From contig CAZPCY010000008.1 of NCBI GenBank assembly GCA_964585295.1, positions 6,295 to 70,294 on the forward strand: a DNA stretch of 64,000 nucleotides. Direction: 5' to 3'. The DNA comes from an uncultured Candidatus Poseidoniales archaeon (GTDB lineage Archaea; Thermoplasmatota; Poseidoniia; Poseidoniales; Thalassarchaeaceae). Positions 1-64,000 of this stretch are shown here, piece after piece. Made by a program: the position numbers and the translations under genes. Below the pieces are notes generated by a model that did no database searches, had not been told where the DNA came from, and saw only the letters and a list, made by a program, of their open reading frames with translations. Position 1 is the stretch's first letter. Each line of letters opens with the position of its first letter.

Positions 1-1240
1 CGAGCGCTTCCGCGAGCCATCGATCTCCGACCGCACACTCGACGAACCGCGGCTGAGGAGAGAGACGATCTAGCGATGCGGGGAGCGCTAGATCGCTCTC
101 GATTGTTGCTGCTAGAATCGAAGCGCCATCACCATCGTCGTCTCTAGTCGCTTCCAGTGCCCGCAGCCAGTCGTCCGCCATCCTATCGCCGTCGACCACG
201 CGGATTCCGAAGTCGGTCGATTCGACCAGCAGGCAGCGGTCGCCGTCGCCATCGAGAGCGGCACCAATCAAGGTGCCTGGCGTCCATTCAGGTATTCCCC
301 CAGCCGCCCCGACGGCTGCCGCTATCGCATCGATAAGCGCATGTTTGCTGTTGCCATTGCACCCAGCCCGTTCCAACAGAGCGTCGTAGGTCCACACATC
401 CGTCGGTGAGAGTCCACCTGCGCCGCACCTCTCGTTGATTTCTCTTGCCGTATCACCGACCTCGATGGCGCGAATTCCTCTACGGGCGAGGCCGGCGGCC
501 AACCATTCGGTCGAAGCACCACCCGACGAATCGATTAGCAAACCGCAAGGAGCCAGCAGCGAAGCCCAGTCAACCTTCGTGACATCGGTCCCGAGTCTCG
601 CCGCGAAGATATCGAATCGCTTCGCCAAGGTGGCCCTGTGACCGGCAATCGCCGGCAGGAGCGTGTCCGGCCGGCATAGTTCGGGATCGGGCAGTGCGTC
701 ATCCCCCGCCGATGCCAGCTGCCACGCTCTCGCAGCAATCCTCTTTTCGAGGTCCGGAAGCGATTTGCGGCCATCGGCGTCTAGTAGTTTGACGCCGGAA
801 TCGTCAGCTGGATTGTGGCTCGCAGTCACCATCAAACCCGCATCGGCAGCGTTGCCCAGAATCGCATCGTGGAGGCCGGGAGTGGCTACTTCACCACCAT
901 GAACCACCTTGACGCCAGCCAGATGCAAGCCTTCCGTTAGTCCGGCCACCAACATCGCATTGCCCGGCCGCCGATCCCACCCGATAACGACGCGGACCCT
1001 CGGATCGGCAGATGCGAGGCGAGCGATGGTCGGATCTCTAGGCGCCCCATCCGCAGCCTGACCGGCAGCCCGCATCTCGACCAGTTCCTCACCAATCGCC
1101 TGTCCGATAGTGCGGAACGCTCTGCCGTTGACCTCACGGCGGATGACGATTGCCTCCAGTGCCTCGATGTCGGTTGGAGCAGGCTTGGTGACGAGACCTC
1201 GAATGCCGTCGGTGCCGTGTAGCATCGGCCTCTCATCCAT
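1..1240 (-). CDS. glmM: Phosphohexomutase (phosphoglucosamine/phosphomanno-mutase family), runs off the left window edge
   Basis: Not in the ORF track. Manual translation from ATG at 1240 gives MDERPMLHGTDGIRG, the catalytic phosphoserine motif VTASHNP and the metal loop ALDGDGDR. It lies next to a GlmU-like acetyltransferase; exact substrate uncertain. Confidence 0.8.
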   Translation of the reverse strand, partial: MDERPMLHGTDGIRGLVTKPAPTDIEALEAIVIRREVNGRAFRTIGQAIGEELVEMRAAGQAADGAPRDPTIARLASADPRVRVVIGWDRRPGNAMLVAGLTEGLHLAGVKVVHGGEVATPGLHDAILGNAADAGLMVTASHNPADDSGVKLLDADGRKSLPDLEKRIAARAWQLASAGDDALPDPELCRPDTLLPAIAGHRATLAKRFDIFAARLGTDVTKVDWASLLAPCGLLIDSSGGASTEWLAAGLARRGIRAIEVGDTAREINERCGAGGLSPTDVWTYDALLERAGCNGNSKHALIDAIAAAVGAAGGIPEWTPGTLIGAALDGDGDRCLLVESTDFGIRVVDGDRMADDWLRALEATRDDDGDGASILAATIESDLALPASLDRLSPQPRFVECAVGDRWLAEAL

Positions 1241-1249
1241 GACAGCACC

Positions 1250-1954
1250 TCAGCGGATGACGCTGCCTCGCCCGTGTGTACCTGAGACCGTGGCGTTCGG
1301 GTGAACATGGGTATCAGCGGCGAGGATGACTCCGGGGTTGGTCACCACATTGCATCCCAATTGGCAACCACTTCCCAGAATGGCACCGAACTTCCGAAGC
1401 CCGCTCACCACGGCCCCTCCTTCCAACCCGCGCACAATCACTTCTCGACCATCATTACGGAGGTTGCTCAACTTGCAGCCAGCCCCGAGGTTGACCCCCG
1501 GGCCGAGAACCGAGTCTCCCACGTAGTTGAAGTGGGGCGCTTTGGCACCGGGGAGCAGCACCGAGTGCTTCACTTCGGTTGCATGGCCGACGATGGCATT
1601 CGCGCATATCCAAGAGTGTGGCCGGACATAGGCGGCGTGCAGCACCTTCGCTCCACCATCGATATAGCATGGTCCCATCAGCATCGCACCGGGTTCGATT
1701 ATTGCTCCTTCCCGGACTACCACCGGGCCATCTTCATCGTCGATATGGACGCCTTCTGGAATCGCGCCATCACTGCGCCCCAATTCTTCGATTAGTGCGG
1801 CGAGTTGCGCCTTCAAACCATTTTCCGAGGTCGGATCGAGGAACGACCAAATCGGTGTGCCGGTGAGGAAGATTGGCATACCCTGCTCTGATGAAAGGTC
1901 GGGCCATAGAGAGGCTGCGGTAATCGAGGAGGGCGGTACGCCGGACTCGCTCAT
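1250..1954 (-). CDS. Stand-alone GlmU C-terminal-type left-handed beta-helix acetyltransferase (putative glucosamine-1-phosphate N-acetyltransferase)
   Basis: Hexapeptide repeats plus EVKHS..APHFNYVGDSVLG..VNLGAG..SNLR and RKFGAILG, typical of the archaeal GlmU acetyltransferase domain; no nucleotidyltransferase domain. Confidence 0.8.
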   Translation of the reverse strand: MSESGVPPSSITAASLWPDLSSEQGMPIFLTGTPIWSFLDPTSENGLKAQLAALIEELGRSDGAIPEGVHIDDEDGPVVVREGAIIEPGAMLMGPCYIDGGAKVLHAAYVRPHSWICANAIVGHATEVKHSVLLPGAKAPHFNYVGDSVLGPGVNLGAGCKLSNLRNDGREVIVRGLEGGAVVSGLRKFGAILGSGCQLGCNVVTNPGVILAADTHVHPNATVSGTHGRGSVIR

Positions 1955-2061
1955 CGCGTCGACGAGCGTCTAGGTGCGCTTCATGCTTTCACCCTCGGGA
2001 CGCAACTGGAGATTGACCTTCGAACATCCGAGATAGAGTTCAACCGATTCGTCCGCCCCGC

Positions 2062-3687
2062 TTAATCGAGCGCTTTCGGGGCCGAGGCGAGGACATCACT
2101 GCTGCACCCGGCCGCATACTTCTCAAAGTGGTCGTTGAACATCCTAGCCAACTCGTCCGCGGCCGCATCGTATTCCTCGCCGTGTTCCCATGTCCCACGT
2201 GGCTGCAGGATCTCGCTGGGTACGTCCTCGACTGAGAGCGGGACTTCGAACCCGAAGCGGGGGTCGATTGTGAAATCAGCTTCATCGAGAGACCCGTCGA
2301 GTGCTGCGTTCAACAACGCCCTCGTCCATCTAATCCGAATCCTATCGCTGCGTGAAGCGCCACCTGCGACCCAACCTGTGTTGAGAAGCCAACAGGTCGC
2401 CTCATGGTCCTCCATCTTCTCACTGAGCAGATCCGCATAGACGCTTGGATGCATGGGCATGAACGGGGCTCCGAAGCAAGCGGAGAAAGTCGCTTGGGGT
2501 TCGGTAATGCCTACTTCGGTCCCCGCAACCTTCGCCGTGTAGCCGGCGATGAAGTGGTAGGCTGCCTGCGACGGCGAGAGTCGAGCGAGAGGAGGTAGGA
2601 CGCCAAAGGCGTCACAGGTGAGGAAGACGACATTGCGGGGATGACCAGCCATCGATGAACGGACGCGATTGTCGATGAAGTCGATAGGATAGGAACCACG
2701 CGTGTTCTCTGTGATGCTGGCGTCGTCGAAGTCCGGTTCCCCATAATCATCGAGGATGACGTTCTCTAGGATGCTTCCAGACATTCGACTCGTCGCGAAG
2801 ATCTCAGGCTCGTCCTCCTCGCTTAGACGAATCATCTTCGCGTAACAACCACCCTCGAAGTTGAAGACGCCATTCTCGGACCAGCCGTGTTCGTCATCAC
2901 CAATCAACGGCCGCCCAGGGTCGGCTGAGAGTGTGGTCTTACCGGTACCGGATAGGCCGAAGAACACCGCGGCATCTCCCGCTTCGCCGACATTGGCGGA
3001 GCAGTGCATGGGTAGATGTCCCCGCAGAGGTAGCCGATGGTTCATCACCGAGAACATCGCCTTCTTGATCTCGCCAGCGTATTCGGTGCCACAGATAATG
3101 ACCACACCTTCGGCGAAGGATATCGCCACCGCCACATCACTTCCCTCTCTCACTCCATCGGCGCCTCCCTCCAGTTTCAGGAACGGTGCGTGTAGGATGG
3201 TGAACTCCGGTCGATGCTCTTCGATAGCAGACAGGGGCAGTCGTAGGAACATGTTTCGCGCGAAGGCGGCGTGCCACGCACTCTCGGTCACTAGCCGAAG
3301 GGGCATTCGCAGGTTTGAATCGGAGCCGACTGCCAAATCCTGCACATGCAATTCGTCTTGGCCCTCGAGATGTTCGATCGCCTTCGCCTTAAGCGCGGCG
3401 AAGTCTGCGGTCGCCATTGGGACATTGACATCACCCCACCAGACATCGTCGGTCGCGCCCGCTTCATCGACGATGTATCGATCTCTCGGCGATCGCCCGG
3501 TTCTTTCCCCAGTCAAAGCGAGCAGGACTCCGTGTGCGGTCTCCACTGCTTCACCGCGTGCGATGGCGATGGCGAAGAGATCCGCCCATTCGAGGTTCCA
3601 ATGTTCATCGCCTTGGTAGTCCAGCCCGTGTGCAGACAGGCCGATTGGCCCGCCGCAACCGGCGGTGCCGAGCACCGGGAGCGCCAT
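2062..3687 (-). CDS. pckA: Phosphoenolpyruvate carboxykinase (ATP)
   Basis: Motifs TGRSPRD, GTEYAGEIKK, HCSAN, FFGLSGTGKTTLS, LIGDDEHGW, NFEGGCYAK. Start 3687 chosen; 3711 is possible. Confidence 0.96.
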   Translation of the reverse strand: MALPVLGTAGCGGPIGLSAHGLDYQGDEHWNLEWADLFAIAIARGEAVETAHGVLLALTGERTGRSPRDRYIVDEAGATDDVWWGDVNVPMATADFAALKAKAIEHLEGQDELHVQDLAVGSDSNLRMPLRLVTESAWHAAFARNMFLRLPLSAIEEHRPEFTILHAPFLKLEGGADGVREGSDVAVAISFAEGVVIICGTEYAGEIKKAMFSVMNHRLPLRGHLPMHCSANVGEAGDAAVFFGLSGTGKTTLSADPGRPLIGDDEHGWSENGVFNFEGGCYAKMIRLSEEDEPEIFATSRMSGSILENVILDDYGEPDFDDASITENTRGSYPIDFIDNRVRSSMAGHPRNVVFLTCDAFGVLPPLARLSPSQAAYHFIAGYTAKVAGTEVGITEPQATFSACFGAPFMPMHPSVYADLLSEKMEDHEATCWLLNTGWVAGGASRSDRIRIRWTRALLNAALDGSLDEADFTIDPRFGFEVPLSVEDVPSEILQPRGTWEHGEEYDAAADELARMFNDHFEKYAAGCSSDVLASAPKALD

Positions 3688-3841
3688 GCCCGCGCGGCCG
3701 TTCAGCCCCATTCAAGCATTGCGACAGGTGATGATGAGCCGTCCCGCAATGGCTGGCGTTGCGGGAAGCGATGGAATCGTGCAGCGGCTCGCCATATGAA
3801 CGGGGAGCATTCATTCGGACGTTCACTCCCACGCAGGCACG

Positions 3842-6800
3842 ATGTCCGAGCCGGGCGAGGAGGACCGCTTCCTCGAGGAGCGCGCCTTCCGGATAGGAGG
3901 TAGCATCGATATCGGCGACCTAATCGATGATGCAAAGGATAGTCTCTCGGAAGGAGAGCGGGCGGAAGAAGAGAGAATTGCTGCGGCCGAAGCAGGAGAG
4001 GCTGCCGCGATTCGAGAAGAGGAAACGGAGGACGAGGACGAGGCGATTGGCCCCCTCTTCGATCCATTCTCCGAAGGGGATGAGGCCGGAGCGATAGCGA
4101 TTGATGGGACGGTGGTCTCTGCGCCCGAGCAGGACGCCGTCTCCAAGATGGCGGTAGAAGGAGAGCAACGTCTCCATTGGGGTCTCATGGCTGCGATGAT
4201 CACCGTCTATTCGCTCATCAGCCTCGTCGTCGGATTCGCTCTAACACCTCTCGTCGCTTTCTTCGGACTGGTCGCTCTAGCGGCGCTGGGATTCATCCTC
4301 AGCGAGCGTTGGGTACCGAGGGCATCGATGCACAACCTCGGTATCGTCTGGGTCATCATCGCGATGAAGATCCTTTACGGTCTCGCGATAGAATTGCACC
4401 GCTGGGATCTCTTTGGACTATTCCCACTCTCTACCGAGGCGCTGGGGGTCTCCCTTCTGTTGCTGGTGGGAGTCAACATCGCGTTCGCCTACCGACACGA
4501 CCACGACGCGATCGCCACTCAAGCGGTGCTGGTGCTGCTGGCGATCTCTTCGACGGCCGGCTCATTCTTCGGTGAGATGGGTGTTGCCGCGATGCTCCTC
4601 CTCGCCACGGTGCTCGTCCATTCGCTGGCACTGCATCGAAGTAGTGGAAATCTCGCCTCGCTCGGTATCGCAGCATCGAATCTCTGGATTGGGATGCACG
4701 CCGTGACTGGAGGCCTGACTCTCGGTTCGCTGACAATCTTGCCATTGCAGACTCCTCTCCTGCTGTTCATGTTGATGCTGGGCGTGAATGGTATCAATGC
4801 CACCATGGCCGCTCGTTTTGCTAGGGAAGAGAACTGGTTCTCGAAGGGACTCTCAATGGTCGGCCTCGGCCGCCCTGGTCTTTGGTCGGTGTCCGTCGGT
4901 CTCGGGATGGTCGGAGCTCTGATGGCTATCGCCGCCCATCGCGAAGACTCGGCTTATGCCCTAGGTATGGTAACCGCTCTGCTAGCGGCGTTCGCGGGCT
5001 CGTACCTGCATGTTCGGGGAGTCGATACGAAACGCATCCAGATTGTGTTGCTTCCTAGTTCCGCCGTGCTCACCTTCCTACTGGTTCTCTTCGATGCGGA
5101 GCTTCTCCCATCCTTGGGAATCATCGCTGGATACGAGTCGTTCACGATTGGCGCGGCCGCTGTCTCCGGCTGGCTGCTGCTGTCCAATCAGGAGAGCGTC
5201 ACCGATCGAGTGCTATGGATGGGATCGATCGCCATAGCAGCACTGCTCACCGTGTTGATACCGGCGCGCGCGCTGGATGCGGGGGGTGATGGTGGTCTAC
5301 TGCTGCTGGCGACTCTCTCCATATTGCACATCGGCACCGCGACCCTCGCCCTCAAACGCCACTCGCACTCACTAGCCGGAACCGCCGTAATCACTCCGTG
5401 GATATGGGTAATGGTGGTTGAGGGGGTCAGCGGCATCGTCCGCACCTTCACTACTCTGAATACCGGCGACACCGTCCATCTAGTAGCCCTCGATGGTAAT
5501 CTGCTGGGCGCCTATCTCGTACTCGCCTCGCTGATACAGGCTCCTTGCAATCTGGCGATGGGTGAGAAGGGAGTAAATCTCGCCGATCGTTTCCTAGGAA
5601 TAGCCGAGATTGCGGCGCGGTTGCGGGATTCCGGAATGATGCGCCTCTGGAACATCGGCTGGATCCTCGGCCTCGCTGTCTGGTTGGCACGAGGCGGTGC
5701 AGGCGACATGTCGGGGTGGGTCCTGATGGCCGGACTCGGCGTTCACGCTGCCGTTCACATCGCAGCCGATGTTAGCGGTCGACACCAGGACAATCCTAGG
5801 TTGCTGCTCGGTGCGCTAGGAGTCTCAATCGCCGTCGTCATGTGGCGGCATGGCATGGATGGAGTCTGGCTGATCGCCTTCGTCCTAGCAAGTGGTTCCC
5901 TTTGTTCCATCAGGCGCGATCCGGAGCGCGAAGCGCAGATGCAGATGCTATCGATGACGCTGCTGACGTTGCTGATACTTGTTTGGGGGAGCGCTCGAAC
6001 GATTCGCTCACCACTAGATACGAGCCCGATGATTAGCGATCAGTTGACCGGCTGGCTTGCCATCACGGTGGTCGCTGTGCAGTTGGCGATCTATCTACCT
6101 AGGGTATCGCGATATGAGGATCTTCTGAGACCAGCGATTAGCTCCATCGCGATGCTGGTTGCTACGATTGCAGCCGCTTGGAATGTCGGTGTGGATGCGT
6201 GGCAGCCGACTGCGGCAGGTGTGCTGCTGCTGGCCTGCGGCCTATGGCTCGCCGCCAACGGCGAGATCAGGAGCGAGTTGAAGGCGGTGGCCAAGCGGGA
6301 GTCGAGACTCGCTTCACTGGCCGAGAGTCAACGCGTCGCACAGGCGCTAGCCATCGGGTCGGTACCTAAGGCCACCCTAACACCTTCTCTTCCTGAATCG
6401 GTGGATGGTAATGGCACACCTTCGTCTCCATCGGATTACGATGGATCGCCTGACCGAACCTATCACTTCCCAGACGAAGCGACCGCCGAGCGCGCCATCT
6501 CATCCGACTTGACCGCCGCCGCTTTGGCGAGTTCGGCCCAAGCAGTCTCGATTGGAGACGTCGGTGCGATAGACCCGCGCATGGTCGAGTTGGTAGAGAA
6601 GCAGCGTCGTCGTCGTAAGCGATCTGGTTCCACCGGCGCCGATGATCTGCTGATTGGCGACATCCACCATCGACCAGTGGTCATACTAGCGTTCATCTTG
6701 ACGGGAATCCTAGGTGCGTCACTGCTCTCCTTCCTGAATGGGTCGTTTGGGCCAGGTCTGATTGCGCTGATTGGAATTTGGTCGGTCGCATTGATTGCGA

Positions 6801-7861
6801 TCTCCCGTTGGCGCGCTTCGGTGCACGATCTCAGGCTACCTGATGTTATGGGGATCGAGACGCCGTTCGCTGTCGCCTTGCTCGGAGTAGGGCTCGTTCA
6901 GGTCGCAGCCCATATGTCCTCGGGTGCATCGAAATGGGACCAATTGGACCTCCTCGCCTTGGTCGGCGTCACCACCATACTAGCTGTGATGTCCCTCGCC
7001 GGTCGCAGCGATTTGGCGATGCGCATCCCGTCCTCGCTTGAGTGGCTGGTGCTCGCCCTGCTCCTCCCGAGACTCCTCGGGGCACTCTTCGGAGAGGGCA
7101 ATCCTTTCCCGCTTTCCGTCGATCCGTTCGACGAATCAGGCGAACTCCTCGCATGGACGATTCCTCATCTCGTCCAAGAGGCGGTCCTGATTGTAGCCGT
7201 GCTGCTATGGGATTGGATCGAGGGGGTTCGCCGGTCAAAGGGGATGCCTGATCATCATGGGGCGAACGGAAGGGGGGGCTGGGCGTTCGCTATTGTATTG
7301 CTATCGATTGGACCGGCAGGCCTGTTGGCCGCCTCCTTCGCAATCAGGCGAGGATGGCATTGGGAGCAGCCCACGGCCGTGAGTATCGGCATCCTCGCGG
7401 GGGCCGTCACCCTGTTCGCCTTCGTCTCTTGGATAGATGCGCTCGCACCCTACGTCGGGTGGATACTGGTTCTGCTCGGCTGCGTCCTGCTCGCCGTCGT
7501 TGCAGGCACCGTGCCACCGTCGAGGGCTCGCTGGACCGGTAGCTTCGCGCTCGCTGCTCACATCCTGCTCCCCATCGGCGCGGCGATAACGACCGGTGGT
7601 CTGACCGTCTGGGTGCTGGTCGCTCTGTTCGCACTCTCGATGACCTCATGGTGCGTCGGCATCCTGCAACTGCGGAAGGGTCTCCGCTTCGTCGGTGCCT
7701 TCGATCTAGTATTCGCGCTCACACTCGCCCTGCTGACGATGCGGGCGGCCCTACTAGAGCCGACGACCGCCTTGATCGCCCTCGTCGCGCTTGCTATCGA
7801 GCTCGGAGTAGTGGTATGGCTCGGACAGCGGTATCAGGATGCGATGGCAGCATCTGAGTGA
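3842..7861 (+). CDS. Very large polytopic membrane protein of unknown function (1339 aa)
   Basis: Acidic N-terminus, then dozens of hydrophobic helices interrupted by one hydrophilic loop containing KQRRRRKR. Confidence 0.8.
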   Translation: MSEPGEEDRFLEERAFRIGGSIDIGDLIDDAKDSLSEGERAEEERIAAAEAGEAAAIREEETEDEDEAIGPLFDPFSEGDEAGAIAIDGTVVSAPEQDAVSKMAVEGEQRLHWGLMAAMITVYSLISLVVGFALTPLVAFFGLVALAALGFILSERWVPRASMHNLGIVWVIIAMKILYGLAIELHRWDLFGLFPLSTEALGVSLLLLVGVNIAFAYRHDHDAIATQAVLVLLAISSTAGSFFGEMGVAAMLLLATVLVHSLALHRSSGNLASLGIAASNLWIGMHAVTGGLTLGSLTILPLQTPLLLFMLMLGVNGINATMAARFAREENWFSKGLSMVGLGRPGLWSVSVGLGMVGALMAIAAHREDSAYALGMVTALLAAFAGSYLHVRGVDTKRIQIVLLPSSAVLTFLLVLFDAELLPSLGIIAGYESFTIGAAAVSGWLLLSNQESVTDRVLWMGSIAIAALLTVLIPARALDAGGDGGLLLLATLSILHIGTATLALKRHSHSLAGTAVITPWIWVMVVEGVSGIVRTFTTLNTGDTVHLVALDGNLLGAYLVLASLIQAPCNLAMGEKGVNLADRFLGIAEIAARLRDSGMMRLWNIGWILGLAVWLARGGAGDMSGWVLMAGLGVHAAVHIAADVSGRHQDNPRLLLGALGVSIAVVMWRHGMDGVWLIAFVLASGSLCSIRRDPEREAQMQMLSMTLLTLLILVWGSARTIRSPLDTSPMISDQLTGWLAITVVAVQLAIYLPRVSRYEDLLRPAISSIAMLVATIAAAWNVGVDAWQPTAAGVLLLACGLWLAANGEIRSELKAVAKRESRLASLAESQRVAQALAIGSVPKATLTPSLPESVDGNGTPSSPSDYDGSPDRTYHFPDEATAERAISSDLTAAALASSAQAVSIGDVGAIDPRMVELVEKQRRRRKRSGSTGADDLLIGDIHHRPVVILAFILTGILGASLLSFLNGSFGPGLIALIGIWSVALIAISRWRASVHDLRLPDVMGIETPFAVALLGVGLVQVAAHMSSGASKWDQLDLLALVGVTTILAVMSLAGRSDLAMRIPSSLEWLVLALLLPRLLGALFGEGNPFPLSVDPFDESGELLAWTIPHLVQEAVLIVAVLLWDWIEGVRRSKGMPDHHGANGRGGWAFAIVLLSIGPAGLLAASFAIRRGWHWEQPTAVSIGILAGAVTLFAFVSWIDALAPYVGWILVLLGCVLLAVVAGTVPPSRARWTGSFALAAHILLPIGAAITTGGLTVWVLVALFALSMTSWCVGILQLRKGLRFVGAFDLVFALTLALLTMRAALLEPTTALIALVALAIELGVVVWLGQRYQDAMAASE

Positions 7862-8673
7862 CCAACGACCATGTGCTCACTGATTCCATCTTGGCAGGTC
7901 ATCATCATCCTCGTTGCAGGTGGTTTGAAGGGGGCTGGTTTGTCTCCCGGGTCGTGCGACCCAGCAGTCCGTTCATCCTCCCATGGTCGGATGGTCGAGG
8001 TGGAACCCTAGGGCCGGTCGATTGGGTCAAGAGTCGTCCATTCACTACCTTCCACCTCATTATCTCCATGTCGCTCCTAGCCTGGCTCGGGTTCGGTTCG
8101 ACAACCTCCTGCGAAACCGAAGCTCAGCGACTAATCTGTGCTAATGCCATCTGGCCGAGCGATCTGGTCGAAGCACCGCATCGACTGTTCCTCTCCTACA
8201 TCACCGCACCTTGGTTTCACAACAGCATGGAGCACATCCTGCTGATTGTGGTTTGCCTCTTCCTGATATCCCAAACGGCTGAGGTTCGTCTTGGTACCAA
8301 GAGGACCGTCTTTCTATTCTTCACCGGTACCGCCGTCGTAGCCACCATCATCGCCATCATCCTCAACGTCGGAGCATCACTGCATGACTCTCCTTGGTTT
8401 AGCGGCGGCCTCGCCCGGAATTGGATGGGTGGATCGGTTGGTCTCTACTGCGCTATGGGTGCCCTCTTCGCTCAGACCCGCCGTCCGGAATTTGCTTTCC
8501 TCGCATATTTCGTGTTCGACGCCCTGAACCTCTTCGTTTACCACGGAGCCGCCAGCCAGACCATCTCCGCCCATGTACTCGCGGTAGCACTCGGCGGTGC
8601 GATAGGTTGGCGATGGCGGAACGAGGGAATGGAATGGGATCCGATTGCCAACTACACCTCCTCTCCAATCTAG
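7858..8673 (+). CDS. Rhomboid-family intramembrane serine protease
   Basis: TAPWFHNSMEHI, catalytic-Ser-like GGSVG and His in SAHVLAVALG; about 6 TM segments; overlaps the upstream stop (GTGA). Confidence 0.75.
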   Translation: MTNDHVLTDSILAGHHHPRCRWFEGGWFVSRVVRPSSPFILPWSDGRGGTLGPVDWVKSRPFTTFHLIISMSLLAWLGFGSTTSCETEAQRLICANAIWPSDLVEAPHRLFLSYITAPWFHNSMEHILLIVVCLFLISQTAEVRLGTKRTVFLFFTGTAVVATIIAIILNVGASLHDSPWFSGGLARNWMGGSVGLYCAMGALFAQTRRPEFAFLAYFVFDALNLFVYHGAASQTISAHVLAVALGGAIGWRWRNEGMEWDPIANYTSSPI

Positions 8674-8781
8674 CCTTGATCGCCGCATAGTGGATGAGAA
8701 TCACCATGAAGGCTGACCGCAACCACCGTGCGAGGCCGCCGGAGCAAGGGTTGATGTCGCAGCGCCGGACCGATTGGATAT

Positions 8782-9738
8782 GTGACCGGACCGTGGATCA
8801 CGGATGTCCCTGAGGATGTCGAGCACCCCCCCATCCCCCTCGGCCTCAATGAGATGACGGTTCCCAGAGCAGCGCTGGTGCTCTCCGCATCGACGCTAGC
8901 CATCCTCCTCGTCATGATGTCTTGGATCGGCATCGCGGCTTATTCGTTCTCAAAGCAACTCGACGGTTCCTTTGCCGCAGGAGATCAGGAGGTGCTCCGG
9001 AAGGACGGGCGATGGGCGTGGGAAGTCGACTTTCTCTTCGATACTTGCGAGCCACTCGACGCGACCTGGACATGGCCCGACAATCTCTCTGCACAGGATG
9101 ACTCGTTCTTCTATCCAGGGGCGCTTGCATGCGATTGGGAGATGCAGGGGGTGAACGACCACGCAGTCGTCGTCGTTCACAATCGCGTCAATACCTCCTA
9201 CGATCTGCTTCTTGAAATCGACGATGCGCGAGTGGAATTCGCTTCGACCGGCGAGCAGCAGATGCTGCTCGATGATCTCTCTGCCTACAACGCGAGCTTC
9301 GCCGAAATCGTCCTGACCGCCGATGTGGACGAGATGGAGTTCAACGTGACCGCTCGCCACGTCAGTGTGGTCGAGGCGGTGGTCCCGATGCGAGTATCCG
9401 TGATTAAGGGCAGCGAGCAACGCCCGGTGCATGTGGAGGATGGCGACTCGCTCCAGGTGCACTACATAGTTTGGGATGCTGACACCGAGGAGCAGTTGGA
9501 TGAGGGAGACCTACCGGTTGTCGCAGGCGAGGACCCCACCTACATCCGAGGATTCGGTTGGGGACAGATAGGCTTGGACATCGGCAACGACAGGGGAGTC
9601 GTTCCGGGAATCGACACAGGGACCAAGCACACAGTACTTCTTCCGCCCGACATCGCGTATGGCACGCGAGACGGACACGAGTTGCAGCATTCCTGGCTCC
9701 GCTTCGAACTGGAATTGACCCAGTACCGAAACATCTGA
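8782..9738 (+). CDS. Membrane-anchored protein with C-terminal FKBP-type peptidyl-prolyl isomerase domain
   Basis: N-terminal TM helix; GDSLQVHY, YIRGF, VLLPPDIAYG and LRFELEL match the FKBP fold; four N-X-S/T sequons. Confidence 0.75.
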   Translation: MTGPWITDVPEDVEHPPIPLGLNEMTVPRAALVLSASTLAILLVMMSWIGIAAYSFSKQLDGSFAAGDQEVLRKDGRWAWEVDFLFDTCEPLDATWTWPDNLSAQDDSFFYPGALACDWEMQGVNDHAVVVVHNRVNTSYDLLLEIDDARVEFASTGEQQMLLDDLSAYNASFAEIVLTADVDEMEFNVTARHVSVVEAVVPMRVSVIKGSEQRPVHVEDGDSLQVHYIVWDADTEEQLDEGDLPVVAGEDPTYIRGFGWGQIGLDIGNDRGVVPGIDTGTKHTVLLPPDIAYGTRDGHELQHSWLRFELELTQYRNI

Positions 9739-9865
9739 TCGCCACACGTGATCTACACATTGTTCCCTCACGCTTCTCGGGTTGGATATAGTGGTTGGAA
9801 GCCCCGTTCTGCAACGGGCCGCGCGAGGCGATAATGCCTTGACCGGAAGCGACCGGTCGCGGCGC

Positions 9866-11182
9866 ATGGGTGGTGAGGCGCATCGCGCGATAGCGGTGAA
9901 CGGAGCCGCTCAAGCAGCGGCTACCCGCCGCGAACCGGCGAAAATCCATCGTCGAGGTGAACCGAAGCTCCACATGACCGAATCCATGCGTCGTCTGTCG
10001 ACTCCGATTTCGATCTGTCGAATGCGAGCCGAGCATGTCGCCGAGGTGGCATCCGACCTACCGCCTGGCTTGCTGCTCGACCCTGCGTGCGGTTCGGGCG
10101 TGGCCCTGGCGACGATAATCGATGCCACTGGACGGGTCGGCATGGGGGTCGAACTCGACCAAGAGATCGCCGGATTAGCGGCTGCGAACGCCAATCGGTT
10201 GTTGGAGAAAGGGAGGGACCCGAACCGTCTCGCTCAGCACGTGATTGCTGGAGACGGTCTGGACGCCGACGGGGTAATGTCTTCGCTGCACACCTCGCTA
10301 ATCGATTCCGGAATCGAATCGAAGCCTCCGATTGCGATGCTGATGGTCGATCCGGCGCGGCCAGCCGATGCTCAGAACCACACCCTAGAAGAGATGCAGC
10401 CCCCTCTTGAGGCGCTCCTAACCGCTTGGCATCCATACATGTCGATGGCTGAATCCGGACCAGCGCTACTGCTTGACCTATCCCCCCGACTCTCTGATGC
10501 CCAATGCCGCGAGGTCGAGTCAATCGTCGAACGGATATTCCCGGGCGTCGCCAGAACCTGGGAGCGAATCAGCAAAGGCGATGGGCGAATCGACCGTCTC
10601 TCCCTCTGGACTGGCCCCCTCTCTCGAGATGTTGTGCAGCGAGTGGTTCGTCTCGGAGCACGTGGCGCCCACTACGAGGTGAGCGGCGACGAGCAGGCAC
10701 CATTTCGTCAGACGAGATTGCCGATGCCCATCTCCTTCGACCGCTGGGTCACGATTGTTGACTCTGCACTGGTCGGTGCCGGACTGCACGAGGCATGGGC
10801 CACCGAAGCGTTGGGAGATGCCGCAGATGAAGTTGACTGGATGCGCACCGGACCACGCCGCCCGTTGATGGTGACCGACGACCGGCCTAGGATCTCAGAT
10901 GAGGCCGGACCGTTTGCGGTCGTGAGCGGCCGGGTAATTCACCACCGACTCTCCCCCCCTTCGATGGACACGAGCGCTTCCATAGCCGAAGCGGCAAAGT
11001 CCCACGGCCTCTCAAAGGTCCAATTGCGCTGTGGTCTCGATCCGGAAGTGCAGCCCAAGGTGCAGCGCAGCCTCAATCGTCGGCTAAAGGGTCGAGACGG
11101 CCCACGAGGATTCATCGTCGATGTTCCGGTCAGCCGAGGCACGAGCTTGCATTCCGTCTATGTGCTCTGCTCCGAGGAGTGA
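9866..11182 (+). CDS. Class I SAM-dependent methyltransferase with C-terminal THUMP-like region (putative RNA methyltransferase)
   Basis: Motif I LLDPACGSG, GVELD, GDGLD and motif IV-like MVDPAR. Start inferred at ATG 9866. Confidence 0.7.
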   Translation: MGGEAHRAIAVNGAAQAAATRREPAKIHRRGEPKLHMTESMRRLSTPISICRMRAEHVAEVASDLPPGLLLDPACGSGVALATIIDATGRVGMGVELDQEIAGLAAANANRLLEKGRDPNRLAQHVIAGDGLDADGVMSSLHTSLIDSGIESKPPIAMLMVDPARPADAQNHTLEEMQPPLEALLTAWHPYMSMAESGPALLLDLSPRLSDAQCREVESIVERIFPGVARTWERISKGDGRIDRLSLWTGPLSRDVVQRVVRLGARGAHYEVSGDEQAPFRQTRLPMPISFDRWVTIVDSALVGAGLHEAWATEALGDAADEVDWMRTGPRRPLMVTDDRPRISDEAGPFAVVSGRVIHHRLSPPSMDTSASIAEAAKSHGLSKVQLRCGLDPEVQPKVQRSLNRRLKGRDGPRGFIVDVPVSRGTSLHSVYVLCSEE

Positions 11183-11366
11183 TGTCCCGGTCAGCCTCGA
11201 CCCGCGTTAATTCATGCAGCGCTGCACAGTGGCCGAAGACGGGCGCCTCCACACCAAGGCGAAACAGAGGTCCCCGTAGGGAATGCGCGTCATTCAAATA
11301 TGGGCGCTCGGTCGGCGGGCTGCTCGAAAGGGCCACCGGGGGACCGGTGAACTCGGGGGAACCGAC

Positions 11367-11831
11367 ATGGCTGAAGACACTGCTGAACTGGGAGATGACT
11401 TCTCCTATATCATCCGAGTCGCCGACAGCGATGTCGATGGATTGCGACCCATCGCGCTCGGACTGACATCGATAAATGGCGTCGGTCGAAGGACTGCTCG
11501 CCAAATCTGCCGAATCGCGGGTATCGACCCGAAGAAACTCGGAGGTCACCTGAGCGATGACGAGCAATCGATCCTCCGCGCCACCATCGATGAGTATGCC
11601 ACTCGTGTGCCCTGGTGGATGGTGAACCGACAGCGCGACCTGCACACCAACGAGGATGCACACCTCTTCTCGCAAGAGGTGAAGATGACAGAGAAGGATG
11701 ACATCTCCAGACTGGCCGCAATCAAGACCTACCGAGGAATGCGTCATCGCAGCGGCCACAAGGTTCGCGGCCAGCGCCTCCGAAGCAATGGCCGCTCCGG
11801 CTTGACGCTCGGCGTCCAGAGGAAGAAGTGA
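11367..11831 (+). CDS. rps13: 30S ribosomal protein uS13
   Basis: GLTSINGVGRRTA, NRQRD, YRGMRH..GHKVRGQR..SNGR; ATG at 11367. Confidence 0.97.
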   Translation: MAEDTAELGDDFSYIIRVADSDVDGLRPIALGLTSINGVGRRTARQICRIAGIDPKKLGGHLSDDEQSILRATIDEYATRVPWWMVNRQRDLHTNEDAHLFSQEVKMTEKDDISRLAAIKTYRGMRHRSGHKVRGQRLRSNGRSGLTLGVQRKK

Positions 11832-11845
11832 CGGGCGGTGGGTGA

Positions 11846-12574
11846 ATGGGCGAACCGAAGTTCTCGAGACCGAAGACCCAGACGCCGACCCATCCTTGGA
11901 AGGCTGCTCGAATTGAGGAAGAGCACGCGCTGAAGCAGCGCTACGGTCTGAAGAAGGTCGGTGGGATGAAGGAGATATGGCGGGAAAAGAGCGCCCTGCG
12001 CCGCCTTCGTCAACAGGCGATGAAACTGATTGGCCGGGTCGATACCACTTCTGGACACTTTGCCCGGGAACGAACCGACCTGCTCGCCTCGCTGAACCGG
12101 AAGGGATTGCTCGGCGACCACGCGAATCTCGATGATGTCCTGCAAATCACCGTCGAGCACATGCTCGATCGTCGCCTGCAGTCCCAAGTGTACTACCGTG
12201 GCTTGGCACCGTCGATGCGAGGTTCTCGTAACATGATTGTGCATGGTCACGTCGTGGTCGGAGAGCAGCGGATGAACGTGCCCGGCTATCATGTGCTTAG
12301 GGCGGAGGAGGAGATGATCGCCTACCATCCATCCTCACCCTACAACGATCCGAATCACGAGATGCGCCAGGAGATGGAGCGACGACGCGAGACCATTGAT
12401 GGCGAAGGTGGTCCTGAGGAGGGCATTGGGATGGTCCGCGAGCAGAGCACGCAGAAGGCGTTTGTTGAGCAGATCAAGAGCGATGAGGCGAAGCTGCCAA
12501 CGACCGAGGACACGGTTCCGGAGGCCGAGGCCGAGGAGCCAGCCCCCGTCGAGGCGGAAGGAGGTGAGGCTTGA
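11846..12574 (+). CDS. rps4: 30S ribosomal protein uS4 with acidic C-terminal extension
   Basis: MGEPK..PTHPW, YGLK, LDRRLQS, IVHGHV and its position in the S13-S4-S11-rpoD cluster. Confidence 0.96.
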
Positions 12575-12954
12575 TGGGGCACAAGGCAGTGGTCAACATC
12601 TACTCGACCTACAACAATATCCTGATTACGGCGACCGATTTGACCGGTGCCGAGACAATCTGCAAGGTGAGTGGCGGCATGGTCGTCAAGAAGGCGTCAG
12701 ACGCCGGTGGCCATTTCGCAGCAACTAGGGCCGCCGAAAGAATCGCCGAAATGCTCGGTGAGAAGGACTTCGATTCTGTCATCGTAAAGTACCGTGGTGC
12801 TGGAGGCAACAAGAGCCCGAACGCGCCCGGAGCCACGGCCGCGATTCGTGCTCTGACTCGTGCTGGGGTGACCATTACTCGTATCGAGGACGTCACCCCT
12901 ATGCCGACAGACGGGACGAAGAAGAAGGGTGGACGCCGAGGGCGTCGGGTCTGA
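12574..12954 (+). CDS. rps11: 30S ribosomal protein uS11
   Basis: [38 protein letters not shown]; TGATG overlap with rps4. Confidence 0.96.
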
Positions 12955-12970
12955 TTAGGAGTGGATTGCA

Positions 12971-13855
12971 ATGGTCGATATCGAAGTCATCACCGAGACA
13001 GAAAGCGAGATCTACCTGCTGATGAAGGGCACGGACCGAGCGTTTCTGAACGCCATCCGTCGCGCCCTGATTGTCGACACACCGAAGATGGCCATCCATT
13101 CGGTTCGGTTTGAACAAGGCACGATTGAGGAAGATGGAATGATCTGGGAGACTATTGGACCGATTTCCGATGAGATGATTGCGCAGCGGCTCGCGATGAT
13201 TCCGATTCCTACCAAGCACGACGAGTTCCATTTCATGGATCGATGCCCCAAGTGCGCCGATCTAGTTGCAGACGACAGAGGCTGCCCGGAGTGTACGATC
13301 ATCTACCAATGCTCGGCTCGCGGAGAAGAGGATGGACGAGCAGTCTGCGCTCGTGATCTGAATGTCCTCGGCGACACCTCGCTACAGGTTCCTGAGGAGT
13401 ACGGCGACATCGTGATTACGAAGCTGTTCAAGGGGCAGCGGTTGGAATTCTACGCCAAGGCCGTTCTCGGAATCGGACGAACCCACATCAAGTGGTCCCC
13501 GGTCGCTGGGGTCACCTTCGTCCCACGCCAAATAGGCGTTCTCAAGGACAAGAAGAAGGCAAAGGTCCTGTGGAATCTCGGCTTGACCATCACCGAGAAG
13601 GAATTCACCAAGGGGAAGATCGAGGACTTGGCCCAAACGGCAATCTTGGCTAAGGAGCTGGTGCATGTCGGCCCTTCGACCGATATCGGCCGCGAGTTCG
13701 ATGATGCCATCGTTCTCGAAGAGGTTCCAGGCGAGTATATCCTCTCCTTCGAGACCGATGGTTCGATGACTGCCAGAACGGCATTTAACAAGGCCGTGGA
13801 GTCGTTGTCCGAGCGATTCGCTGACATTCAGGACCACATCGCTTCAGCGCTCTGA
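12971..13855 (+). CDS. rpoD: DNA-directed RNA polymerase subunit D (Rpo3)
   Basis: NAIRRALI..P.MAI, DEMIAQRLAMIPI, G.GRTHIKWSP, FETDGS; operon context. Confidence 0.94.
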   Translation: MVDIEVITETESEIYLLMKGTDRAFLNAIRRALIVDTPKMAIHSVRFEQGTIEEDGMIWETIGPISDEMIAQRLAMIPIPTKHDEFHFMDRCPKCADLVADDRGCPECTIIYQCSARGEEDGRAVCARDLNVLGDTSLQVPEEYGDIVITKLFKGQRLEFYAKAVLGIGRTHIKWSPVAGVTFVPRQIGVLKDKKKAKVLWNLGLTITEKEFTKGKIEDLAQTAILAKELVHVGPSTDIGREFDDAIVLEEVPGEYILSFETDGSMTARTAFNKAVESLSERFADIQDHIASAL

Positions 13856-13924
13856 AATCGGTACCATCCTTGATTGGGGGGGACGGAGACCCCCTGCGCA
13901 GAGCCCTAGGAGGCCGAGCATACG

Positions 13925-14935
13925 ATGCAAGAGGCGACCTTCCACCAAGGCGGCCACATCACCTGGCTCTTCACGGTCGAATCCGATGCGGACGATGAAT
14001 CCTCACAGGGTAGTCGAGGGGCTGGAATCTGCATCGAGGATGGCGTCACCGTCCGCTGTCAGGCGCTACCCAGAACCGGTGAGCGCTCGGTGCGAGCCAA
14101 GGGTCGGGGCCCCCTCTTTTCGAACTTCGATATGGTCCCGCTTCACACCGCCGTCGTCGATGAATGCTCCCGCCTCTCTCCGAGGGTTCGAGACCTCGAC
14201 TGGAACTTCGACATCGATGCGTCGATTCCACTGTCGCAGGGATTCGGGCTCTCGGCGGCGGGTGCAATCGCCGCGGCTCGATGCGTCCTGACGATTGCTC
14301 CACCACCGGACTTTATCACGGATCATGACATCCTCCGTGCTGCTCTCGCAGTCGCTCACTCGGTCGAGAGACGAACCAGCGGCGGTCTTGGAGATGTGAT
14401 GGCTCTCGCCGTCGGTGGCGTCGAACGCCGTCTCGCTCCAGGCTCTCCCTTCCACCAATCCAGTGGAGGCTCATTCAATGCGGGGCCCGGTCGGGCAGAG
14501 GCGTTTGCATCACCATCGATTGTGCTTCTCGCTTGGCGTGCCGCCTCCGATCATCACACCTCTGAATACATCGATGACTTCGATTGGCAGGAGCGGATCA
14601 GAACCGCTGGATCGCGCTGCATGGAGACATTGGGAGATGGCAAATGGGGTGCAAATCGATGGCAAGAGTTACTCGCGATGGGCGAGAGATTCGCGCTTGA
14701 GAGCGGTCTTCTTGCGGATGCGGGAAGGAAGGATATCCTCGCTGCGGCTCATGCATCGATGGAACGTGCACGAGCGCCCGTTGCCGCCCGCCTCTGCATG
14801 CTCGGAGAGAGCGTCTCCATCGTCGCCACCGACCCGGACCTAGATGATGGATGGGTCACGGTCGTTGAATCCTCTCTGCAATCGGCTGGTTTCTCGACCC
14901 GGACAACCCGCATCGCGGCACTGCGAGGGCCTTGA
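13925..14935 (+). CDS. GHMP kinase, archaeal pantoate kinase-like
   Basis: N-terminal GHITWLF..GSRGAGICI, ATP loop PLSQGFGLSAA, GGLGDV, MLGESV. Confidence 0.75.
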   Translation: MQEATFHQGGHITWLFTVESDADDESSQGSRGAGICIEDGVTVRCQALPRTGERSVRAKGRGPLFSNFDMVPLHTAVVDECSRLSPRVRDLDWNFDIDASIPLSQGFGLSAAGAIAAARCVLTIAPPPDFITDHDILRAALAVAHSVERRTSGGLGDVMALAVGGVERRLAPGSPFHQSSGGSFNAGPGRAEAFASPSIVLLAWRAASDHHTSEYIDDFDWQERIRTAGSRCMETLGDGKWGANRWQELLAMGERFALESGLLADAGRKDILAAAHASMERARAPVAARLCMLGESVSIVATDPDLDDGWVTVVESSLQSAGFSTRTTRIAALRGP

Positions 14936-15018
14936 CTGACCATCTGTTCCGTTGATCACAGCATGCCCCTTCGATTGAAGAGCCACTATCCTCGAAGACT
15001 AGACGGTCAACCAATCTA

Positions 15019-16407
15019 TCAATCACTGCGCGATTCGTGGTGCGCCTTCAATCGAGATAGGTCGAGTGGGGAGGAATCCAGTAGGATTGCTCCCTTCAAC
15101 CGTAGCCCGTCGCAGAATCCGTGCCGATAGACGATAGCTCCATGGCCGTAGTCCTCTGTGTAGCGGTCGATCTGCTTTTGGGTCTTTTTCCGCGGGAAGG
15201 ATAGCGCTGCGCCAAAGAAGTGCTTGGCATCGAGCCACGCAACGGGAACACCATCGATGCGGACATCGTCCAACAGCAGCAGATCGGGGGTCCTGACCGG
15301 TCTGCCTTCGCTCTGGGTCTGTTCACGGACCAGATCCGCCTGCTTCCGGAACCTAACCCCGAGTCGCTCAAAGTGGTCGCAGAGGACCTCTTCGAATACA
15401 TCTGCTGCCTGATGGGTCTCGGATTGGTCGACATTGGATACTCGGTCAGCGTCTTCGGCGATGCGGAATTGTTCTCGATCCTGTTCGCCTAGTCTTTTCG
15501 GATCCTTCAACGACTCCTTGATTCGGTTCTTCGACCATCCTCTGGCGGTGAGGATCGCTCGGAAGACGTTCACAGGTGGCGCATCAGCGTCTTTGGCCAA
15601 TGCGAGTATTCCCACACCGTCGTCGTAGCGCTGTCGCAATTGATGCGACCTCCGCATCAAGCGGTGGTGGCCGAATACGGACTTCTCCTGATTCAGTGCG
15701 CCTCGCAGTGAGAGCGCTTGGTCTAGGTTGATTGCATGTCCCTTGATTCGCTCCGCTATTTCGTGAACTCTCGAATCGGGGAGATAGCCGAATTCTCCCC
15801 GTCGTGTGATCAGCCCACCCACCTCCTTCTGCACAGTCAGGGGAACAGGTGAGGTCGGCCACTCGATGTCCATTCTCTTGGGTAGCGGTTCGATGACCTC
15901 CGGTATCCCCATGGGGCGCGGCCTCCTATCGAATCGAGAGATTGCCCAAGCCTCGGTGTCACGAGATGCCTTGCTGGTGTTACTATCTTTCTTCCCAGAG
16001 CCTTCGCCGCTCTTGCGTCCAGTATTGCCGCTCTTATTGGATTCCTTGATTGGTTTCAAGTCGCGCTTCCCGGCACTCTGGTCGCCCCCCTTACCATCGG
16101 TTCCACGATTGCCGGCTGCCGAGGAGCTGTTACCTCCGCCCTGATCGCCTCCGCTCTTCTTTCCGCCTCGTCGCCGCCCGCCGCGACTGCCTCGCCTGCG
16201 TCGCCGTCCACCGCCATCGCTCTTTCGTCCGGGGTTCGAGCCCTCGCTTTCGCGGGAGGTTTCCTTGGACGGTGCCCCTTTCTCGGATGCCGCGTCCGTC
16301 GTTCCAATCGATTCTTCGTCGGACGCCTGCGGCGCATCGCGCGCCTCGTCGTCGCGACGCCGGCCACCGCCTCCGCGGCCGCCTCGTCTACGCCTCTTCC
16401 GAGTCAA
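15019..16407 (-). CDS. TPD-domain (C15orf41/CDIN1-like) PD-(D/E)xK nuclease with Arg/Gly-rich disordered N-terminus
   Basis: FEEVL...RTPDLLL...WLDAKHFFG...KKQIDRYTEDYGHGAIVY..GF; start (TTG) uncertain. Confidence 0.75.
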   Translation of the reverse strand: MTRKRRRRGGRGGGGRRRDDEARDAPQASDEESIGTTDAASEKGAPSKETSRESEGSNPGRKSDGGGRRRRRGSRGGRRRGGKKSGGDQGGGNSSSAAGNRGTDGKGGDQSAGKRDLKPIKESNKSGNTGRKSGEGSGKKDSNTSKASRDTEAWAISRFDRRPRPMGIPEVIEPLPKRMDIEWPTSPVPLTVQKEVGGLITRRGEFGYLPDSRVHEIAERIKGHAINLDQALSLRGALNQEKSVFGHHRLMRRSHQLRQRYDDGVGILALAKDADAPPVNVFRAILTARGWSKNRIKESLKDPKRLGEQDREQFRIAEDADRVSNVDQSETHQAADVFEEVLCDHFERLGVRFRKQADLVREQTQSEGRPVRTPDLLLLDDVRIDGVPVAWLDAKHFFGAALSFPRKKTQKQIDRYTEDYGHGAIVYRHGFCDGLRLKGAILLDSSPLDLSRLKAHHESRSD

Positions 16408-16506
16408 GTGGTGATGGCGACCGGTCGAGGGGCTATCAACCCGACGCGTCCATAATCGGCGCTTCCGAATCTCGATGCATCTAATGTAGCGGTCGGTACC
16501 CGATCA

Positions 16507-19386
16507 TCATCGATAGGCGAGACCAGGAAGAAGAGGCCGCGCGGATGAGGACTTGCCTGCTACATCCTCAACCTCGCCGGAGACCGCAATCGAGACGGCT
16601 GGTACACCTAGCGCTTCCGCGATGAAAGAGGAATTCGAACGTAACCATTCCACCTCGTCGAATGCACCTTGGATTAGGAGCCGCTCACCTTCACTGAGCG
16701 TGTGGATCCGTCCACGCCGCTTCTTTGAGCCGGTCACCAGCCCGCGCCAGACGTTCACCGCATCGCCCTTCGTCGCCTCGTCATGGAAGCAAGCCTGTGC
16801 TTGCAGGACCTTCTGTCCTCCTTGACGGAAGTCGAACTCTTCGGCGTGCAGGCGAAGAGCGGTCCTCACAAGCCCCCTCTTCCACTCTGGAGCAGTGAAT
16901 ATCACCAACTCCGAGAGTACGCCATCAGCGTGCCGCTCCGCTAACTGCTTGACGTTTCGAGCGCGATCGATGGCATTTCTCAGGAAAGCCTCTCTAGCCA
17001 GCACCGCCGCATCATTTTCATTCGGTTCCATCACATCGATGGTCGCGCTGGCGAGCATTCCCTCACCGCCGCAATCGGCCCAGATCTCTTCGGCAAGATG
17101 CGGAGTCGCGGGCGCCAGCATTGGCGCCCACCCAAGCCTAACCTCACGCCCGACATCGGCGCTGACACCACCTCTTCGCATCGCCCAGTTCCAATCGTCC
17201 AGCATCTGATTGTGACTGATCATGACCCCTTCTCGAAGGCTGACATCAGTCATCGCGGCTCGCCAAGCGCTCCTGTTCGCCCGCAGTCGAGCCATCAGCC
17301 ATGAATCCATCAAACAGTGCTCCGAATCCCCTCTAGAACTAGATCGCCCGTCCTCATCACAGAACGCAGCATGAAGGGACCGCATCTGCCGATTCTTTGC
17401 CTCGATTTCGGTATCGGACCAGTCCATCCCCGCTTCTGGGTTAGCGGCGAAGAGGATGAACAGCCGAACGGTGTCTGCCCCATACCGATCAATCATCTCG
17501 ACCGGGCTAACCGTGTTCCCTAGGCTCTTGCTCATCTTCGCTGATCGATTGGATAGGGCGCCACCACAGCCTGGACAAGGGTCCGAAGCGCCATCCACAT
17601 GCACCTCCAAGGAACAGCTAGGACAGAATGGGGCGGGAGCGTTGACCATCCCTTGACAGACCAATCGACTGAAAGGTTCGGAGACCGATGTCAAGCCGGC
17701 GTCGCGCAGCGCCTTGGTAAAGAATCGCGCGTAGAGAAGGTGCATGATCGCGTGTTCTATACCGCCGATGTAGAGGTCCACTCCTCCGTCCATCCAATGG
17801 TCGGCTACACCTCGATCGAATGGCTCTTCGTTGTTCATCGCGTCGCAGAACCTGAGGAAGTACCATGATGAGTCGTAGAACGTGTCCATCGTGTCAGTCT
17901 CCCGCCTCGCATCAGATCCGCAGGACGGGCATTCGACATCGGTGAACGAGGCGTGTGATGAGAGTGGATTTCCACTCTCATCTTCGCTTAGCGAGACATC
18001 GAGCGGCAAGGTGACCGGCAGGTCCTCCGTCGGCACGGGTACGACCCCGCATAATCCACAGTGGATGAACGGAATCGGGGTACCCCAGAACCGCTGCCGG
18101 CTCAGCAACCAGTCCTTCAGCCGATACTCGATGGTTCCACCACCGGTCCCCTCCCCCTCCAAGGCGGCGATTACCGCCTGCTTCGCATCGTCACCATACA
18201 GGCCGTCGAAACCGGGTCGCCCGGAGTTCACCATCCAGCCGAGGCCATCGAAGACGGGATCCTCATCGATGGCCACACCCCGTTCCGTCCTCGTCAGGAC
18301 CGGCCTGATTGGGATGTCATACCTCTTCGCGAAGTCGTGGTCTCGTTGGTCGTGACCTGGAACCGCCATCACGGCACCGGTTCCGTAACTGGCGACGACG
18401 AAGTTGCCAGCGAAGATTGGTACCTCCTCGCCGGTCAACGGATTGACTGCGTTGCGACCGAGCGGCACTCCTTTCTTCTCCCGTAGCATGTTGACACGAT
18501 CGAACTCGGACATCCGGGCGCACTCCTCGGCCAGAGCGCGGTAGGCATCCTCATGCTCATTCCCCGCCACCAGACGCTCGCACAATGGGTGTTCCGGGGC
18601 CAGTGTAACGAAGGTGACCCCGAATATAGTGTCAGGACGGGTGGTGAAGGTCTCAATCACTTCTTCTTCCCCTACGACAGGGAACCTGATTGTGGCGCCG
18701 TGACTCCTCCCAATCCAGTTACGCTGCATCATCTTCACGTTCTCCGGGAAGCCGATCCAATCTAGATCGTCTAGCAGTTCATCGGCGTATTCCGTCATTC
18801 GCAGGAACCACTGCGCCATGTCTTTCTGCCGGACCTCACCCGCGCACCGCCAGCAGCGATTGTTGCGCACCTGTTCGTTGGCAAGCACCGTGTCACAGGA
18901 GTCGCACCAGTTGACCGGAGCCTCCCTGCGTTCGACAAGCCCCATCTCATGGAATCGGAGGAGGATCCATTGATTCCAATGGTAGTAGGAAGCATCGCTG
19001 GTCGCCAGTTCCCTCCTCCAATCGTAGGAGAATCCCATGCTGAGCAGGTCGTTCCGAATGCTCTCGATGTTCGCCCAAGTAACGTCATGCGGGTGACCTC
19101 CATCCTTCCTAGCGGCATTCTCAGCCGGCATGCCGAACGAGTCGTAGCCCATCGGATAGAGCACCGTGTGCCCGGTCAGTCGGTGGAAGCGCGCCATCGC
19201 ATCGCCAATGCTGTAGTTGCGGACATGGCCCATGTGCATGTGACCTGAGGGGTAGGGGAACATCTCCAAGCAGTAGAACTTCGGCTTCGCTTCGTCGATC
19301 TCCGCATCGAATGCTGCCGCGTCGCGCCAAGCAGCCTGCCAACGTGGCTCGATGGTCGCAGGGTCGTATCCGCTCACCCTCCTCAC
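16507..19386 (-). CDS. leuS: Leucine--tRNA ligase
   Basis: MFPYPSG.MHMGH, TVLANEQV, FTTRPDT, GTGAVMAVPGHD, SRQRFWGTPIP, YIGGIEHA, KMSKS. Confidence 0.97.
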   Translation of the reverse strand: MRRVSGYDPATIEPRWQAAWRDAAAFDAEIDEAKPKFYCLEMFPYPSGHMHMGHVRNYSIGDAMARFHRLTGHTVLYPMGYDSFGMPAENAARKDGGHPHDVTWANIESIRNDLLSMGFSYDWRRELATSDASYYHWNQWILLRFHEMGLVERREAPVNWCDSCDTVLANEQVRNNRCWRCAGEVRQKDMAQWFLRMTEYADELLDDLDWIGFPENVKMMQRNWIGRSHGATIRFPVVGEEEVIETFTTRPDTIFGVTFVTLAPEHPLCERLVAGNEHEDAYRALAEECARMSEFDRVNMLREKKGVPLGRNAVNPLTGEEVPIFAGNFVVASYGTGAVMAVPGHDQRDHDFAKRYDIPIRPVLTRTERGVAIDEDPVFDGLGWMVNSGRPGFDGLYGDDAKQAVIAALEGEGTGGGTIEYRLKDWLLSRQRFWGTPIPFIHCGLCGVVPVPTEDLPVTLPLDVSLSEDESGNPLSSHASFTDVECPSCGSDARRETDTMDTFYDSSWYFLRFCDAMNNEEPFDRGVADHWMDGGVDLYIGGIEHAIMHLLYARFFTKALRDAGLTSVSEPFSRLVCQGMVNAPAPFCPSCSLEVHVDGASDPCPGCGGALSNRSAKMSKSLGNTVSPVEMIDRYGADTVRLFILFAANPEAGMDWSDTEIEAKNRQMRSLHAAFCDEDGRSSSRGDSEHCLMDSWLMARLRANRSAWRAAMTDVSLREGVMISHNQMLDDWNWAMRRGGVSADVGREVRLGWAPMLAPATPHLAEEIWADCGGEGMLASATIDVMEPNENDAAVLAREAFLRNAIDRARNVKQLAERHADGVLSELVIFTAPEWKRGLVRTALRLHAEEFDFRQGGQKVLQAQACFHDEATKGDAVNVWRGLVTGSKKRRGRIHTLSEGERLLIQGAFDEVEWLRSNSSFIAEALGVPAVSIAVSGEVEDVAGKSSSARPLLPGLAYR

Positions 19387-19534
19387 CGCCGCGCTCCGAG
19401 GCTCTGCACACCCGTCGACGCGCGCGACCGTGCAGCCTCACTTCAATGGAACCTCCGCTGTAAGGAGGCTGCGATGCACTGTCCGGATGTCCCTAATCCT
19501 GAACGGAATCACGTCGTGGAAGCAGCGAATCGCT

Positions 19535-22204
19535 TCAGGGAGACGGCCAATCGCTGCTATTCAGCAGGAAGGTCGCCTCTCTAGTCAACTCGTATCGATA
19601 TCGCAGACCTACCTTCTCGCGCTCCACCAGTCCGTACTTCTCCAGTGTTCTGAGATGGTGGCTGATTAGTTGCTGGCTCGCTTCCAAACGCTCAGCGAGT
19701 TCACGCTGGCTGAGGTTGATGTATTCGTTTCCGGTTTGATCGAGTAGGGTCAGGATCTTTCCCTGCAGCGAATTGGGGTCGGGTGTCAGGAGCGGCACCG
19801 GGAGGTCGTCTTCATCCATCTTCCTGACCGTGGCAGGATAGAACCGGACCAACCTACCATCCCGTCGCCGCCAGAGCTTCTCTTCTGCTTCCAGTACCTT
19901 CAGATGGTGTGCCAATTGGCCGTTACTCATGCTCAAAGCCCCGAGGAGAGCCCGGAAGTGAGCGCCAGGGTTGGCGACTAGGAACCCGATAATCCGCCCT
20001 CTCTGAAATTCACCATCGTAGTCTCGATTCCTCCGAACCATCCCGACTAGTGCGAGTCCGAGGTTCATCGCCGGCAGACGAATCCATTCGGTGTTGACGA
20101 TTGATACCAGCAGCATCGCAATCATCGAGGTCGTCACGACAATCATGACTGCGGGCGGAGCGACGGCCACGACCGTGGCGGCGATGTTCTCGTCGGTTGA
20201 GGCGGCTTCCTGGTTAGGACTGGTTGCTGCAGGTTCTGGGGCGGTCCACTCGTCGATGACTGACACGACTTTGAGTCCGGGAGACCATACCGCACATGCA
20301 TCACCGGCAACGAACGATGCGTCGGCCACTCGATACGCTCCCTGCAGACGTGGTGATGGTGACCAGCCGGTGACGGTGCTTGCCAGAAGTGCTCGCTCAT
20401 CACCCGCAACGGTTCGCAATAGCCAGCAGCCGCCCTGATCGGTTCGGACATGGATCCATTCGCCTTCTAACACGACCGGATTCGGTGCGTTGATGACCGG
20501 TTCATCGACCACTATGATTACTTGTTCTTCTTCCTCTTCGACGACCGGTTCCTGAGCAATCCCATCGTATGCGTGAATGAGCGCCGTAGTCAGGCTCGGA
20601 TGCGACTGCGTTCTCGCTTCGATTAGGTATGTAGAGGTGGGGAGAGCGACACCATCGATTGCGAATGCGTGCTCGAATGGGCCCAATAGCATCGACTCAC
20701 CGCTCAGCAGCGTCGTCGAATCGCCTGCAATCCCATCACAATCTTCCTCTGAAACGGTGGCTGATTCGCCATCGACGGTGGAGAGGTGGAAGGATATGCG
20801 ACAGTCGGATGGCCATTGAATCACGAGTGGCTCGGCATCGAGATGCAGGAGTCTCAAACCGAACAGCACGCTCTCGTTGTCGCCATCCGGGTCGATGACA
20901 TCTATTTCGACCACTTCGAAAAGGGTCTGTTCAAGAGACTGCGCCTCCAACCGACAGAGGCGTTCTGCGTCGCTGTCCTCAACTTCGAATTCGATAATCT
21001 CGTACAGGTCGATCCCAGGACTCCTGACTATCGCCAAATGGTCGCCGCCGGCCCATCCGCAGCCGTCGAAGCCGCTCGTCTCTAGCGTGATGCGGGCCAG
21101 CCTCAAGGATTCGTCCGGCTGAATCTTGTGCTCCATCAAAGCCGGCACGCAGTTGGTTGCGCCCTCTTCGTCGTACGGCAGGCCACCATCAGCTGAGACG
21201 ATGTGGAGTCTCACCCAGCAGTCGTCCTCAAAGGATGCGACTCGCGCGATGTCGTCGTCGTTGTGCAGATCGACGACTAGCGTAAGTTCCTCACCACTCG
21301 CCACAGCACTGTTTCCATTATCTCGGGCGACCGAGAGCCGAAGACCTTCAACTCGCTGATCGCTCTCCACTGCCTCGTGAATCCATTCCACGCTCCAAGC
21401 ATCGCCGGCGGCGCCAGCGGGCCAAGCCGATATGGTGTACGACCCATCAGCGAGCCCAAGGTCCGATGGGCTCCAGGTCATCCATCCGAGATCGATGGAC
21501 GCACCGGGACTTATTTTCTCGCCACCACCACATCCGATGTTCGAGATGCTAGCGATTGAGAGGCTCTGGACGATGCGACACGCATCGTCGAATGGAACCT
21601 CAATTTCCTCTGAACCGTGGTTCGAGAGCGTCGCTCGGGCGACAACCGGCTCGCCTGGTTCACTGGTCATCCGGCCACCGGGCATGGGTGGCATAAGCAA
21701 TTCAAAGGCGAGATCGTCCGGCATCGCAGTTTCTCGATGGTAGGTCACTTCGAAAGTCTCGGCCTCGATTTCGTCACCGGAATCAATCGCGATGAGGAGA
21801 TCGCCGGACGGCACCGTTGCCGTCCACGACCAATCGAGGGTTGAGATATGCTGCTCTCCTCCGGCCGGCACATCGATTGCACGCCATTGGCCGGCGCAGT
21901 TGCGCTCGTCGTCAAGGTCGTGGACAATCGCTCCGGTGGAATTAGTGATAATCATCGTGAATGGACATGATGGGTTGTGTTCGAATGCGTGGTCATTGTC
22001 TCCCTCATTGTAGACCGAGACGGATATCGTGAGGTCATTCGCATCGCTGTAGTGGAGGCCGTTGGCAGGAGCGGATATCGCGACGATTAGCGACAGTTCA
22101 GATTCGGAATGATTGCTAGCAGAGGCACCGGCAGCGCCACTCGCTGAGAGCATCAGCACCATGGCTAGGATTGCGAGGCCCGGTCCGCGCTGCCGCAGTG
22201 CCAT
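19535..22204 (-). CDS. Membrane-spanning regulator: signal peptide, four Cys-containing Ig/BsuPI-like repeats, TM helix, tandem winged-HTH
   Basis: Hydrophobic signal, repeated hxhxN...C...C...PG/E modules, TM (VMIVVTTSMIAMLLVSIV), then NPGAHFRALL..NGQLAHHL and SQRELAERLEASQQLISHHL. Start inferred. Confidence 0.75.
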   Translation of the reverse strand: MALRQRGPGLAILAMVLMLSASGAAGASASNHSESELSLIVAISAPANGLHYSDANDLTISVSVYNEGDNDHAFEHNPSCPFTMIITNSTGAIVHDLDDERNCAGQWRAIDVPAGGEQHISTLDWSWTATVPSGDLLIAIDSGDEIEAETFEVTYHRETAMPDDLAFELLMPPMPGGRMTSEPGEPVVARATLSNHGSEEIEVPFDDACRIVQSLSIASISNIGCGGGEKISPGASIDLGWMTWSPSDLGLADGSYTISAWPAGAAGDAWSVEWIHEAVESDQRVEGLRLSVARDNGNSAVASGEELTLVVDLHNDDDIARVASFEDDCWVRLHIVSADGGLPYDEEGATNCVPALMEHKIQPDESLRLARITLETSGFDGCGWAGGDHLAIVRSPGIDLYEIIEFEVEDSDAERLCRLEAQSLEQTLFEVVEIDVIDPDGDNESVLFGLRLLHLDAEPLVIQWPSDCRISFHLSTVDGESATVSEEDCDGIAGDSTTLLSGESMLLGPFEHAFAIDGVALPTSTYLIEARTQSHPSLTTALIHAYDGIAQEPVVEEEEEQVIIVVDEPVINAPNPVVLEGEWIHVRTDQGGCWLLRTVAGDERALLASTVTGWSPSPRLQGAYRVADASFVAGDACAVWSPGLKVVSVIDEWTAPEPAATSPNQEAASTDENIAATVVAVAPPAVMIVVTTSMIAMLLVSIVNTEWIRLPAMNLGLALVGMVRRNRDYDGEFQRGRIIGFLVANPGAHFRALLGALSMSNGQLAHHLKVLEAEEKLWRRRDGRLVRFYPATVRKMDEDDLPVPLLTPDPNSLQGKILTLLDQTGNEYINLSQRELAERLEASQQLISHHLRTLEKYGLVEREKVGLRYRYELTREATFLLNSSDWPSP

Positions 22205-22369
22205 GACCAGCGCTCGACCTCGACCCATATCAAACAGTCCCTTCAGGCCAGCATCCGAAGGATGCGGCCTGTGCCCGCGCCTCGCGCGAGCGAGAGATGT
22301 GGGCCAAGTCACCATCCGGCACCTCAACTGGTCGTCATCGCTATTCGATGTCTCATCCTCAGCCGCACC

Positions 22370-23125
22370 ATGCCCCTCGCACGCGGCGAGTTCGACCGAC
22401 GATCAGGGGATGATGGCATCGAGACATGGGTCACCCAGATGGGTCCGTACGAGAACATGAACATCGCCTTCATCGATCGAACGAACGACATCGTCGTCCT
22501 CGTCGATCCCTTCGATGGGAAGGGATGGTTGAGGGAACTTGCCGCTTCGGATCTTTCACCAACACACATCCTGCTAACTCACACCCACCGTGACCACACC
22601 GCTGGAGTGGCCGCCATCCGTCGAGTCCATCCTAAAGTCGAGGTATTGGGGCACGAGGAGTCCGTCGCGCCGACCCTGCTCGCTAGAATCATCTTCCGGA
22701 GGACGGATTTCACCAAGGTCTGGGACCATCCACCCGACGCGATGGTCGAGTGGCGCAAGGGTGGCATCTCGCTACAAGTCACGCATTCGCCCGGACATGC
22801 CCCCGGACATGTCACCTACCATGGCCACGGTGTCTATGTCGCTGGGGATCTTCTGTTCACGATGCGATCGGGCAGGGTCGATCTTCCCGGCTCTGACCCG
22901 ACAGCGCAATGGCGCAGTCTCAATCACGCGAAGGATATTCTTGCCTCACTGCCACAGGATTGGCGGCTGGTTCCTGGCCATCGATACGAGTGGATCGATG
23001 GCACAACTCCCGATTGGGTGTCAATCGGCGAGGCCTTAGCCCACAACCGCTCTCTGAATGCAGCGAGCCGAGATCGATTCGATGACCTTCCCTACAACCG
23101 ATTCGACGATGAATTGGCCGCTTGA
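22370..23125 (+). CDS. Metallo-beta-lactamase-fold hydrolase (glyoxalase II-like)
   Basis: THTHRDH, PGHAPGH, GDLLF, PGH motifs. Confidence 0.9.
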   Translation: MPLARGEFDRRSGDDGIETWVTQMGPYENMNIAFIDRTNDIVVLVDPFDGKGWLRELAASDLSPTHILLTHTHRDHTAGVAAIRRVHPKVEVLGHEESVAPTLLARIIFRRTDFTKVWDHPPDAMVEWRKGGISLQVTHSPGHAPGHVTYHGHGVYVAGDLLFTMRSGRVDLPGSDPTAQWRSLNHAKDILASLPQDWRLVPGHRYEWIDGTTPDWVSIGEALAHNRSLNAASRDRFDDLPYNRFDDELAA

Positions 23126-23213
23126 AACAGATTATCGAATCGACTTCGCAACCATGCATGCGCCACGCTTCCGGCTGAAGTGGGTGGTCAGCCGCAGTGG
23201 CGGAAGCAATCAC

Positions 23214-26200
23214 TCAGTCATCGAAGTCGCCCATGGTTGGGACGGAAGCGAGCGCCGCGGCCTCCTCCTGTTCTTTATGGACTTGCCATTGTGCCTTCTC
23301 GACCCATCCTAGTTCACGCGCCTTCTCGTAATCTCCTTGGGACGCGTAGTGTTCAGCCCAGAGCTGCCGCCGATCCTCCTCGTCGGCGAATGCGGCCTCT
23401 TGCTCGTCGAAGACACGCTTCTCGGAGATTAATCGCCGCTTCGCCATCTGCCTCGAAATCATCGCTACGAGGATCATCGACAACAGCAGCATGACTACGA
23501 GACCGATGGCGATTCCAGCGAACACCGCAACATCCCGCGTAGACAGCGCTTCGTCCTCCAATGATTGCTCGACCGCACAAGGCGTGCCGATCTCCCATAC
23601 CTCTGGATCCTTGGGGCAGGGATCGCTCTGGTCTGACATCCCATCACCGTCTTGGTCTGGACAGCCGAGGCGATCACGCCACGACTTACCGTGGTTCGAC
23701 TTACAGTCGTCGGGCTCAAATGCATCTCTAGTCGAGTTGTCGCCATAGCCATCGCCGTCGCTGTCCTTCCATTGCGTCGGCTGGTGCGGGAAAGCGTCGG
23801 ATGAGAATCCCTCGGGGTTGTCACCGTGACCATCGCCGTCGACATCCGACCATTGCGTATCGTCGTCAGGGAACGCGTCTCCGTTCTCAAGTCGCGCATC
23901 GAAGTAGGTGCCATTGGATCCGTTCACCTCCATGATCGTCATCGTGAATGAGTAGTTGTCGCCGATGAGGTCCCCGTCCTCATCCATCCACTGGGTACCA
24001 TCGTCGGGGAATGCATCGATTGAGTCGGCCCAACCATCGTGGTCTCCATCCCGGCATCCGTACACATTGCCCATGTACGATTCTCCCCAATCGTCGGGAC
24101 AGTCGTCCATCCAGGTTCCCGGCTGATCCGCATATGCGTCCCCATCGCGGTTGGTCTGGTTGAATGCGTCATCTGGATACTCATCTTGCGGGTCTGGGAC
24201 CCCATCACTGTCGCTATCCGGGCATCCTCTAGCCTCCGGGGACGTGACATCTCCCCAGTTGAGTGGGCAGACGTCCGGGTTGGTCGCATATTGCACGTAG
24301 ATGCCCGGCCAAGAGGCGTTGCGCCAGTCAGACCACGATTCATTGGCGTAATTGTCGCCATAGCCATCACCATCGCTGTCTTTCCACTGGCTCGGGTCGT
24401 CAGGGAACCAATCACCGTTCGGACCGATCGCCGAATCGCCGTATCCGTCACCGTCACGATCGGTGCATTGCGTTCCATCCTCGGGGAATAGGTCTGCGCC
24501 GTTGCCTGAGGCGTTGTCGCCGCATTGATCACCATCGCGATCGCTCCATTGCGTCGGATCGTTCGGAAATGCCTCACCGTTGTTAGCATAGCCGTCGCCG
24601 TCGTTGTCCGGGCAACCGAACCATTCGATCGTATCGTATTGCTCACTGGTTTCGTTCCAGACAATCTTCCATTCGCTGTCGCCGGCGCTCGCCACGCATC
24701 TGTCAGGAGTCACCCCACTCGAATTATCGCCGTAACTGTCGCCGTCCTGATCGTGCCATTGGCTCGGTTCGGTGGTGAAGGCATCGGCGTCACCATCCGG
24801 AGAGGCTGCACCGGAAGCATCGGGGTCGGACCAACCGTCACCATCAGAATCGGGACAGCCGAGTCGATCCCAAATCGACCTTCCAGCATTCAAGGGACAT
24901 CCATCAGAGCGGTCGGTGAACGGCTCGTCACCTATCCAGTCGCCGTCGGTATCGTTCCACTGGTTAGAATCTACGGGGAATATATCAACGGCGGCAATCT
25001 GACTGGGGTTCATGTCTTGGATGAGGATTCCCGGCCATTCGGTAGGTCGGACCCCGTAGCTAGACCCGTGGCTGGCGTCATTGTAGTTGTCCCCATAGCC
25101 GTCGAGGTCGTAGTCATTCCACTGGGTTGGGTTGGAGGGAAAGCGATCGACGGTGCCGATTGGATTGGGGTCTCGGGGGTCATCTGTGTTGTCGGGATGG
25201 CCGTCGGAATCAGCATCAGCCCACTGGTATCCATCGTTTGGGTAGAGATCATTGTCATCCGACCAGCCATCGCCATCGGAGTCGGGGCACCCGAAGCGAT
25301 CCTGAGTCGAGTATCCGGTAATGGCTGGACAGGCGTCAGGTAGAATTCCGCTCGGGTTGTCGCCGTATCCATCGCCGTCCTGATCTGCCCATTGGGTGCC
25401 ATCCTCAGGGAACGCATCGTCGGTGTTCGGCACCCCATCGCCATCGATGTCTGGATCCATCCGCCACCAAATAGCGCGTTCCGAGTAGCCGCTGTGAGCG
25501 CTGACGATCCACTGCCCATCAGGGGACCAATCGAGCCCCCGTGTGACCGTGCAGGAGTTTTGACTACCACTGTTCTGACATGGGGCTTGCAGCCTCTCAA
25601 TCTCGTTGCCGGTCTGGGTGTCATAGAGGATGATCTTTCCACCGTAGGTCTGGTACCAGTACCATCCTACAGCTAGGACGCGACCATCCGGGCTGAATTC
25701 GACCGATTCGCAAGAGGAGGTGCCAGTGTCGTCCCATACCTGACTACCTGTGGTCGCGTTGAAGACATGCACACTGTTGCCGCCGCTGCCCTGCGAATAA
25801 GCATCACAGGCGGCGATGTAATTTCCATCTGGGCTCCAGTCCATTGAGTAGATTCTGGGTGCGCTGTTACCTGTGTGTAGTGTAATGGTCGTCGTCGCAG
25901 TCCATGATCCTCCTACTGAGTAGGTGAATACCTGCCCACGGCCGCTGAAGGCGAGCCTGCGTCCATCCGGCGACCAGCCGACGCTCTCGTATTCGTCCGA
26001 GACGGTGCTCGGGTCGAACGAACGAAGTTCGGTTTCCGTCTCGACATCGATGACCACCACCTCACCAGTCACGCCGCTCTGGGTGCTGGCGCGGCCGACG
26101 ACATAGGCGACCATCGAACCGTTGGGGTTGAACTCGACATCGCCGGCATCGTCGTTGCCACCGGTGTCGACGTCATGGGTGAAAATGTCCGAGAGGTTGT

Positions 26201-26693
26201 TGGAGTGCATCACGTAGAGTTCGTCATCACCATCTCCTGTCGTCGCTGCGAGCATCGTACCGTCTCGACTCCAGTCGAGCGCCAGTACTTGGCTATCGGA
26301 CGATAGCTGCCTTGAGAGAACATTCACTTTGGTGGTGGCATTGTGAATCCGTACATGACCGGACTCTAGAGCGAATGCGACCCAATTGCCGTTTGGGCTG
26401 AATTCAGCATCCCTGACATCGTCGTTGCCGACCCAAGAGGTCGCGTTCTCAATGAAGCCGGAGGAATGGACGGTCACCCTGTCGGTCCAGTCTGAGATAC
26501 CATCGCCATCCGAGTCGGGACAACCCAATCGATCGACGCTGCTGTTGCCTTTGGCCCATGGGCATGCGTCGAGATTGTCATCGGTACCGTCACCGTCCTG
26601 ATCTAGTGCGGAGACGGTCGTCGAAGCGATTGGGAGGAGCATTAGGAGTGCCGCCAGCAGGATTGCTGGCCGGGGGGTACTGGTTCCTCTCAT
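23214..26693 (-). CDS. Cell-surface protein: signal peptide, WD40-like beta-propeller, long thrombospondin type-3 Ca-binding repeat stalk, C-terminal TM
   Basis: About 7 repeats of [FW]S[PR][DN]G; many D.DGDG.GDN / DAFP.D.TQW / GCPDSDGDG repeats; TM VAVFAGIAIGLVVMLLLSMILVAMI. Confidence 0.85.
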   Translation of the reverse strand: MRGTSTPRPAILLAALLMLLPIASTTVSALDQDGDGTDDNLDACPWAKGNSSVDRLGCPDSDGDGISDWTDRVTVHSSGFIENATSWVGNDDVRDAEFSPNGNWVAFALESGHVRIHNATTKVNVLSRQLSSDSQVLALDWSRDGTMLAATTGDGDDELYVMHSNNLSDIFTHDVDTGGNDDAGDVEFNPNGSMVAYVVGRASTQSGVTGEVVVIDVETETELRSFDPSTVSDEYESVGWSPDGRRLAFSGRGQVFTYSVGGSWTATTTITLHTGNSAPRIYSMDWSPDGNYIAACDAYSQGSGGNSVHVFNATTGSQVWDDTGTSSCESVEFSPDGRVLAVGWYWYQTYGGKIILYDTQTGNEIERLQAPCQNSGSQNSCTVTRGLDWSPDGQWIVSAHSGYSERAIWWRMDPDIDGDGVPNTDDAFPEDGTQWADQDGDGYGDNPSGILPDACPAITGYSTQDRFGCPDSDGDGWSDDNDLYPNDGYQWADADSDGHPDNTDDPRDPNPIGTVDRFPSNPTQWNDYDLDGYGDNYNDASHGSSYGVRPTEWPGILIQDMNPSQIAAVDIFPVDSNQWNDTDGDWIGDEPFTDRSDGCPLNAGRSIWDRLGCPDSDGDGWSDPDASGAASPDGDADAFTTEPSQWHDQDGDSYGDNSSGVTPDRCVASAGDSEWKIVWNETSEQYDTIEWFGCPDNDGDGYANNGEAFPNDPTQWSDRDGDQCGDNASGNGADLFPEDGTQCTDRDGDGYGDSAIGPNGDWFPDDPSQWKDSDGDGYGDNYANESWSDWRNASWPGIYVQYATNPDVCPLNWGDVTSPEARGCPDSDSDGVPDPQDEYPDDAFNQTNRDGDAYADQPGTWMDDCPDDWGESYMGNVYGCRDGDHDGWADSIDAFPDDGTQWMDEDGDLIGDNYSFTMTIMEVNGSNGTYFDARLENGDAFPDDDTQWSDVDGDGHGDNPEGFSSDAFPHQPTQWKDSDGDGYGDNSTRDAFEPDDCKSNHGKSWRDRLGCPDQDGDGMSDQSDPCPKDPEVWEIGTPCAVEQSLEDEALSTRDVAVFAGIAIGLVVMLLLSMILVAMISRQMAKRRLISEKRVFDEQEAAFADEEDRRQLWAEHYASQGDYEKARELGWVEKAQWQVHKEQEEAAALASVPTMGDFDD

Positions 26694-26908
26694 CAGAATC
26701 CCGCGTAGCATTGCTGGAAAAGGCCTTGCGGTCCCCCTGCATCACGCGCGCGAGGCGCCTGCACACTCCAAATCACCTGTTCGTTGGCTCCGTGAACGAG
26801 GTGTTGGAACCCTACTCACGATGGGCTGTTTTCCATCCAGTTGAGGGTAGCTTGCGCAAAGGTCGGGGTGCCGAACCCTTCAATGGAAGCGACCCCGGAC
26901 CTATCCAC

Positions 26909-28495
26909 ATGGTCGCACCAATCGACCGGGTCCATGTCCCGGTCGAAGACCGAATCATGTTGCACCTGCATGAGCAGGACCATCAGTCCGATCTCTACAT
27001 GGTCGATGCTTCAGTCACCAGACCCGGAATCGCAGAGGCTTGTGCTCTACACCCTCCCAACGTGAGTCGTTCGATGCGGACCCTGATACGTAAGGGGCAT
27101 GTGATTGGGCACACCCGCTCCGTCCGCGGCGAGAGTCGACGACAGAAGACCTGGCAGTTGACCGACGAGGGAAGAGAGGCTTTCAAATCCCGTCTAGAGC
27201 GGTTGCGATCGGCCAAGGTACTGCTAAGGGATCCGGAGGGAGAATTGATCACCGTGCCCGCTGGTGAGGCTGCAGATCGTCTCGACGCGCGTCTCAGCCT
27301 ACTGCAGATTCTCATGCACTCGCAGCACGAGGGCGTCCTCACCTACGGCGACATCCGGTTCGGTGCCATCGAACGCGCCGGCGACGATGGCGACCCAGCT
27401 CCCGGATCTCTCTCCCTTCTCGCCGGTGCCCACTCCACGTATCATGTCCGGCCACCGAGCACCCGAACCGTGCACGGTCGCGCAAGCGAGCGAGCCTCCA
27501 TCGAAGAGTGGTACAATGCCAATGTGCCGACCCTAGTAATCACCGGAATCGCCGGCACCGGCAAGACAACCCTCGTCTCTGACTGGCTCAATGCGAGGAT
27601 CGATGCACAGCCATCACTCCGAGTGATGTACTATCCCTGCCAGCCTTGGGATTCACCGCTTGGCATAGCTACCAGTCTTTTGCATCGCCTCGGCATCGAG
27701 TCGAAGGGCAAGGACTCTTGGGATCCGCACGGTTTGTTGTCCGCTCTGCCATTGAAGCCCGGCGCACCTTTCGATGTTGACCTCTTCCGACGCAGGCTGA
27801 CCGCCTACCTGACCGATCCGATGTCGCTGCGAGAGCGCGTGTTCGAGGATCATGAGGAGGCGAGTGACCAACCGCCGTACATCCTGCTGGTTTTGGATGA
27901 CGTCCATCACATCGGTGAAGAGGCGAGCCATCTGCTAGGGGCACTCCTACAAGTCGCCGAGGTTTCTCCTCTGCGGCTGCTGCTGGTATCGAGAATGACC
28001 CTCGGATTCTACGATCGACGCGATGTCCACACGCGCAGCAGAGTCGAGGAGATGTCGCTCGCCGGTCTCTCCGTCGAGGAAATCTCCGACTGGTTGGATT
28101 CCTTCGATGCACCTTCACCACCACCTGCCGACGAGGTGCACGCGGCTACGGGCGGTCATCCACTTGCCTTGGAACTCCTCGAACTCTACGGCCGCGTAAT
28201 CCACGATGACTGGCTTCGGTTCCTCGACGAGGAAATCCTCGCGGTCCTTCCCGAGGATCTTCGCGAGATCCTCGCCACTCTGGCAGTCGCGGAACGACCG
28301 ATTCCATGGTCGATGCTAGCCGAGGCGAGCGGCGTCGAGGGAACACCGCCTGCCGCTCTGATAGAGCGCGGTCTTCTGATCGAGATGGATGATGGGCTAT
28401 GGCTCCATGAGGCGATTAAGGAGCGGCTGCTGCGTGAGGTCGGACAAGTGAGTGACGAGCGCCGGGAGAGGCTCGACGCGGCGACCGATGCTTGA
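26909..28495 (+). CDS. Winged-HTH + STAND-class P-loop NTPase lacking a C-terminal sensor
   Basis: N-terminal wHTH (TRPGIAEAC..NVSRSMRTL...WQLTDEG); Walker A GIAGTGKTT, Walker B LLVLDDVH, LLVSR, GGHPLAL, LHEAI. Start inferred at 26909. Confidence 0.8.
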   Translation: MVAPIDRVHVPVEDRIMLHLHEQDHQSDLYMVDASVTRPGIAEACALHPPNVSRSMRTLIRKGHVIGHTRSVRGESRRQKTWQLTDEGREAFKSRLERLRSAKVLLRDPEGELITVPAGEAADRLDARLSLLQILMHSQHEGVLTYGDIRFGAIERAGDDGDPAPGSLSLLAGAHSTYHVRPPSTRTVHGRASERASIEEWYNANVPTLVITGIAGTGKTTLVSDWLNARIDAQPSLRVMYYPCQPWDSPLGIATSLLHRLGIESKGKDSWDPHGLLSALPLKPGAPFDVDLFRRRLTAYLTDPMSLRERVFEDHEEASDQPPYILLVLDDVHHIGEEASHLLGALLQVAEVSPLRLLLVSRMTLGFYDRRDVHTRSRVEEMSLAGLSVEEISDWLDSFDAPSPPPADEVHAATGGHPLALELLELYGRVIHDDWLRFLDEEILAVLPEDLREILATLAVAERPIPWSMLAEASGVEGTPPAALIERGLLIEMDDGLWLHEAIKERLLREVGQVSDERRERLDAATDA

Positions 28496-28605
28496 CCTCC
28501 CATCTCTGGGTCCACATCGAGCCTTTCCGCTCACAACTCGCCTCAATCTCGATGGGAATCGGAATTCTCGGATGTTCTGGCAAGAAGCCCAATCGGAATC
28601 GCGGA

Positions 28606-28920
28606 TTACATGTGTCGGTCGAGCCAGGCGTCGAAGCCGCCCTTCTGCATTGCACCGGTGACTTCATCGATCTTCTCGCCATCTTTGAACAGCAACAGCG
28701 TCGGAATTCCGCGCACTCCGTAGCGGCCGGGGACGATTGGGTTGTTGTCGACATTCACCTTGGCTATGGTCATCTCTCGCTCGCCGGCGATTAGCTCAAG
28801 AATCGGGGAGACCATTCGGCATGGTCCACACCACGGCGCCCAGAAGTCAACGAGGACCCATTCATCCGCCTTCACGACCGTGTCGAAGTCCGCGTCTCCC
28901 GCCTCGATGATGCTGCCCAT
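28606..28920 (-). CDS. trxA: Thioredoxin
   Basis: VDFWAPWCGPC, GIPTLLLFKDG. Confidence 0.97.
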   Translation of the reverse strand: MGSIIEAGDADFDTVVKADEWVLVDFWAPWCGPCRMVSPILELIAGEREMTIAKVNVDNNPIVPGRYGVRGIPTLLLFKDGEKIDEVTGAMQKGGFDAWLDRHM

Positions 28921-29167
28921 TCCTGTCCCCTCCCAACCTCGACCATGGTGGTCCTATCAACATATGCAGCGGCCCTCGTCGGTCGTAGGCTCCGAACCGC
29001 CATCGAACCCCCTTCTGATTACTGGACGCGACCTCTCTCTGATAGCGGTCCACGAATCCGATGAAATTCTACGGGTTGTGTAGCCGAACCGCTCGGCCAA
29101 CTCGGACCACACCGATCGGAGAGAGATGGAGAAGCAACACCCATGAACCGACTCCGGCCAGCCCCCT

Positions 29168-29857
29168 TTGAGCGCAATGATTGTCACGCCTAGCATCCTG
29201 ACCTCAGACTTCTGTCGGCTCGGTGAGACCATCGACGAAGCGATTGAAGCCGGAATCGATTGGATCCATCTCGATGTGATGGATGGCAACTGGGTCGTCA
29301 ATCGTACAATCACCTTCGGTCCGGCTGTCGTGCGGAGCATCCGCGACCGCGTCGGCCCCGATGTCTTCCTCGACTGTCACCTGATGGTCACGAACGCCGA
29401 GGAGATCTGGGAGCAGTATGTCGAGGCCGGTGTTAATCTGGTGATTGCCCACATCGAGGCGGTCAATGACATGCCGGCTCTGATCGAAGCGCTGCACGGT
29501 GCCGGAGTGCAGGCTGGTGCGGTGTTGAATCCGGACACTCCGACCGAATCGCTGCTACCGCTGCTACCAGATCTTGACCTCGTGCTTGTCATGTCCGTGG
29601 TGCCAGGGAAGGGCGGCCAGTCGTTCATGCCCGTGGTCGAGGGGAAGGTCCGCTCATTCCGCGCCGCCATCGATGCGCAGATTACCGCCGGGGGCCGAGC
29701 TACTAGGCTGATGATCGACGGCGGCATCAAGGCGCACAACTCGGCGTTGGTCCGCGACTGGGGCGTCGAGGTCGCCGTCGTGGGATCAGGACTGATCAAC
29801 GACTCTGGCTCCATCGCGGACAACCTCGCGGAGATTACCGCCGCCCTCGCCGCCTGA
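29168..29857 (+). CDS. rpe: Ribulose-phosphate 3-epimerase
   Basis: PSIL..DF, HLDVMDG, DCHLM, LNPDTP, LVMSVVPGKGGQSF, IDGGI. Confidence 0.95.
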   Translation: MSAMIVTPSILTSDFCRLGETIDEAIEAGIDWIHLDVMDGNWVVNRTITFGPAVVRSIRDRVGPDVFLDCHLMVTNAEEIWEQYVEAGVNLVIAHIEAVNDMPALIEALHGAGVQAGAVLNPDTPTESLLPLLPDLDLVLVMSVVPGKGGQSFMPVVEGKVRSFRAAIDAQITAGGRATRLMIDGGIKAHNSALVRDWGVEVAVVGSGLINDSGSIADNLAEITAALAA

Positions 29858-29883
29858 TTATCTCCGAATAGATTGATTCACTG

Positions 29884-31422
29884 TCATTCCGATTCGATAG
29901 GAGATTCAAATTCGATTTTGAGTTTGGAGACGGGTGGAATCGGCTTCCAATCGAGAAGCACCGCAGCAACGACCACGCATATTGCGAGAATTGGTAATGT
30001 AGAGAAGGGTGTGGGATTCCATCCTATTGCAACCCAGAAGCAGCCTGCTGACATCGTAATTCCTGCGGCGATATGCTTGAAGAAGGTCCACGGGATGTTC
30101 CGGATGGTTCCGGTAAACCAACCAGCGATAATCATGATTACTACATGACCAGCTATCATGGACAGGGCGGCTCCACGTAAGGACCATGTAGGAATCAACA
30201 GCAATCCAATGACCACATTCGTCGCCAACCCCATTGCAAGAAGAATTGTGTGCAACCAAGTGTTTGAGAGCACCTTGGATGCCTCAAACACGGGGGCACC
30301 CAGCATGGCCCAAATCCAAGCAGGTAACATCAGTATGAACAAGGCAACAGCATCCACGCCCTCCTCAGGACGATAGCTGACATATTCGGCCGGGAACATC
30401 GCAGGCACCGCAATCGCTGCTATCGAGACTCCAGCAATCACACCTATGGGTGTGAGCCAACCGGTCAGGCGCATCGCATCATCTATCTTTTCCGCCAGAG
30501 AGATGGCATTCTCTCGAACCTCTCCCAAGATTGGAAGAATCGCCTGTCCGAGAGTGGTGGGCACAGCGAATCCGGCCATGAGAACTATCCATGCGATGTT
30601 GTAGATCGCAACCCTCTCGTAGTCATGGAATATTGCGATGAGGAACTTATCTGTGCGGGCCATCAACGGGAATATTGCTAGCGTGACCGCGAAGGGCAAG
30701 GATCTCCTGAGCATGCTGCTGGATGATTCGATTTTTCCCACGCTGGTGGAATCAGTCCGAGATTGCATCACACGATTTGCCCAGATAACCATCACAGTGG
30801 TGGTGATGGTCATGGATGCTGCGAATCCAATGGCGTAGTCCAAGACATCCGTCGAACCACGAAGATAGAGCATGACATACCAGCTTGTGATCGTAATCCT
30901 ATCCAATGCTCGGAACGCAGCTTCGCTCCTAGCTTCGCCTAGGGTCCGTAGAGCCACCTTGTGGGTCGAACTTAGGTAGAGAAGAATGGTGCCCCATCCG
31001 AGGGCGATTAGCGTTGAGGTCCAACCAGCGGAGCCACCCCATAGATACAATGAGAATGCAAAACCCAAAGGCACGATGATGACAGCGATTGCCAGTTGCC
31101 CCTTGATACCCTGCCATACCATTCCTCGGACGGCTCCAGGTGAGGATGCCCCCTCTCTAGCTAGCAGGGTAGGTATGCCAAAATCGAGGATTAGGAAAAG
31201 AGTCGCGAACAGATCGTAGATGATGACCCACATTCCGTATTCGATTTGTAGGAGCATATGCGTCAGAATCAACTGAGAGACAATTCCTAGAGCGGCGCTG
31301 ATTCCCTCCGCACCCAGTAGGAAAGTAGCATCCCTTCTGAGTTCAGGGCGACGGTGCGCTGAACTCATGAACAGCGCCTCTCCGGATTGTTCTTCAATAT
31401 CACCATCCAAATCGTTCGTCAT
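29884..31422 (-). CDS. Wzx/MOP-family oligosaccharide flippase
   Basis: About 12-14 TM segments; EYG, LDFGI..LLARE, SLPFA, RTDKFLI, AIYNIA, LLIP..SLRGAA. Start inferred. Confidence 0.85.
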   Translation of the reverse strand: MTNDLDGDIEEQSGEALFMSSAHRRPELRRDATFLLGAEGISAALGIVSQLILTHMLLQIEYGMWVIIYDLFATLFLILDFGIPTLLAREGASSPGAVRGMVWQGIKGQLAIAVIIVPLGFAFSLYLWGGSAGWTSTLIALGWGTILLYLSSTHKVALRTLGEARSEAAFRALDRITITSWYVMLYLRGSTDVLDYAIGFAASMTITTTVMVIWANRVMQSRTDSTSVGKIESSSSMLRRSLPFAVTLAIFPLMARTDKFLIAIFHDYERVAIYNIAWIVLMAGFAVPTTLGQAILPILGEVRENAISLAEKIDDAMRLTGWLTPIGVIAGVSIAAIAVPAMFPAEYVSYRPEEGVDAVALFILMLPAWIWAMLGAPVFEASKVLSNTWLHTILLAMGLATNVVIGLLLIPTWSLRGAALSMIAGHVVIMIIAGWFTGTIRNIPWTFFKHIAAGITMSAGCFWVAIGWNPTPFSTLPILAICVVVAAVLLDWKPIPPVSKLKIEFESPIESE

Positions 31423-31477
31423 AACAAGCTCAAGGGAGGATTCAAGGCACGGTGGACTCAGCCCCGGTTCGGGCACC

Positions 31478-31801
31478 ATGGTATCTACGGGCTGGGTCGA
31501 AGAAGAGGTCCGGGTTGTCTATCCCGACGCTTCCATTGAGGTAACGGACCTCAATGGGACTGGAGACCATTTCCATGTCAGGGTAGTGGACCCTTCATTC
31601 GAGGGAGTTCGGCCATTGCAACGACAAAGGCCGATATTGAATCGTTTCAAGCCCCACATCGCCTCAAATCTCGTTCATGCTCTCGATCTCAAGTGTCTGA
31701 CACCCGAGCAAGCAGAGTTGGCCGGCGACTCCGTGTTCCACCCTCACGCTGGAGAGATGGAAGTCTTCGGTGTACACATAAGAAGACCAGAAGGAGAGTG
31801 A
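31478..31801 (+). CDS. BolA family protein
   Basis: GTGDHF.V.VV...FEG..PLQRQR and VHALDLK..TP; directly upstream of a monothiol glutaredoxin. Confidence 0.9.
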   Translation: MVSTGWVEEEVRVVYPDASIEVTDLNGTGDHFHVRVVDPSFEGVRPLQRQRPILNRFKPHIASNLVHALDLKCLTPEQAELAGDSVFHPHAGEMEVFGVHIRRPEGE

Positions 31802-31805
31802 TGAC

Positions 31806-32144
31806 TTGACCGTTTTCGACTGGACCCCTGAACATCTCGATGCATTGGTGGCGGATAACTCAGTGGTGCTGTTCATGAAAGGAACCCCAGACGCCGCTCA
31901 GTGCGGCTTCAGCGACCGAGCAGCACGGGTACTGAAGTCACTTGGAGAACCCTTCGTCTCGGTGAATATTCTCAGTGACCCCCGCGCCATTCCTACTGTC
32001 TGCGCTTGGAGCGATTTCCCTACCATGCCTCAGGTATTCATTCATGGTGAACTGATTGGAGGCTCGGACATAGCACTTGAGATGCTCGAGAGCGGTGAGC
32101 TCGCTGAAATGATGGCCTCTGGGCAGGTGGACCCAGACGATTGA
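31806..32144 (+). CDS. grxD: Monothiol (CGFS) glutaredoxin
   Basis: VVLFMKGTP..QCGFS, SDFPTMPQVFI.GELIGGSDI. Confidence 0.93.
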   Translation: MTVFDWTPEHLDALVADNSVVLFMKGTPDAAQCGFSDRAARVLKSLGEPFVSVNILSDPRAIPTVCAWSDFPTMPQVFIHGELIGGSDIALEMLESGELAEMMASGQVDPDD

Positions 32145-32211
32145 TCGGAGGAACTCCTGAGGCGAGTATTTGCTGCCCTGACGGGGTGGGTCATGTTGGC
32201 TATGAGTCGAG

Positions 32212-33846
32212 GTGTTGGTCATGGAGAATGACAGGACGGGCATTCTCTTGCTCGCATTTGCTTCCTTCTCTTTCATCTTGCTCTTGTTTCATTTCACAAA
32301 CAATGGCCCCGATTATGACCACCTCTGGTCTTATGGCATGCCATGGCTGTATGAGGAACCAATGGTGAGAGCGGTTCTGATTTTGGCCGTGACATCAGGA
32401 TTTGCGGCGATAACTATTGGAAAGATGGACTCTATACGATTGCGATGCATCTGTGCTGCATTTTTCCTTCTATTGACGATAGGATTCCAAGCCGCAACAA
32501 TATCTCCTGTTGGGCCCGATGGCTTCGGATTCGCCGCCCTATCCGAATTCTGGTTGCAATACGGTTCCACGACTTCGATAGAAGGATATCTTGGTTATCC
32601 TGGTTCACTAGCAATCGTCGCCTCATCATTCTCGATTGGAGGCCGAACAGCGGGTTTGCTCACATCCTCGATTTTCGCCATCGCTGCCGCTGCAGTTTGG
32701 ATATGGGTGGTGGTAGGCGCGCTGCAAGAGGAAGATATGGATCAGAATCATCGTCTTCTTCCTTGGTTCATCATGTTCCTATCATTATACGCACTTACCA
32801 TCTATCCATTCGTGATGTTCTCTGCACAACTACTGGCATTCTCATTGTACGCTTGGTTGGCCCACCGCGGATTCCGCTCTGGTGCAGATAGTTCAATTCT
32901 AGTATGGACCTGCCTTGGATGGCTCGTTCTGACCCATGAGTTCGCACCCGTTATATTGCTATTCGTGCTGCTTTCGGCTGCACGCCCCAATGCTCCTCAT
33001 CGGCGTTCTGCAGGAACTCTGTCTGCAGGGTTATTGATACTCTGGACGATTCAGAGTTTCGTTCTAGAGAAATCGAGCATCCTTGATTCTTCGAATTCAC
33101 CAACAGCGGTTACGTGGACGATAGCGTGCTCCATCGCTGCCATCACAATCTTCCACACTTCCAGGCTAGCTTGGCGTGACGATGAAATTGATCAATCGAT
33201 AGGCGTCGACCAAAGAAGCCTGATTATCTCGATTGCACCAACCGTTGTCTTGCTATTGTTTCTAGACTTGTACTTGCAATCTTATTCATTCACGAGGAGG
33301 GTTGTGATTTACGGAGCGGTTCCGATAGGTAAAATCGTGATTGGAACCCCTGTATTCAATGATATTCAAAGCCTAATTTCGAATTGGTCGGAACGAGCCA
33401 AATCCACCAGTATGGTCGCTGTGATTATTCTCGCGAGCGTATTCGCGAGTGTTGTACATGTCAAGTACTCGGACAGAGTGCCCGTTTTCCCAATTGAGAC
33501 ATTTGATTGCTGGGAATTGGCTGAAGAGGTCGGCGTTGGTGGATTCACGAATGTCAACATTACTCCAGGAATCCTCATATCACCGTTCCTCAACCCCCCA
33601 ATAGAAGGTCAATATGATCCAATATTCGATCGCTTTGGTGAAGGTAAGGAATTGGAACGAGACAAACTGGGGGCAGTGATCGAGACGGTTGATATGGACT
33701 TCCACGCAGCCGTTGAAGGGACTGGACCGTTTTGGGATGGAGATGACTGGGTGAAGATGGGCGAGGTTATTCCGGCTTGCCAGATTCACGTCAGATTGGA
33801 AATGGTACCACATCTACAACCGGGCGTTTGGCCACTCCCAAAATGA
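32212..33846 (+). CDS. Polytopic membrane protein in glycan locus (possible GT-C/polymerase-like)
   Basis: More than 10 TM helices and a C-terminal soluble domain; function inferred from context only. Confidence 0.55.
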   Translation: MLVMENDRTGILLLAFASFSFILLLFHFTNNGPDYDHLWSYGMPWLYEEPMVRAVLILAVTSGFAAITIGKMDSIRLRCICAAFFLLLTIGFQAATISPVGPDGFGFAALSEFWLQYGSTTSIEGYLGYPGSLAIVASSFSIGGRTAGLLTSSIFAIAAAAVWIWVVVGALQEEDMDQNHRLLPWFIMFLSLYALTIYPFVMFSAQLLAFSLYAWLAHRGFRSGADSSILVWTCLGWLVLTHEFAPVILLFVLLSAARPNAPHRRSAGTLSAGLLILWTIQSFVLEKSSILDSSNSPTAVTWTIACSIAAITIFHTSRLAWRDDEIDQSIGVDQRSLIISIAPTVVLLLFLDLYLQSYSFTRRVVIYGAVPIGKIVIGTPVFNDIQSLISNWSERAKSTSMVAVIILASVFASVVHVKYSDRVPVFPIETFDCWELAEEVGVGGFTNVNITPGILISPFLNPPIEGQYDPIFDRFGEGKELERDKLGAVIETVDMDFHAAVEGTGPFWDGDDWVKMGEVIPACQIHVRLEMVPHLQPGVWPLPK

Positions 33847-33954
33847 GACGAATCCCATCACGGTAGGAAGCGAATTGTCCATCATCCGTAATCTATCCGG
33901 CAGGAGTAGCGAATCACTTCAAGAGTGGATGGTAGAGCATCTCAAGGGATCTGT

Positions 33955-35907
33955 ATGTGTGGTATTGCGGGCGGCTGGAATTTCGGCACGGGTTTCGACC
34001 CGATTGATGGAATCCATATGGCTGAGGCAATGGCATGCGCCATAAATCACCGAGGACCAGACGACCAAGGCCATCATGTGGATCAGGCGGCCGGCTTGTT
34101 CTTCTCACACAGGCGACTTTCGATTCTCGATGTCAGCGAGAGAGGGAAACAGCCGATGAGTTCAGCCGATGGAAGATGGACGGTCGTCTACAACGGAGAG
34201 TGGTATGACCACACCAATAGACGAAGCCTCATCTCTGATCATGTTTGGCGAAGTGATTCGGATACTGAGACATTGGTCGAATCCATATCCCGATTTGGCA
34301 TCGAAGAGACGATTGCATCGATGAATGGGATGTTCGCATTCGCTGCGTGGGATAAGGCCAACCGCAGATTGCATATCGTCAGGGACCGCTTCGGCATCAA
34401 GCCAGTATACCTCTTCAGAAACCATGATTGGATTCTGTTCGCTTCGGAGTTGTCCGCCTTGATGGCTCATCCCGCGTGTCCACGGAAAATCGATTCGAGG
34501 GCAGTACGCGCATTCCTTACACTGAACTATGTTCCATATCCTCTGAGCATACTCGAGGATGTCGAGAAAATCGAGCCGGGCGTGCATTGTGTGATTCACG
34601 AAACAGGAGAGGTGGTCAAACGAAGATGGTACACTCTGCCTCTCATTGAAGACAAGGGGATTCGTCTGGAGGGTGAAGTTGCTACAAACCTCATTGATTC
34701 GGTTCTCAGAGATGCTGTAGAAAAGAGGATGCTCTCAGATGTCCCATTAGGGTCGCTTCTATCGGGTGGAATAGATTCCAGTTTGGTGACGGCCTACATG
34801 CAAGGAGCATCGTCAACACCAATCCGGACTTTCAGTATCGGTTTCCCAGATAATCCCGACTTCGACGAATCTACTTACGCAAGGGCGGTTGCAGAGCATT
34901 TGGGAACTGACCACAACGAGTTGATGGTTGTAGCAGATGACATACTCGATATTTTTCCCTCCATCCCATCGATGTTCAGTGAACCGATGGCTGACTCATC
35001 CCAAATTCCAACACATCTCCTCAGCCGAATGGCTCGTGGACACGTAACTGTTGCATTAGGGGGGGATGGTGGCGATGAGGTGTTCGCTGGTTACACAAAT
35101 CACCCAATGGCCATAGGGCATAGAGGTCCATTCCGCGGCCCTCTTTCTCCATTGAGATATTTCGTGGCCGCGAGTATGCGTGCGGTGCCAATCAAGGCTT
35201 GGGATTTCCTTCTAGGTTGGCTTCCATCGAGTCGCCGCCCCCGCTATCCTGGGGATTGGGCGCACCAGCGTGCTCTCCAATTATCCGCGAGGAATCCTGT
35301 TGATGCCCATATTAGAAGTCGAGAGCATTGGTATTCAGCGCGTGCGAGTTCCTTTGGGGCAATCATCGGAGGTGAACCAAATCTTCTCAAGACCGATCCG
35401 GGGCCGAAATATCACAATTTAGATCGAATTCAGACGATTGACATCCGGTCTTACCTCGTTGATGACATCCTAACAAAGGTGGATATCGCTTCCATGGCGG
35501 TGGGCCTTGAAGTACGAGTTCCTTTCCTCGATCATCGTGTGGTAGAGGCAGCAATGTCCCTACGGACGACGGAGCGTTTGTCATCTAAGGGAAGGACCAA
35601 AGCAGTGCTCAGAAGAATATTGGCTAGTCACCTCCCCACGGATTTATTTGAACGGCCGAAGCGAGGGTTCGTCTTACCGTTGGAAGATTGGTTCAAAGGT
35701 CCTCTAAGGGATTGGATCTATTCTTTGGTGACTCGAGATAGCCTTGCATCCCTAGGTATAGATCGGCCCGATCCATTCCTTGAATTGGTCGATCGGCATA
35801 TGCAAGGAAGAGGGGAATACGCGACTCCGATTTGGACCCTCGTTAGTCTTCTTGCGTGGAAATCTGAGTGGCTACCTACAGCCAATGTCGGCCCTCTATC
35901 AAATTGA
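33955..35907 (+). CDS. asnB: AsnB-type glutamine amidotransferase (glycan-associated), copy 1
   Basis: N-terminal MCGIAG, HRGPD, HRRLSILD, RDRFGIKP, LSGGIDSS, GDGGDEVFAGY, EVRVPFLD. Confidence 0.92.
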   Translation: MCGIAGGWNFGTGFDPIDGIHMAEAMACAINHRGPDDQGHHVDQAAGLFFSHRRLSILDVSERGKQPMSSADGRWTVVYNGEWYDHTNRRSLISDHVWRSDSDTETLVESISRFGIEETIASMNGMFAFAAWDKANRRLHIVRDRFGIKPVYLFRNHDWILFASELSALMAHPACPRKIDSRAVRAFLTLNYVPYPLSILEDVEKIEPGVHCVIHETGEVVKRRWYTLPLIEDKGIRLEGEVATNLIDSVLRDAVEKRMLSDVPLGSLLSGGIDSSLVTAYMQGASSTPIRTFSIGFPDNPDFDESTYARAVAEHLGTDHNELMVVADDILDIFPSIPSMFSEPMADSSQIPTHLLSRMARGHVTVALGGDGGDEVFAGYTNHPMAIGHRGPFRGPLSPLRYFVAASMRAVPIKAWDFLLGWLPSSRRPRYPGDWAHQRALQLSARNPVDAHIRSREHWYSARASSFGAIIGGEPNLLKTDPGPKYHNLDRIQTIDIRSYLVDDILTKVDIASMAVGLEVRVPFLDHRVVEAAMSLRTTERLSSKGRTKAVLRRILASHLPTDLFERPKRGFVLPLEDWFKGPLRDWIYSLVTRDSLASLGIDRPDPFLELVDRHMQGRGEYATPIWTLVSLLAWKSEWLPTANVGPLSN

Positions 35908-36030
35908 ATTCGCACATCTTAATCTCTGAGATATGATGTGGAAATAGATGCAGCCTTGCAAGTTCGAATCACCCATCACTCTCAAGGTTCGGTAGGGAAG
36001 GCATGAAAGCGACCATTCTCTGGAACGACT

Positions 36031-37176
36031 GTGCACATCCTCTGGGTGACGGTCCGCAGATTTGGTAGAGAATTGTGCCAGACCACTCAGATTGATGGAG
36101 CGAGGGCTCTGATTGATAGAGGGCATAAGATTACCTTTCTAGGGCCAGAATCCGAACCCCCCATCGGTTTGGAGGACATTGAGTTCCATGGAGTTCAATT
36201 CAGCCGCATTCCTGGATTACAGTCCCTATCTCTTGAGCGGGGTGTCGGGCGAGGTCTGCACAAGCTTCTGAAGGAGAATGAATTCGATGCCGTGATCACT
36301 GAATGGGGTCTCGCTAGACCGGTCCATAGCCAGCTTGGATCAGGGGGCCTTCCATGGGTTGTCATAGATCGCTCCACTCCCGTATTCGGCGGCTTGATTG
36401 GTAGGCTGCAATGGTTGCACTACCACGCAGCCTGGAAGAAGGGTCGAATGGCAGATGGGGCAGCGATCAAGAGCGAGCATCTCAGATTACATCTCGCCAA
36501 TCTGGGAGTTCTTCCCAACGAAGTCGTAATCATGCCGGCCGGGGTCGATGTTCAGCGGTTCAGCACCGATGGGTCGCCAACTCCCCCCCCCCTTCGCCTA
36601 GTCTATCACGGTAGGATGGATCGCAACAGGGATCTGCTATCAATCGTCAATGCGTGTGATATCCTTGTCAATCAAGGACATCATCTGGATTTGCGGATGT
36701 TCGGGCGCGGCGATTTGATGGCTGAACTCAGGAGAATGGCATCGAACAGAGAGTGGCTCGAGGTGACAGGCCCTCATCCTCGAGAGGAGGTGCCCCAGCT
36801 GCTCGCTGACAGACATGTCGGGCTGCTGCCTCTACCCGATACCGAAGTATGGAACCACGCTAGCCCTCTGAAGGTGTTCGAATACGCCGCGAGTGGTCTA
36901 TGTGTAGTGGCTACCGACATCGAGTGTCATCGAGTTTTAGGAGAACGCCCATGGCTAGAATTGACTGACCCCAGTGACCCCATAGGAGGTATAGTAGGTG
37001 CTCTGGAAGGCCTGCTTCAATCCAAGGATATAGAAATGCGAGGTCTAGCGGCGCGGTCTGATGCGGAATCCGAATTCACTTGGGAGAGGGCGGTCGAAGG
37101 GTTGGATGATTTGCTTCACTCCTTGATCCAAGCGCAGGAATGCAACTCTGCCGTGGAATCGAAGAAGTTCAGATGA
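36031..37176 (+). CDS. Glycosyltransferase family 4
   Basis: GVDVQRF, LVYHGRM, SPLKVFEYAASG..VVATD. Confidence 0.9.
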   Translation: MHILWVTVRRFGRELCQTTQIDGARALIDRGHKITFLGPESEPPIGLEDIEFHGVQFSRIPGLQSLSLERGVGRGLHKLLKENEFDAVITEWGLARPVHSQLGSGGLPWVVIDRSTPVFGGLIGRLQWLHYHAAWKKGRMADGAAIKSEHLRLHLANLGVLPNEVVIMPAGVDVQRFSTDGSPTPPPLRLVYHGRMDRNRDLLSIVNACDILVNQGHHLDLRMFGRGDLMAELRRMASNREWLEVTGPHPREEVPQLLADRHVGLLPLPDTEVWNHASPLKVFEYAASGLCVVATDIECHRVLGERPWLELTDPSDPIGGIVGALEGLLQSKDIEMRGLAARSDAESEFTWERAVEGLDDLLHSLIQAQECNSAVESKKFR

Positions 37177-37186
37177 GGAGTTGTCG

Positions 37187-39028
37187 ATGAGATTCGTCAT
37201 CGCGCAAGCGCGCCGCCTGATTGCCCGGGACCCTCGGGATGTCGCGAGTTTCATCTTTCGGCGGGGACCGAGAATCCCCCGCATTCTCTTTGAATCTACA
37301 TTAGGGATGGTACGCCGTCGGGAAAGGCGCCTACGACCGCCTCGTGATTCTGTCTCATTGGAAATCGATTGGACCCCCCTTCCGATGTCTGATTGGGCCA
37401 AGGAGCGTGGCCGGAGATGGGTCGAGGAAGGCATTGTGGATTTGTTTAATCGTGACATCGAGACCGGCTGGGCTCCAATCGATTGGAATCCGCCCGCTTT
37501 GGGCCCATGGCCCAGCTCATCATCTTCTAGGATAGCGTACTACGGAGAAGAGGTTCCAAGTGATATCAAAGGAATCTGGGAACTCCACCGACAATTGGTC
37601 TTGCCAGCAGCCGCTGAGGTCTGCAAGGATGGGCGTGAGGACGCAGTCATATCCGAGATGTTGAGATACGCCGAGACACACCCTCCTCACAGGACCGTCG
37701 CTTGGATGGAAGGCATAGAGGTGGCTATTCGAGCCATCAGTTGGATCGATTCACTATCACGATTGAATCCCGAATTTAGGAGGATGAGAGCCGGTGAGTT
37801 GCACCAAGCACTTCGTGAGATGGCCCGTTTTCTTGAGACCCATCTGTCGAGGAAATGGAGGTTGAACAACAATCATCTCCTCTTGGAATTGGTAGGACTT
37901 GTGGTTCTGACATGTGCACTACCCAATCTCCCCAAGAGGCAGGTGCGCCTTGCACGAGCATTGAAGCAATTGCTGCAGGAATTGGATGCTCAGACCATCG
38001 ATGGTAGGAATTGGGAGCCGACGACCGCGTACCACCGATTCGTGACGGAGGCGCTTCTGATCGCTTCGCATGCATGTAGCAGCACTTCAGCGGTGATTGA
38101 CGAGGAAACATCATCCAGAATCGAGGCCCATGCTCGATCTCATGTCAGAACCCTCGGATGGTTGAGCGATGAATCAATGCGAATGCCCTTGGTCGGGGAT
38201 GACGACGCGGCAACGATTCTGCCTCGGGCTGCTGGATGGCAGGCGACGGATTGCACCGAAGTGTTCGGCTTCGCACATGCTTCCGGCTTTGAGTCACCGA
38301 GAGAGGACGGTGCTAGGATGTGGCCTGGAGTTGGCATGGCGGCGATGAGATCAGCTGGCTGGCACCTCCATGTGGTGGCAGGAGCACCACAGGGATTGGC
38401 GCGCCAAGGCAGCCACCGCCATCTCGACATGCTAAGCATCACCTTGACCATGGATGGAGAGGAGGTAATCATCGATTCAGGGACCGGCACCTATTTCGGA
38501 AGCAGGAACTGGCGTGATCACTTCAGATCGGAACGATCCCACTCGGGGATCTACTCGGACTCAGCGTCATGGGCCGAGATGAGCGATCTCTTTGAGATTC
38601 CAGACCCTCCTCTTGGATTGATGAGGTTGGACGATGAAGGAAGCCTCGTGTTGTCCTGTGATCACCGGGCCGGGGGTTCAGCGTCGCGAACAATCGGCCT
38701 GGATTCTTCCGGTTTACGAATCACGGACCACTTGGACATCGATTCCCCAGTCATGTCATTCGTTTTCCCTGAGGCTATCAAGGCTCGGTTAGAAGAAGGC
38801 TCTCTAGTCGTGCGAGGAAATGGTTGGTGCCTTCGTTCGACACCAGCTCCGAAATCGTTCGATACCATCTGTCTCGATAGAAGTGAGACCCTAAATATCG
38901 ACAAAGAGGTCATCGAAGGGTCGAGGAGCAAAGGATACGGAGAGATTGGTCCTGCTTGGAAAATCGTCATGCATCATGATAGAGCGGTAGAGGTGGTTAC
39001 GACCTTGGTTGGACATCAACCCAATTGA
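37187..39028 (+). CDS. Heparinase II/III-like (alginate lyase-fold) protein
   Basis: DIK.IWELHR, EVAIRAISW, NNHLLLE, YHRFVTE, VGDDD, H.HLDMLS, IIDSGTGTY, R..FRS.RSHS. Confidence 0.85.
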   Translation: MRFVIAQARRLIARDPRDVASFIFRRGPRIPRILFESTLGMVRRRERRLRPPRDSVSLEIDWTPLPMSDWAKERGRRWVEEGIVDLFNRDIETGWAPIDWNPPALGPWPSSSSSRIAYYGEEVPSDIKGIWELHRQLVLPAAAEVCKDGREDAVISEMLRYAETHPPHRTVAWMEGIEVAIRAISWIDSLSRLNPEFRRMRAGELHQALREMARFLETHLSRKWRLNNNHLLLELVGLVVLTCALPNLPKRQVRLARALKQLLQELDAQTIDGRNWEPTTAYHRFVTEALLIASHACSSTSAVIDEETSSRIEAHARSHVRTLGWLSDESMRMPLVGDDDAATILPRAAGWQATDCTEVFGFAHASGFESPREDGARMWPGVGMAAMRSAGWHLHVVAGAPQGLARQGSHRHLDMLSITLTMDGEEVIIDSGTGTYFGSRNWRDHFRSERSHSGIYSDSASWAEMSDLFEIPDPPLGLMRLDDEGSLVLSCDHRAGGSASRTIGLDSSGLRITDHLDIDSPVMSFVFPEAIKARLEEGSLVVRGNGWCLRSTPAPKSFDTICLDRSETLNIDKEVIEGSRSKGYGEIGPAWKIVMHHDRAVEVVTTLVGHQPN

Positions 39029-40119
39029 GATGGATGTTGAGGTCTTGCTGATTCGTAAACGAGACGGAGCGCATCGCTGACGACTCTAGGAGCGAATCTT
39101 TCGGTTCCCCTCAACGCCGCTCTTCTCATCTTCGCCAAGAATCGCCGATCCTCAATGAATCGCATCAGTTCTTTCCGAAGTGCTTCGGGTCTGCGGGCCG
39201 GACATAGGACGCCGCATTCACCATGATTCAGCATTTCAGGGATTCCACCTACTTCCGTCGACAGTATCGCAAGCCCCAAGCCCATCGCTTCCAAGATGCT
39301 CATCGGCATGCAATCTTCATGGCTTGGATGGACAAGCAAGTCGCTCCGTTCAAGCAACATCATCAATTCCCGACTTTCCAGCCAACCAGAAAAGGTCACA
39401 CAATTCTCCAATCCATATTCCTCGACCATCCTCAGCAGTGACGAATTATCGCCTGCTCCAGCAATCGTGAGTCGGAATGATTCCCTTCTATCTTCTCTGA
39501 GCATTGACACCGCTTTTATCAGATCTTGAATCCCTTTCCTATGATTCAGGCGTCCTGCGAACACAGCTCTGACTAGCTCATTGTCTTGATTGGTGAACGA
39601 TTCCGCAGCCCCCCCGTTGATGGATGTGGTGCAAGGGTTGGGAATCACCACCATTCTCTCGGTCGGGATGTTCAGCAGATCAGAATGAATCGCAGCCCAT
39701 CCATTAGTTGGGACGATTACAGCGATGGCGCGCTCGCTCGCCCGACGGATGATCTGTCGTCGTATCGAACCCATACCATCGAACGATCTCGATATGCCTC
39801 CAGCGTGCATGTGGAGAATCACAGATGCATCAGATATGCGGAGTGTGAGCAGAATCACGACTTTTCGCCAAGTGCTCCAGCCGTCTGCGACATGCAGATG
39901 GACTATGTGTGGAGGATCGACTATTATCCGAATCATAAGACGGAAGATGCTCAAGATTCCTCGAAACACCTCAAATGGAGGAGAGAGTGTTCCAACAGTT
40001 GCGAGATGGGAGAAGCGCACTCTATCGGGCGGGTTCTGAATGATTGCGCGCTGTACCGAGGCCACCCCACCCCGACCCCTCAGTGATGAACCAATCATGA
40101 GGACGGTCAAGTCACCCAT
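39016..40119 (-). CDS. Glycosyltransferase family 4
   Basis: FAGRL..RKG, PSHEDCMPMSILEAM, VGGIPE. Confidence 0.9.
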   Translation of the reverse strand: MGDLTVLMIGSSLRGRGGVASVQRAIIQNPPDRVRFSHLATVGTLSPPFEVFRGILSIFRLMIRIIVDPPHIVHLHVADGWSTWRKVVILLTLRISDASVILHMHAGGISRSFDGMGSIRRQIIRRASERAIAVIVPTNGWAAIHSDLLNIPTERMVVIPNPCTTSINGGAAESFTNQDNELVRAVFAGRLNHRKGIQDLIKAVSMLREDRRESFRLTIAGAGDNSSLLRMVEEYGLENCVTFSGWLESRELMMLLERSDLLVHPSHEDCMPMSILEAMGLGLAILSTEVGGIPEMLNHGECGVLCPARRPEALRKELMRFIEDRRFLAKMRRAALRGTERFAPRVVSDALRLVYESARPQHPSQLG

Positions 40120-40121
40120 TC

Positions 40122-41180
40122 TCAGTCACCGACGAGAGATTGCCAGGTCTCAACGAGTCGGACCGTGTAAACGTCGATATCGTGTTGCATGCTCTTGACG
40201 TGACCAGCCTTCGCCAATCGTCTCCTCTCCTCCGGGTCTGTCAGGAGCCGGTTCAGGCAATCTCCCAAGGCTCGGACATCCCCAGGTTCCACCATGAGGC
40301 CGTTCTCGCCATCCGTGACGACCTCGGGTATCCCTCCAACGGGGGTCGTCACGACTGCCAATGCGTTCCCCATCGCCTCCAACAGACCCATCGGCAAACC
40401 CTCGTTTCTGGATGGTAGGCAGTATACGTGGGATTCTCTCAACAGCCGATCTCGTTCATCGTCACTTACCCATCCGGTGATACGCACCAGTTTCTCCAAA
40501 CCGAGATCGGATGCCATCTTCCTCGCCTTATCCACCTCGCCATCGCCGCAGAGGACCAGTCTACCATTCTCCCTGACATCAGTCGCCAACCCTGCGAAGG
40601 CCTGAATGAGGTCGAACGTGCCCTTGCGATTACCAATTCTACCACTGAACAATATCTGTGTTGGAGGAGAAGTCGGTTCGCGAGGATTCCTCTCGACCCT
40701 GATTGGCGTGGGCATGATCACGATTCTATCCTCGTCGACTCCGCAAGAATCCCGATAGAAGCATGCCCAAGACTCGGAGAGAACGACGAATCGATGAGCT
40801 CGCCTGAATGCGAATCGTACCATCCATCGAAGGAAGAACGGGATTCGGGGCCAGAATATCTCATAATCTGAACTGTGGGCATGGAGTACCACCTTCGCAC
40901 CGAACAACCGCCAGGCTAGGGCGATTGCAATCTTTCTCGGAGTAGAGATGCTGTGAGAGAAGTGGATGTGCACGATCTTCGGCCTCCGACGAATTGCCCG
41001 CCAAGGAATCGTCACCATCTGCCAGATCCAGAGCGTTATCCTAGCAGCGATAGAGGTGTCCCGCATCGTGCCTCGCACTTCCACCTCAAACGGAATCGTG
41101 TCCGCTTCAAGTATGAGATTCTCCAAGGCAGAGATGCCACCCTTGACATCGAGCGCCGGACCATACATCAGGACCCGCAC
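40122..41180 (-). CDS. Glycosyltransferase family 4
   Basis: FSGRIGNRKG, PSRNEGLPMGLLEAM, VGGIPEVV. Confidence 0.92.
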   Translation of the reverse strand: MRVLMYGPALDVKGGISALENLILEADTIPFEVEVRGTMRDTSIAARITLWIWQMVTIPWRAIRRRPKIVHIHFSHSISTPRKIAIALAWRLFGAKVVLHAHSSDYEIFWPRIPFFLRWMVRFAFRRAHRFVVLSESWACFYRDSCGVDEDRIVIMPTPIRVERNPREPTSPPTQILFSGRIGNRKGTFDLIQAFAGLATDVRENGRLVLCGDGEVDKARKMASDLGLEKLVRITGWVSDDERDRLLRESHVYCLPSRNEGLPMGLLEAMGNALAVVTTPVGGIPEVVTDGENGLMVEPGDVRALGDCLNRLLTDPEERRRLAKAGHVKSMQHDIDVYTVRLVETWQSLVGD

Positions 41181-41303
41181 GATCTTTCCTCGACCCGTCG
41201 CACGATCATCCGGTGATTACGGTATCGGATTGGATGCTAGAGAGTCTTCCGGCAGAGTGAAATCAGCCGCTCCGCGGGTGAGCGAGACGGGGAATGGTCG
41301 GCC

Positions 41304-43196
41304 ATGTGTGGAATCGCTGGATGGCTCCACCCGACACATATCTCCCCTGCCTCAGGGGAACTAGAGCGCATGACCGAGGCAATCGCTCACAGAGGTCCGG
41401 ACGGTAGTGGGCATGTTTTCTTCGAGACAGGTGATGGGCATACCATCGCTCTTGGACATCGCCGCCTCTCGATCATCGATCTTGAAGGCGGTTCACAACC
41501 CATGCAGGATGAGTCGGGAGAGGTCACCATCATCTTCAACGGCGAGATATACAACCATCTTGAACTGAGGTTGGAATTGGAGGCGCTGGGGCACTCGTTC
41601 TCTACTGGTTCGGACACGGAGGCTATCATCGGAGGTTGGAAGGAGTGGGGCAGAGATGTAATTCCTCGACTGCGAGGCCAATTCGCGTTCGCACTGTGGG
41701 ATGCAGAGGAAGGATGCCTGCTTCTCGCGCGAGACGCTTATGGAATGAAGCCACTGTATGTCAGGCACGACGACGACGGTTTCTATTTCGCATCCGAGAT
41801 TAAGGCCCTTCTATCCATCCAAGGAGCCGAATCGGAATTCGACTCTGACGCCATATGGACCTACATGAGATTTCGATACACACCGTGGCCATCAACCATG
41901 TTCAAAGGAATTACGAAGATGCCTCCAGGGTCTGCGATGTTGTGGAAGGCAGGAAGTCTGCAGAGTTGGCGCTGGTATGTCAATCCGGACTCTCAGCGCA
42001 GGAATTCAAATAATTCAGAAGAGGCCCCAATCTCCGCATTTCTGGCAAGATTTGAGGAATCGGTCCGTATCAGGATGATGTCTGATGTCCCTTTCGGTGC
42101 CTTCCTCTCAGGAGGGATAGATTCCGCTGCAGTAGTGTCGATGATGTCGCGCCACTCGAATGAGCCAATCAAGACCTTCTCAGTCGGCTTCGAAGAGTCG
42201 GAATACAGCGAACTCGACCACGCCGCGGCTACAGCGAAAACATTCGGTTGTGACCACACTTCGCTCATCATCCGACCGGAGGATCTGATGGAACATCTAC
42301 CTGAGTTGATACGGCTGCGTGATGCTCCCGTAGCAGAACCCAGCGACATCCCAATCCACCTTTTGGCCCTCAAGGCATCCGATTCGGTCAAGATGGTCCT
42401 GACGGGAGAGGGGTCGGACGAATTCTTGGCAGGTTACGAGAAGCATGGATTGGAGGGACCAGCAGCAATCTATCGTAGATTGACTCCACGATTCTTGCAT
42501 CGGATGATTCTAGAGCCGGTGATTAGAGCTCTGCCATTCTCGATGCATCGGTGGAAGACGGCTATGGCGAGCGTTGGGTTGTCGCGGGATCCAGAGAGGA
42601 TGGCTAGGTGGTTCGGCGCGATGTCAGAGCGGGAGCGCGCACGCCTGTGCACCGATGTGGGAGCCTCCGATGTGGGAGGCAACCTACCTTTCACGACATC
42701 TAGAGGAAATAGCCGTCTGAGGCGCATCTTACACTTCGATCAGCTGAGTTGGCTCCCGGACAACCTCTTGGAGCGCGGCGACAGGATGACGATGGGAGCA
42801 AGCATCGAGGCTAGGATGCCCTTCATGGATACGGAATTGGCAGCATGGATTTCGTCTCTCCCTGACCGGATGCGTCGTAGGCGTGGATCATCGAAGCGCA
42901 TCTTGAGATTGGCGATGGCCGAGGTTCTGCCAACCGATATTCTGAATAGACCCAAGGTCGGATTCCGAGTTCCAGTCAGTGATTGGTTCAGAGATGAGAT
43001 GCATGAGTGGCTGCGAGATTTGCTCATGGGAGAATCATCGCTGACCAAGAATCTGTATTTGGAACAAGAGGTGGAACGCATTTTGGACGATCACCGAAGG
43101 TCACGTCAGAACCATGAGAAACTGCTCTGGACGATGGCCACGCTGGAGTTGTTCCATAGAGAGTATTCCGAACCAGTAACGATAACAACGAGTTGA
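41304..43196 (+). CDS. asnB: AsnB-type glutamine amidotransferase (glycan-associated), copy 2
   Basis: MCGIAG, HRGPDG, HRRLSIID, FNGEIYN, LSGGIDS, GEGSDE..AGY, EARMPF. Confidence 0.92.
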   Translation: MCGIAGWLHPTHISPASGELERMTEAIAHRGPDGSGHVFFETGDGHTIALGHRRLSIIDLEGGSQPMQDESGEVTIIFNGEIYNHLELRLELEALGHSFSTGSDTEAIIGGWKEWGRDVIPRLRGQFAFALWDAEEGCLLLARDAYGMKPLYVRHDDDGFYFASEIKALLSIQGAESEFDSDAIWTYMRFRYTPWPSTMFKGITKMPPGSAMLWKAGSLQSWRWYVNPDSQRRNSNNSEEAPISAFLARFEESVRIRMMSDVPFGAFLSGGIDSAAVVSMMSRHSNEPIKTFSVGFEESEYSELDHAAATAKTFGCDHTSLIIRPEDLMEHLPELIRLRDAPVAEPSDIPIHLLALKASDSVKMVLTGEGSDEFLAGYEKHGLEGPAAIYRRLTPRFLHRMILEPVIRALPFSMHRWKTAMASVGLSRDPERMARWFGAMSERERARLCTDVGASDVGGNLPFTTSRGNSRLRRILHFDQLSWLPDNLLERGDRMTMGASIEARMPFMDTELAAWISSLPDRMRRRRGSSKRILRLAMAEVLPTDILNRPKVGFRVPVSDWFRDEMHEWLRDLLMGESSLTKNLYLEQEVERILDDHRRSRQNHEKLLWTMATLELFHREYSEPVTITTS

Positions 43197-43234
43197 GCGT
43201 TGAAGTAGTCGTTGGATGTCCCGATGCCGTTCGC

Positions 43235-44545
43235 ATGCGAGTCGTAGTCGTCGGTGGAGGCAGAATCGGATTGCCAATGGCGGTCACCGCGACTGATCGA
43301 GGCCATCGGACCACCATCTTGGAGGTCTCGGAGAAGACTGTGGCTTCCATCAGCGCCGGATCCGCGCCATTCGAAGAACCCGGAATGCAAGCGCCTCTGA
43401 CCGCCCATGTCAATTCCGGGCTGCTAGATGCCACACTCGACCAGAGCGTCGCCAGCGAAGCGGAGGTGGTGCTATGCGCGATTGGGACCGGCTTGGAAGA
43501 GGATGGCTCAGCCGACCTATCGGCTCTCGAATCCCTTTCCCGATCGATCGGTGCGCACCTCTCATCGGGTGTGCTCTTCGTGTTCAAGACGACCTTGCCG
43601 GTCGGTACAACCGAGAGAATGGCAGCCCTCCTCGCTGCTGCGAGCGGTCTATCGCTCGACGATGAGTTGCGGGTCTGCTTCAGCCCCGAACGGATTGTCG
43701 AGGGGAAGGCGATGGAGGAGATGCGTTCTCTGCCGAAGATTATCGGCGGTATCGGCCCCGCCTCAGCCGCTGCCGGCGCATCGTTCTACGAGACGATAGG
43801 AGGCAAGATCATCCACGTTTCCGATTCGCGTACTGCCGAGTTGTGCAAGCTTCTGGACAACGCCTACCGTATGACTAGGTTCGGATTCTCGTCTGATGTC
43901 GCATCACTGGCGAAGTCAGTCGGCGTCGATGCATACGAAGCGATCACGGCTGCTAATGCCGAATACTCAAGGAACAGCATCCCTCTGCCATCGATGGGGG
44001 TCTCGGGATACTGCCTCACGAAGGACCCACTCTACCTCGACATGGCCGCGGGAAGGATTTCCCAACGCAGAGGCTTCCCGACCGTATGGATGGCTGCCCG
44101 GCGCGCCGCGGATGACCAGATGGCGATGACCGAAATGGCGATTCTCGATGCCATCTCATCCACCGAATCACCAGTCGTTGTCCTCGGTGGTCTGACCTAC
44201 AAGGAGGATGTCGCAGATGTCCGGGAGAGCCACGGCGTCGACCTCGCTCGCTCCTTACGGGCGAAGGGGATAGCGGTTCACGCATGGGACCCATGTCTCG
44301 GAGATTGCTCTGTCGACGGGATTGAGGTTCGAGGTTCTGCCGAAGAGGCACTCGAGGGTGCCGACTTGCTGGCCATAACTGTCCCACATCGAGAGTTCCT
44401 CGACCTCGCCGAGAACAGCAAAGCCCTCGCGGCAGCCCTCGCCATGATGCGAACCCAGAGGGTGTATGATGGATGGGGAGTGTGGCGTTCTACGCTCCTT
44501 TCTTCCGATGTCACCTACCAAGGATGCGGACTCCCGGGTCGCTGA
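43235..44545 (+). CDS. UDP-glucose/GDP-mannose/UDP-HexNAc 6-dehydrogenase (WecC/WbpA-like)
   Basis: GGGRIGLP, FEEPG, KTTLPVGTTE, SPERI.EG, catalytic GYCLTKD, GLTYKEDVADVRES. Confidence 0.9.
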   Translation: MRVVVVGGGRIGLPMAVTATDRGHRTTILEVSEKTVASISAGSAPFEEPGMQAPLTAHVNSGLLDATLDQSVASEAEVVLCAIGTGLEEDGSADLSALESLSRSIGAHLSSGVLFVFKTTLPVGTTERMAALLAAASGLSLDDELRVCFSPERIVEGKAMEEMRSLPKIIGGIGPASAAAGASFYETIGGKIIHVSDSRTAELCKLLDNAYRMTRFGFSSDVASLAKSVGVDAYEAITAANAEYSRNSIPLPSMGVSGYCLTKDPLYLDMAAGRISQRRGFPTVWMAARRAADDQMAMTEMAILDAISSTESPVVVLGGLTYKEDVADVRESHGVDLARSLRAKGIAVHAWDPCLGDCSVDGIEVRGSAEEALEGADLLAITVPHREFLDLAENSKALAAALAMMRTQRVYDGWGVWRSTLLSSDVTYQGCGLPGR

Positions 44546-44608
44546 TGCTGCTCCACACATCTATCCGAGACCGAGTGTAGACCCCGCCGCACTTATCACC
44601 ACGGCCGT

Positions 44609-45910
44609 ATGGCGGCCGGCATGGCGCCAGCCGCATCCCTCTCCATAGCCATGGGGGCTGGCATAGCCCAATGTACGCTCGGCTTGGCCACCGTGGCTCC
44701 TTTCTTGGTTCATCGCATCATCACAGGCCGCTGGTCTAGGCGGGGATTGCCTCTCCTTCCAGATTCCGTCGACACCATGCCGTTCATCTCGCTCGTGTTG
44801 CCGACTTGGAACGAGGGCCTAATCATCGAGGGGAAGATGGCCGACATCGCTGCCCAAGAGTATCCGAGAGAGAGTTTGGAAGTCATCGTCATCGATGCTG
44901 CTTCGGACGACGACACGGTGGAGCGAGTGAGGGATTGGCTCTCTAGGAATGCCGATGACCCTATCGCCAATCGGTTTCGGATTATAGAGGAAGAGGAGAG
45001 AGCGGGCAAATCGGTCTCGATCAACCTCGCCTTCGAGGCAGCAACGGAGGAGGCCGAGGTCCTGATGATGAGCGATGTCGACTGTCGACTCTCTCCAGGC
45101 GCCTTGATGCATGTCGGTCGCCGCTTCCTTGACGATTCCATCGGTGCAGTCACTGGCCGTCAGGTCATCCTCAATCCCGATGTGAGCCAGAAGACCGAGG
45201 AGGAGGTGACTTACAGGAACGCATTCACCGTCTTCAGAATCGGCGAGAGTTGCGCCGATTCGACACCAATATTCCATGGCGAGTGTGCCGCTTACCGCCG
45301 CTCCTCTTTAGGGGGTCATCGACTGGTGGAAGGGGCGAATGCCGATGACAGCCAGATGGCAGTGGCCGTGCGTAGGAAGGGGACTCGAGCGATATACGAC
45401 CCCAATCTAGTGTTCCATGAACTCGCTCCGCCCGACGGCGAGGCGCAGAGCATCCAGAAGGTGCGCAGAGCGCAAGGCCTCGTCAGGCATTTCTGGCGCA
45501 ATCGCGACCTCGCCTTCCGACCTCGACATGGAGCATTCGGCTGGACGATGGGTGTCGGATTGCACATGCATGTCCTCGCTCCGTGGCTGATGGTGTTCGG
45601 ATTCCTGACCGGTATCGTCGCTGTTGCTGAACCTCTATCGATGCACGGTCCGAGCGAGATGCTCTTTGGAGGTGAGGTGCCGCTACTGCTCACAGTCCTA
45701 GCTTGCATCGATGCGTTCGTCCTATTGCTGCTGATTGCAGGCGCCTTGGGAATACCCGTCCCCATCTCAGGTGTTGCATGGACCTTCTTCGCTTACATGC
45801 TCGTCTTGCTCCGTGCCCAGACTCTGATAATGAGAGGGAAAAGCCTGCATCGATGGGAGCAGGTGCGGGCGGTTCGAGAGGCTCTCGCGGAGATGGAGAG
45901 AGTCGACTAA
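44609..45910 (+). CDS. Membrane-bound glycosyltransferase family 2
   Basis: SLVLPTWNE, IDAASDD.T, GKS..IN, SDVD, ADD, QKVRRAQG; flanking TM helices. Confidence 0.9.
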   Translation: MAAGMAPAASLSIAMGAGIAQCTLGLATVAPFLVHRIITGRWSRRGLPLLPDSVDTMPFISLVLPTWNEGLIIEGKMADIAAQEYPRESLEVIVIDAASDDDTVERVRDWLSRNADDPIANRFRIIEEEERAGKSVSINLAFEAATEEAEVLMMSDVDCRLSPGALMHVGRRFLDDSIGAVTGRQVILNPDVSQKTEEEVTYRNAFTVFRIGESCADSTPIFHGECAAYRRSSLGGHRLVEGANADDSQMAVAVRRKGTRAIYDPNLVFHELAPPDGEAQSIQKVRRAQGLVRHFWRNRDLAFRPRHGAFGWTMGVGLHMHVLAPWLMVFGFLTGIVAVAEPLSMHGPSEMLFGGEVPLLLTVLACIDAFVLLLLIAGALGIPVPISGVAWTFFAYMLVLLRAQTLIMRGKSLHRWEQVRAVREALAEMERVD

Positions 45911-46084
45911 TCACCAATCATTCCTAGTTGATTCTTAGCCACGCAAGCATGGTTGAGACAATGTCTCTCCGGCAGCCATCAATCCATCGAGTATTGAGAG
46001 AGGCAATCGATCACACACCTCATGATGATGAGGTTTGGGAACCCGGGAATCCGCTTCGAATGCGCGGATAGAAGAGAGGGGTTG

Positions 46085-46124
46085 AGGGATCCCGGGGGGA
46101 GCGTCAGCCGCCCCCAGGGTCCCT
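46085..46124. terminator. GC-rich hairpin between convergent GT2 and pilin genes (terminator/3' stabiliser candidate)
   Basis: AGGGAtCCcGGGGG (46085-46098) pairs with CCCCCaGGgTCCCT (46111-46124); pyrimidine-rich tract follows on the minus strand. Confidence 0.45.
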
Positions 46125-46178
46125 TGGATGAATCCGTGCCAATGATTGGCAGGTCTTCTCGTGAACCGATGCTCAGGT

Positions 46179-46679
46179 TCAGACGACGTTCGCGTTGGGC
46201 GAGCCCGCAACCGCGATGCCGTTGTACGAGACGGAGATCTTCACGGAGCAGGAAGCATCCGCGCCACCGCCACAGATGTTGGCAGTCTGCTCCTTGACGA
46301 AGATAATCTCGTCGTGCTCCCACTTCGTGTCGTCGTCTCCGCTGCTCTGGTCGAAGCCGCAGTCGGCGTCGGCGGCGACCTTGCACGAGTAGACGTTGTC
46401 ACCGACCTCCAAGTTGAAGGTCACGAACGCCCAGTTCAGGTCGTCCTGTGCATTCGTCCACGCGACGCGCAGCAGGGTGTCGGTGCTGGCGGCACTCGCT
46501 GCAGCGCTCGCATCCGAGGCCTGGAAGTTATTCCGGGTCCCGGTGTCGGGCTGGTCGTTCGCTAGGCTGTTGGCCCAGACGTACAGTACGCCCGCCAACA
46601 CGACGGTAATCGCAACCATCAGGATGGTCGCGATGACCGGGCTCACAGCCTCTTCGTTCTTCTTCATGTCGTTCTTCAT
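46179..46679 (-). CDS. Archaeal type IV pilin (class III signal peptide)
   Basis: KKNEEA|VSPVIATILMVAITVVLAGVLYVW; GAGGAGG Shine-Dalgarno upstream; 4 Cys in the globular domain. Confidence 0.93.
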   Translation of the reverse strand: MKNDMKKNEEAVSPVIATILMVAITVVLAGVLYVWANSLANDQPDTGTRNNFQASDASAAASAASTDTLLRVAWTNAQDDLNWAFVTFNLEVGDNVYSCKVAADADCGFDQSSGDDDTKWEHDEIIFVKEQTANICGGGADASCSVKISVSYNGIAVAGSPNANVV

Positions 46680-46731
46680 TTCTTTGTCCTCCTCCCCCAG
46701 CGGGGGCACTTCGTACGCAGGTCTCTGTTAG

Positions 46732-46738
46732 ATATTAA
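46732..46738 (-). promoter_or_regulatory. Putative TATA box of pilin gene (TTAATAT)
   Basis: AT-rich heptamer in a GC-rich genome, ~55 nt upstream of the pilin ATG. Confidence 0.5.
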
Positions 46739-46967
46739 TGTAATCCCCGCCCCGATTCCAAAAAGGCCGATAACAATCGGTGTACTGCTCCCAAACTCTG
46801 CTTATCCGAAGAGAGGTTGGATGCCATATCTACATCGGCGTGCAATCGCCTTTCAAGAGATTGGTACAAGAGATTTGTGAGCATAAACTGGAACTCTATA
46901 GTGAGGGCTTCTCTTAGGTGTGCAATTTGAATTCCATCCGATTGATTTCTACCGCTAGAATCAGTTG

Positions 46968-47036
46968 GTGTACAGGGCGAGAAGCACAGCGCGAGGGGAT
47001 GGGATGCACTCAGCGAGACCTTTCGGCCCTGTACAC
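46968..47036. repeat. 11-bp perfect inverted repeat with 47-bp spacer
   Basis: GTGTACAGGGC (46968-46978) / GCCCTGTACAC (47026-47036). Confidence 0.8.
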
Positions 47037-47102
47037 TGCAATGCGTGGGCCGACGCTGTATAATCATTATCGAGTAACTAGAACTTGGCCCTGAATCGGA
47101 CC

Positions 47103-48113
47103 TCAAGCGACGGTGGTTATCTCGGGCCCGCCCTCGGTCACCAGCACCGTGTGTTCGAATTGGCCGATCGATCCTCCGTCAGAGCATCGGAGAGCGTGAT
47201 AGGTTTCCAGAAACCTGATTGATGTGAGCTTCTTCGCAAGTGCGTTCCACTTCCTCATTCTGTTTTCCTCCCCTTCCTTGGGGAATGGCTTCTCCAGTAG
47301 AGGATAGGCCCAGCGCTCCGCGAACGGCAAGGTCGAGTATCGCTCTTCGATGTATCTCGCCATCGTCGCGCCCAACGGTTTGAGGCGCCCCTTCGCCAGC
47401 GCCTTCCTGATATCCACCCCACCCGTTACTCGATAGATGTTCGATGAGTTTCTAGGAGGAACATTCTCCACCAGACCACTCCCCCCCGTTGTGTTGAATG
47501 GCTCGATTGCGAATACACCTCCAAGCGGCACCTCGCCTTTGAAGGACGGATTGTTCGCACCACATGCATGGCTGGGTACGGAGGTGCCGGCGTGGAGATC
47601 GAAGGTCTTCAATTCGTGTCCGCATAGGTTCCTGATTGGCTCGAATCCGGCATCCGTGCTCGCCTGTTCAGCCGCGGCACCGACTTCGTGCCAAGGCGTT
47701 CCGGGATGCATCCTCTCAATCGCGGCATCGCGCGCCTCGCGCGCGGCCCGTATCTGGTCGGTGTGCTTGCGACCTCCGCCGACCTCGACCGTCATCGCGT
47801 TATCGGCGATGGCTCCCTTCACATGTACGCCGACATCGAGTTTCACAAGGTCCCCCTTCTGAAGCACCATATCCCCCTTCCATCCCTCGGGTGGTTTCAT
47901 CGTGTGGTCGGTCGTGAAGTGGGCTGCGAAGTCGTTGACGCAGAGGGTCACTGGGAAGGCCGGCTTTGCACCGTGTCGCTTGATGTAACGCTCGGATGCA
48001 TCGATGATGGAGTGCCAAGATGCGCCGGCGACGATCTCGGACTCCATCGCTTCGAGCGTGCGACGCGCCACATGGCCGGCGTTCCGCCAGTTCTTCAAGT
48101 CGCGCTCGTCCAT
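47103..48113 (-). CDS. map: Methionine aminopeptidase type II
   Basis: AFPV..CVN..AAHFT, KLDVGVH..G.IAD.A.T, NLCGH, AIEPF, QFEHTV; type II insert present. Confidence 0.95.
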   Translation of the reverse strand: MDERDLKNWRNAGHVARRTLEAMESEIVAGASWHSIIDASERYIKRHGAKPAFPVTLCVNDFAAHFTTDHTMKPPEGWKGDMVLQKGDLVKLDVGVHVKGAIADNAMTVEVGGGRKHTDQIRAAREARDAAIERMHPGTPWHEVGAAAEQASTDAGFEPIRNLCGHELKTFDLHAGTSVPSHACGANNPSFKGEVPLGGVFAIEPFNTTGGSGLVENVPPRNSSNIYRVTGGVDIRKALAKGRLKPLGATMARYIEERYSTLPFAERWAYPLLEKPFPKEGEENRMRKWNALAKKLTSIRFLETYHALRCSDGGSIGQFEHTVLVTEGGPEITTVA

Positions 48114-48721
48114 GCTGCGTGCACCTCTTCCTCTGTCACGACACCTATCCGCAGAATCTCCGGCGTATCCTCGACATGACGCGCAGCGAGGAATGCGGGC
48201 CACCGTATCAAGGTACTGGGTGCCCCGCCGGGACAGTCGCCGGGAAAGACCGCCGATTTCGGAAGCCCCAGCGATTCAGCAGCCGCCCAGCAGTCCGACA
48301 GACAGGTCTCTCCACTCCTGTTGGCCGATGTCGCGGTTAATGGCCCCGTTCGTTCCAATAGTGCCCTCGCCACCGGATGGACGGCTGGTCTGATGGCTAC
48401 CATCCCTCCACCTATCCTTTGGTCGGCCCCAACCTTGGCTGGGAGGATGACACTGATGGATCCCTTCGGCAGACGATTGAGGAACGCCTCCAAGGATTCA
48501 GGGATGTGCACGATTTCAGCAGCGTCCTGCAATACTGCCACCGCGAGGCTCACTGGCATTCCTGCACCTCGGCTCTTCAAATCGAAGAGGTAGTCTAGCC
48601 CGACTGGCGTTGGGTGGACACCGAGGGCGGGCAGCGTCGATGTAGGATAGACGATCGGCAGATCACGGTCGAGTCGGGCCAGCACCTCTTCGAGATCGTC
48701 GTCCACCGCCTCCACACCCAA
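48095..48721 (-). CDS. tsaC: L-threonylcarbamoyladenylate synthase, short YrdC/TsaC type
   Basis: YPT, LKSR...P, VAIR, GPLTATSANRSG, PSTLI; no Sua5 C-terminal domain. Confidence 0.85.
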   Translation of the reverse strand: MGVEAVDDDLEEVLARLDRDLPIVYPTSTLPALGVHPTPVGLDYLFDLKSRGAGMPVSLAVAVLQDAAEIVHIPESLEAFLNRLPKGSISVILPAKVGADQRIGGGMVAIRPAVHPVARALLERTGPLTATSANRSGETCLSDCWAAAESLGLPKSAVFPGDCPGGAPSTLIRWPAFLAARHVEDTPEILRIGVVTEEEVHAAWTSAT

Positions 48722-48733
48722 TTCAATTCACTC

Positions 48734-49012
48734 TTATTGATCTGCCAACCACAGTGCTACGTGGTCGGCGCCGATCCTCTTCGCGAGTTCCTCGTCATTA
48801 CTCTTGACGAGGAGTCGTCCGCTCGGAAAGAGCGTCAGCCCTGCCTCTCCCTCAAAGACGTGGCAGAGCCGGTTGCGTATGGTGCAGGTCCAGCCCGCAG
48901 CCTCGATTCGGTTGCTGACGACCTCCAGATTGATGCGGGCATCGTCCTCCGGGATTATGGTCCACGCTGCACGGCCGCTGCACATCTCTAGTACGAATCC
49001 ACCCTCCGTCAT
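48734..49012 (-). CDS. Small 92-aa protein resembling the C-terminal extension of ThiF/MoeB-like enzymes
   Basis: ATG at 49012 inside the 302-aa ORF; LEMCSGRAAW..INLE...LTLFPSGRLLVK. Confidence 0.6.
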   Translation of the reverse strand: MTEGGFVLEMCSGRAAWTIIPEDDARINLEVVSNRIEAAGWTCTIRNRLCHVFEGEAGLTLFPSGRLLVKSNDEELAKRIGADHVALWLADQ

Positions 49013-49061
49013 GCCTGTGCCCGCATCCCTCGGACCGCTCACTGTTCTCAAGCCTCTCGGC

Positions 49062-50585
49062 TCAGCCTCTGCTCGGTGGCCCGCTGGGTGGACCCGTGGG
49101 TGGACCCGTGGGTGGACCGCGCGGCGATCCCTTCGGTCCGGGAGGACCCGATGGCGGACCCGCGGGCCCGGACGGTGGTCCCGGTGGCTCAGCCGGACCG
49201 GTGGTCGGCGGCCCAGGGGGTCCCGATGGCGGGGGCGGCGGCTCTGGTGCTGCTTCCATTGGATTTGAGGGAGGTCCGGACGGTGGTCCCGGTGACTCAG
49301 CCGGACCGGCGGTCGGCGGCCCAGAGGGTCCCGATGGCGGGGAGGGTGGCTCTGGTGCTGCTTCCATTGGATACGAGGGAGGTCCGGATGGTGGCCCCGA
49401 TGGTGGTCCAGCCGGTGGACCGGACGGCTCTGATTTCCCACCCGGTGGTCCGGATGGAGGACCCGATGGCGGTCCTGCCGCTGGACCTGACGGAGACTCG
49501 GATGGTTCCGGTCCCTTCTCCGTTGTTCTAGGTGGTGTACCAGATGGGGGTCCCAAAGGTGCCACTGCCGCCCTGTCAGGTTGTTCGGGGATTTCGTTCG
49601 GCGGCCCGGATGGTATAGGCGGAGGCCCGCTCGGAGGTCCAACCGTTGGTGTGGAAGGAGGCCCGCTTAGAGGACCAGTTGGAACTGTTGGAGGGACGTT
49701 AGGCATCACTGGACTGGGTGGCGGAGCCGCAGGCACGATCTCTGGCACCGTCAATGGATGTGGTGGTGCCGCTGGAGGGCCAGCCATCACCGTGTCCATC
49801 TCAGCCGGTGGTGCGGATGGAGGGCCTGTGGCCATTCCAGTTGGTGGCATCGCCGGTGGGAAGGCTGGGGGTATGGTTGGTGGATTCGCAGGCACCATGC
49901 CGAGATCGGCCGGTGAAGGCATTCCACCCATGCCGACCACTGGTCCCGCAGTGGGAGTCGCCGCCGGCAACGCGGGTGCTGCCACCACAGCCGCAGCCGG
50001 AGCGGGAGAGCCCGCGGCCGAGAAAGCGGCGGCTATCGGATCGTTGCTGAGCGAACTCACCGGTAAATTCGAGGTATCCGTCATCTCGCCGAAGCCCGCC
50101 AACGCGGAGCCAAAGGCTGACGCCAGTGCATCCCCATCATCGCTCGCTGCCTGCCTCATCATGGTTGAGGCCCCGGGCGTCCCTAGGACAGCAGGCGCAG
50201 CGCCTCGATTCTCCTGGTCGTTTGGCGTGGGGGCCAACTCGTTCCTATCGGAATCGGACATCCGCATGCCGTCGGGGAACGGACCGAGATCGGCACGGTG
50301 CTCCCCGAAGCTCGCCCATAGGATCCACGCTCCCGATGAAGGCGGCATGAACCAACTCGCGTAGCCGACGCCGCCGCCAGCGACTTCGCGGACGTTTTCG
50401 TAGACGGTCACAACCGCACCGCTGGTCCGGATTCCCAACGAGATTCCTCGCTGAGGCAGCCGCCCGTGGTTGCTGACCTCAGCAGTGACCCTGATCGCAT
50501 CTCTGTCGTCATCGTCGATGTCGTCGACGACCGCGTGCAGGCGAACGGTCAAGTCGCCCAGCGCGATACTCCTCTCCCCTATCAC
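49062..50585 (-). CDS. Protein with N-terminal beta-rich domain and very long Pro/Gly-rich tail
   Basis: About 110 globular residues, then Ala/Pro-rich and GPPS/GPPT repeats; collinear with the neighbouring minus-strand genes. Confidence 0.75.
   Translation of the reverse strand: MIGERSIALGDLTVRLHAVVDDIDDDDRDAIRVTAEVSNHGRLPQRGISLGIRTSGAVVTVYENVREVAGGGVGYASWFMPPSSGAWILWASFGEHRADLGPFPDGMRMSDSDRNELAPTPNDQENRGAAPAVLGTPGASTMMRQAASDDGDALASAFGSALAGFGEMTDTSNLPVSSLSNDPIAAAFSAAGSPAPAAAVVAAPALPAATPTAGPVVGMGGMPSPADLGMVPANPPTIPPAFPPAMPPTGMATGPPSAPPAEMDTVMAGPPAAPPHPLTVPEIVPAAPPPSPVMPNVPPTVPTGPLSGPPSTPTVGPPSGPPPIPSGPPNEIPEQPDRAAVAPLGPPSGTPPRTTEKGPEPSESPSGPAAGPPSGPPSGPPGGKSEPSGPPAGPPSGPPSGPPSYPMEAAPEPPSPPSGPSGPPTAGPAESPGPPSGPPSNPMEAAPEPPPPPSGPPGPPTTGPAEPPGPPSGPAGPPSGPPGPKGSPRGPPTGPPTGPPSGPPSRG
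49171..49386. repeat. 108-bp (36-aa) imperfect tandem duplication within Pro-rich gene
   Basis: gacggtggtcccggtg... recurs at 49171 and 49279; a 12-bp gggtggacccgt unit also repeats ~3x near 49086-49118. Confidence 0.85.
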
Positions 50586-50681
50586 GGACCTCGCCGCCGC
50601 GATTATTGGGCCACTACTTCAACGACGCCCCGACATGTGGTGGGTTCCACGCTCGCCGCGATGGTAATCTAACGACCCATC

Positions 50682-51224
50682 TCAACCGAGGGTTCGCCGC
50701 GTTTCGGCCGGAAGCGAGTCCTCGAACGCCACTATGCTTCCGACCACCAGATCGATTTCCGATTGATGCGTGTGCCGCTGCTTGATGCGCAGTGAGTCTC
50801 GGACCAGCAGTAAGATATTGATGATTGGAACGAGATAGAGAATCTTGCGGAGCGCCCGAGAGTCCCATGCATTCTCGGGCAGCGGCGCTCCATCGTCAGC
50901 CACGACAGCGAGCCCGAACCAACGCTGACCCAGCGATCGGGAGAGTCGGCGGCCGGTCCAGGTCCAATACAGGAAGTGAGAGGCGAGGAGCACGAACGCG
51001 AGCGCGGCTGCATGATGGAACTGAGCCGATGTCCACAGCGAGATATTCCACGCATCTAGAATCCGCCATCGACTCACTATCGAGAGCAGACCGGTGACTG
51101 CGATGACGTCGAGGAAGAACGCTCCGGCCCTTCTCCGTAAGGGTGCCAGAACGGTTCCCTCCGGAACGTTCCAATGGTCGTGTTCGACCGACACCAATCT
51201 CTTCGCCATCGTCTCTTCGATCAT
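50682..51224 (-). CDS. RDD family membrane protein
   Basis: APLRRRAGAFFLD, SLGQRWFGLAVV..DG, HQSEIDLVVGS.V. Confidence 0.85.
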   Translation of the reverse strand: MIEETMAKRLVSVEHDHWNVPEGTVLAPLRRRAGAFFLDVIAVTGLLSIVSRWRILDAWNISLWTSAQFHHAAALAFVLLASHFLYWTWTGRRLSRSLGQRWFGLAVVADDGAPLPENAWDSRALRKILYLVPIINILLLVRDSLRIKQRHTHQSEIDLVVGSIVAFEDSLPAETRRTLG

Positions 51225-51233
51225 GATATCGCC

Positions 51234-53303
51234 TCACATCTGCAGTAGATGCCACGCTTCCTGACCAGCATCCCTGACAGCCTCGATCCAAGCCCACCAA
51301 TCCGGCTGGTTCTCTAGGGTCCTCGGATCGCCTACCACAATCAGACCGCGCTTCGCCCGGGTGATCGCGACATTGAGCCGCCTCGAATCGTCAAGGAAAC
51401 CGAACTCCCCTTCCGGGTTCGAACGGACGCAGGACAGCACGATCACCTCTTTCTCCCGCCCTTGGTAGCCATCGACGCTCTTTATCTCAAGACCGGCGAA
51501 TGGCTCTCCTTCACCCCTTCCCCCAGCAGCCTCGATGAGGTCCGAGATTGCTCTGACCTGACCGTTGTACGGAGTGATTACCCCTATCTGCCTAGGCAGC
51601 AGGGTGCCGTCCTCCAGCAGCATCTCGATAATCCTCGCAACCCAGCCAGCCTCGGTCGGATTTGCCTTCGACGACCCATCCTCACTGGTCACCTCACCTC
51701 CTTCGATGGGAAGGAATGCCAGAGGTCGATCCCAATCCGGCCAAAGGAATCCCGTCGGCGCTGGCCGCTCATCGGCATCGACGCCATCAATCAGCCTGCC
51801 TTCGTAGAAGCGCGAGTTGGGGAATGAAGAGATAGCGGGGTGCATACGGTATTGCGTCTCCAGCAGTTCCGCCTCCAATCCGATTGCGAGCAGTCTCTCA
51901 AACAGCGAGAGGCTGAGATTGTCGCGCTCGGCCCGGCGCGAGATGACGGTGGGTGGCAGTTGCCTGTGGTCGCCTACTAGCACCAACTGTCGACAACCCC
52001 GCGAGATCGGCACTAGCGTCGCTGGCTCGACAGCCTGGGTCGCCTCATCCACCAGCACGCGCGGGAACCTCCTCCCATCGAGGAGATCATGTCCAGATCC
52101 TATGCATGTGGCACACACCACCGAAGCGCGATTGAGGATGTCATCGCGCATCTGGGATTCGATCCTCCGGACCTCTTTCCATCCCCGTGATAGGTCGCGA
52201 TGCGCCAATCCCTTCTCCTTCCCTTTCAGCGAAGGCATTCGGCGCAGTAGCCGTTCGTTCAGATCGAGTGTTGTCTCTAGATCGGCGCGTAAGGGGTGCG
52301 ATGCCATCCGCGCCTCGACGGTCGCATCGCGCAATCCCTCGCGGACCTTCACCGGCTGTCCCACGCGGACCGCGTCGACCCCGAGTGCCAACAGCCCCTC
52401 CAGCAGGTTATCGACCGCGACGTTCGAATCAGCGGTCGCGAGGATTGGTCCGACACCTTCCACAGACCAACGATGTAGTATCCGGACCGCTGTGTGGGTC
52501 TTACCTGTTCCAGGTGGTCCTTGGATGAGCGTGATTCGCCGTTTACACGCCGCTTCCGCGGCTTGGAGTTGGCTCTCGTTCAGACCTCGATCGAATCTTT
52601 CGGCAATCTTCCGCTTCGCACCTCCGAAGTCCGCCGGACGAGCGGCGGATGCGGCCATGTCGGAGGGCTGACCGAGGATCAGGTCACGGAGATCGGTTGC
52701 CCCCTCGTCTCCGAAGAAGGAGTCCAATGCATCTCGCATCCGATCGTGTGCGACGCGGTTTGCGGCTCGGTCGAGGCGCCAAGATCCCTGACGGAGATCC
52801 TTGGGGACATCGGAGAGGACGATTCTCAGAGAGCCTCTGGCCCGTCTCTCGACTATCGCCTCGATTGTCTCCTCACGCAAGGGGTCGTGGCGACTGAGCA
52901 GGACGATATCACCTTGCTTGAACCGATGCGAAGGCAGGTTGCGGCCGGGCAGGGTGAGTTTGATTACACGATGTCCGAAGATCCATCCACTCGTTCTGGC
53001 CGAGAGGTCGAAGAGTGCCAATCCCGCCGCGGCGAGGCGCGCCTTTGGCCATCTCTCCAATCGCCTCTCCACCTCTCGCATCTCGTCATCGAGTTCCCAT
53101 CCGATTAATCGTACGAACCGCTCATGATGGTCTTGGGATCGCTTGAACCGCAGCCTCTCACCACTTTCTTCTTCACGATCACGTTGCCTCTCACCAGGGA
53201 CATCTCGTTTCTCCTCACCGGAGCCGCCGGATCGCATCCTGCGTACCCTGCCACCTCGACCCGACACGTTCGTCGGCGCCGGGTCCGCCCGTAAGGACGT
53301 CAC
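51234..53303 (-). CDS. Superfamily 1B helicase (IGHMBP2/Upf1-like)
   Basis: LNESQ, IQGPPGTGKT, SNVAVDNL, DEATQ, VGDHRQLPP, SLFERL, QYRMHP, VDGYQGREKE, RRLNVAITRA. Start uncertain. Confidence 0.93.
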   Translation of the reverse strand: MTSLRADPAPTNVSGRGGRVRRMRSGGSGEEKRDVPGERQRDREEESGERLRFKRSQDHHERFVRLIGWELDDEMREVERRLERWPKARLAAAGLALFDLSARTSGWIFGHRVIKLTLPGRNLPSHRFKQGDIVLLSRHDPLREETIEAIVERRARGSLRIVLSDVPKDLRQGSWRLDRAANRVAHDRMRDALDSFFGDEGATDLRDLILGQPSDMAASAARPADFGGAKRKIAERFDRGLNESQLQAAEAACKRRITLIQGPPGTGKTHTAVRILHRWSVEGVGPILATADSNVAVDNLLEGLLALGVDAVRVGQPVKVREGLRDATVEARMASHPLRADLETTLDLNERLLRRMPSLKGKEKGLAHRDLSRGWKEVRRIESQMRDDILNRASVVCATCIGSGHDLLDGRRFPRVLVDEATQAVEPATLVPISRGCRQLVLVGDHRQLPPTVISRRAERDNLSLSLFERLLAIGLEAELLETQYRMHPAISSFPNSRFYEGRLIDGVDADERPAPTGFLWPDWDRPLAFLPIEGGEVTSEDGSSKANPTEAGWVARIIEMLLEDGTLLPRQIGVITPYNGQVRAISDLIEAAGGRGEGEPFAGLEIKSVDGYQGREKEVIVLSCVRSNPEGEFGFLDDSRRLNVAITRAKRGLIVVGDPRTLENQPDWWAWIEAVRDAGQEAWHLLQM

Positions 53304-53388
53304 GGCGGGGTGATGCGACCGGCAACCAAGCGCCGGTCATGCTTTTCAACGGAGGATGTCCCGCCGGAGGTGTTCTCGAGGTTCATCC

Positions 53389-54792
53389 ATGTTTGGACGC
53401 AGGCGCAAGAGCGAGCAACGCTCGGGTGTGGAGTGCCCCCTTTGTCATTTGATGAACAATGAGGACGCACAGGCTTGCAGCCGCTGCTACTACGACTTCA
53501 GCAAGCCTAGTCACCAGCAGGTGCAGCCGCTGGAGAACTCAGAATCCGAAGGTCTGCTCGACTTGCTTGTTGCCGAGGTCGATTTGAACGAAGAGCAGGA
53601 AGACCTCGTCGACTGGACCGGTCACACCTTTGAGATGGAGGACGTGACTATCGACATTCATCAGTACGATGACAGTGGCACCGTGGCGATTAGCGAGAGC
53701 CCCAGTTTTGCACGCCAGTTCGTCGACACCTCGTCCATAGGTGGAAAGGAGGATGACTTGGAACTCGAAGCGTCCGACGCACCCACTGATGTCGAGCGCT
53801 TCGTTGTGCCCACAGAGGAGATTGAGGATTGGAACGAGACCCTTGAGCATCGGGTCAGACTCGTCGATCCGACGACTGGAGAGAGCGCAGTCGACATCGA
53901 TGCGGATCTCAATGAATCGAATTGGGAAGCCTCGACAGGAGGTACCGCCAGCGCTCCCAATATCGAACCTCAGGAGAATCTCGTCACCTCGACTCAAACC
54001 TCTCTCCAAGACATCCAAGTCGCATCCGATTCGGCAGCCGGCAACGACGCGGCGAGCCTCCCGCCACTGCCGAACGGGGCGACGGCTCCCATCGCCTCCC
54101 CGGTTCAGCCCGCCCCCGCCCCGGTCAAGCAACTTATCGTCGAGCCTGCCGCAGCCACCTCCCCAGCGCCCGCTGCTCTACCATCGATTCCGGCCACTCC
54201 TGCCATTCCGGTCCAAGCAGCACCCGCACCATCTCCCGCGATGCCCCCACTACCTTCCCAACCCGTTGCGGCTGCAGCGGTACCGCAGTCCGAAATCCTC
54301 GACCCAACCTCAACCCCTCCCGCAGCGGCCCCTCCCGCCGCCGCGTTCCAAGCCGCTCCGCAAACCGTGGCCCCGCTCCCTCCAACTCAGCCCCACCTAC
54401 CTACGATGGCACCCAGCACGCCGGCAGCGAATGATCCGAGCGCCGCTTCCCCCGCGCTGCCACCGATACCCACCGCCCCAACCCCGAGGTCCGCCGCTCC
54501 CACGGCTGGCATCTGGCCGTGGCCTCAGAGCGCGCCGTATGAGGATCGGGTAATCGCGCAGCGCGTGCGTGAGGCAATGGAGCGAGCGAAGGAAGGCGAT
54601 GCCGCGGGCGCTGGCCAGATTCTTGACGAGGTAGGCCCACATCTGGGTGACCGTCGCCGCCTCCTCTATCCGATTGGGGCGCTGATGCGAAACCTGGGTC
54701 GAGAGGAGGCCATCTCCTCGATGCTGGCCACCGCCGCCGCCCGATACCCGGACGATGCCGATGTCCGCACCGCGGTCGAAAAACTCGGATGA
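53389..54792 (+). CDS. Zinc-ribbon / acidic / Pro-rich linker / helical (TPR-like) C-terminal domain protein
   Basis: CPLC..N...AQACSRC; Pro/Ala-rich middle; helical C-terminus ending YPDDADVRTAVEKLG. Confidence 0.7.
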   Translation: MFGRRRKSEQRSGVECPLCHLMNNEDAQACSRCYYDFSKPSHQQVQPLENSESEGLLDLLVAEVDLNEEQEDLVDWTGHTFEMEDVTIDIHQYDDSGTVAISESPSFARQFVDTSSIGGKEDDLELEASDAPTDVERFVVPTEEIEDWNETLEHRVRLVDPTTGESAVDIDADLNESNWEASTGGTASAPNIEPQENLVTSTQTSLQDIQVASDSAAGNDAASLPPLPNGATAPIASPVQPAPAPVKQLIVEPAAATSPAPAALPSIPATPAIPVQAAPAPSPAMPPLPSQPVAAAAVPQSEILDPTSTPPAAAPPAAAFQAAPQTVAPLPPTQPHLPTMAPSTPAANDPSAASPALPPIPTAPTPRSAAPTAGIWPWPQSAPYEDRVIAQRVREAMERAKEGDAAGAGQILDEVGPHLGDRRRLLYPIGALMRNLGREEAISSMLATAAARYPDDADVRTAVEKLG

Positions 54793-55484
54793 TCTACCAG
54801 TTCATACGCATGTTCGCCAACGGAATCCCACGACCGATCCATCCCTCGGACCGAGCCATCGAACCCTCCGTCATCCTGAAGCGAGACCGGAGCTTGTTAA
54901 ACTCCGTGCGCAGCCATCCGACTCCACTGCTGACGCCCGACGAGGGGTTGCGTCTCGTGCCGGTCGAGCCCGCCCATCTCGATGGCTTGGTCGCGGTCCT
55001 CAAGACTGAACCAGACACGGTCCGGACTGCCATGCCGTGGGTCGAATCCACCAACTCGCTTCGAAGGCAGTTAGGTGAGTTCTTGGTGGACATGCAGTAT
55101 CACGGTCAGCGAGGCACCCTGCATGCTTGGCTCATGATCGACCCCGCGACGAGCGATACTTTGGGAGTAATCGGACTCGATGACAGCACGCATGCGATTG
55201 GCGCCGATTGGAATCTTGGCTACTGGGTGAGGAGGAGTGCGAGAAGCCGAGGGATAGCGACCAAGGCGATGGATGCGGTGGCGTCATTCGCCCGAGAGGT
55301 TGGTGCCCTAGGATTGGAGTTGAAGGCCGATCCGACAAACGCCGCCGGCCTCGCGACCATTCACAGCGCTCTTCGGAGATGGGGCGGTCGCCGAGCCGAA
55401 GAAGGCGATCGGCCATACGATGTAGACGGCTCACCGGTCATCCATCACTCCCATCTCCTCTATCTCAGTGGGGATGACCGATGA
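54789..55484 (+). CDS. GNAT N-acetyltransferase, RimJ/RimL-like
   Basis: MPW, LGVIGL, NLGYWV..SARSRGIAT, N.AG. Confidence 0.85.
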   Translation: MIYQFIRMFANGIPRPIHPSDRAIEPSVILKRDRSLLNSVRSHPTPLLTPDEGLRLVPVEPAHLDGLVAVLKTEPDTVRTAMPWVESTNSLRRQLGEFLVDMQYHGQRGTLHAWLMIDPATSDTLGVIGLDDSTHAIGADWNLGYWVRRSARSRGIATKAMDAVASFAREVGALGLELKADPTNAAGLATIHSALRRWGGRRAEEGDRPYDVDGSPVIHHSHLLYLSGDDR

Positions 55485-56311
55485 GCGAGCATTGGCTGTC
55501 GGTCGATACCGATGACCGGATCCACCTACCTCGCAATCGCGGTCACCCTAAGCGCTCCGCCCATCCGTCGCCGCATTGGCGGACCGAAGGATTACCGAGC
55601 AGCGAAGCGCTTCTCAAAGGAATGGACCGCTTCGCCGAGTGGCGACTATCCTCTGGCCATCCCGTTACCCTCTTCGTCATCGCCGAACAATTGGACTGTC
55701 CCGACTTTCGATCCCGCCTCCTCGATTTCTCCCAACAACCGGGGATCACCATCAGTTGCCATGGCTGGAGCCACAGATGCTGGTCTGCATGGCCCGCGGA
55801 CCCGGAGGAATTCACGACCATGCTCAAAGAAGCGAAGGAGCGCATCGAATCCGTCGCAGGCGATTCTTGGCGACCTTGGTTCCGCGCACCGGGGGGTTAT
55901 GTGGCGCCGTGGATGGCCGCCCCTCTAGCGGACGCCGGTTTCACCCTCGACTCCTCGGTCAATCCGACCCCGATGTTGTTGCGGAAGAGCGGTGCCGATT
56001 CGGAACGGAATCGATCCAATGGCTGGCAATCGGTGCTGGATGCGATGCGCATCGAGGGTGTCGTCGAGAGACCTTGGCTCACGGTCCGGGCCGGCATCGG
56101 ACCGCGGCTGCCGGGCTGTGGTCCCGCTCTCCATATTCCAGGCCTCGCAACCCTAGCTCGGCGCGCTTGGCGACGCACCTCGCTTACTCCTTCGGCTGAA
56201 GATCGGACCCTGACCAACCCGAATCGTCCCGTCACCGTCCTCTACTGGCATCTGCTCGACCATGCTCGGCGCGACGGTGAGTGGACCCCTCCGGTGAGTC
56301 CTCGTCTGTAG
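55481..56311 (+). CDS. Polysaccharide deacetylase (CE4/NodB-like)
   Basis: LSVDTDD, TLFVIA, CHGWSH, FRAPGG, LDSS, YWH. Confidence 0.82.
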   Translation: MSEHWLSVDTDDRIHLPRNRGHPKRSAHPSPHWRTEGLPSSEALLKGMDRFAEWRLSSGHPVTLFVIAEQLDCPDFRSRLLDFSQQPGITISCHGWSHRCWSAWPADPEEFTTMLKEAKERIESVAGDSWRPWFRAPGGYVAPWMAAPLADAGFTLDSSVNPTPMLLRKSGADSERNRSNGWQSVLDAMRIEGVVERPWLTVRAGIGPRLPGCGPALHIPGLATLARRAWRRTSLTPSAEDRTLTNPNRPVTVLYWHLLDHARRDGEWTPPVSPRL

Positions 56312-56496
56312 CCTGAGGAGTACACGACAGACTGAAACCAGCCGAGTTCGAACACCTCCATCATAATGGACCGGTCCCGTTCAGACGACATACTGCCTAG
56401 GATCCTGTCATCTGCGATGATTCTTGGAACGGTTGAATGAGAGCCAATCAAGACCCGAAGCCACGGTCCATCTACCAATGCTTCAACCCACTTCGC

Positions 56497-56503
56497 TTAA
56501 TAT
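56497..56503 (+). promoter_or_regulatory. Putative TATA box (TTAATAT), leaderless-type spacing
   Basis: 24-30 nt upstream of ATG 56527; same heptamer as upstream of the pilin gene. Confidence 0.5.
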
Positions 56504-56526
56504 GGCACCATCTCTCAGGCTAATCC

Positions 56527-59500
56527 ATGAGCAGCCGCTCCGCACTGCCCCTGATATTGACCGCCATGTTCCTTTTCGCCTCTGCGCTGGCCCTCGTAGG
56601 GCCAGTCGAGGAGACCGTCGAGGAGCGCATCGCGCTGAACGCTGAGCCTGCAAATTATGGCGCACCAAGCCCTGGCCACACCGTTTTCATGCAGTACATA
56701 TCGTCTGACAATTGCGTTTACTGTTACAATGCCGGTGGCGGTTCTGAGTCTGCACATAACCTGAAGCAATCCAATCCCGATGAATTCGTGTACATCACTT
56801 ACTCGTCTCTTGATTTTGGCTCGACCAATGATGCAAGATCGGGCAATGTAGCACCCATTTGGGCGATGAACCACTTGGGTGAAACTGGTGGTGCTCCGAC
56901 TGCATATTTGGGTGATTCGGACCCCGCGGCCAGCGGAAGTGATGGCCAAGGTACGAGATACGATTCCACCTTTTCAGCCGGGGGAAATATGCACGCTTCG
57001 GCGGCTGATTACGCCATAGCCGTTCAGCAATCCGTGAATTCAACTGATCCGGCCGATGTAGATATCATGATTCAAGCAGCATATGTAGGAACTGGAACTC
57101 CACCTGCATCGACCAAGCTCTACGCGGCCGTGACTGAGGAAAAGTGTGGCTACACCTACAATGGCGGCAATCCGGGATACGCCCACAATTGCTGGCGTGC
57201 TTGGCTTCTGAATGGTAACTCGTATGCAACGACCAGTGGTACTACGGGTGGTGGTACCGGATTCATCACTATGAATCTACAGAATGGTCCTCACACAGAG
57301 ATGTGGACCATCCCCGGCAACATCGTGCGTGCCCAAGGTGGTAACTCAGCTGGAATCGACAACATGCTCACCATTGGTGCCATCTTCAGCACTTGGAGCA
57401 CCACAGCGCACAACCACGATGTCTATGCCGCAGGGGATAGTTCGATGCAACCGCTTATCGATGTCGGTATCGACTTCGTCACCGTTGCCAATCAGGATGG
57501 TTCCGCGGGTTTCGTCTCCGGAGACACAGTAGATCTCTCCGTAACTGTCCGTAATCGTGGCGCTGAAGCCTACAACGATGGCGGTACTATCGGTCTCTAC
57601 TACTTGCAAGGCAACCAGGAGAATCTAATCGACACCACCTCTCTCAATTCCTTGACGAAAAATGGCGCTAGCGACACACAAACCTTCCAAACAACCTTTG
57701 ACACTACTTCAATCACCACAGTATCGCATGGGCAGACTGCGTTCCGTGCTCGCCTGACCAGTTTGACCGGTGACGGGAACGCGATGAACAACTTCGCTCA
57801 GGAGTATATCTCACACGATATGCCACCGGGCGCAACTCTGCCAACCGCAGTAGGTGAGGACACCGTCATCACCCGCCAACCAAACGACGTAAATCTGAGC
57901 TTTGAGTTGAAGCCGAGTATCAACGACGCGGTCGACGATGTCAGCACGATGACAGGGTCGCTCGAAGTCAAGGACCTGATCACCGGAGCGTGGAGCGACG
58001 CTTGGGTTACAGGAGGCGATGAAGTGTTCGGCCAGGGAGAATCGGCACACCTGAAGTTCACCGTGCATCCACCCAACGATGCGAAGGCGGGGGAGTACGA
58101 CGTCCGAACGATGTGGACCGATTCCCGAGGCCAGTCATCCGCTTGGATCGAGTACGCGGACGCGTTCTCTCTCATGAACGGCCTACCGGCAGTAGTCGAC
58201 GGAGTGGTGCCGACCGTCAAGGTCGACACGGATGAGCGGATTTCCTTGGTTGGGATTGTCTCCGACCCAGAGACCCCGCTGAACCAGTTGCAGATCACTT
58301 CCACCGCCAGCGAGTTCACGGGTTGGTATCCAGCCGACATGGAGATTGGCGTCCGATTTGCCTCAGACGACCAGACCAAGGATGCGTCTGGCAACTACAT
58401 GCAGCAGAACCTGCAGATTACCATGGACGACGGCACCGACAGCAACACGGGGACGATTAAGATCAATCTGATTGAGAATGGCGCCCCACGGTGGTCGCCG
58501 GTGCAAGCAATCACGATGGAGGAGGGTGGTAGCACGACCATCGCTCTCGCCCAATACCTCTCAGACACCGATGACTCGGGCCAGACTGCTCCGGTCTCGG
58601 CGCTCACCATCCAAGTAATCAGCAACGATGCTGACGGACAGGCTCTCATCACCACCACTGTCAACGGACAGACCCTCGTATTGCAGACGATTGATGACGA
58701 TGCGCACGGCTCTACCTTGCTCACCCTGCGGGCGCATGACGGCGTTCGCCATTCGGACACCGAGATGATGGTGCATGTGACTAACGTCAACGACGCGCCC
58801 CGCCTAGACTCAACGCCTTTGGAGAACCTCCGAGTGAAGGCTGGTGAGGATGCCTGGATCGACATGTCCGGCAGGATCACCGATGTGGACACCGACGCGA
58901 CCAATCTCTGGATTGATGTCTCCAGCGATGTCTCCGGTGGCGCCAAGTGGTTCCCAGCCAACGAGACTCTTCGGCTCCGCTTCGATGTCGAGGGGATGAA
59001 GACGTTCAGCTTCTCCCTCGATGATAACGAAGGCGGCGTCGCTAACATCCCGGTAACGGTCGAGGTCGTCGATGCCCTACCTCTGACTTGGGAACAGGAC
59101 GGTGTGGGCGATCTCAGTATCGCCACCGACACCCTCGATACCGGCTCCACGCCTAGAGTCACGGTTCTGAACGTCGGCCCGACGACATTGACCGAGATTG
59201 AGGTGAATTGGCAGTTGTGCAACTCCATCACTAAACAGTGCACCGACGCTGGTCGCGAGGAGCAATTCGGCGCCTTCGATGTAGTCCCCCAGTCCGGTCT
59301 CGGGCTACGATTAGCAGACTACCTCAAGGTCACCGTCACCGGGGTCGACTCGGATGGATTCGACCGGAAGAGCACCGAGATGGTGTTCAACGCGACCGAG
59401 GCCGCCGATGATGTCATCGGAGATGGTTCGACCACGGACGGAACCGGTGATGACGGGACCTCGACACAGACCGAGGAAGGAATGTCCCTGTCGAGCCCGG

Positions 59501-59865
59501 CCGCAATCGGTGGAATCGTCGTCTTCATCCTGCTGGCACTGACCCTCGCCCTGACATTCGTGATGCGCGGTGGCAAGCGCGACGAACTAATCCTCAGTGC
59601 CTACGCGCAGCAACTGGTGGAGCAGGGCTACACAGCCGAAGTCGCCCAAGCGCACGCTGCGATGTACGAGCAGCATGCCTCCCAGAGCGAAACCGCAGCG
59701 CCGATGGCGCCAACAGCCGCTACGCCAACCACCGTCGCCGACTACACTCACCTGCCCGCTGGCGGTGATTACCGAACTGGATACCAAGGTGAGACGATCT
59801 ACGTGGAGCCGAGCGGCGTCGCTTGGACGATGCAGGCGGACAACTCGTTCATCCGTAACCAGTAA
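56527..59865 (+). CDS. Large membrane-anchored surface protein (Omp28-like CxxC N-domain, CARDB/Ig/cadherin-like repeats, TM, cytoplasmic tail)
   Basis: Signal peptide; SSDNCVYC; LYAAVTE; SVTVRNRG..DGNAMNN; VTNVNDAP; TM AAIGGIVVFILLALTLALTFVM. Confidence 0.75.
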   Translation: MSSRSALPLILTAMFLFASALALVGPVEETVEERIALNAEPANYGAPSPGHTVFMQYISSDNCVYCYNAGGGSESAHNLKQSNPDEFVYITYSSLDFGSTNDARSGNVAPIWAMNHLGETGGAPTAYLGDSDPAASGSDGQGTRYDSTFSAGGNMHASAADYAIAVQQSVNSTDPADVDIMIQAAYVGTGTPPASTKLYAAVTEEKCGYTYNGGNPGYAHNCWRAWLLNGNSYATTSGTTGGGTGFITMNLQNGPHTEMWTIPGNIVRAQGGNSAGIDNMLTIGAIFSTWSTTAHNHDVYAAGDSSMQPLIDVGIDFVTVANQDGSAGFVSGDTVDLSVTVRNRGAEAYNDGGTIGLYYLQGNQENLIDTTSLNSLTKNGASDTQTFQTTFDTTSITTVSHGQTAFRARLTSLTGDGNAMNNFAQEYISHDMPPGATLPTAVGEDTVITRQPNDVNLSFELKPSINDAVDDVSTMTGSLEVKDLITGAWSDAWVTGGDEVFGQGESAHLKFTVHPPNDAKAGEYDVRTMWTDSRGQSSAWIEYADAFSLMNGLPAVVDGVVPTVKVDTDERISLVGIVSDPETPLNQLQITSTASEFTGWYPADMEIGVRFASDDQTKDASGNYMQQNLQITMDDGTDSNTGTIKINLIENGAPRWSPVQAITMEEGGSTTIALAQYLSDTDDSGQTAPVSALTIQVISNDADGQALITTTVNGQTLVLQTIDDDAHGSTLLTLRAHDGVRHSDTEMMVHVTNVNDAPRLDSTPLENLRVKAGEDAWIDMSGRITDVDTDATNLWIDVSSDVSGGAKWFPANETLRLRFDVEGMKTFSFSLDDNEGGVANIPVTVEVVDALPLTWEQDGVGDLSIATDTLDTGSTPRVTVLNVGPTTLTEIEVNWQLCNSITKQCTDAGREEQFGAFDVVPQSGLGLRLADYLKVTVTGVDSDGFDRKSTEMVFNATEAADDVIGDGSTTDGTGDDGTSTQTEEGMSLSSPAAIGGIVVFILLALTLALTFVMRGGKRDELILSAYAQQLVEQGYTAEVAQAHAAMYEQHASQSETAAPMAPTAATPTTVADYTHLPAGGDYRTGYQGETIYVEPSGVAWTMQADNSFIRNQ

Positions 59866-59978
59866 GCGTCCGGGAAGACCGTTAGTGGCGGAAGGCGTAC
59901 CGCGCCCCTAGGGACGCGGCGACTTCATTGTTGGAGTAGCCGTTGCGGTGATGGTCACAGACCTACACGACTCAATAG

Positions 59979-60695
59979 GTGAGCACGTCTCCGCCAAGCG
60001 TGGCTCCACGTCTCTCCAAGCGCACCTCGATGCTGCTGACGGCGTCGGCCGTCGCCGCGTCGTCAATCGCCATCCATCCTCTGGGCGGAGTCACCTCAGC
60101 CGGACTGCTCCCAGCCATCGGAGTCGCCCTCAGCACTAGGCCGAGCGGTGATGCGCAGCGCAACCGCCTCCTCACCTTCATCGCCGAGCACGAGGGCACA
60201 CACCTAGGTGGTGTGGTCCGTGGGCTAGGTTTTGGCAACCACCAAGCCTCTCTGCACCTCAGCGTTCTGGAACGAGAGGGACGTATTTGGTCTCGCCGTG
60301 ACGGTCGGCTACTCCGCTTCCACACTGTCGAAGGGGTATCTAGAATGACCCCAGTTGGAGAGCTCCCGAGCCCACCCTTCGTCCACGCCCCCGACTCGAT
60401 CCAGATCCGCCTTCTAGACCGACTCGCAAGAGTTCCTAGGGAAGGCAGAGCGGAGGGACCTCTCACACAACGCGAACTCGCGAATGAGATTGGTTGCAGC
60501 CAGCAGCTGATTAGCCACCATCTACGCCAGATGTCTGAGGGGGATCTCGTCCGTTCAAGACGCGTCGGTGTTCGTAAGCGCTGGCTGGTGACGCCGACGG
60601 GATTCTCCGCCCTCCAGGCTGGCTTGGAGGCGCTCCCACTCGATCCCGAGCCCTTGGAGCGAACAGCGCAGGAGGATGCAACTTCCGATCGCTGA
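59979..60695 (+). CDS. Tandem winged-HTH transcription regulator with hydrophobic N-terminus
   Basis: QRNRLLTFI..HEG.H..GNHQASLHL..IWSRRDGRLLRF; TQRELANEIGCSQQLISHHL. Start uncertain. Confidence 0.75.
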   Translation: MSTSPPSVAPRLSKRTSMLLTASAVAASSIAIHPLGGVTSAGLLPAIGVALSTRPSGDAQRNRLLTFIAEHEGTHLGGVVRGLGFGNHQASLHLSVLEREGRIWSRRDGRLLRFHTVEGVSRMTPVGELPSPPFVHAPDSIQIRLLDRLARVPREGRAEGPLTQRELANEIGCSQQLISHHLRQMSEGDLVRSRRVGVRKRWLVTPTGFSALQAGLEALPLDPEPLERTAQEDATSDR

Positions 60696-60820
60696 TTACA
60701 GTCTTCCAAGATTCCTCTTCAGAACCGCTATTTCGAATGAGGGAAGGCTCCCAAATGACACTTGTGAACGAAGTCATCTCCTCGCAACCTATTAGAGCGT
60801 TCTTCGGAGGCCGAGGTGCT

Positions 60821-61003
60821 ATGGCCGTAAGTGATGACGTCCAAGCGATGATCGACACATTGACTGAAGCGATGGGGGATGCAGCGAAGCACGACAAGGG
60901 TGTCGACGCAGCAGGCCGCCGTCTGAGGGGGACGCTCTCTGCGATTGGCAAGAGCTGCAAGACCTTGCGTGGGAAGATTCAGGACGAGCGGAACAGCCGC
61001 TGA
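60821..61003 (+). CDS. Small Hc1-like (histone H1-like family) protein
   Basis: DAAKHDKGVDAAGRRLR..L..I...CK.LR.KIQ resembles the Hc1-family core (D..KF.KGN.AAGTR.RK); GAGGTG Shine-Dalgarno upstream. Confidence 0.75.
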   Translation: MAVSDDVQAMIDTLTEAMGDAAKHDKGVDAAGRRLRGTLSAIGKSCKTLRGKIQDERNSR

Positions 61004-61030
61004 GACCCTCCTCGACTGGAACGGCCTTTT

Positions 61031-61636
61031 TTGGCCCATTCGCGAGACGAAGCAGCGGTAGCGCGGCTAGAGCGCATTGAAGTGCTTCTGACCCATGCAT
61101 CCAGTCGGATGACCGATAAAACTGCGAAGGCCCCGGACTCGTTGCGCAAGCGCGGCCGTCTCCGCCGCGCGGTCGCCATAGGTGGCTTCGCCACTAGCAG
61201 CGCTCGCCGTCTTTCCAAGAGTCTGTCAAAGGAGCAGCGAGCAGAGATGCTCGCCATCGCCAAGGACCCGCAAGCGTGGGGCGACGCCATCGCGAAGGGA
61301 TGGGATGTGACAAAGGTGGAGGCGCTGGAGGCTGGCGACGCCTTCGTGATCCTATCGCGGGTATTGCTGGGTAGGAGAGTGTCTAGAGAGGACCGCAGGA
61401 TAGCTCGCGACAAGTTGGCGTTGGTCGGTACCGTCGTCCCGCCTCTTCGCGTCTTCATGCTCCCCGGCAGCGAGATGCTGCTTGGAGTCGCCGCGGCCGT
61501 AATGCCGTGGCGCTTGGTCCCAGACCGATGGATTCCGATGGAATCACTCCGTGGTGACGAGGAGAAGACGATTCCGAAGCGATCTCGCCTGCTTACGCGC
61601 CATCGACAGGATATCGTCGACGCCCTCGAAGATTGA
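61031..61636 (+). CDS. Hypothetical protein with LETM1-like segment
   Basis: ILSRVLLGRRVSREDRRIARDKLALVGTVVPPLRVFMLPGSEMLLGVAAAVMPWRLVP; start uncertain. Confidence 0.55.
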   Translation: MAHSRDEAAVARLERIEVLLTHASSRMTDKTAKAPDSLRKRGRLRRAVAIGGFATSSARRLSKSLSKEQRAEMLAIAKDPQAWGDAIAKGWDVTKVEALEAGDAFVILSRVLLGRRVSREDRRIARDKLALVGTVVPPLRVFMLPGSEMLLGVAAAVMPWRLVPDRWIPMESLRGDEEKTIPKRSRLLTRHRQDIVDALED

Positions 61637-61717
61637 TTGAACAGCCGCTGGCCCATTAGCACCGGTTTCTGCGATGGTCAGTGACGGCGTCCGTCGTCGA
61701 ATCCAGCAGCCCCCGTC

Positions 61718-63451
61718 TCAAGCCGCTGGGTTTGAGTGGAGAACGGTCCATTGGCCACCACCGTTCATCCAGTCGGCCTCCCCCGTTGCTACCTCGGTCC
61801 ATCCGAAGGGCACCACCCGATCGACACCGGGAGAGAGCACAATCCAACGAACATCCTCAAGCGGACCCCGGTCCGGTATGAAATCCCCATTCAACAACTC
61901 GTCCTGCCATCCGGAGTCGGGAGTCCTCCAATGTCCGGTGATGTCGCGAGAGGCATCTGGATCGATTTCGGTCCGAAAAGTGTAGAGCCAGTGCATTCCC
62001 AGCGTCGCATCGGCGACGAACAGAAAATCGTCCCCATTCTCCATCTCATCCGACAGCACCGTCGCCGCATCATCTGTCCACATAGTTTGTCCGTGCAGGG
62101 CCGTCAGCAGCGATATTGGCAACAGCAGCATGACGCCCATCGCGAGAGACATCGATTTTCCCCTTGGATCCTCCAAGGTCGACAGACCTCCTCCTCTAGG
62201 ATCGTTCGACTCCGATTTGAGCGTCTCCTCTGAATTTTCTCCTACTACAACGACTTCGCAATGCACTGACGATGCCAGCCTGGCCAGCAGCAGGAAGCAT
62301 GGGACCATAATCAGAGAGATGTATCGAGCGTTATTGCCCATGGTCCACATGACCCAAGGCCAAGGCGCATCCCACAGCGCAGCCTCCAAGGTCCAGAGCG
62401 CCGCTACATAGACGGTGATTGCAGCGCCCATCGCAGCGATGAACGCTGCCAATAGGGCAGCGACCCCGTCTCTGACCTCACCAATCCGCACCCATGATTG
62501 GCGTGCGAATGGCCAGATTACCATACCGAACAGAGCGTAGATACCGATCACATCCAAGATGGATACTAGCAGGGCGAGGGAGTAGCGTCCCGGAGCCTCG
62601 GCGATAATTCCGAGCGTACCGCCACCGCCCGCCATGCCAATCGCCACCATGGAACCGCTCACAGCGCCTGCGCTGATCGCAGCCGCGCGTGCTGGCCGTC
62701 TGGTCAACTCGCGCGCCGTTGACCATTGTCGATCTGCGAGAATCCATAGTGCTGCTACGCCGGCAAAGGAGAGACCGAGCGTTGGATTGAATCCCTTGAT
62801 GGCGAGGATGATCGCCATTCCCGGCGAGACGCCCGCAGCCAGTGCGGCGAGAATCGCGGGCCACTCCTGCTCATCTGCCGCAATCCACAACGCGACTGCA
62901 ACCATGACCGCTGCGAGCGCCACCGCCGCTTCCGGGAACACCCGGCCGGTGGCGAAGAGTAGGGTCGGATGGATCGAGACTAGGGCCGCTAGTCGCGGTG
63001 ATCTTTGCCATCGACCCTCGGAGCCCGAGATCGAATCCGACCTGCCTCCTCCGAACGCCCATGCCGCGACGATTAGCCCATAGACGCAAAGCAGGCCGAA
63101 TGCCCTGACTGCGGTCTCGCCGGATGAAGCCGGCAGGAACGAGAACCAGCCGATCGACCTCAAGGGTGCAATGGATGGATCGCTGGCGGCCGGATCGGAG
63201 GTCCTAGTGTGCCCCCAGTCGAGTCGCGCTTCACCGGTGCGTGCCTCCTCGCTTGCCAGCGTCAAGTGGATGTGGGTGTCGAGCCCGAGATCACTGGTCG
63301 CGCAAACCCAAGCGCTCAGCACGATGCCGAGTAGCAGTAGCGCCCACCAGGTTCTATCGTCATCGATTGGATCCCACCAAGAGGCATTCGCATCATCGAT
63401 GGATTCACGCCCCTTGCCGTCAACCTCCACGACCACCTCTCCATCGGCCAT
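61718..63451 (-). CDS. Polytopic membrane protein with C-terminal soluble domain (GT-C-like topology)
   Basis: About 11-12 TM helices, Asp-containing first loop (SDLGLD), NARY motif before the last helices. Confidence 0.6.
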   Translation of the reverse strand: MADGEVVVEVDGKGRESIDDANASWWDPIDDDRTWWALLLLGIVLSAWVCATSDLGLDTHIHLTLASEEARTGEARLDWGHTRTSDPAASDPSIAPLRSIGWFSFLPASSGETAVRAFGLLCVYGLIVAAWAFGGGRSDSISGSEGRWQRSPRLAALVSIHPTLLFATGRVFPEAAVALAAVMVAVALWIAADEQEWPAILAALAAGVSPGMAIILAIKGFNPTLGLSFAGVAALWILADRQWSTARELTRRPARAAAISAGAVSGSMVAIGMAGGGGTLGIIAEAPGRYSLALLVSILDVIGIYALFGMVIWPFARQSWVRIGEVRDGVAALLAAFIAAMGAAITVYVAALWTLEAALWDAPWPWVMWTMGNNARYISLIMVPCFLLLARLASSVHCEVVVVGENSEETLKSESNDPRGGGLSTLEDPRGKSMSLAMGVMLLLPISLLTALHGQTMWTDDAATVLSDEMENGDDFLFVADATLGMHWLYTFRTEIDPDASRDITGHWRTPDSGWQDELLNGDFIPDRGPLEDVRWIVLSPGVDRVVPFGWTEVATGEADWMNGGGQWTVLHSNPAA

Positions 63452-63492
63452 CCGACCTTGCTCCAGCGTCGCCGCCTTGAGTGCGTCGCCAT

Positions 63493-64000
63493 TCAGAAGT
63501 CGAAGAGAGTCGACTGTCCAGCCTGTCGCAGTCGACCGGCGCCGCGCATGCGATCGAGCGGATTCTGCATTCTTCGATCGCTGAATCCCATCTCGCCTTG
63601 CAGGTAGTCCCGCAGCGCCACCTCGTCGGCCATGCCGTGATGTGGCAACCCCACTTCACCAGCCGGATGGTCGTGGAAGAGCGCCCGGATTTCATCGAGT
63701 CGTTCGGGAATTTCCTTCCCCTTCACCTCGCACACCGCTTCGACGCTACCGTGCTCCCGGATCAGCTTCAATCCGGTCTTCGGTCCGATTCCTCTGATGC
63801 CGGGATGGAAGTCTGTCCCCACCATGATTCCGAGATCCACCAAGCGATCTCGATCGATCTCATGCGCCGAGAGCATCGCTTCCAGATTGATCCTCTCGGC
63901 GTGCAGTACGCGGCCAAACCGCCGCGATCCATGTGCCATCAGGTTGCGCACCATCACCGGGCTGCCGTACAGCAGGGTGTCCCAATCCTGACTCGCCATC
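63493..64000 (-). CDS. fen: Flap endonuclease 1, C-terminal part (truncated by window edge)
   Basis: SQDWDTLLYGSP, GTDF.PGIRGIGPKTGLKLI, C-terminal PIP box QSTLFDF. Confidence 0.95.
   Translation of the reverse strand, partial: MASQDWDTLLYGSPVMVRNLMAHGSRRFGRVLHAERINLEAMLSAHEIDRDRLVDLGIMVGTDFHPGIRGIGPKTGLKLIREHGSVEAVCEVKGKEIPERLDEIRALFHDHPAGEVGLPHHGMADEVALRDYLQGEMGFSDRRMQNPLDRMRGAGRLRQAGQSTLFDF

Follow-up and report, generated by a model that had tools for sequence, protein, structure and literature searches.

The gene at 19535..22204 on the minus strand of the window (the whole stretch of 64,000 nucleotides analysed here, from an uncultured Candidatus Poseidoniales archaeon) raises the question of whether a single protein chain can connect the surface of an archaeal cell with its genes. 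The stop-free translation of the open reading frame has 889 aa, followed by a stop codon, and reads as a type I membrane protein. An alternative start, the ATG at 22228, lies eight codons upstream and is common to the closest relative (L031); both candidate starts (22204 and 22228) fall inside the signal peptide. The reading that we favor, with moderate confidence, is that of a one-component, single-pass type I transmembrane transcription regulator acting from the membrane, a surface protein that probably relays surface signals straight to genes. All features of the gene given below are on the minus strand.

Along the chain, a signal peptide is followed by four beta-sandwich modules, an OB-like barrel, a transmembrane (TM) helix, a juxtamembrane helix, and two ArsR-type winged helices (wHTHs). 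Hydropathy profiles (Kyte-Doolittle, averaged over 19 residues) of the protein and 25 aligned homologues presented exactly two hydrophobic peaks in 26/26 members, at residues 9-27 and 685-703, the second (value 2.55) being located ~200 aa from the C-terminus. The first peak is the core of the signal peptide (22118..22204, residues 1-29), which has a basic n-region, a helix at residues 7-24 in the AlphaFold2 (AF2) model, and an Ala-x-Ala-type end where cleavage would be expected. Each of the 26 family members carries exactly 12 Cys on the outside and 0 to 3 on the inside, with the invariant or near-invariant pairs C80/C103, C209/C225, C329/C352, C382/C417, C468/C489, and C593/C637. The residues preceding the TM helix carry a net charge of -5, and the juxtamembrane helix is succeeded by the basic stretch RRNR. 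Hydropathy, Cys distribution, and charge thus agree in placing the N-terminal part outside and the tail inside, as predicted from sequence, and the one-chain architecture that the first-pass annotation had proposed was confirmed: signal peptide, single TM helix, and conserved Cys on the N-terminal side only.

The ectodomain modules are located at 21695..22096 (module 1, residues 37-170; C80/C103), 21323..21646 (module 2, residues 187-294; C209/C225), 20978..21307 (module 3, residues 300-409; C329/C352 plus C382), and 20567..20926 (module 4, residues 427-546; C468/C489). The AF2 model, obtained on the 26-row alignment (mean pLDDT 77.9), places a beta-sandwich on each of these four residue ranges. 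Module 1, a BsuPI-like beta-sandwich, also carries the conserved motifs NPSC and C-x-x-Q-x-R, and C382 of module 3 probably pairs with C417 in the subsequent predicted helix 412-421. The comparison of sub-alignments with hhalign gave 85-99% probability for all six module pairs, against at most 1.6% in the controls, in which modules were compared with the beta domain or the wHTHs. Four homologous modules with conserved Cys pairs are therefore well established, as first described, and the motifs originally quoted (NPSCPF, NCAGQ, and GGCWLLRT) are indeed present in the protein.

Then, we evaluated the relationship of these modules to the BsuPI family. At E<=0.1, Pfam BsuPI (PF12690) matched 19/26 homologues, with a best value of 7e-13; on first modules it matched 41/69 at E<=0.01, and the top PDB match of the module-1 profile was 3isy (E 3.7e-4 over 104 positions). 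The window protein reached 18.0 bits (E 0.0028), below the Pfam gathering cut-off of 22.9, and its module 1 alone had no BsuPI match at E<=0.01. On profile evidence the modules are BsuPI-like at the family level; modules 2-4 share homology with module 1. The claim of BsuPI/Ig-like repeats thus holds for the family, but the window protein itself does not pass the Pfam cut-off. Foldseek on the whole model gave generic tandem-Ig matches with TM-scores near 0.1, including tandem Ig arrays of S-layer proteins, adhesins, RbmA, and macroglobulin domains. The structural neighbors of the BsuPI-like modules were RbmA and the barrels of transglutaminase and factor XIII, which are also named as neighbors of IPI in the part of PMC3901451 available to us. 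The structural comparison thus recovered Ig-like beta-sandwiches with IPI-type neighbors, but its whole-model matches were only generic.

By profile similarity, BsuPI/IPI of Bacillus subtilis (PF12690, 3isy) has the same Ig-like variant as the window modules. There are also differences: the window protein has four tandem modules, each with a conserved disulfide, whereas IPI has no disulfide at the aligned positions, and in the window protein, unlike IPI, the modules continue into a membrane anchor and a putative DNA-binding tail. Secreted multi-domain IPI homologues are described in the accessible text of PMC3901451.

This likeness is the basis of an alternative reading, in which the modules bind, or are cut by, subtilisin-type peptidases, and intramembrane cleavage then frees the tandem wHTH. 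Proteolytically released membrane-tethered factors include the anti-sigma factors RsiV/RsiW, SREBP, and Notch; by analogy, the window protein shares with them a single-pass chain and a putative regulatory part in the cytoplasm, which intramembrane proteolysis might in principle set free. The genome has 13 Peptidase_S8 matches, an M50 site-2 protease homologue, and a rhomboid, and in the AF2 model the low-confidence linkers 551-573 and 659-687 might be shedding sites. The C-x-x-Q-x-R motif and the second conserved Cys align with the IPI stretch proposed as an inhibitory wedge, as far as the consulted part of PMC3901451 goes. According to that same source, however, the BsuPI family was removed from MEROPS and IPI cannot be stated to be an inhibitor, so that the step from a BsuPI fold to protease binding or inhibition, taken by the first-pass annotation, is a thin link. 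The sub-threshold score of the window protein also counts against this reading. Subtilisin-family matches number 8-13 in all 41 relatives irrespective of the gene, with 8-11 in the 13 relatives without it vs 9-13 in the 28 with it, and sensing of extracellular proteases, as initially suggested, finds no support in these counts. No dedicated protease gene linked to the gene was found: at least eight genes and 11 kb separate it from the rhomboid gene (7858-8673), and another contig (C1) carries the M50 homologue. Rhomboids, moreover, generally shed ectodomains rather than free cytoplasmic tails. The distance speaks against the rhomboid-mediated release originally put forward, and a site-2 protease would be the more plausible cleaver within this reading, which we regard as quite unlikely overall.

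Next to the membrane, a five-stranded OB-like barrel (20243..20476, residues 577-654, the limits also given by AF2) has invariant G, W, C593, G, and C637. It received no Pfam family assignment, no meaningful PDB sequence match, and no Foldseek match at E<=0.001. The best VIA-align results were the NigD-like/DUF1344 N-domains (Z 8.0), the NlpE C-domain (Z 6.7), and potempin A (Z 6.2), with OB folds of the SSB/PriB type at ~Z 6; these scores, computed on a model, may reflect a common fold only. DUF5818 (PF19135) matched 2/75 barrels, weakly (E about 0.03), and the barrel has an Atlas feature score of 0.77 to a cluster with DUF5818 in 33% of its members.

After an acidic, low-confidence stalk (659-681), the TM helix (20093..20161, residues 682-704) leads to a conserved juxtamembrane hydrophobic helix (20039..20089, residues 706-722) with invariant E706 and R709, followed by RRNR. 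The AF2 model has helices at both residue ranges, with low confidence across the region (pLDDT 35-62). At this length the second helix is too short for a membrane span and would be an interfacial or packing helix. The two winged helices follow, at 19820..20020 (wHTH 1, residues 729-795) and 19559..19768 (wHTH 2, residues 813-882; ArsR/MarR type, recognition helix SQQLISHHLRTL), both also delimited by AF2. They are joined by a Pro-rich linker (19769..19813, residues 798-812), which exceeds all other stretches in conservation (mean identity to the window protein 75%).

The assignment of the tail is consistent across methods. Pfam HTH_HVO_0163_N matched residues 734-797 with 49.7 bits (cut-off 31, E 4e-13), HTH_24/HTH_5/MarR matched 813-877 above their cut-offs, and the NCBIfam ArsR/SmtB model NF033788 gave 56.8 bits (cut-off 55). 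Across the family, HTH_HVO_0163_N and HTH_5/HTH_24/MarR were each found in 26/26 members, and the tail profile matched the ArsR-family structure 2oqg (E 2.8e-5, covering recognition helix and wing), HlyU, and the DNA-binding protein 5duk. Coherently, Pfam, NCBIfam, and AF2 all bear out the two cytoplasmic wHTH domains announced at first. Both have ArsR-type recognition helices, that of wHTH 2 with invariant S843, Q844, Q845, S848, H850, and L851 in the core S-Q-Q-x-x-S-x-H-L, and the two domains are homologous to each other (hhalign 92%). The complex prediction for two copies of the C-terminal 226 residues scored 0.13 against a mark of 0.42, which is evidence neither way.

Soluble ArsR/SmtB proteins are small, homodimeric, and often metal-sensing. 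The likeness to these proteins (2oqg, HlyU) and to HVO_0163-type Haloferax regulators is divided between the two domains, wHTH 1 matching HTH_HVO_0163_N and wHTH 2 ArsR/SmtB. In the window protein, unlike the soluble ones, two wHTHs are found within one chain, behind a TM helix, and the 179 cytoplasmic residues contain 0 Cys, so the thiolate metal-sensing site of ArsR/SmtB proteins is absent. In ToxR, CadC, and TcpP, the OmpR-type wHTH is cytoplasmic and N-terminal, and the domain at the C-terminus is periplasmic. The polarity of the window protein is the opposite: its ectodomain is N-terminal and its tandem ArsR-type wHTH C-terminal. ArnR and ArnR1 of Sulfolobus acidocaldarius have C-terminal TM segments and, compared by description, lack the large ectodomain and the tandem ArsR-type module of the window protein. 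They are membrane-bound archaeal regulators with an N-terminal HTH and have been experimentally studied, according to the part of PMC13286277 that was available, and no further archaeal regulator of this kind appeared in the literature consulted.

The initial idea of an undescribed system was not borne out, since the class of transmembrane transcription regulators (TTRs) has already been surveyed in archaea: Demey et al. (2023) counted 1,384 TTRs in 367 of 404 species (PMC10269533, as far as its accessible text shows). In the same partial text, bacterial and archaeal TTRs are described as working from the membrane, nearly all predicted members still await validation, and the bacterial TTRs ToxR, CadC, and TcpP combine a winged helix and an extracytoplasmic domain in one single-pass chain, as the window protein does. 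Both elements by which PMC10269533 recognizes a TTR, a predicted DNA-binding domain and at least one predicted transmembrane region, were found in the window protein. The class is thus known and the family of the window protein is uncharacterized; our literature search found no paper on this family, and the survey tables of PMC10269533 may list relatives.

Once the architecture was defined, we considered its conservation and spread. The word-indexed homologue search returned only the protein itself, and the relatives come from an exhaustive search, which identified 43 representatives at E<=1e-30. Of the 41 related genomes, 28 have a full-length match, and 299/330 pattern stretches in public genomes encode a relative, a conservation well above chance; in Poseidoniales the gene behaves as a near single-copy orthologue. 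Compared with the window protein, the ectodomain is 18-28% identical and the tail 65-75%, and purifying selection is strongest on the tail. The contrast between a fast-evolving ectodomain and a conserved tail suggests, at the level of sequence, a sensor-like evolution. The combination of TM helix and tandem-wHTH tail is much more widespread: it was found in 115/151 genomes of the phylum, where a single genome can have as many as 19 matches, and a hydrophobic peak lies 150-260 aa from the C-terminus in 83/94 long representatives. Elsewhere, the tail is fused to PKD, CARDB, NPCBM_assoc, FG-GAP, beta-helix/NosD, TSP_3, and DUF11 ectodomains. The survey of architectures across genomes thus found the full-length gene in part of the relatives and the tail behind varied ectodomains.

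These fusions are relevant to a second alternative, in which the protein is mainly a structural or adhesive surface protein: the Ig stalk would sit in the envelope or act as an adhesin, and the wHTHs, relaying no signal, would tether it to the nucleoid or a partner in the cytoplasm. Such a protein would fit too, because in the wider family the ectodomains resemble adhesins or S-layer proteins and not classical ligand-binding sensors, and the whole-model matches to tandem Ig arrays point in the same direction. Winged helices can also make protein-protein contacts besides binding DNA, and the gene lies downstream of that of a giant surface protein, both here and at a paralogous locus. Against this, the gene is about single-copy and shows none of the signs of abundance that an envelope protein would lead one to expect, and a mere anchor is hard to reconcile with a tail that is the most conserved part of the protein and keeps canonical ArsR recognition helices. 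We therefore consider a purely structural role unlikely.

In the regulator reading that we prefer, the N-terminal 650 residues would be exported and stabilized by six disulfides, forming a surface stalk of four BsuPI-like Ig modules and the membrane-proximal barrel, and a single helix would cross the membrane. At its inner face, the conserved hydrophobic helix would precede the two tandem ArsR-type winged helices, which, with their invariant Pro-rich linker, are the predicted DNA-binding unit and could take the place of the homodimer usual for ArsR proteins. The ligand, macromolecular or particulate, would bind the fast-evolving ectodomain, the best candidate site being the conserved disulfide-stapled loop of the distal module 1. 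Binding would alter how the TM and juxtamembrane helices pack or cluster and, in turn, the contacts of the tail with promoters near the membrane. In this account, we infer the binding to DNA, the sensing, the transfer of the signal, and the absence of a release step. A broader scheme can also be imagined, in which the tandem-wHTH tail with its TM helix serves a large archaeal signaling system as output module, with adhesin-like arrays, fused to it as in the window protein or encoded next door as at 56527-60695, reporting contact with particles, polymers, enzymes, or cells to promoters. In Marine Group II, disulfide-stapled BsuPI-like loops would then be bait for extracellular peptidases and would tune the protein-degrading surface machinery, possibly via cleavage and release of the tail. 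We regard this scheme as rather improbable.

In the surface ocean, Marine Group II archaea are an abundant group of which we know no cultured member. In this lineage the gene, conserved and close to single-copy, is a candidate for a direct signaling route from surface to DNA, and its tail defines a module recurring up to 19 times per genome in related archaea, behind a membrane helix and mostly behind adhesin-like domains. The tail is suited to DAP-seq or SELEX because it is small, soluble, and Cys-free; its DNA targets would give the first regulon of an uncultured lineage, and work on it would bear on whether a single chain with two wHTHs does the work of an ArsR dimer.

Gene neighborhood raises a third alternative, a co-component system in which the protein senses the neighboring WD40/thrombospondin-type-3 (TSP3) surface protein (23214-26711, minus strand, 1165 aa) or regulates its gene. 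The WD40/TSP3 gene is adjacent in 16/16 loci with the gene, and its orthologue was not found in 5/5 examined genomes without it, which keep the metallo-beta-lactamase (MBL) gene, located between the two, and the AAA-wHTH gene. A split version of such a system could be the second surface protein (56527-59865, 1112 aa) with the adjoining short tandem-wHTH protein (59979-60695), a pair adjacent in 6/7 loci with enough flank; bacterial TTRs with partner membrane proteins are known, according to the accessible part of PMC10269533. Gene order is, however, fixed across the whole region, housekeeping genes included, and for this reason adjacency alone is weakly informative. Moreover, the five gene-less genomes form a single clade on the LeuRS tree (support 100/99, one row omitted for length), so one loss event suffices. 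The co-loss reduces to one clade and was set aside, and a co-component system appears very unlikely.

Finally, we examined the DNA upstream of the gene, where an element at 22227..22262 consists of the palindrome GCATCCTTCGGATGC (22239-22262 with flanks) followed by TTTGATAT, possibly a TATA box, provided that translation begins at 22204. The hunt for an operator, through upstream palindromes and genome-wide pattern sites, yielded no DNA target of the tail. The palindrome pattern of the window has 5 genomic sites, vs 0 for the reversed control and an estimated ~1.5 expected by chance. One site precedes a possible start of the M50 protease gene by ~110 nt. In the sister genome, for which 3 of 4 sites were fetched, none is near the M50 gene, a result that also weighs against proteolytic release; the palindrome as an operator shared with that gene was dropped as a probable chance match. 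Counting against the regulator reading, the palindromes adjoining the putative TATA box are lineage-specific, while the recognition helices are nearly invariant.

The window protein (889 aa) is translated from the minus-strand ORF running from 22204 down to 19535. An alternative ATG at 22228, eight codons upstream of 22204 and common to the nearest relative, could be the true start; under either start, the N-terminus is a signal peptide. The word-indexed homologue search returned no relative beyond the protein itself. The exhaustive HMMER search on 1.84 billion representatives identified 2055 proteins at E<=0.001, including 43 at E<=1e-30. About 30 of the matches were full-length relatives (820-920 aa), and most of the others aligned only over residues ~675-880. 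Then, the window protein was aligned with 25 full-length relatives, leaving out four fragments (P0019, P0024, P0026, and P0029).

The chain read by the first-pass annotation, with a signal peptide, four Cys-paired modules, a small beta domain, one transmembrane (TM) helix, and two winged helix-turn-helix (wHTH) domains, was recovered in full. The topology check that it had proposed agreed: all 26 aligned members present two hydrophobic peaks, corresponding to the signal peptide and a single TM ~200 aa before the C-terminus, and exactly 12 extracellular Cys. The Cys pairs in every module and in the small domain are invariant or nearly so. AlphaFold2 on the 26-row alignment (mean pLDDT 77.9, pTM 0.50) placed four beta-sandwiches at residues 37-170, 187-294, 300-409, and 427-546 and a barrel at residues 577-654. 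The linkers at 551-573 and 659-687 have low confidence; the TM helix spans 682-704, and a second helix (706-722) comes before the two winged helices. This second helix is hydrophobic, has 17 residues only, and precedes RRNR; given that the ectodomain has to lie outside the cell and that the tail begins with a basic stretch, we infer that the helix is interfacial and not a second membrane span.

Sequence and model fit a type I transmembrane transcription regulator (TTR). The class has already been surveyed by Demey et al. (PMC10269533), so the earlier proposal of an undescribed system does not stand; their survey reports 1,384 archaeal TTRs in 367/404 species, gives a single-pass share of 56% of all TTRs, and stresses that few are validated. 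The studied archaeal membrane-bound cases named in PMC13286277 are ArnR and ArnR1. Compared to the known class, the window protein differs in its polarity (ectodomain first, putative DNA-binding tail last), in its tandem ArsR-type tail, and in its ectodomain of Ig modules.

Across the same alignment, the ectodomain averages 18-28% identity to the window protein and the juxtamembrane stretch 41%, against 65% and 67% for the winged helices and 75% for the linker that joins them. By hhalign, the first and second winged helices are homologous (92%). In the window protein, Pfam assigned HTH_HVO_0163_N to residues 734-797 (E 4e-13) and ArsR/MarR-type models to 813-877, and NCBIfam assigned the tail to ArsR/SmtB (NF033788, 56.8 bits, cut-off 55). 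HVO_0163, which names the first model, is described in PMC10294847 as an ArsR-type protein that increases under hypochlorite stress. In VIA-align, the tail matched a chain with tandem winged helices from the RNA polymerase III pre-initiation complex (8iue_P, Z 10.5) at an rmsd of 12.5 Å, and thus with a different mutual orientation of the winged helices.

On sub-alignments, hhalign relates all four modules to one another (85-99%, controls <=1.6%). The BsuPI/Ig-like nature that had been proposed for them stood at the level of family profiles and folds, whereas the window protein itself stayed below the Pfam cut-off (18.0 bits versus 22.9). The Pfam BsuPI model matched 19/26 homologues at E<=0.1 (best E 7e-13) and 41/69 first modules at E<=0.01, that of the window protein not being among the 41. 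The top match of the profile of the 69 first modules was 3isy, the structure of the founding Bacillus subtilis BsuPI protein, IPI (E 3.7e-4, 104 positions). In this alignment, the second conserved Cys and a C-x-x-Q-x-R motif line up with the part of IPI for which its structure paper suggests a role as inhibitory wedge (PMC3901451). In a structural comparison of the kind suggested for the repeats, VIA-align on the full model matched modules to Spo0M (Z 9.8, rmsd 2.6, 105 residues), RbmA (Z 8.9), and transglutaminase/factor XIII barrels (Z 8.4), and RbmA and factor XIII are also structural neighbours named for IPI (PMC3901451). On the basis of the Pfam, 3isy-profile, and VIA-align matches, the modules are a BsuPI-kind Ig-like variant, carrying a disulfide additional to IPI.

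Modelled by itself from 75 sequences (pLDDT 90.6), the small barrel is five-stranded and OB-like; Pfam gave no family for it, the PDB no sequence relative, and Foldseek nothing at E<=0.001. VIA-align scores up to 8.0 (NigD-like lipoprotein domains, NlpE C-domain, potempins, and SSB-type OB folds) were too weak to name its family. A resemblance to DUF5818 (Atlas score 0.77) is only a lead.

Among the public stretches matching the pattern, 299/330 encode a relative; in the best 80 of these 299, which were kept, contig titles name Thalassarchaeaceae, Poseidoniaceae, Poseidoniales, or Marine Group II. One locus (L035), on a contig titled Blastopirellula sp. MAG, carries a 44%-identical family fragment at the contig end, where mis-binning is probably likelier than transfer to a planctomycete. 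Within the order, 39/41 genomes have some match and 28/41 a full-length copy, usually single; the other 13 come from seven genera with small genomes.

In the 16 fetched loci, LeuRS adjoins the gene in 15, and a surface protein of 1165 aa in all; a divergent metallo-beta-lactamase gene lies between gene and neighbour in 12. In the window, the surface protein (23214-26711, -) combines a signal peptide with a WD40-type propeller, many acidic thrombospondin-type-3-like repeats (WD40/TSP3), and a C-terminal TM; its cytoplasmic tail, ~75 aa long, is acidic. Next to it lies a winged-helix and AAA/STAND-type ATPase gene (26558-28495, +; Pfam AAA_16, HTH_34), found nearby in 14/16 loci, the remaining two stopping at the contig end. 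In the five gene-less genomes examined, LeuRS directly adjoins the beta-lactamase-fold gene, the ATPase orthologue is retained in all five, and the search for a WD40/TSP3 orthologue came back empty for each. These genomes form one clade in the LeuRS tree (support 100/99; locus L024 omitted as too short), so a single event suffices for the co-loss of the gene and its WD40/TSP3 neighbour.

The first-pass annotation was thus confirmed in its observation and in part only in its interpretation. A receptor for extracellular proteases or peptides, perhaps released by a rhomboid, has low probability and found no positive support, since subtilisin-family counts are independent of the gene, the rhomboid gene is distant, and the M50 protease is unlinked. 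Indeed, Peptidase_S8 matches number 13 in the 2.06-Mb own genome (several of them within open frames 1600-2270 aa long) and 8-13 in each of 41 relatives, gene present or absent. The protease-binding or inhibiting role linked to the BsuPI fold is itself doubtful: according to the structure paper, MEROPS has dropped the family, and IPI cannot be stated categorically to be an inhibitor (PMC3901451). The rhomboid-family gene (7858-8673, +) starts within the end of a gene for a 1339-aa polytopic membrane protein (3842-7861, +; no Pfam match), the stop of one overlapping the start of the other.

More notable as a lead than the window gene is the wider module of surface proteins with tandem wHTH. In the architecture survey proposed earlier, the tail profile at E<=1e-10 matched 115/151 sampled genomes of the phylum, with up to 19 matches per genome. 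A hydrophobic peak lies 150-260 aa before the C-terminus in 83/94 non-core representatives of >=250 aa, and 59 of those 83 also have an N-terminal one. The ectodomain scan covered the 51/120 non-core representatives of ~450 aa or longer; the HTH_HVO_0163_N tail is present in every one of the 51 (in one of them only below Pfam's cut-off), and the ectodomains to which a name could be given are PKD, CARDB, NPCBM_assoc, FG-GAP, beta-helix/NosD, TSP_3, DUF11, Big_7, and He_PIG. Source annotations call such proteins "winged helix-turn-helix transcriptional regulator" (Methanomassiliicoccales MAG) or "predicted transcriptional regulator".

A short second member, 238 aa long and without ectodomain, is encoded in the window (59979-60695, +), directly after a secreted, C-terminally anchored surface protein of 1112 aa (56527-59865, +). 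It carries a juxtamembrane-like stretch and a tandem wHTH like the window protein's tail (35% identity, residues 653-875), and its N-terminal stretch is weakly hydrophobic (maximum 1.44). The two genes are adjacent in 6/7 related loci with enough flank, and the pair may be a split form of the fused ectodomain-tail design.

Upstream of the window gene, a GC-rich palindrome at 22239-22262 (-) stands immediately ahead of TTTGATAT, at 26 nt upstream of the ATG at 22204. In the last 80 nt before the start (loci L031-L110), palindromes at the same place in other lineages differ in sequence and keep their palindromic character. They are GC-rich and lineage-specific, and lie directly upstream of the gene's TATA-like element, toward the divergent beta-lactamase-fold gene. 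They could act as operator, hairpin, or insulator; we do not claim an operator because the recognition helices are near-constant while the palindromes vary. Base composition is even across the gene region. Elsewhere in the window, the ORF at 49062-50585 (-), which other frames overlap, is very Pro/Gly/Ser-rich with repeated PPSGP-type units; the region has 65% G+C, and each strand carries long open frames.
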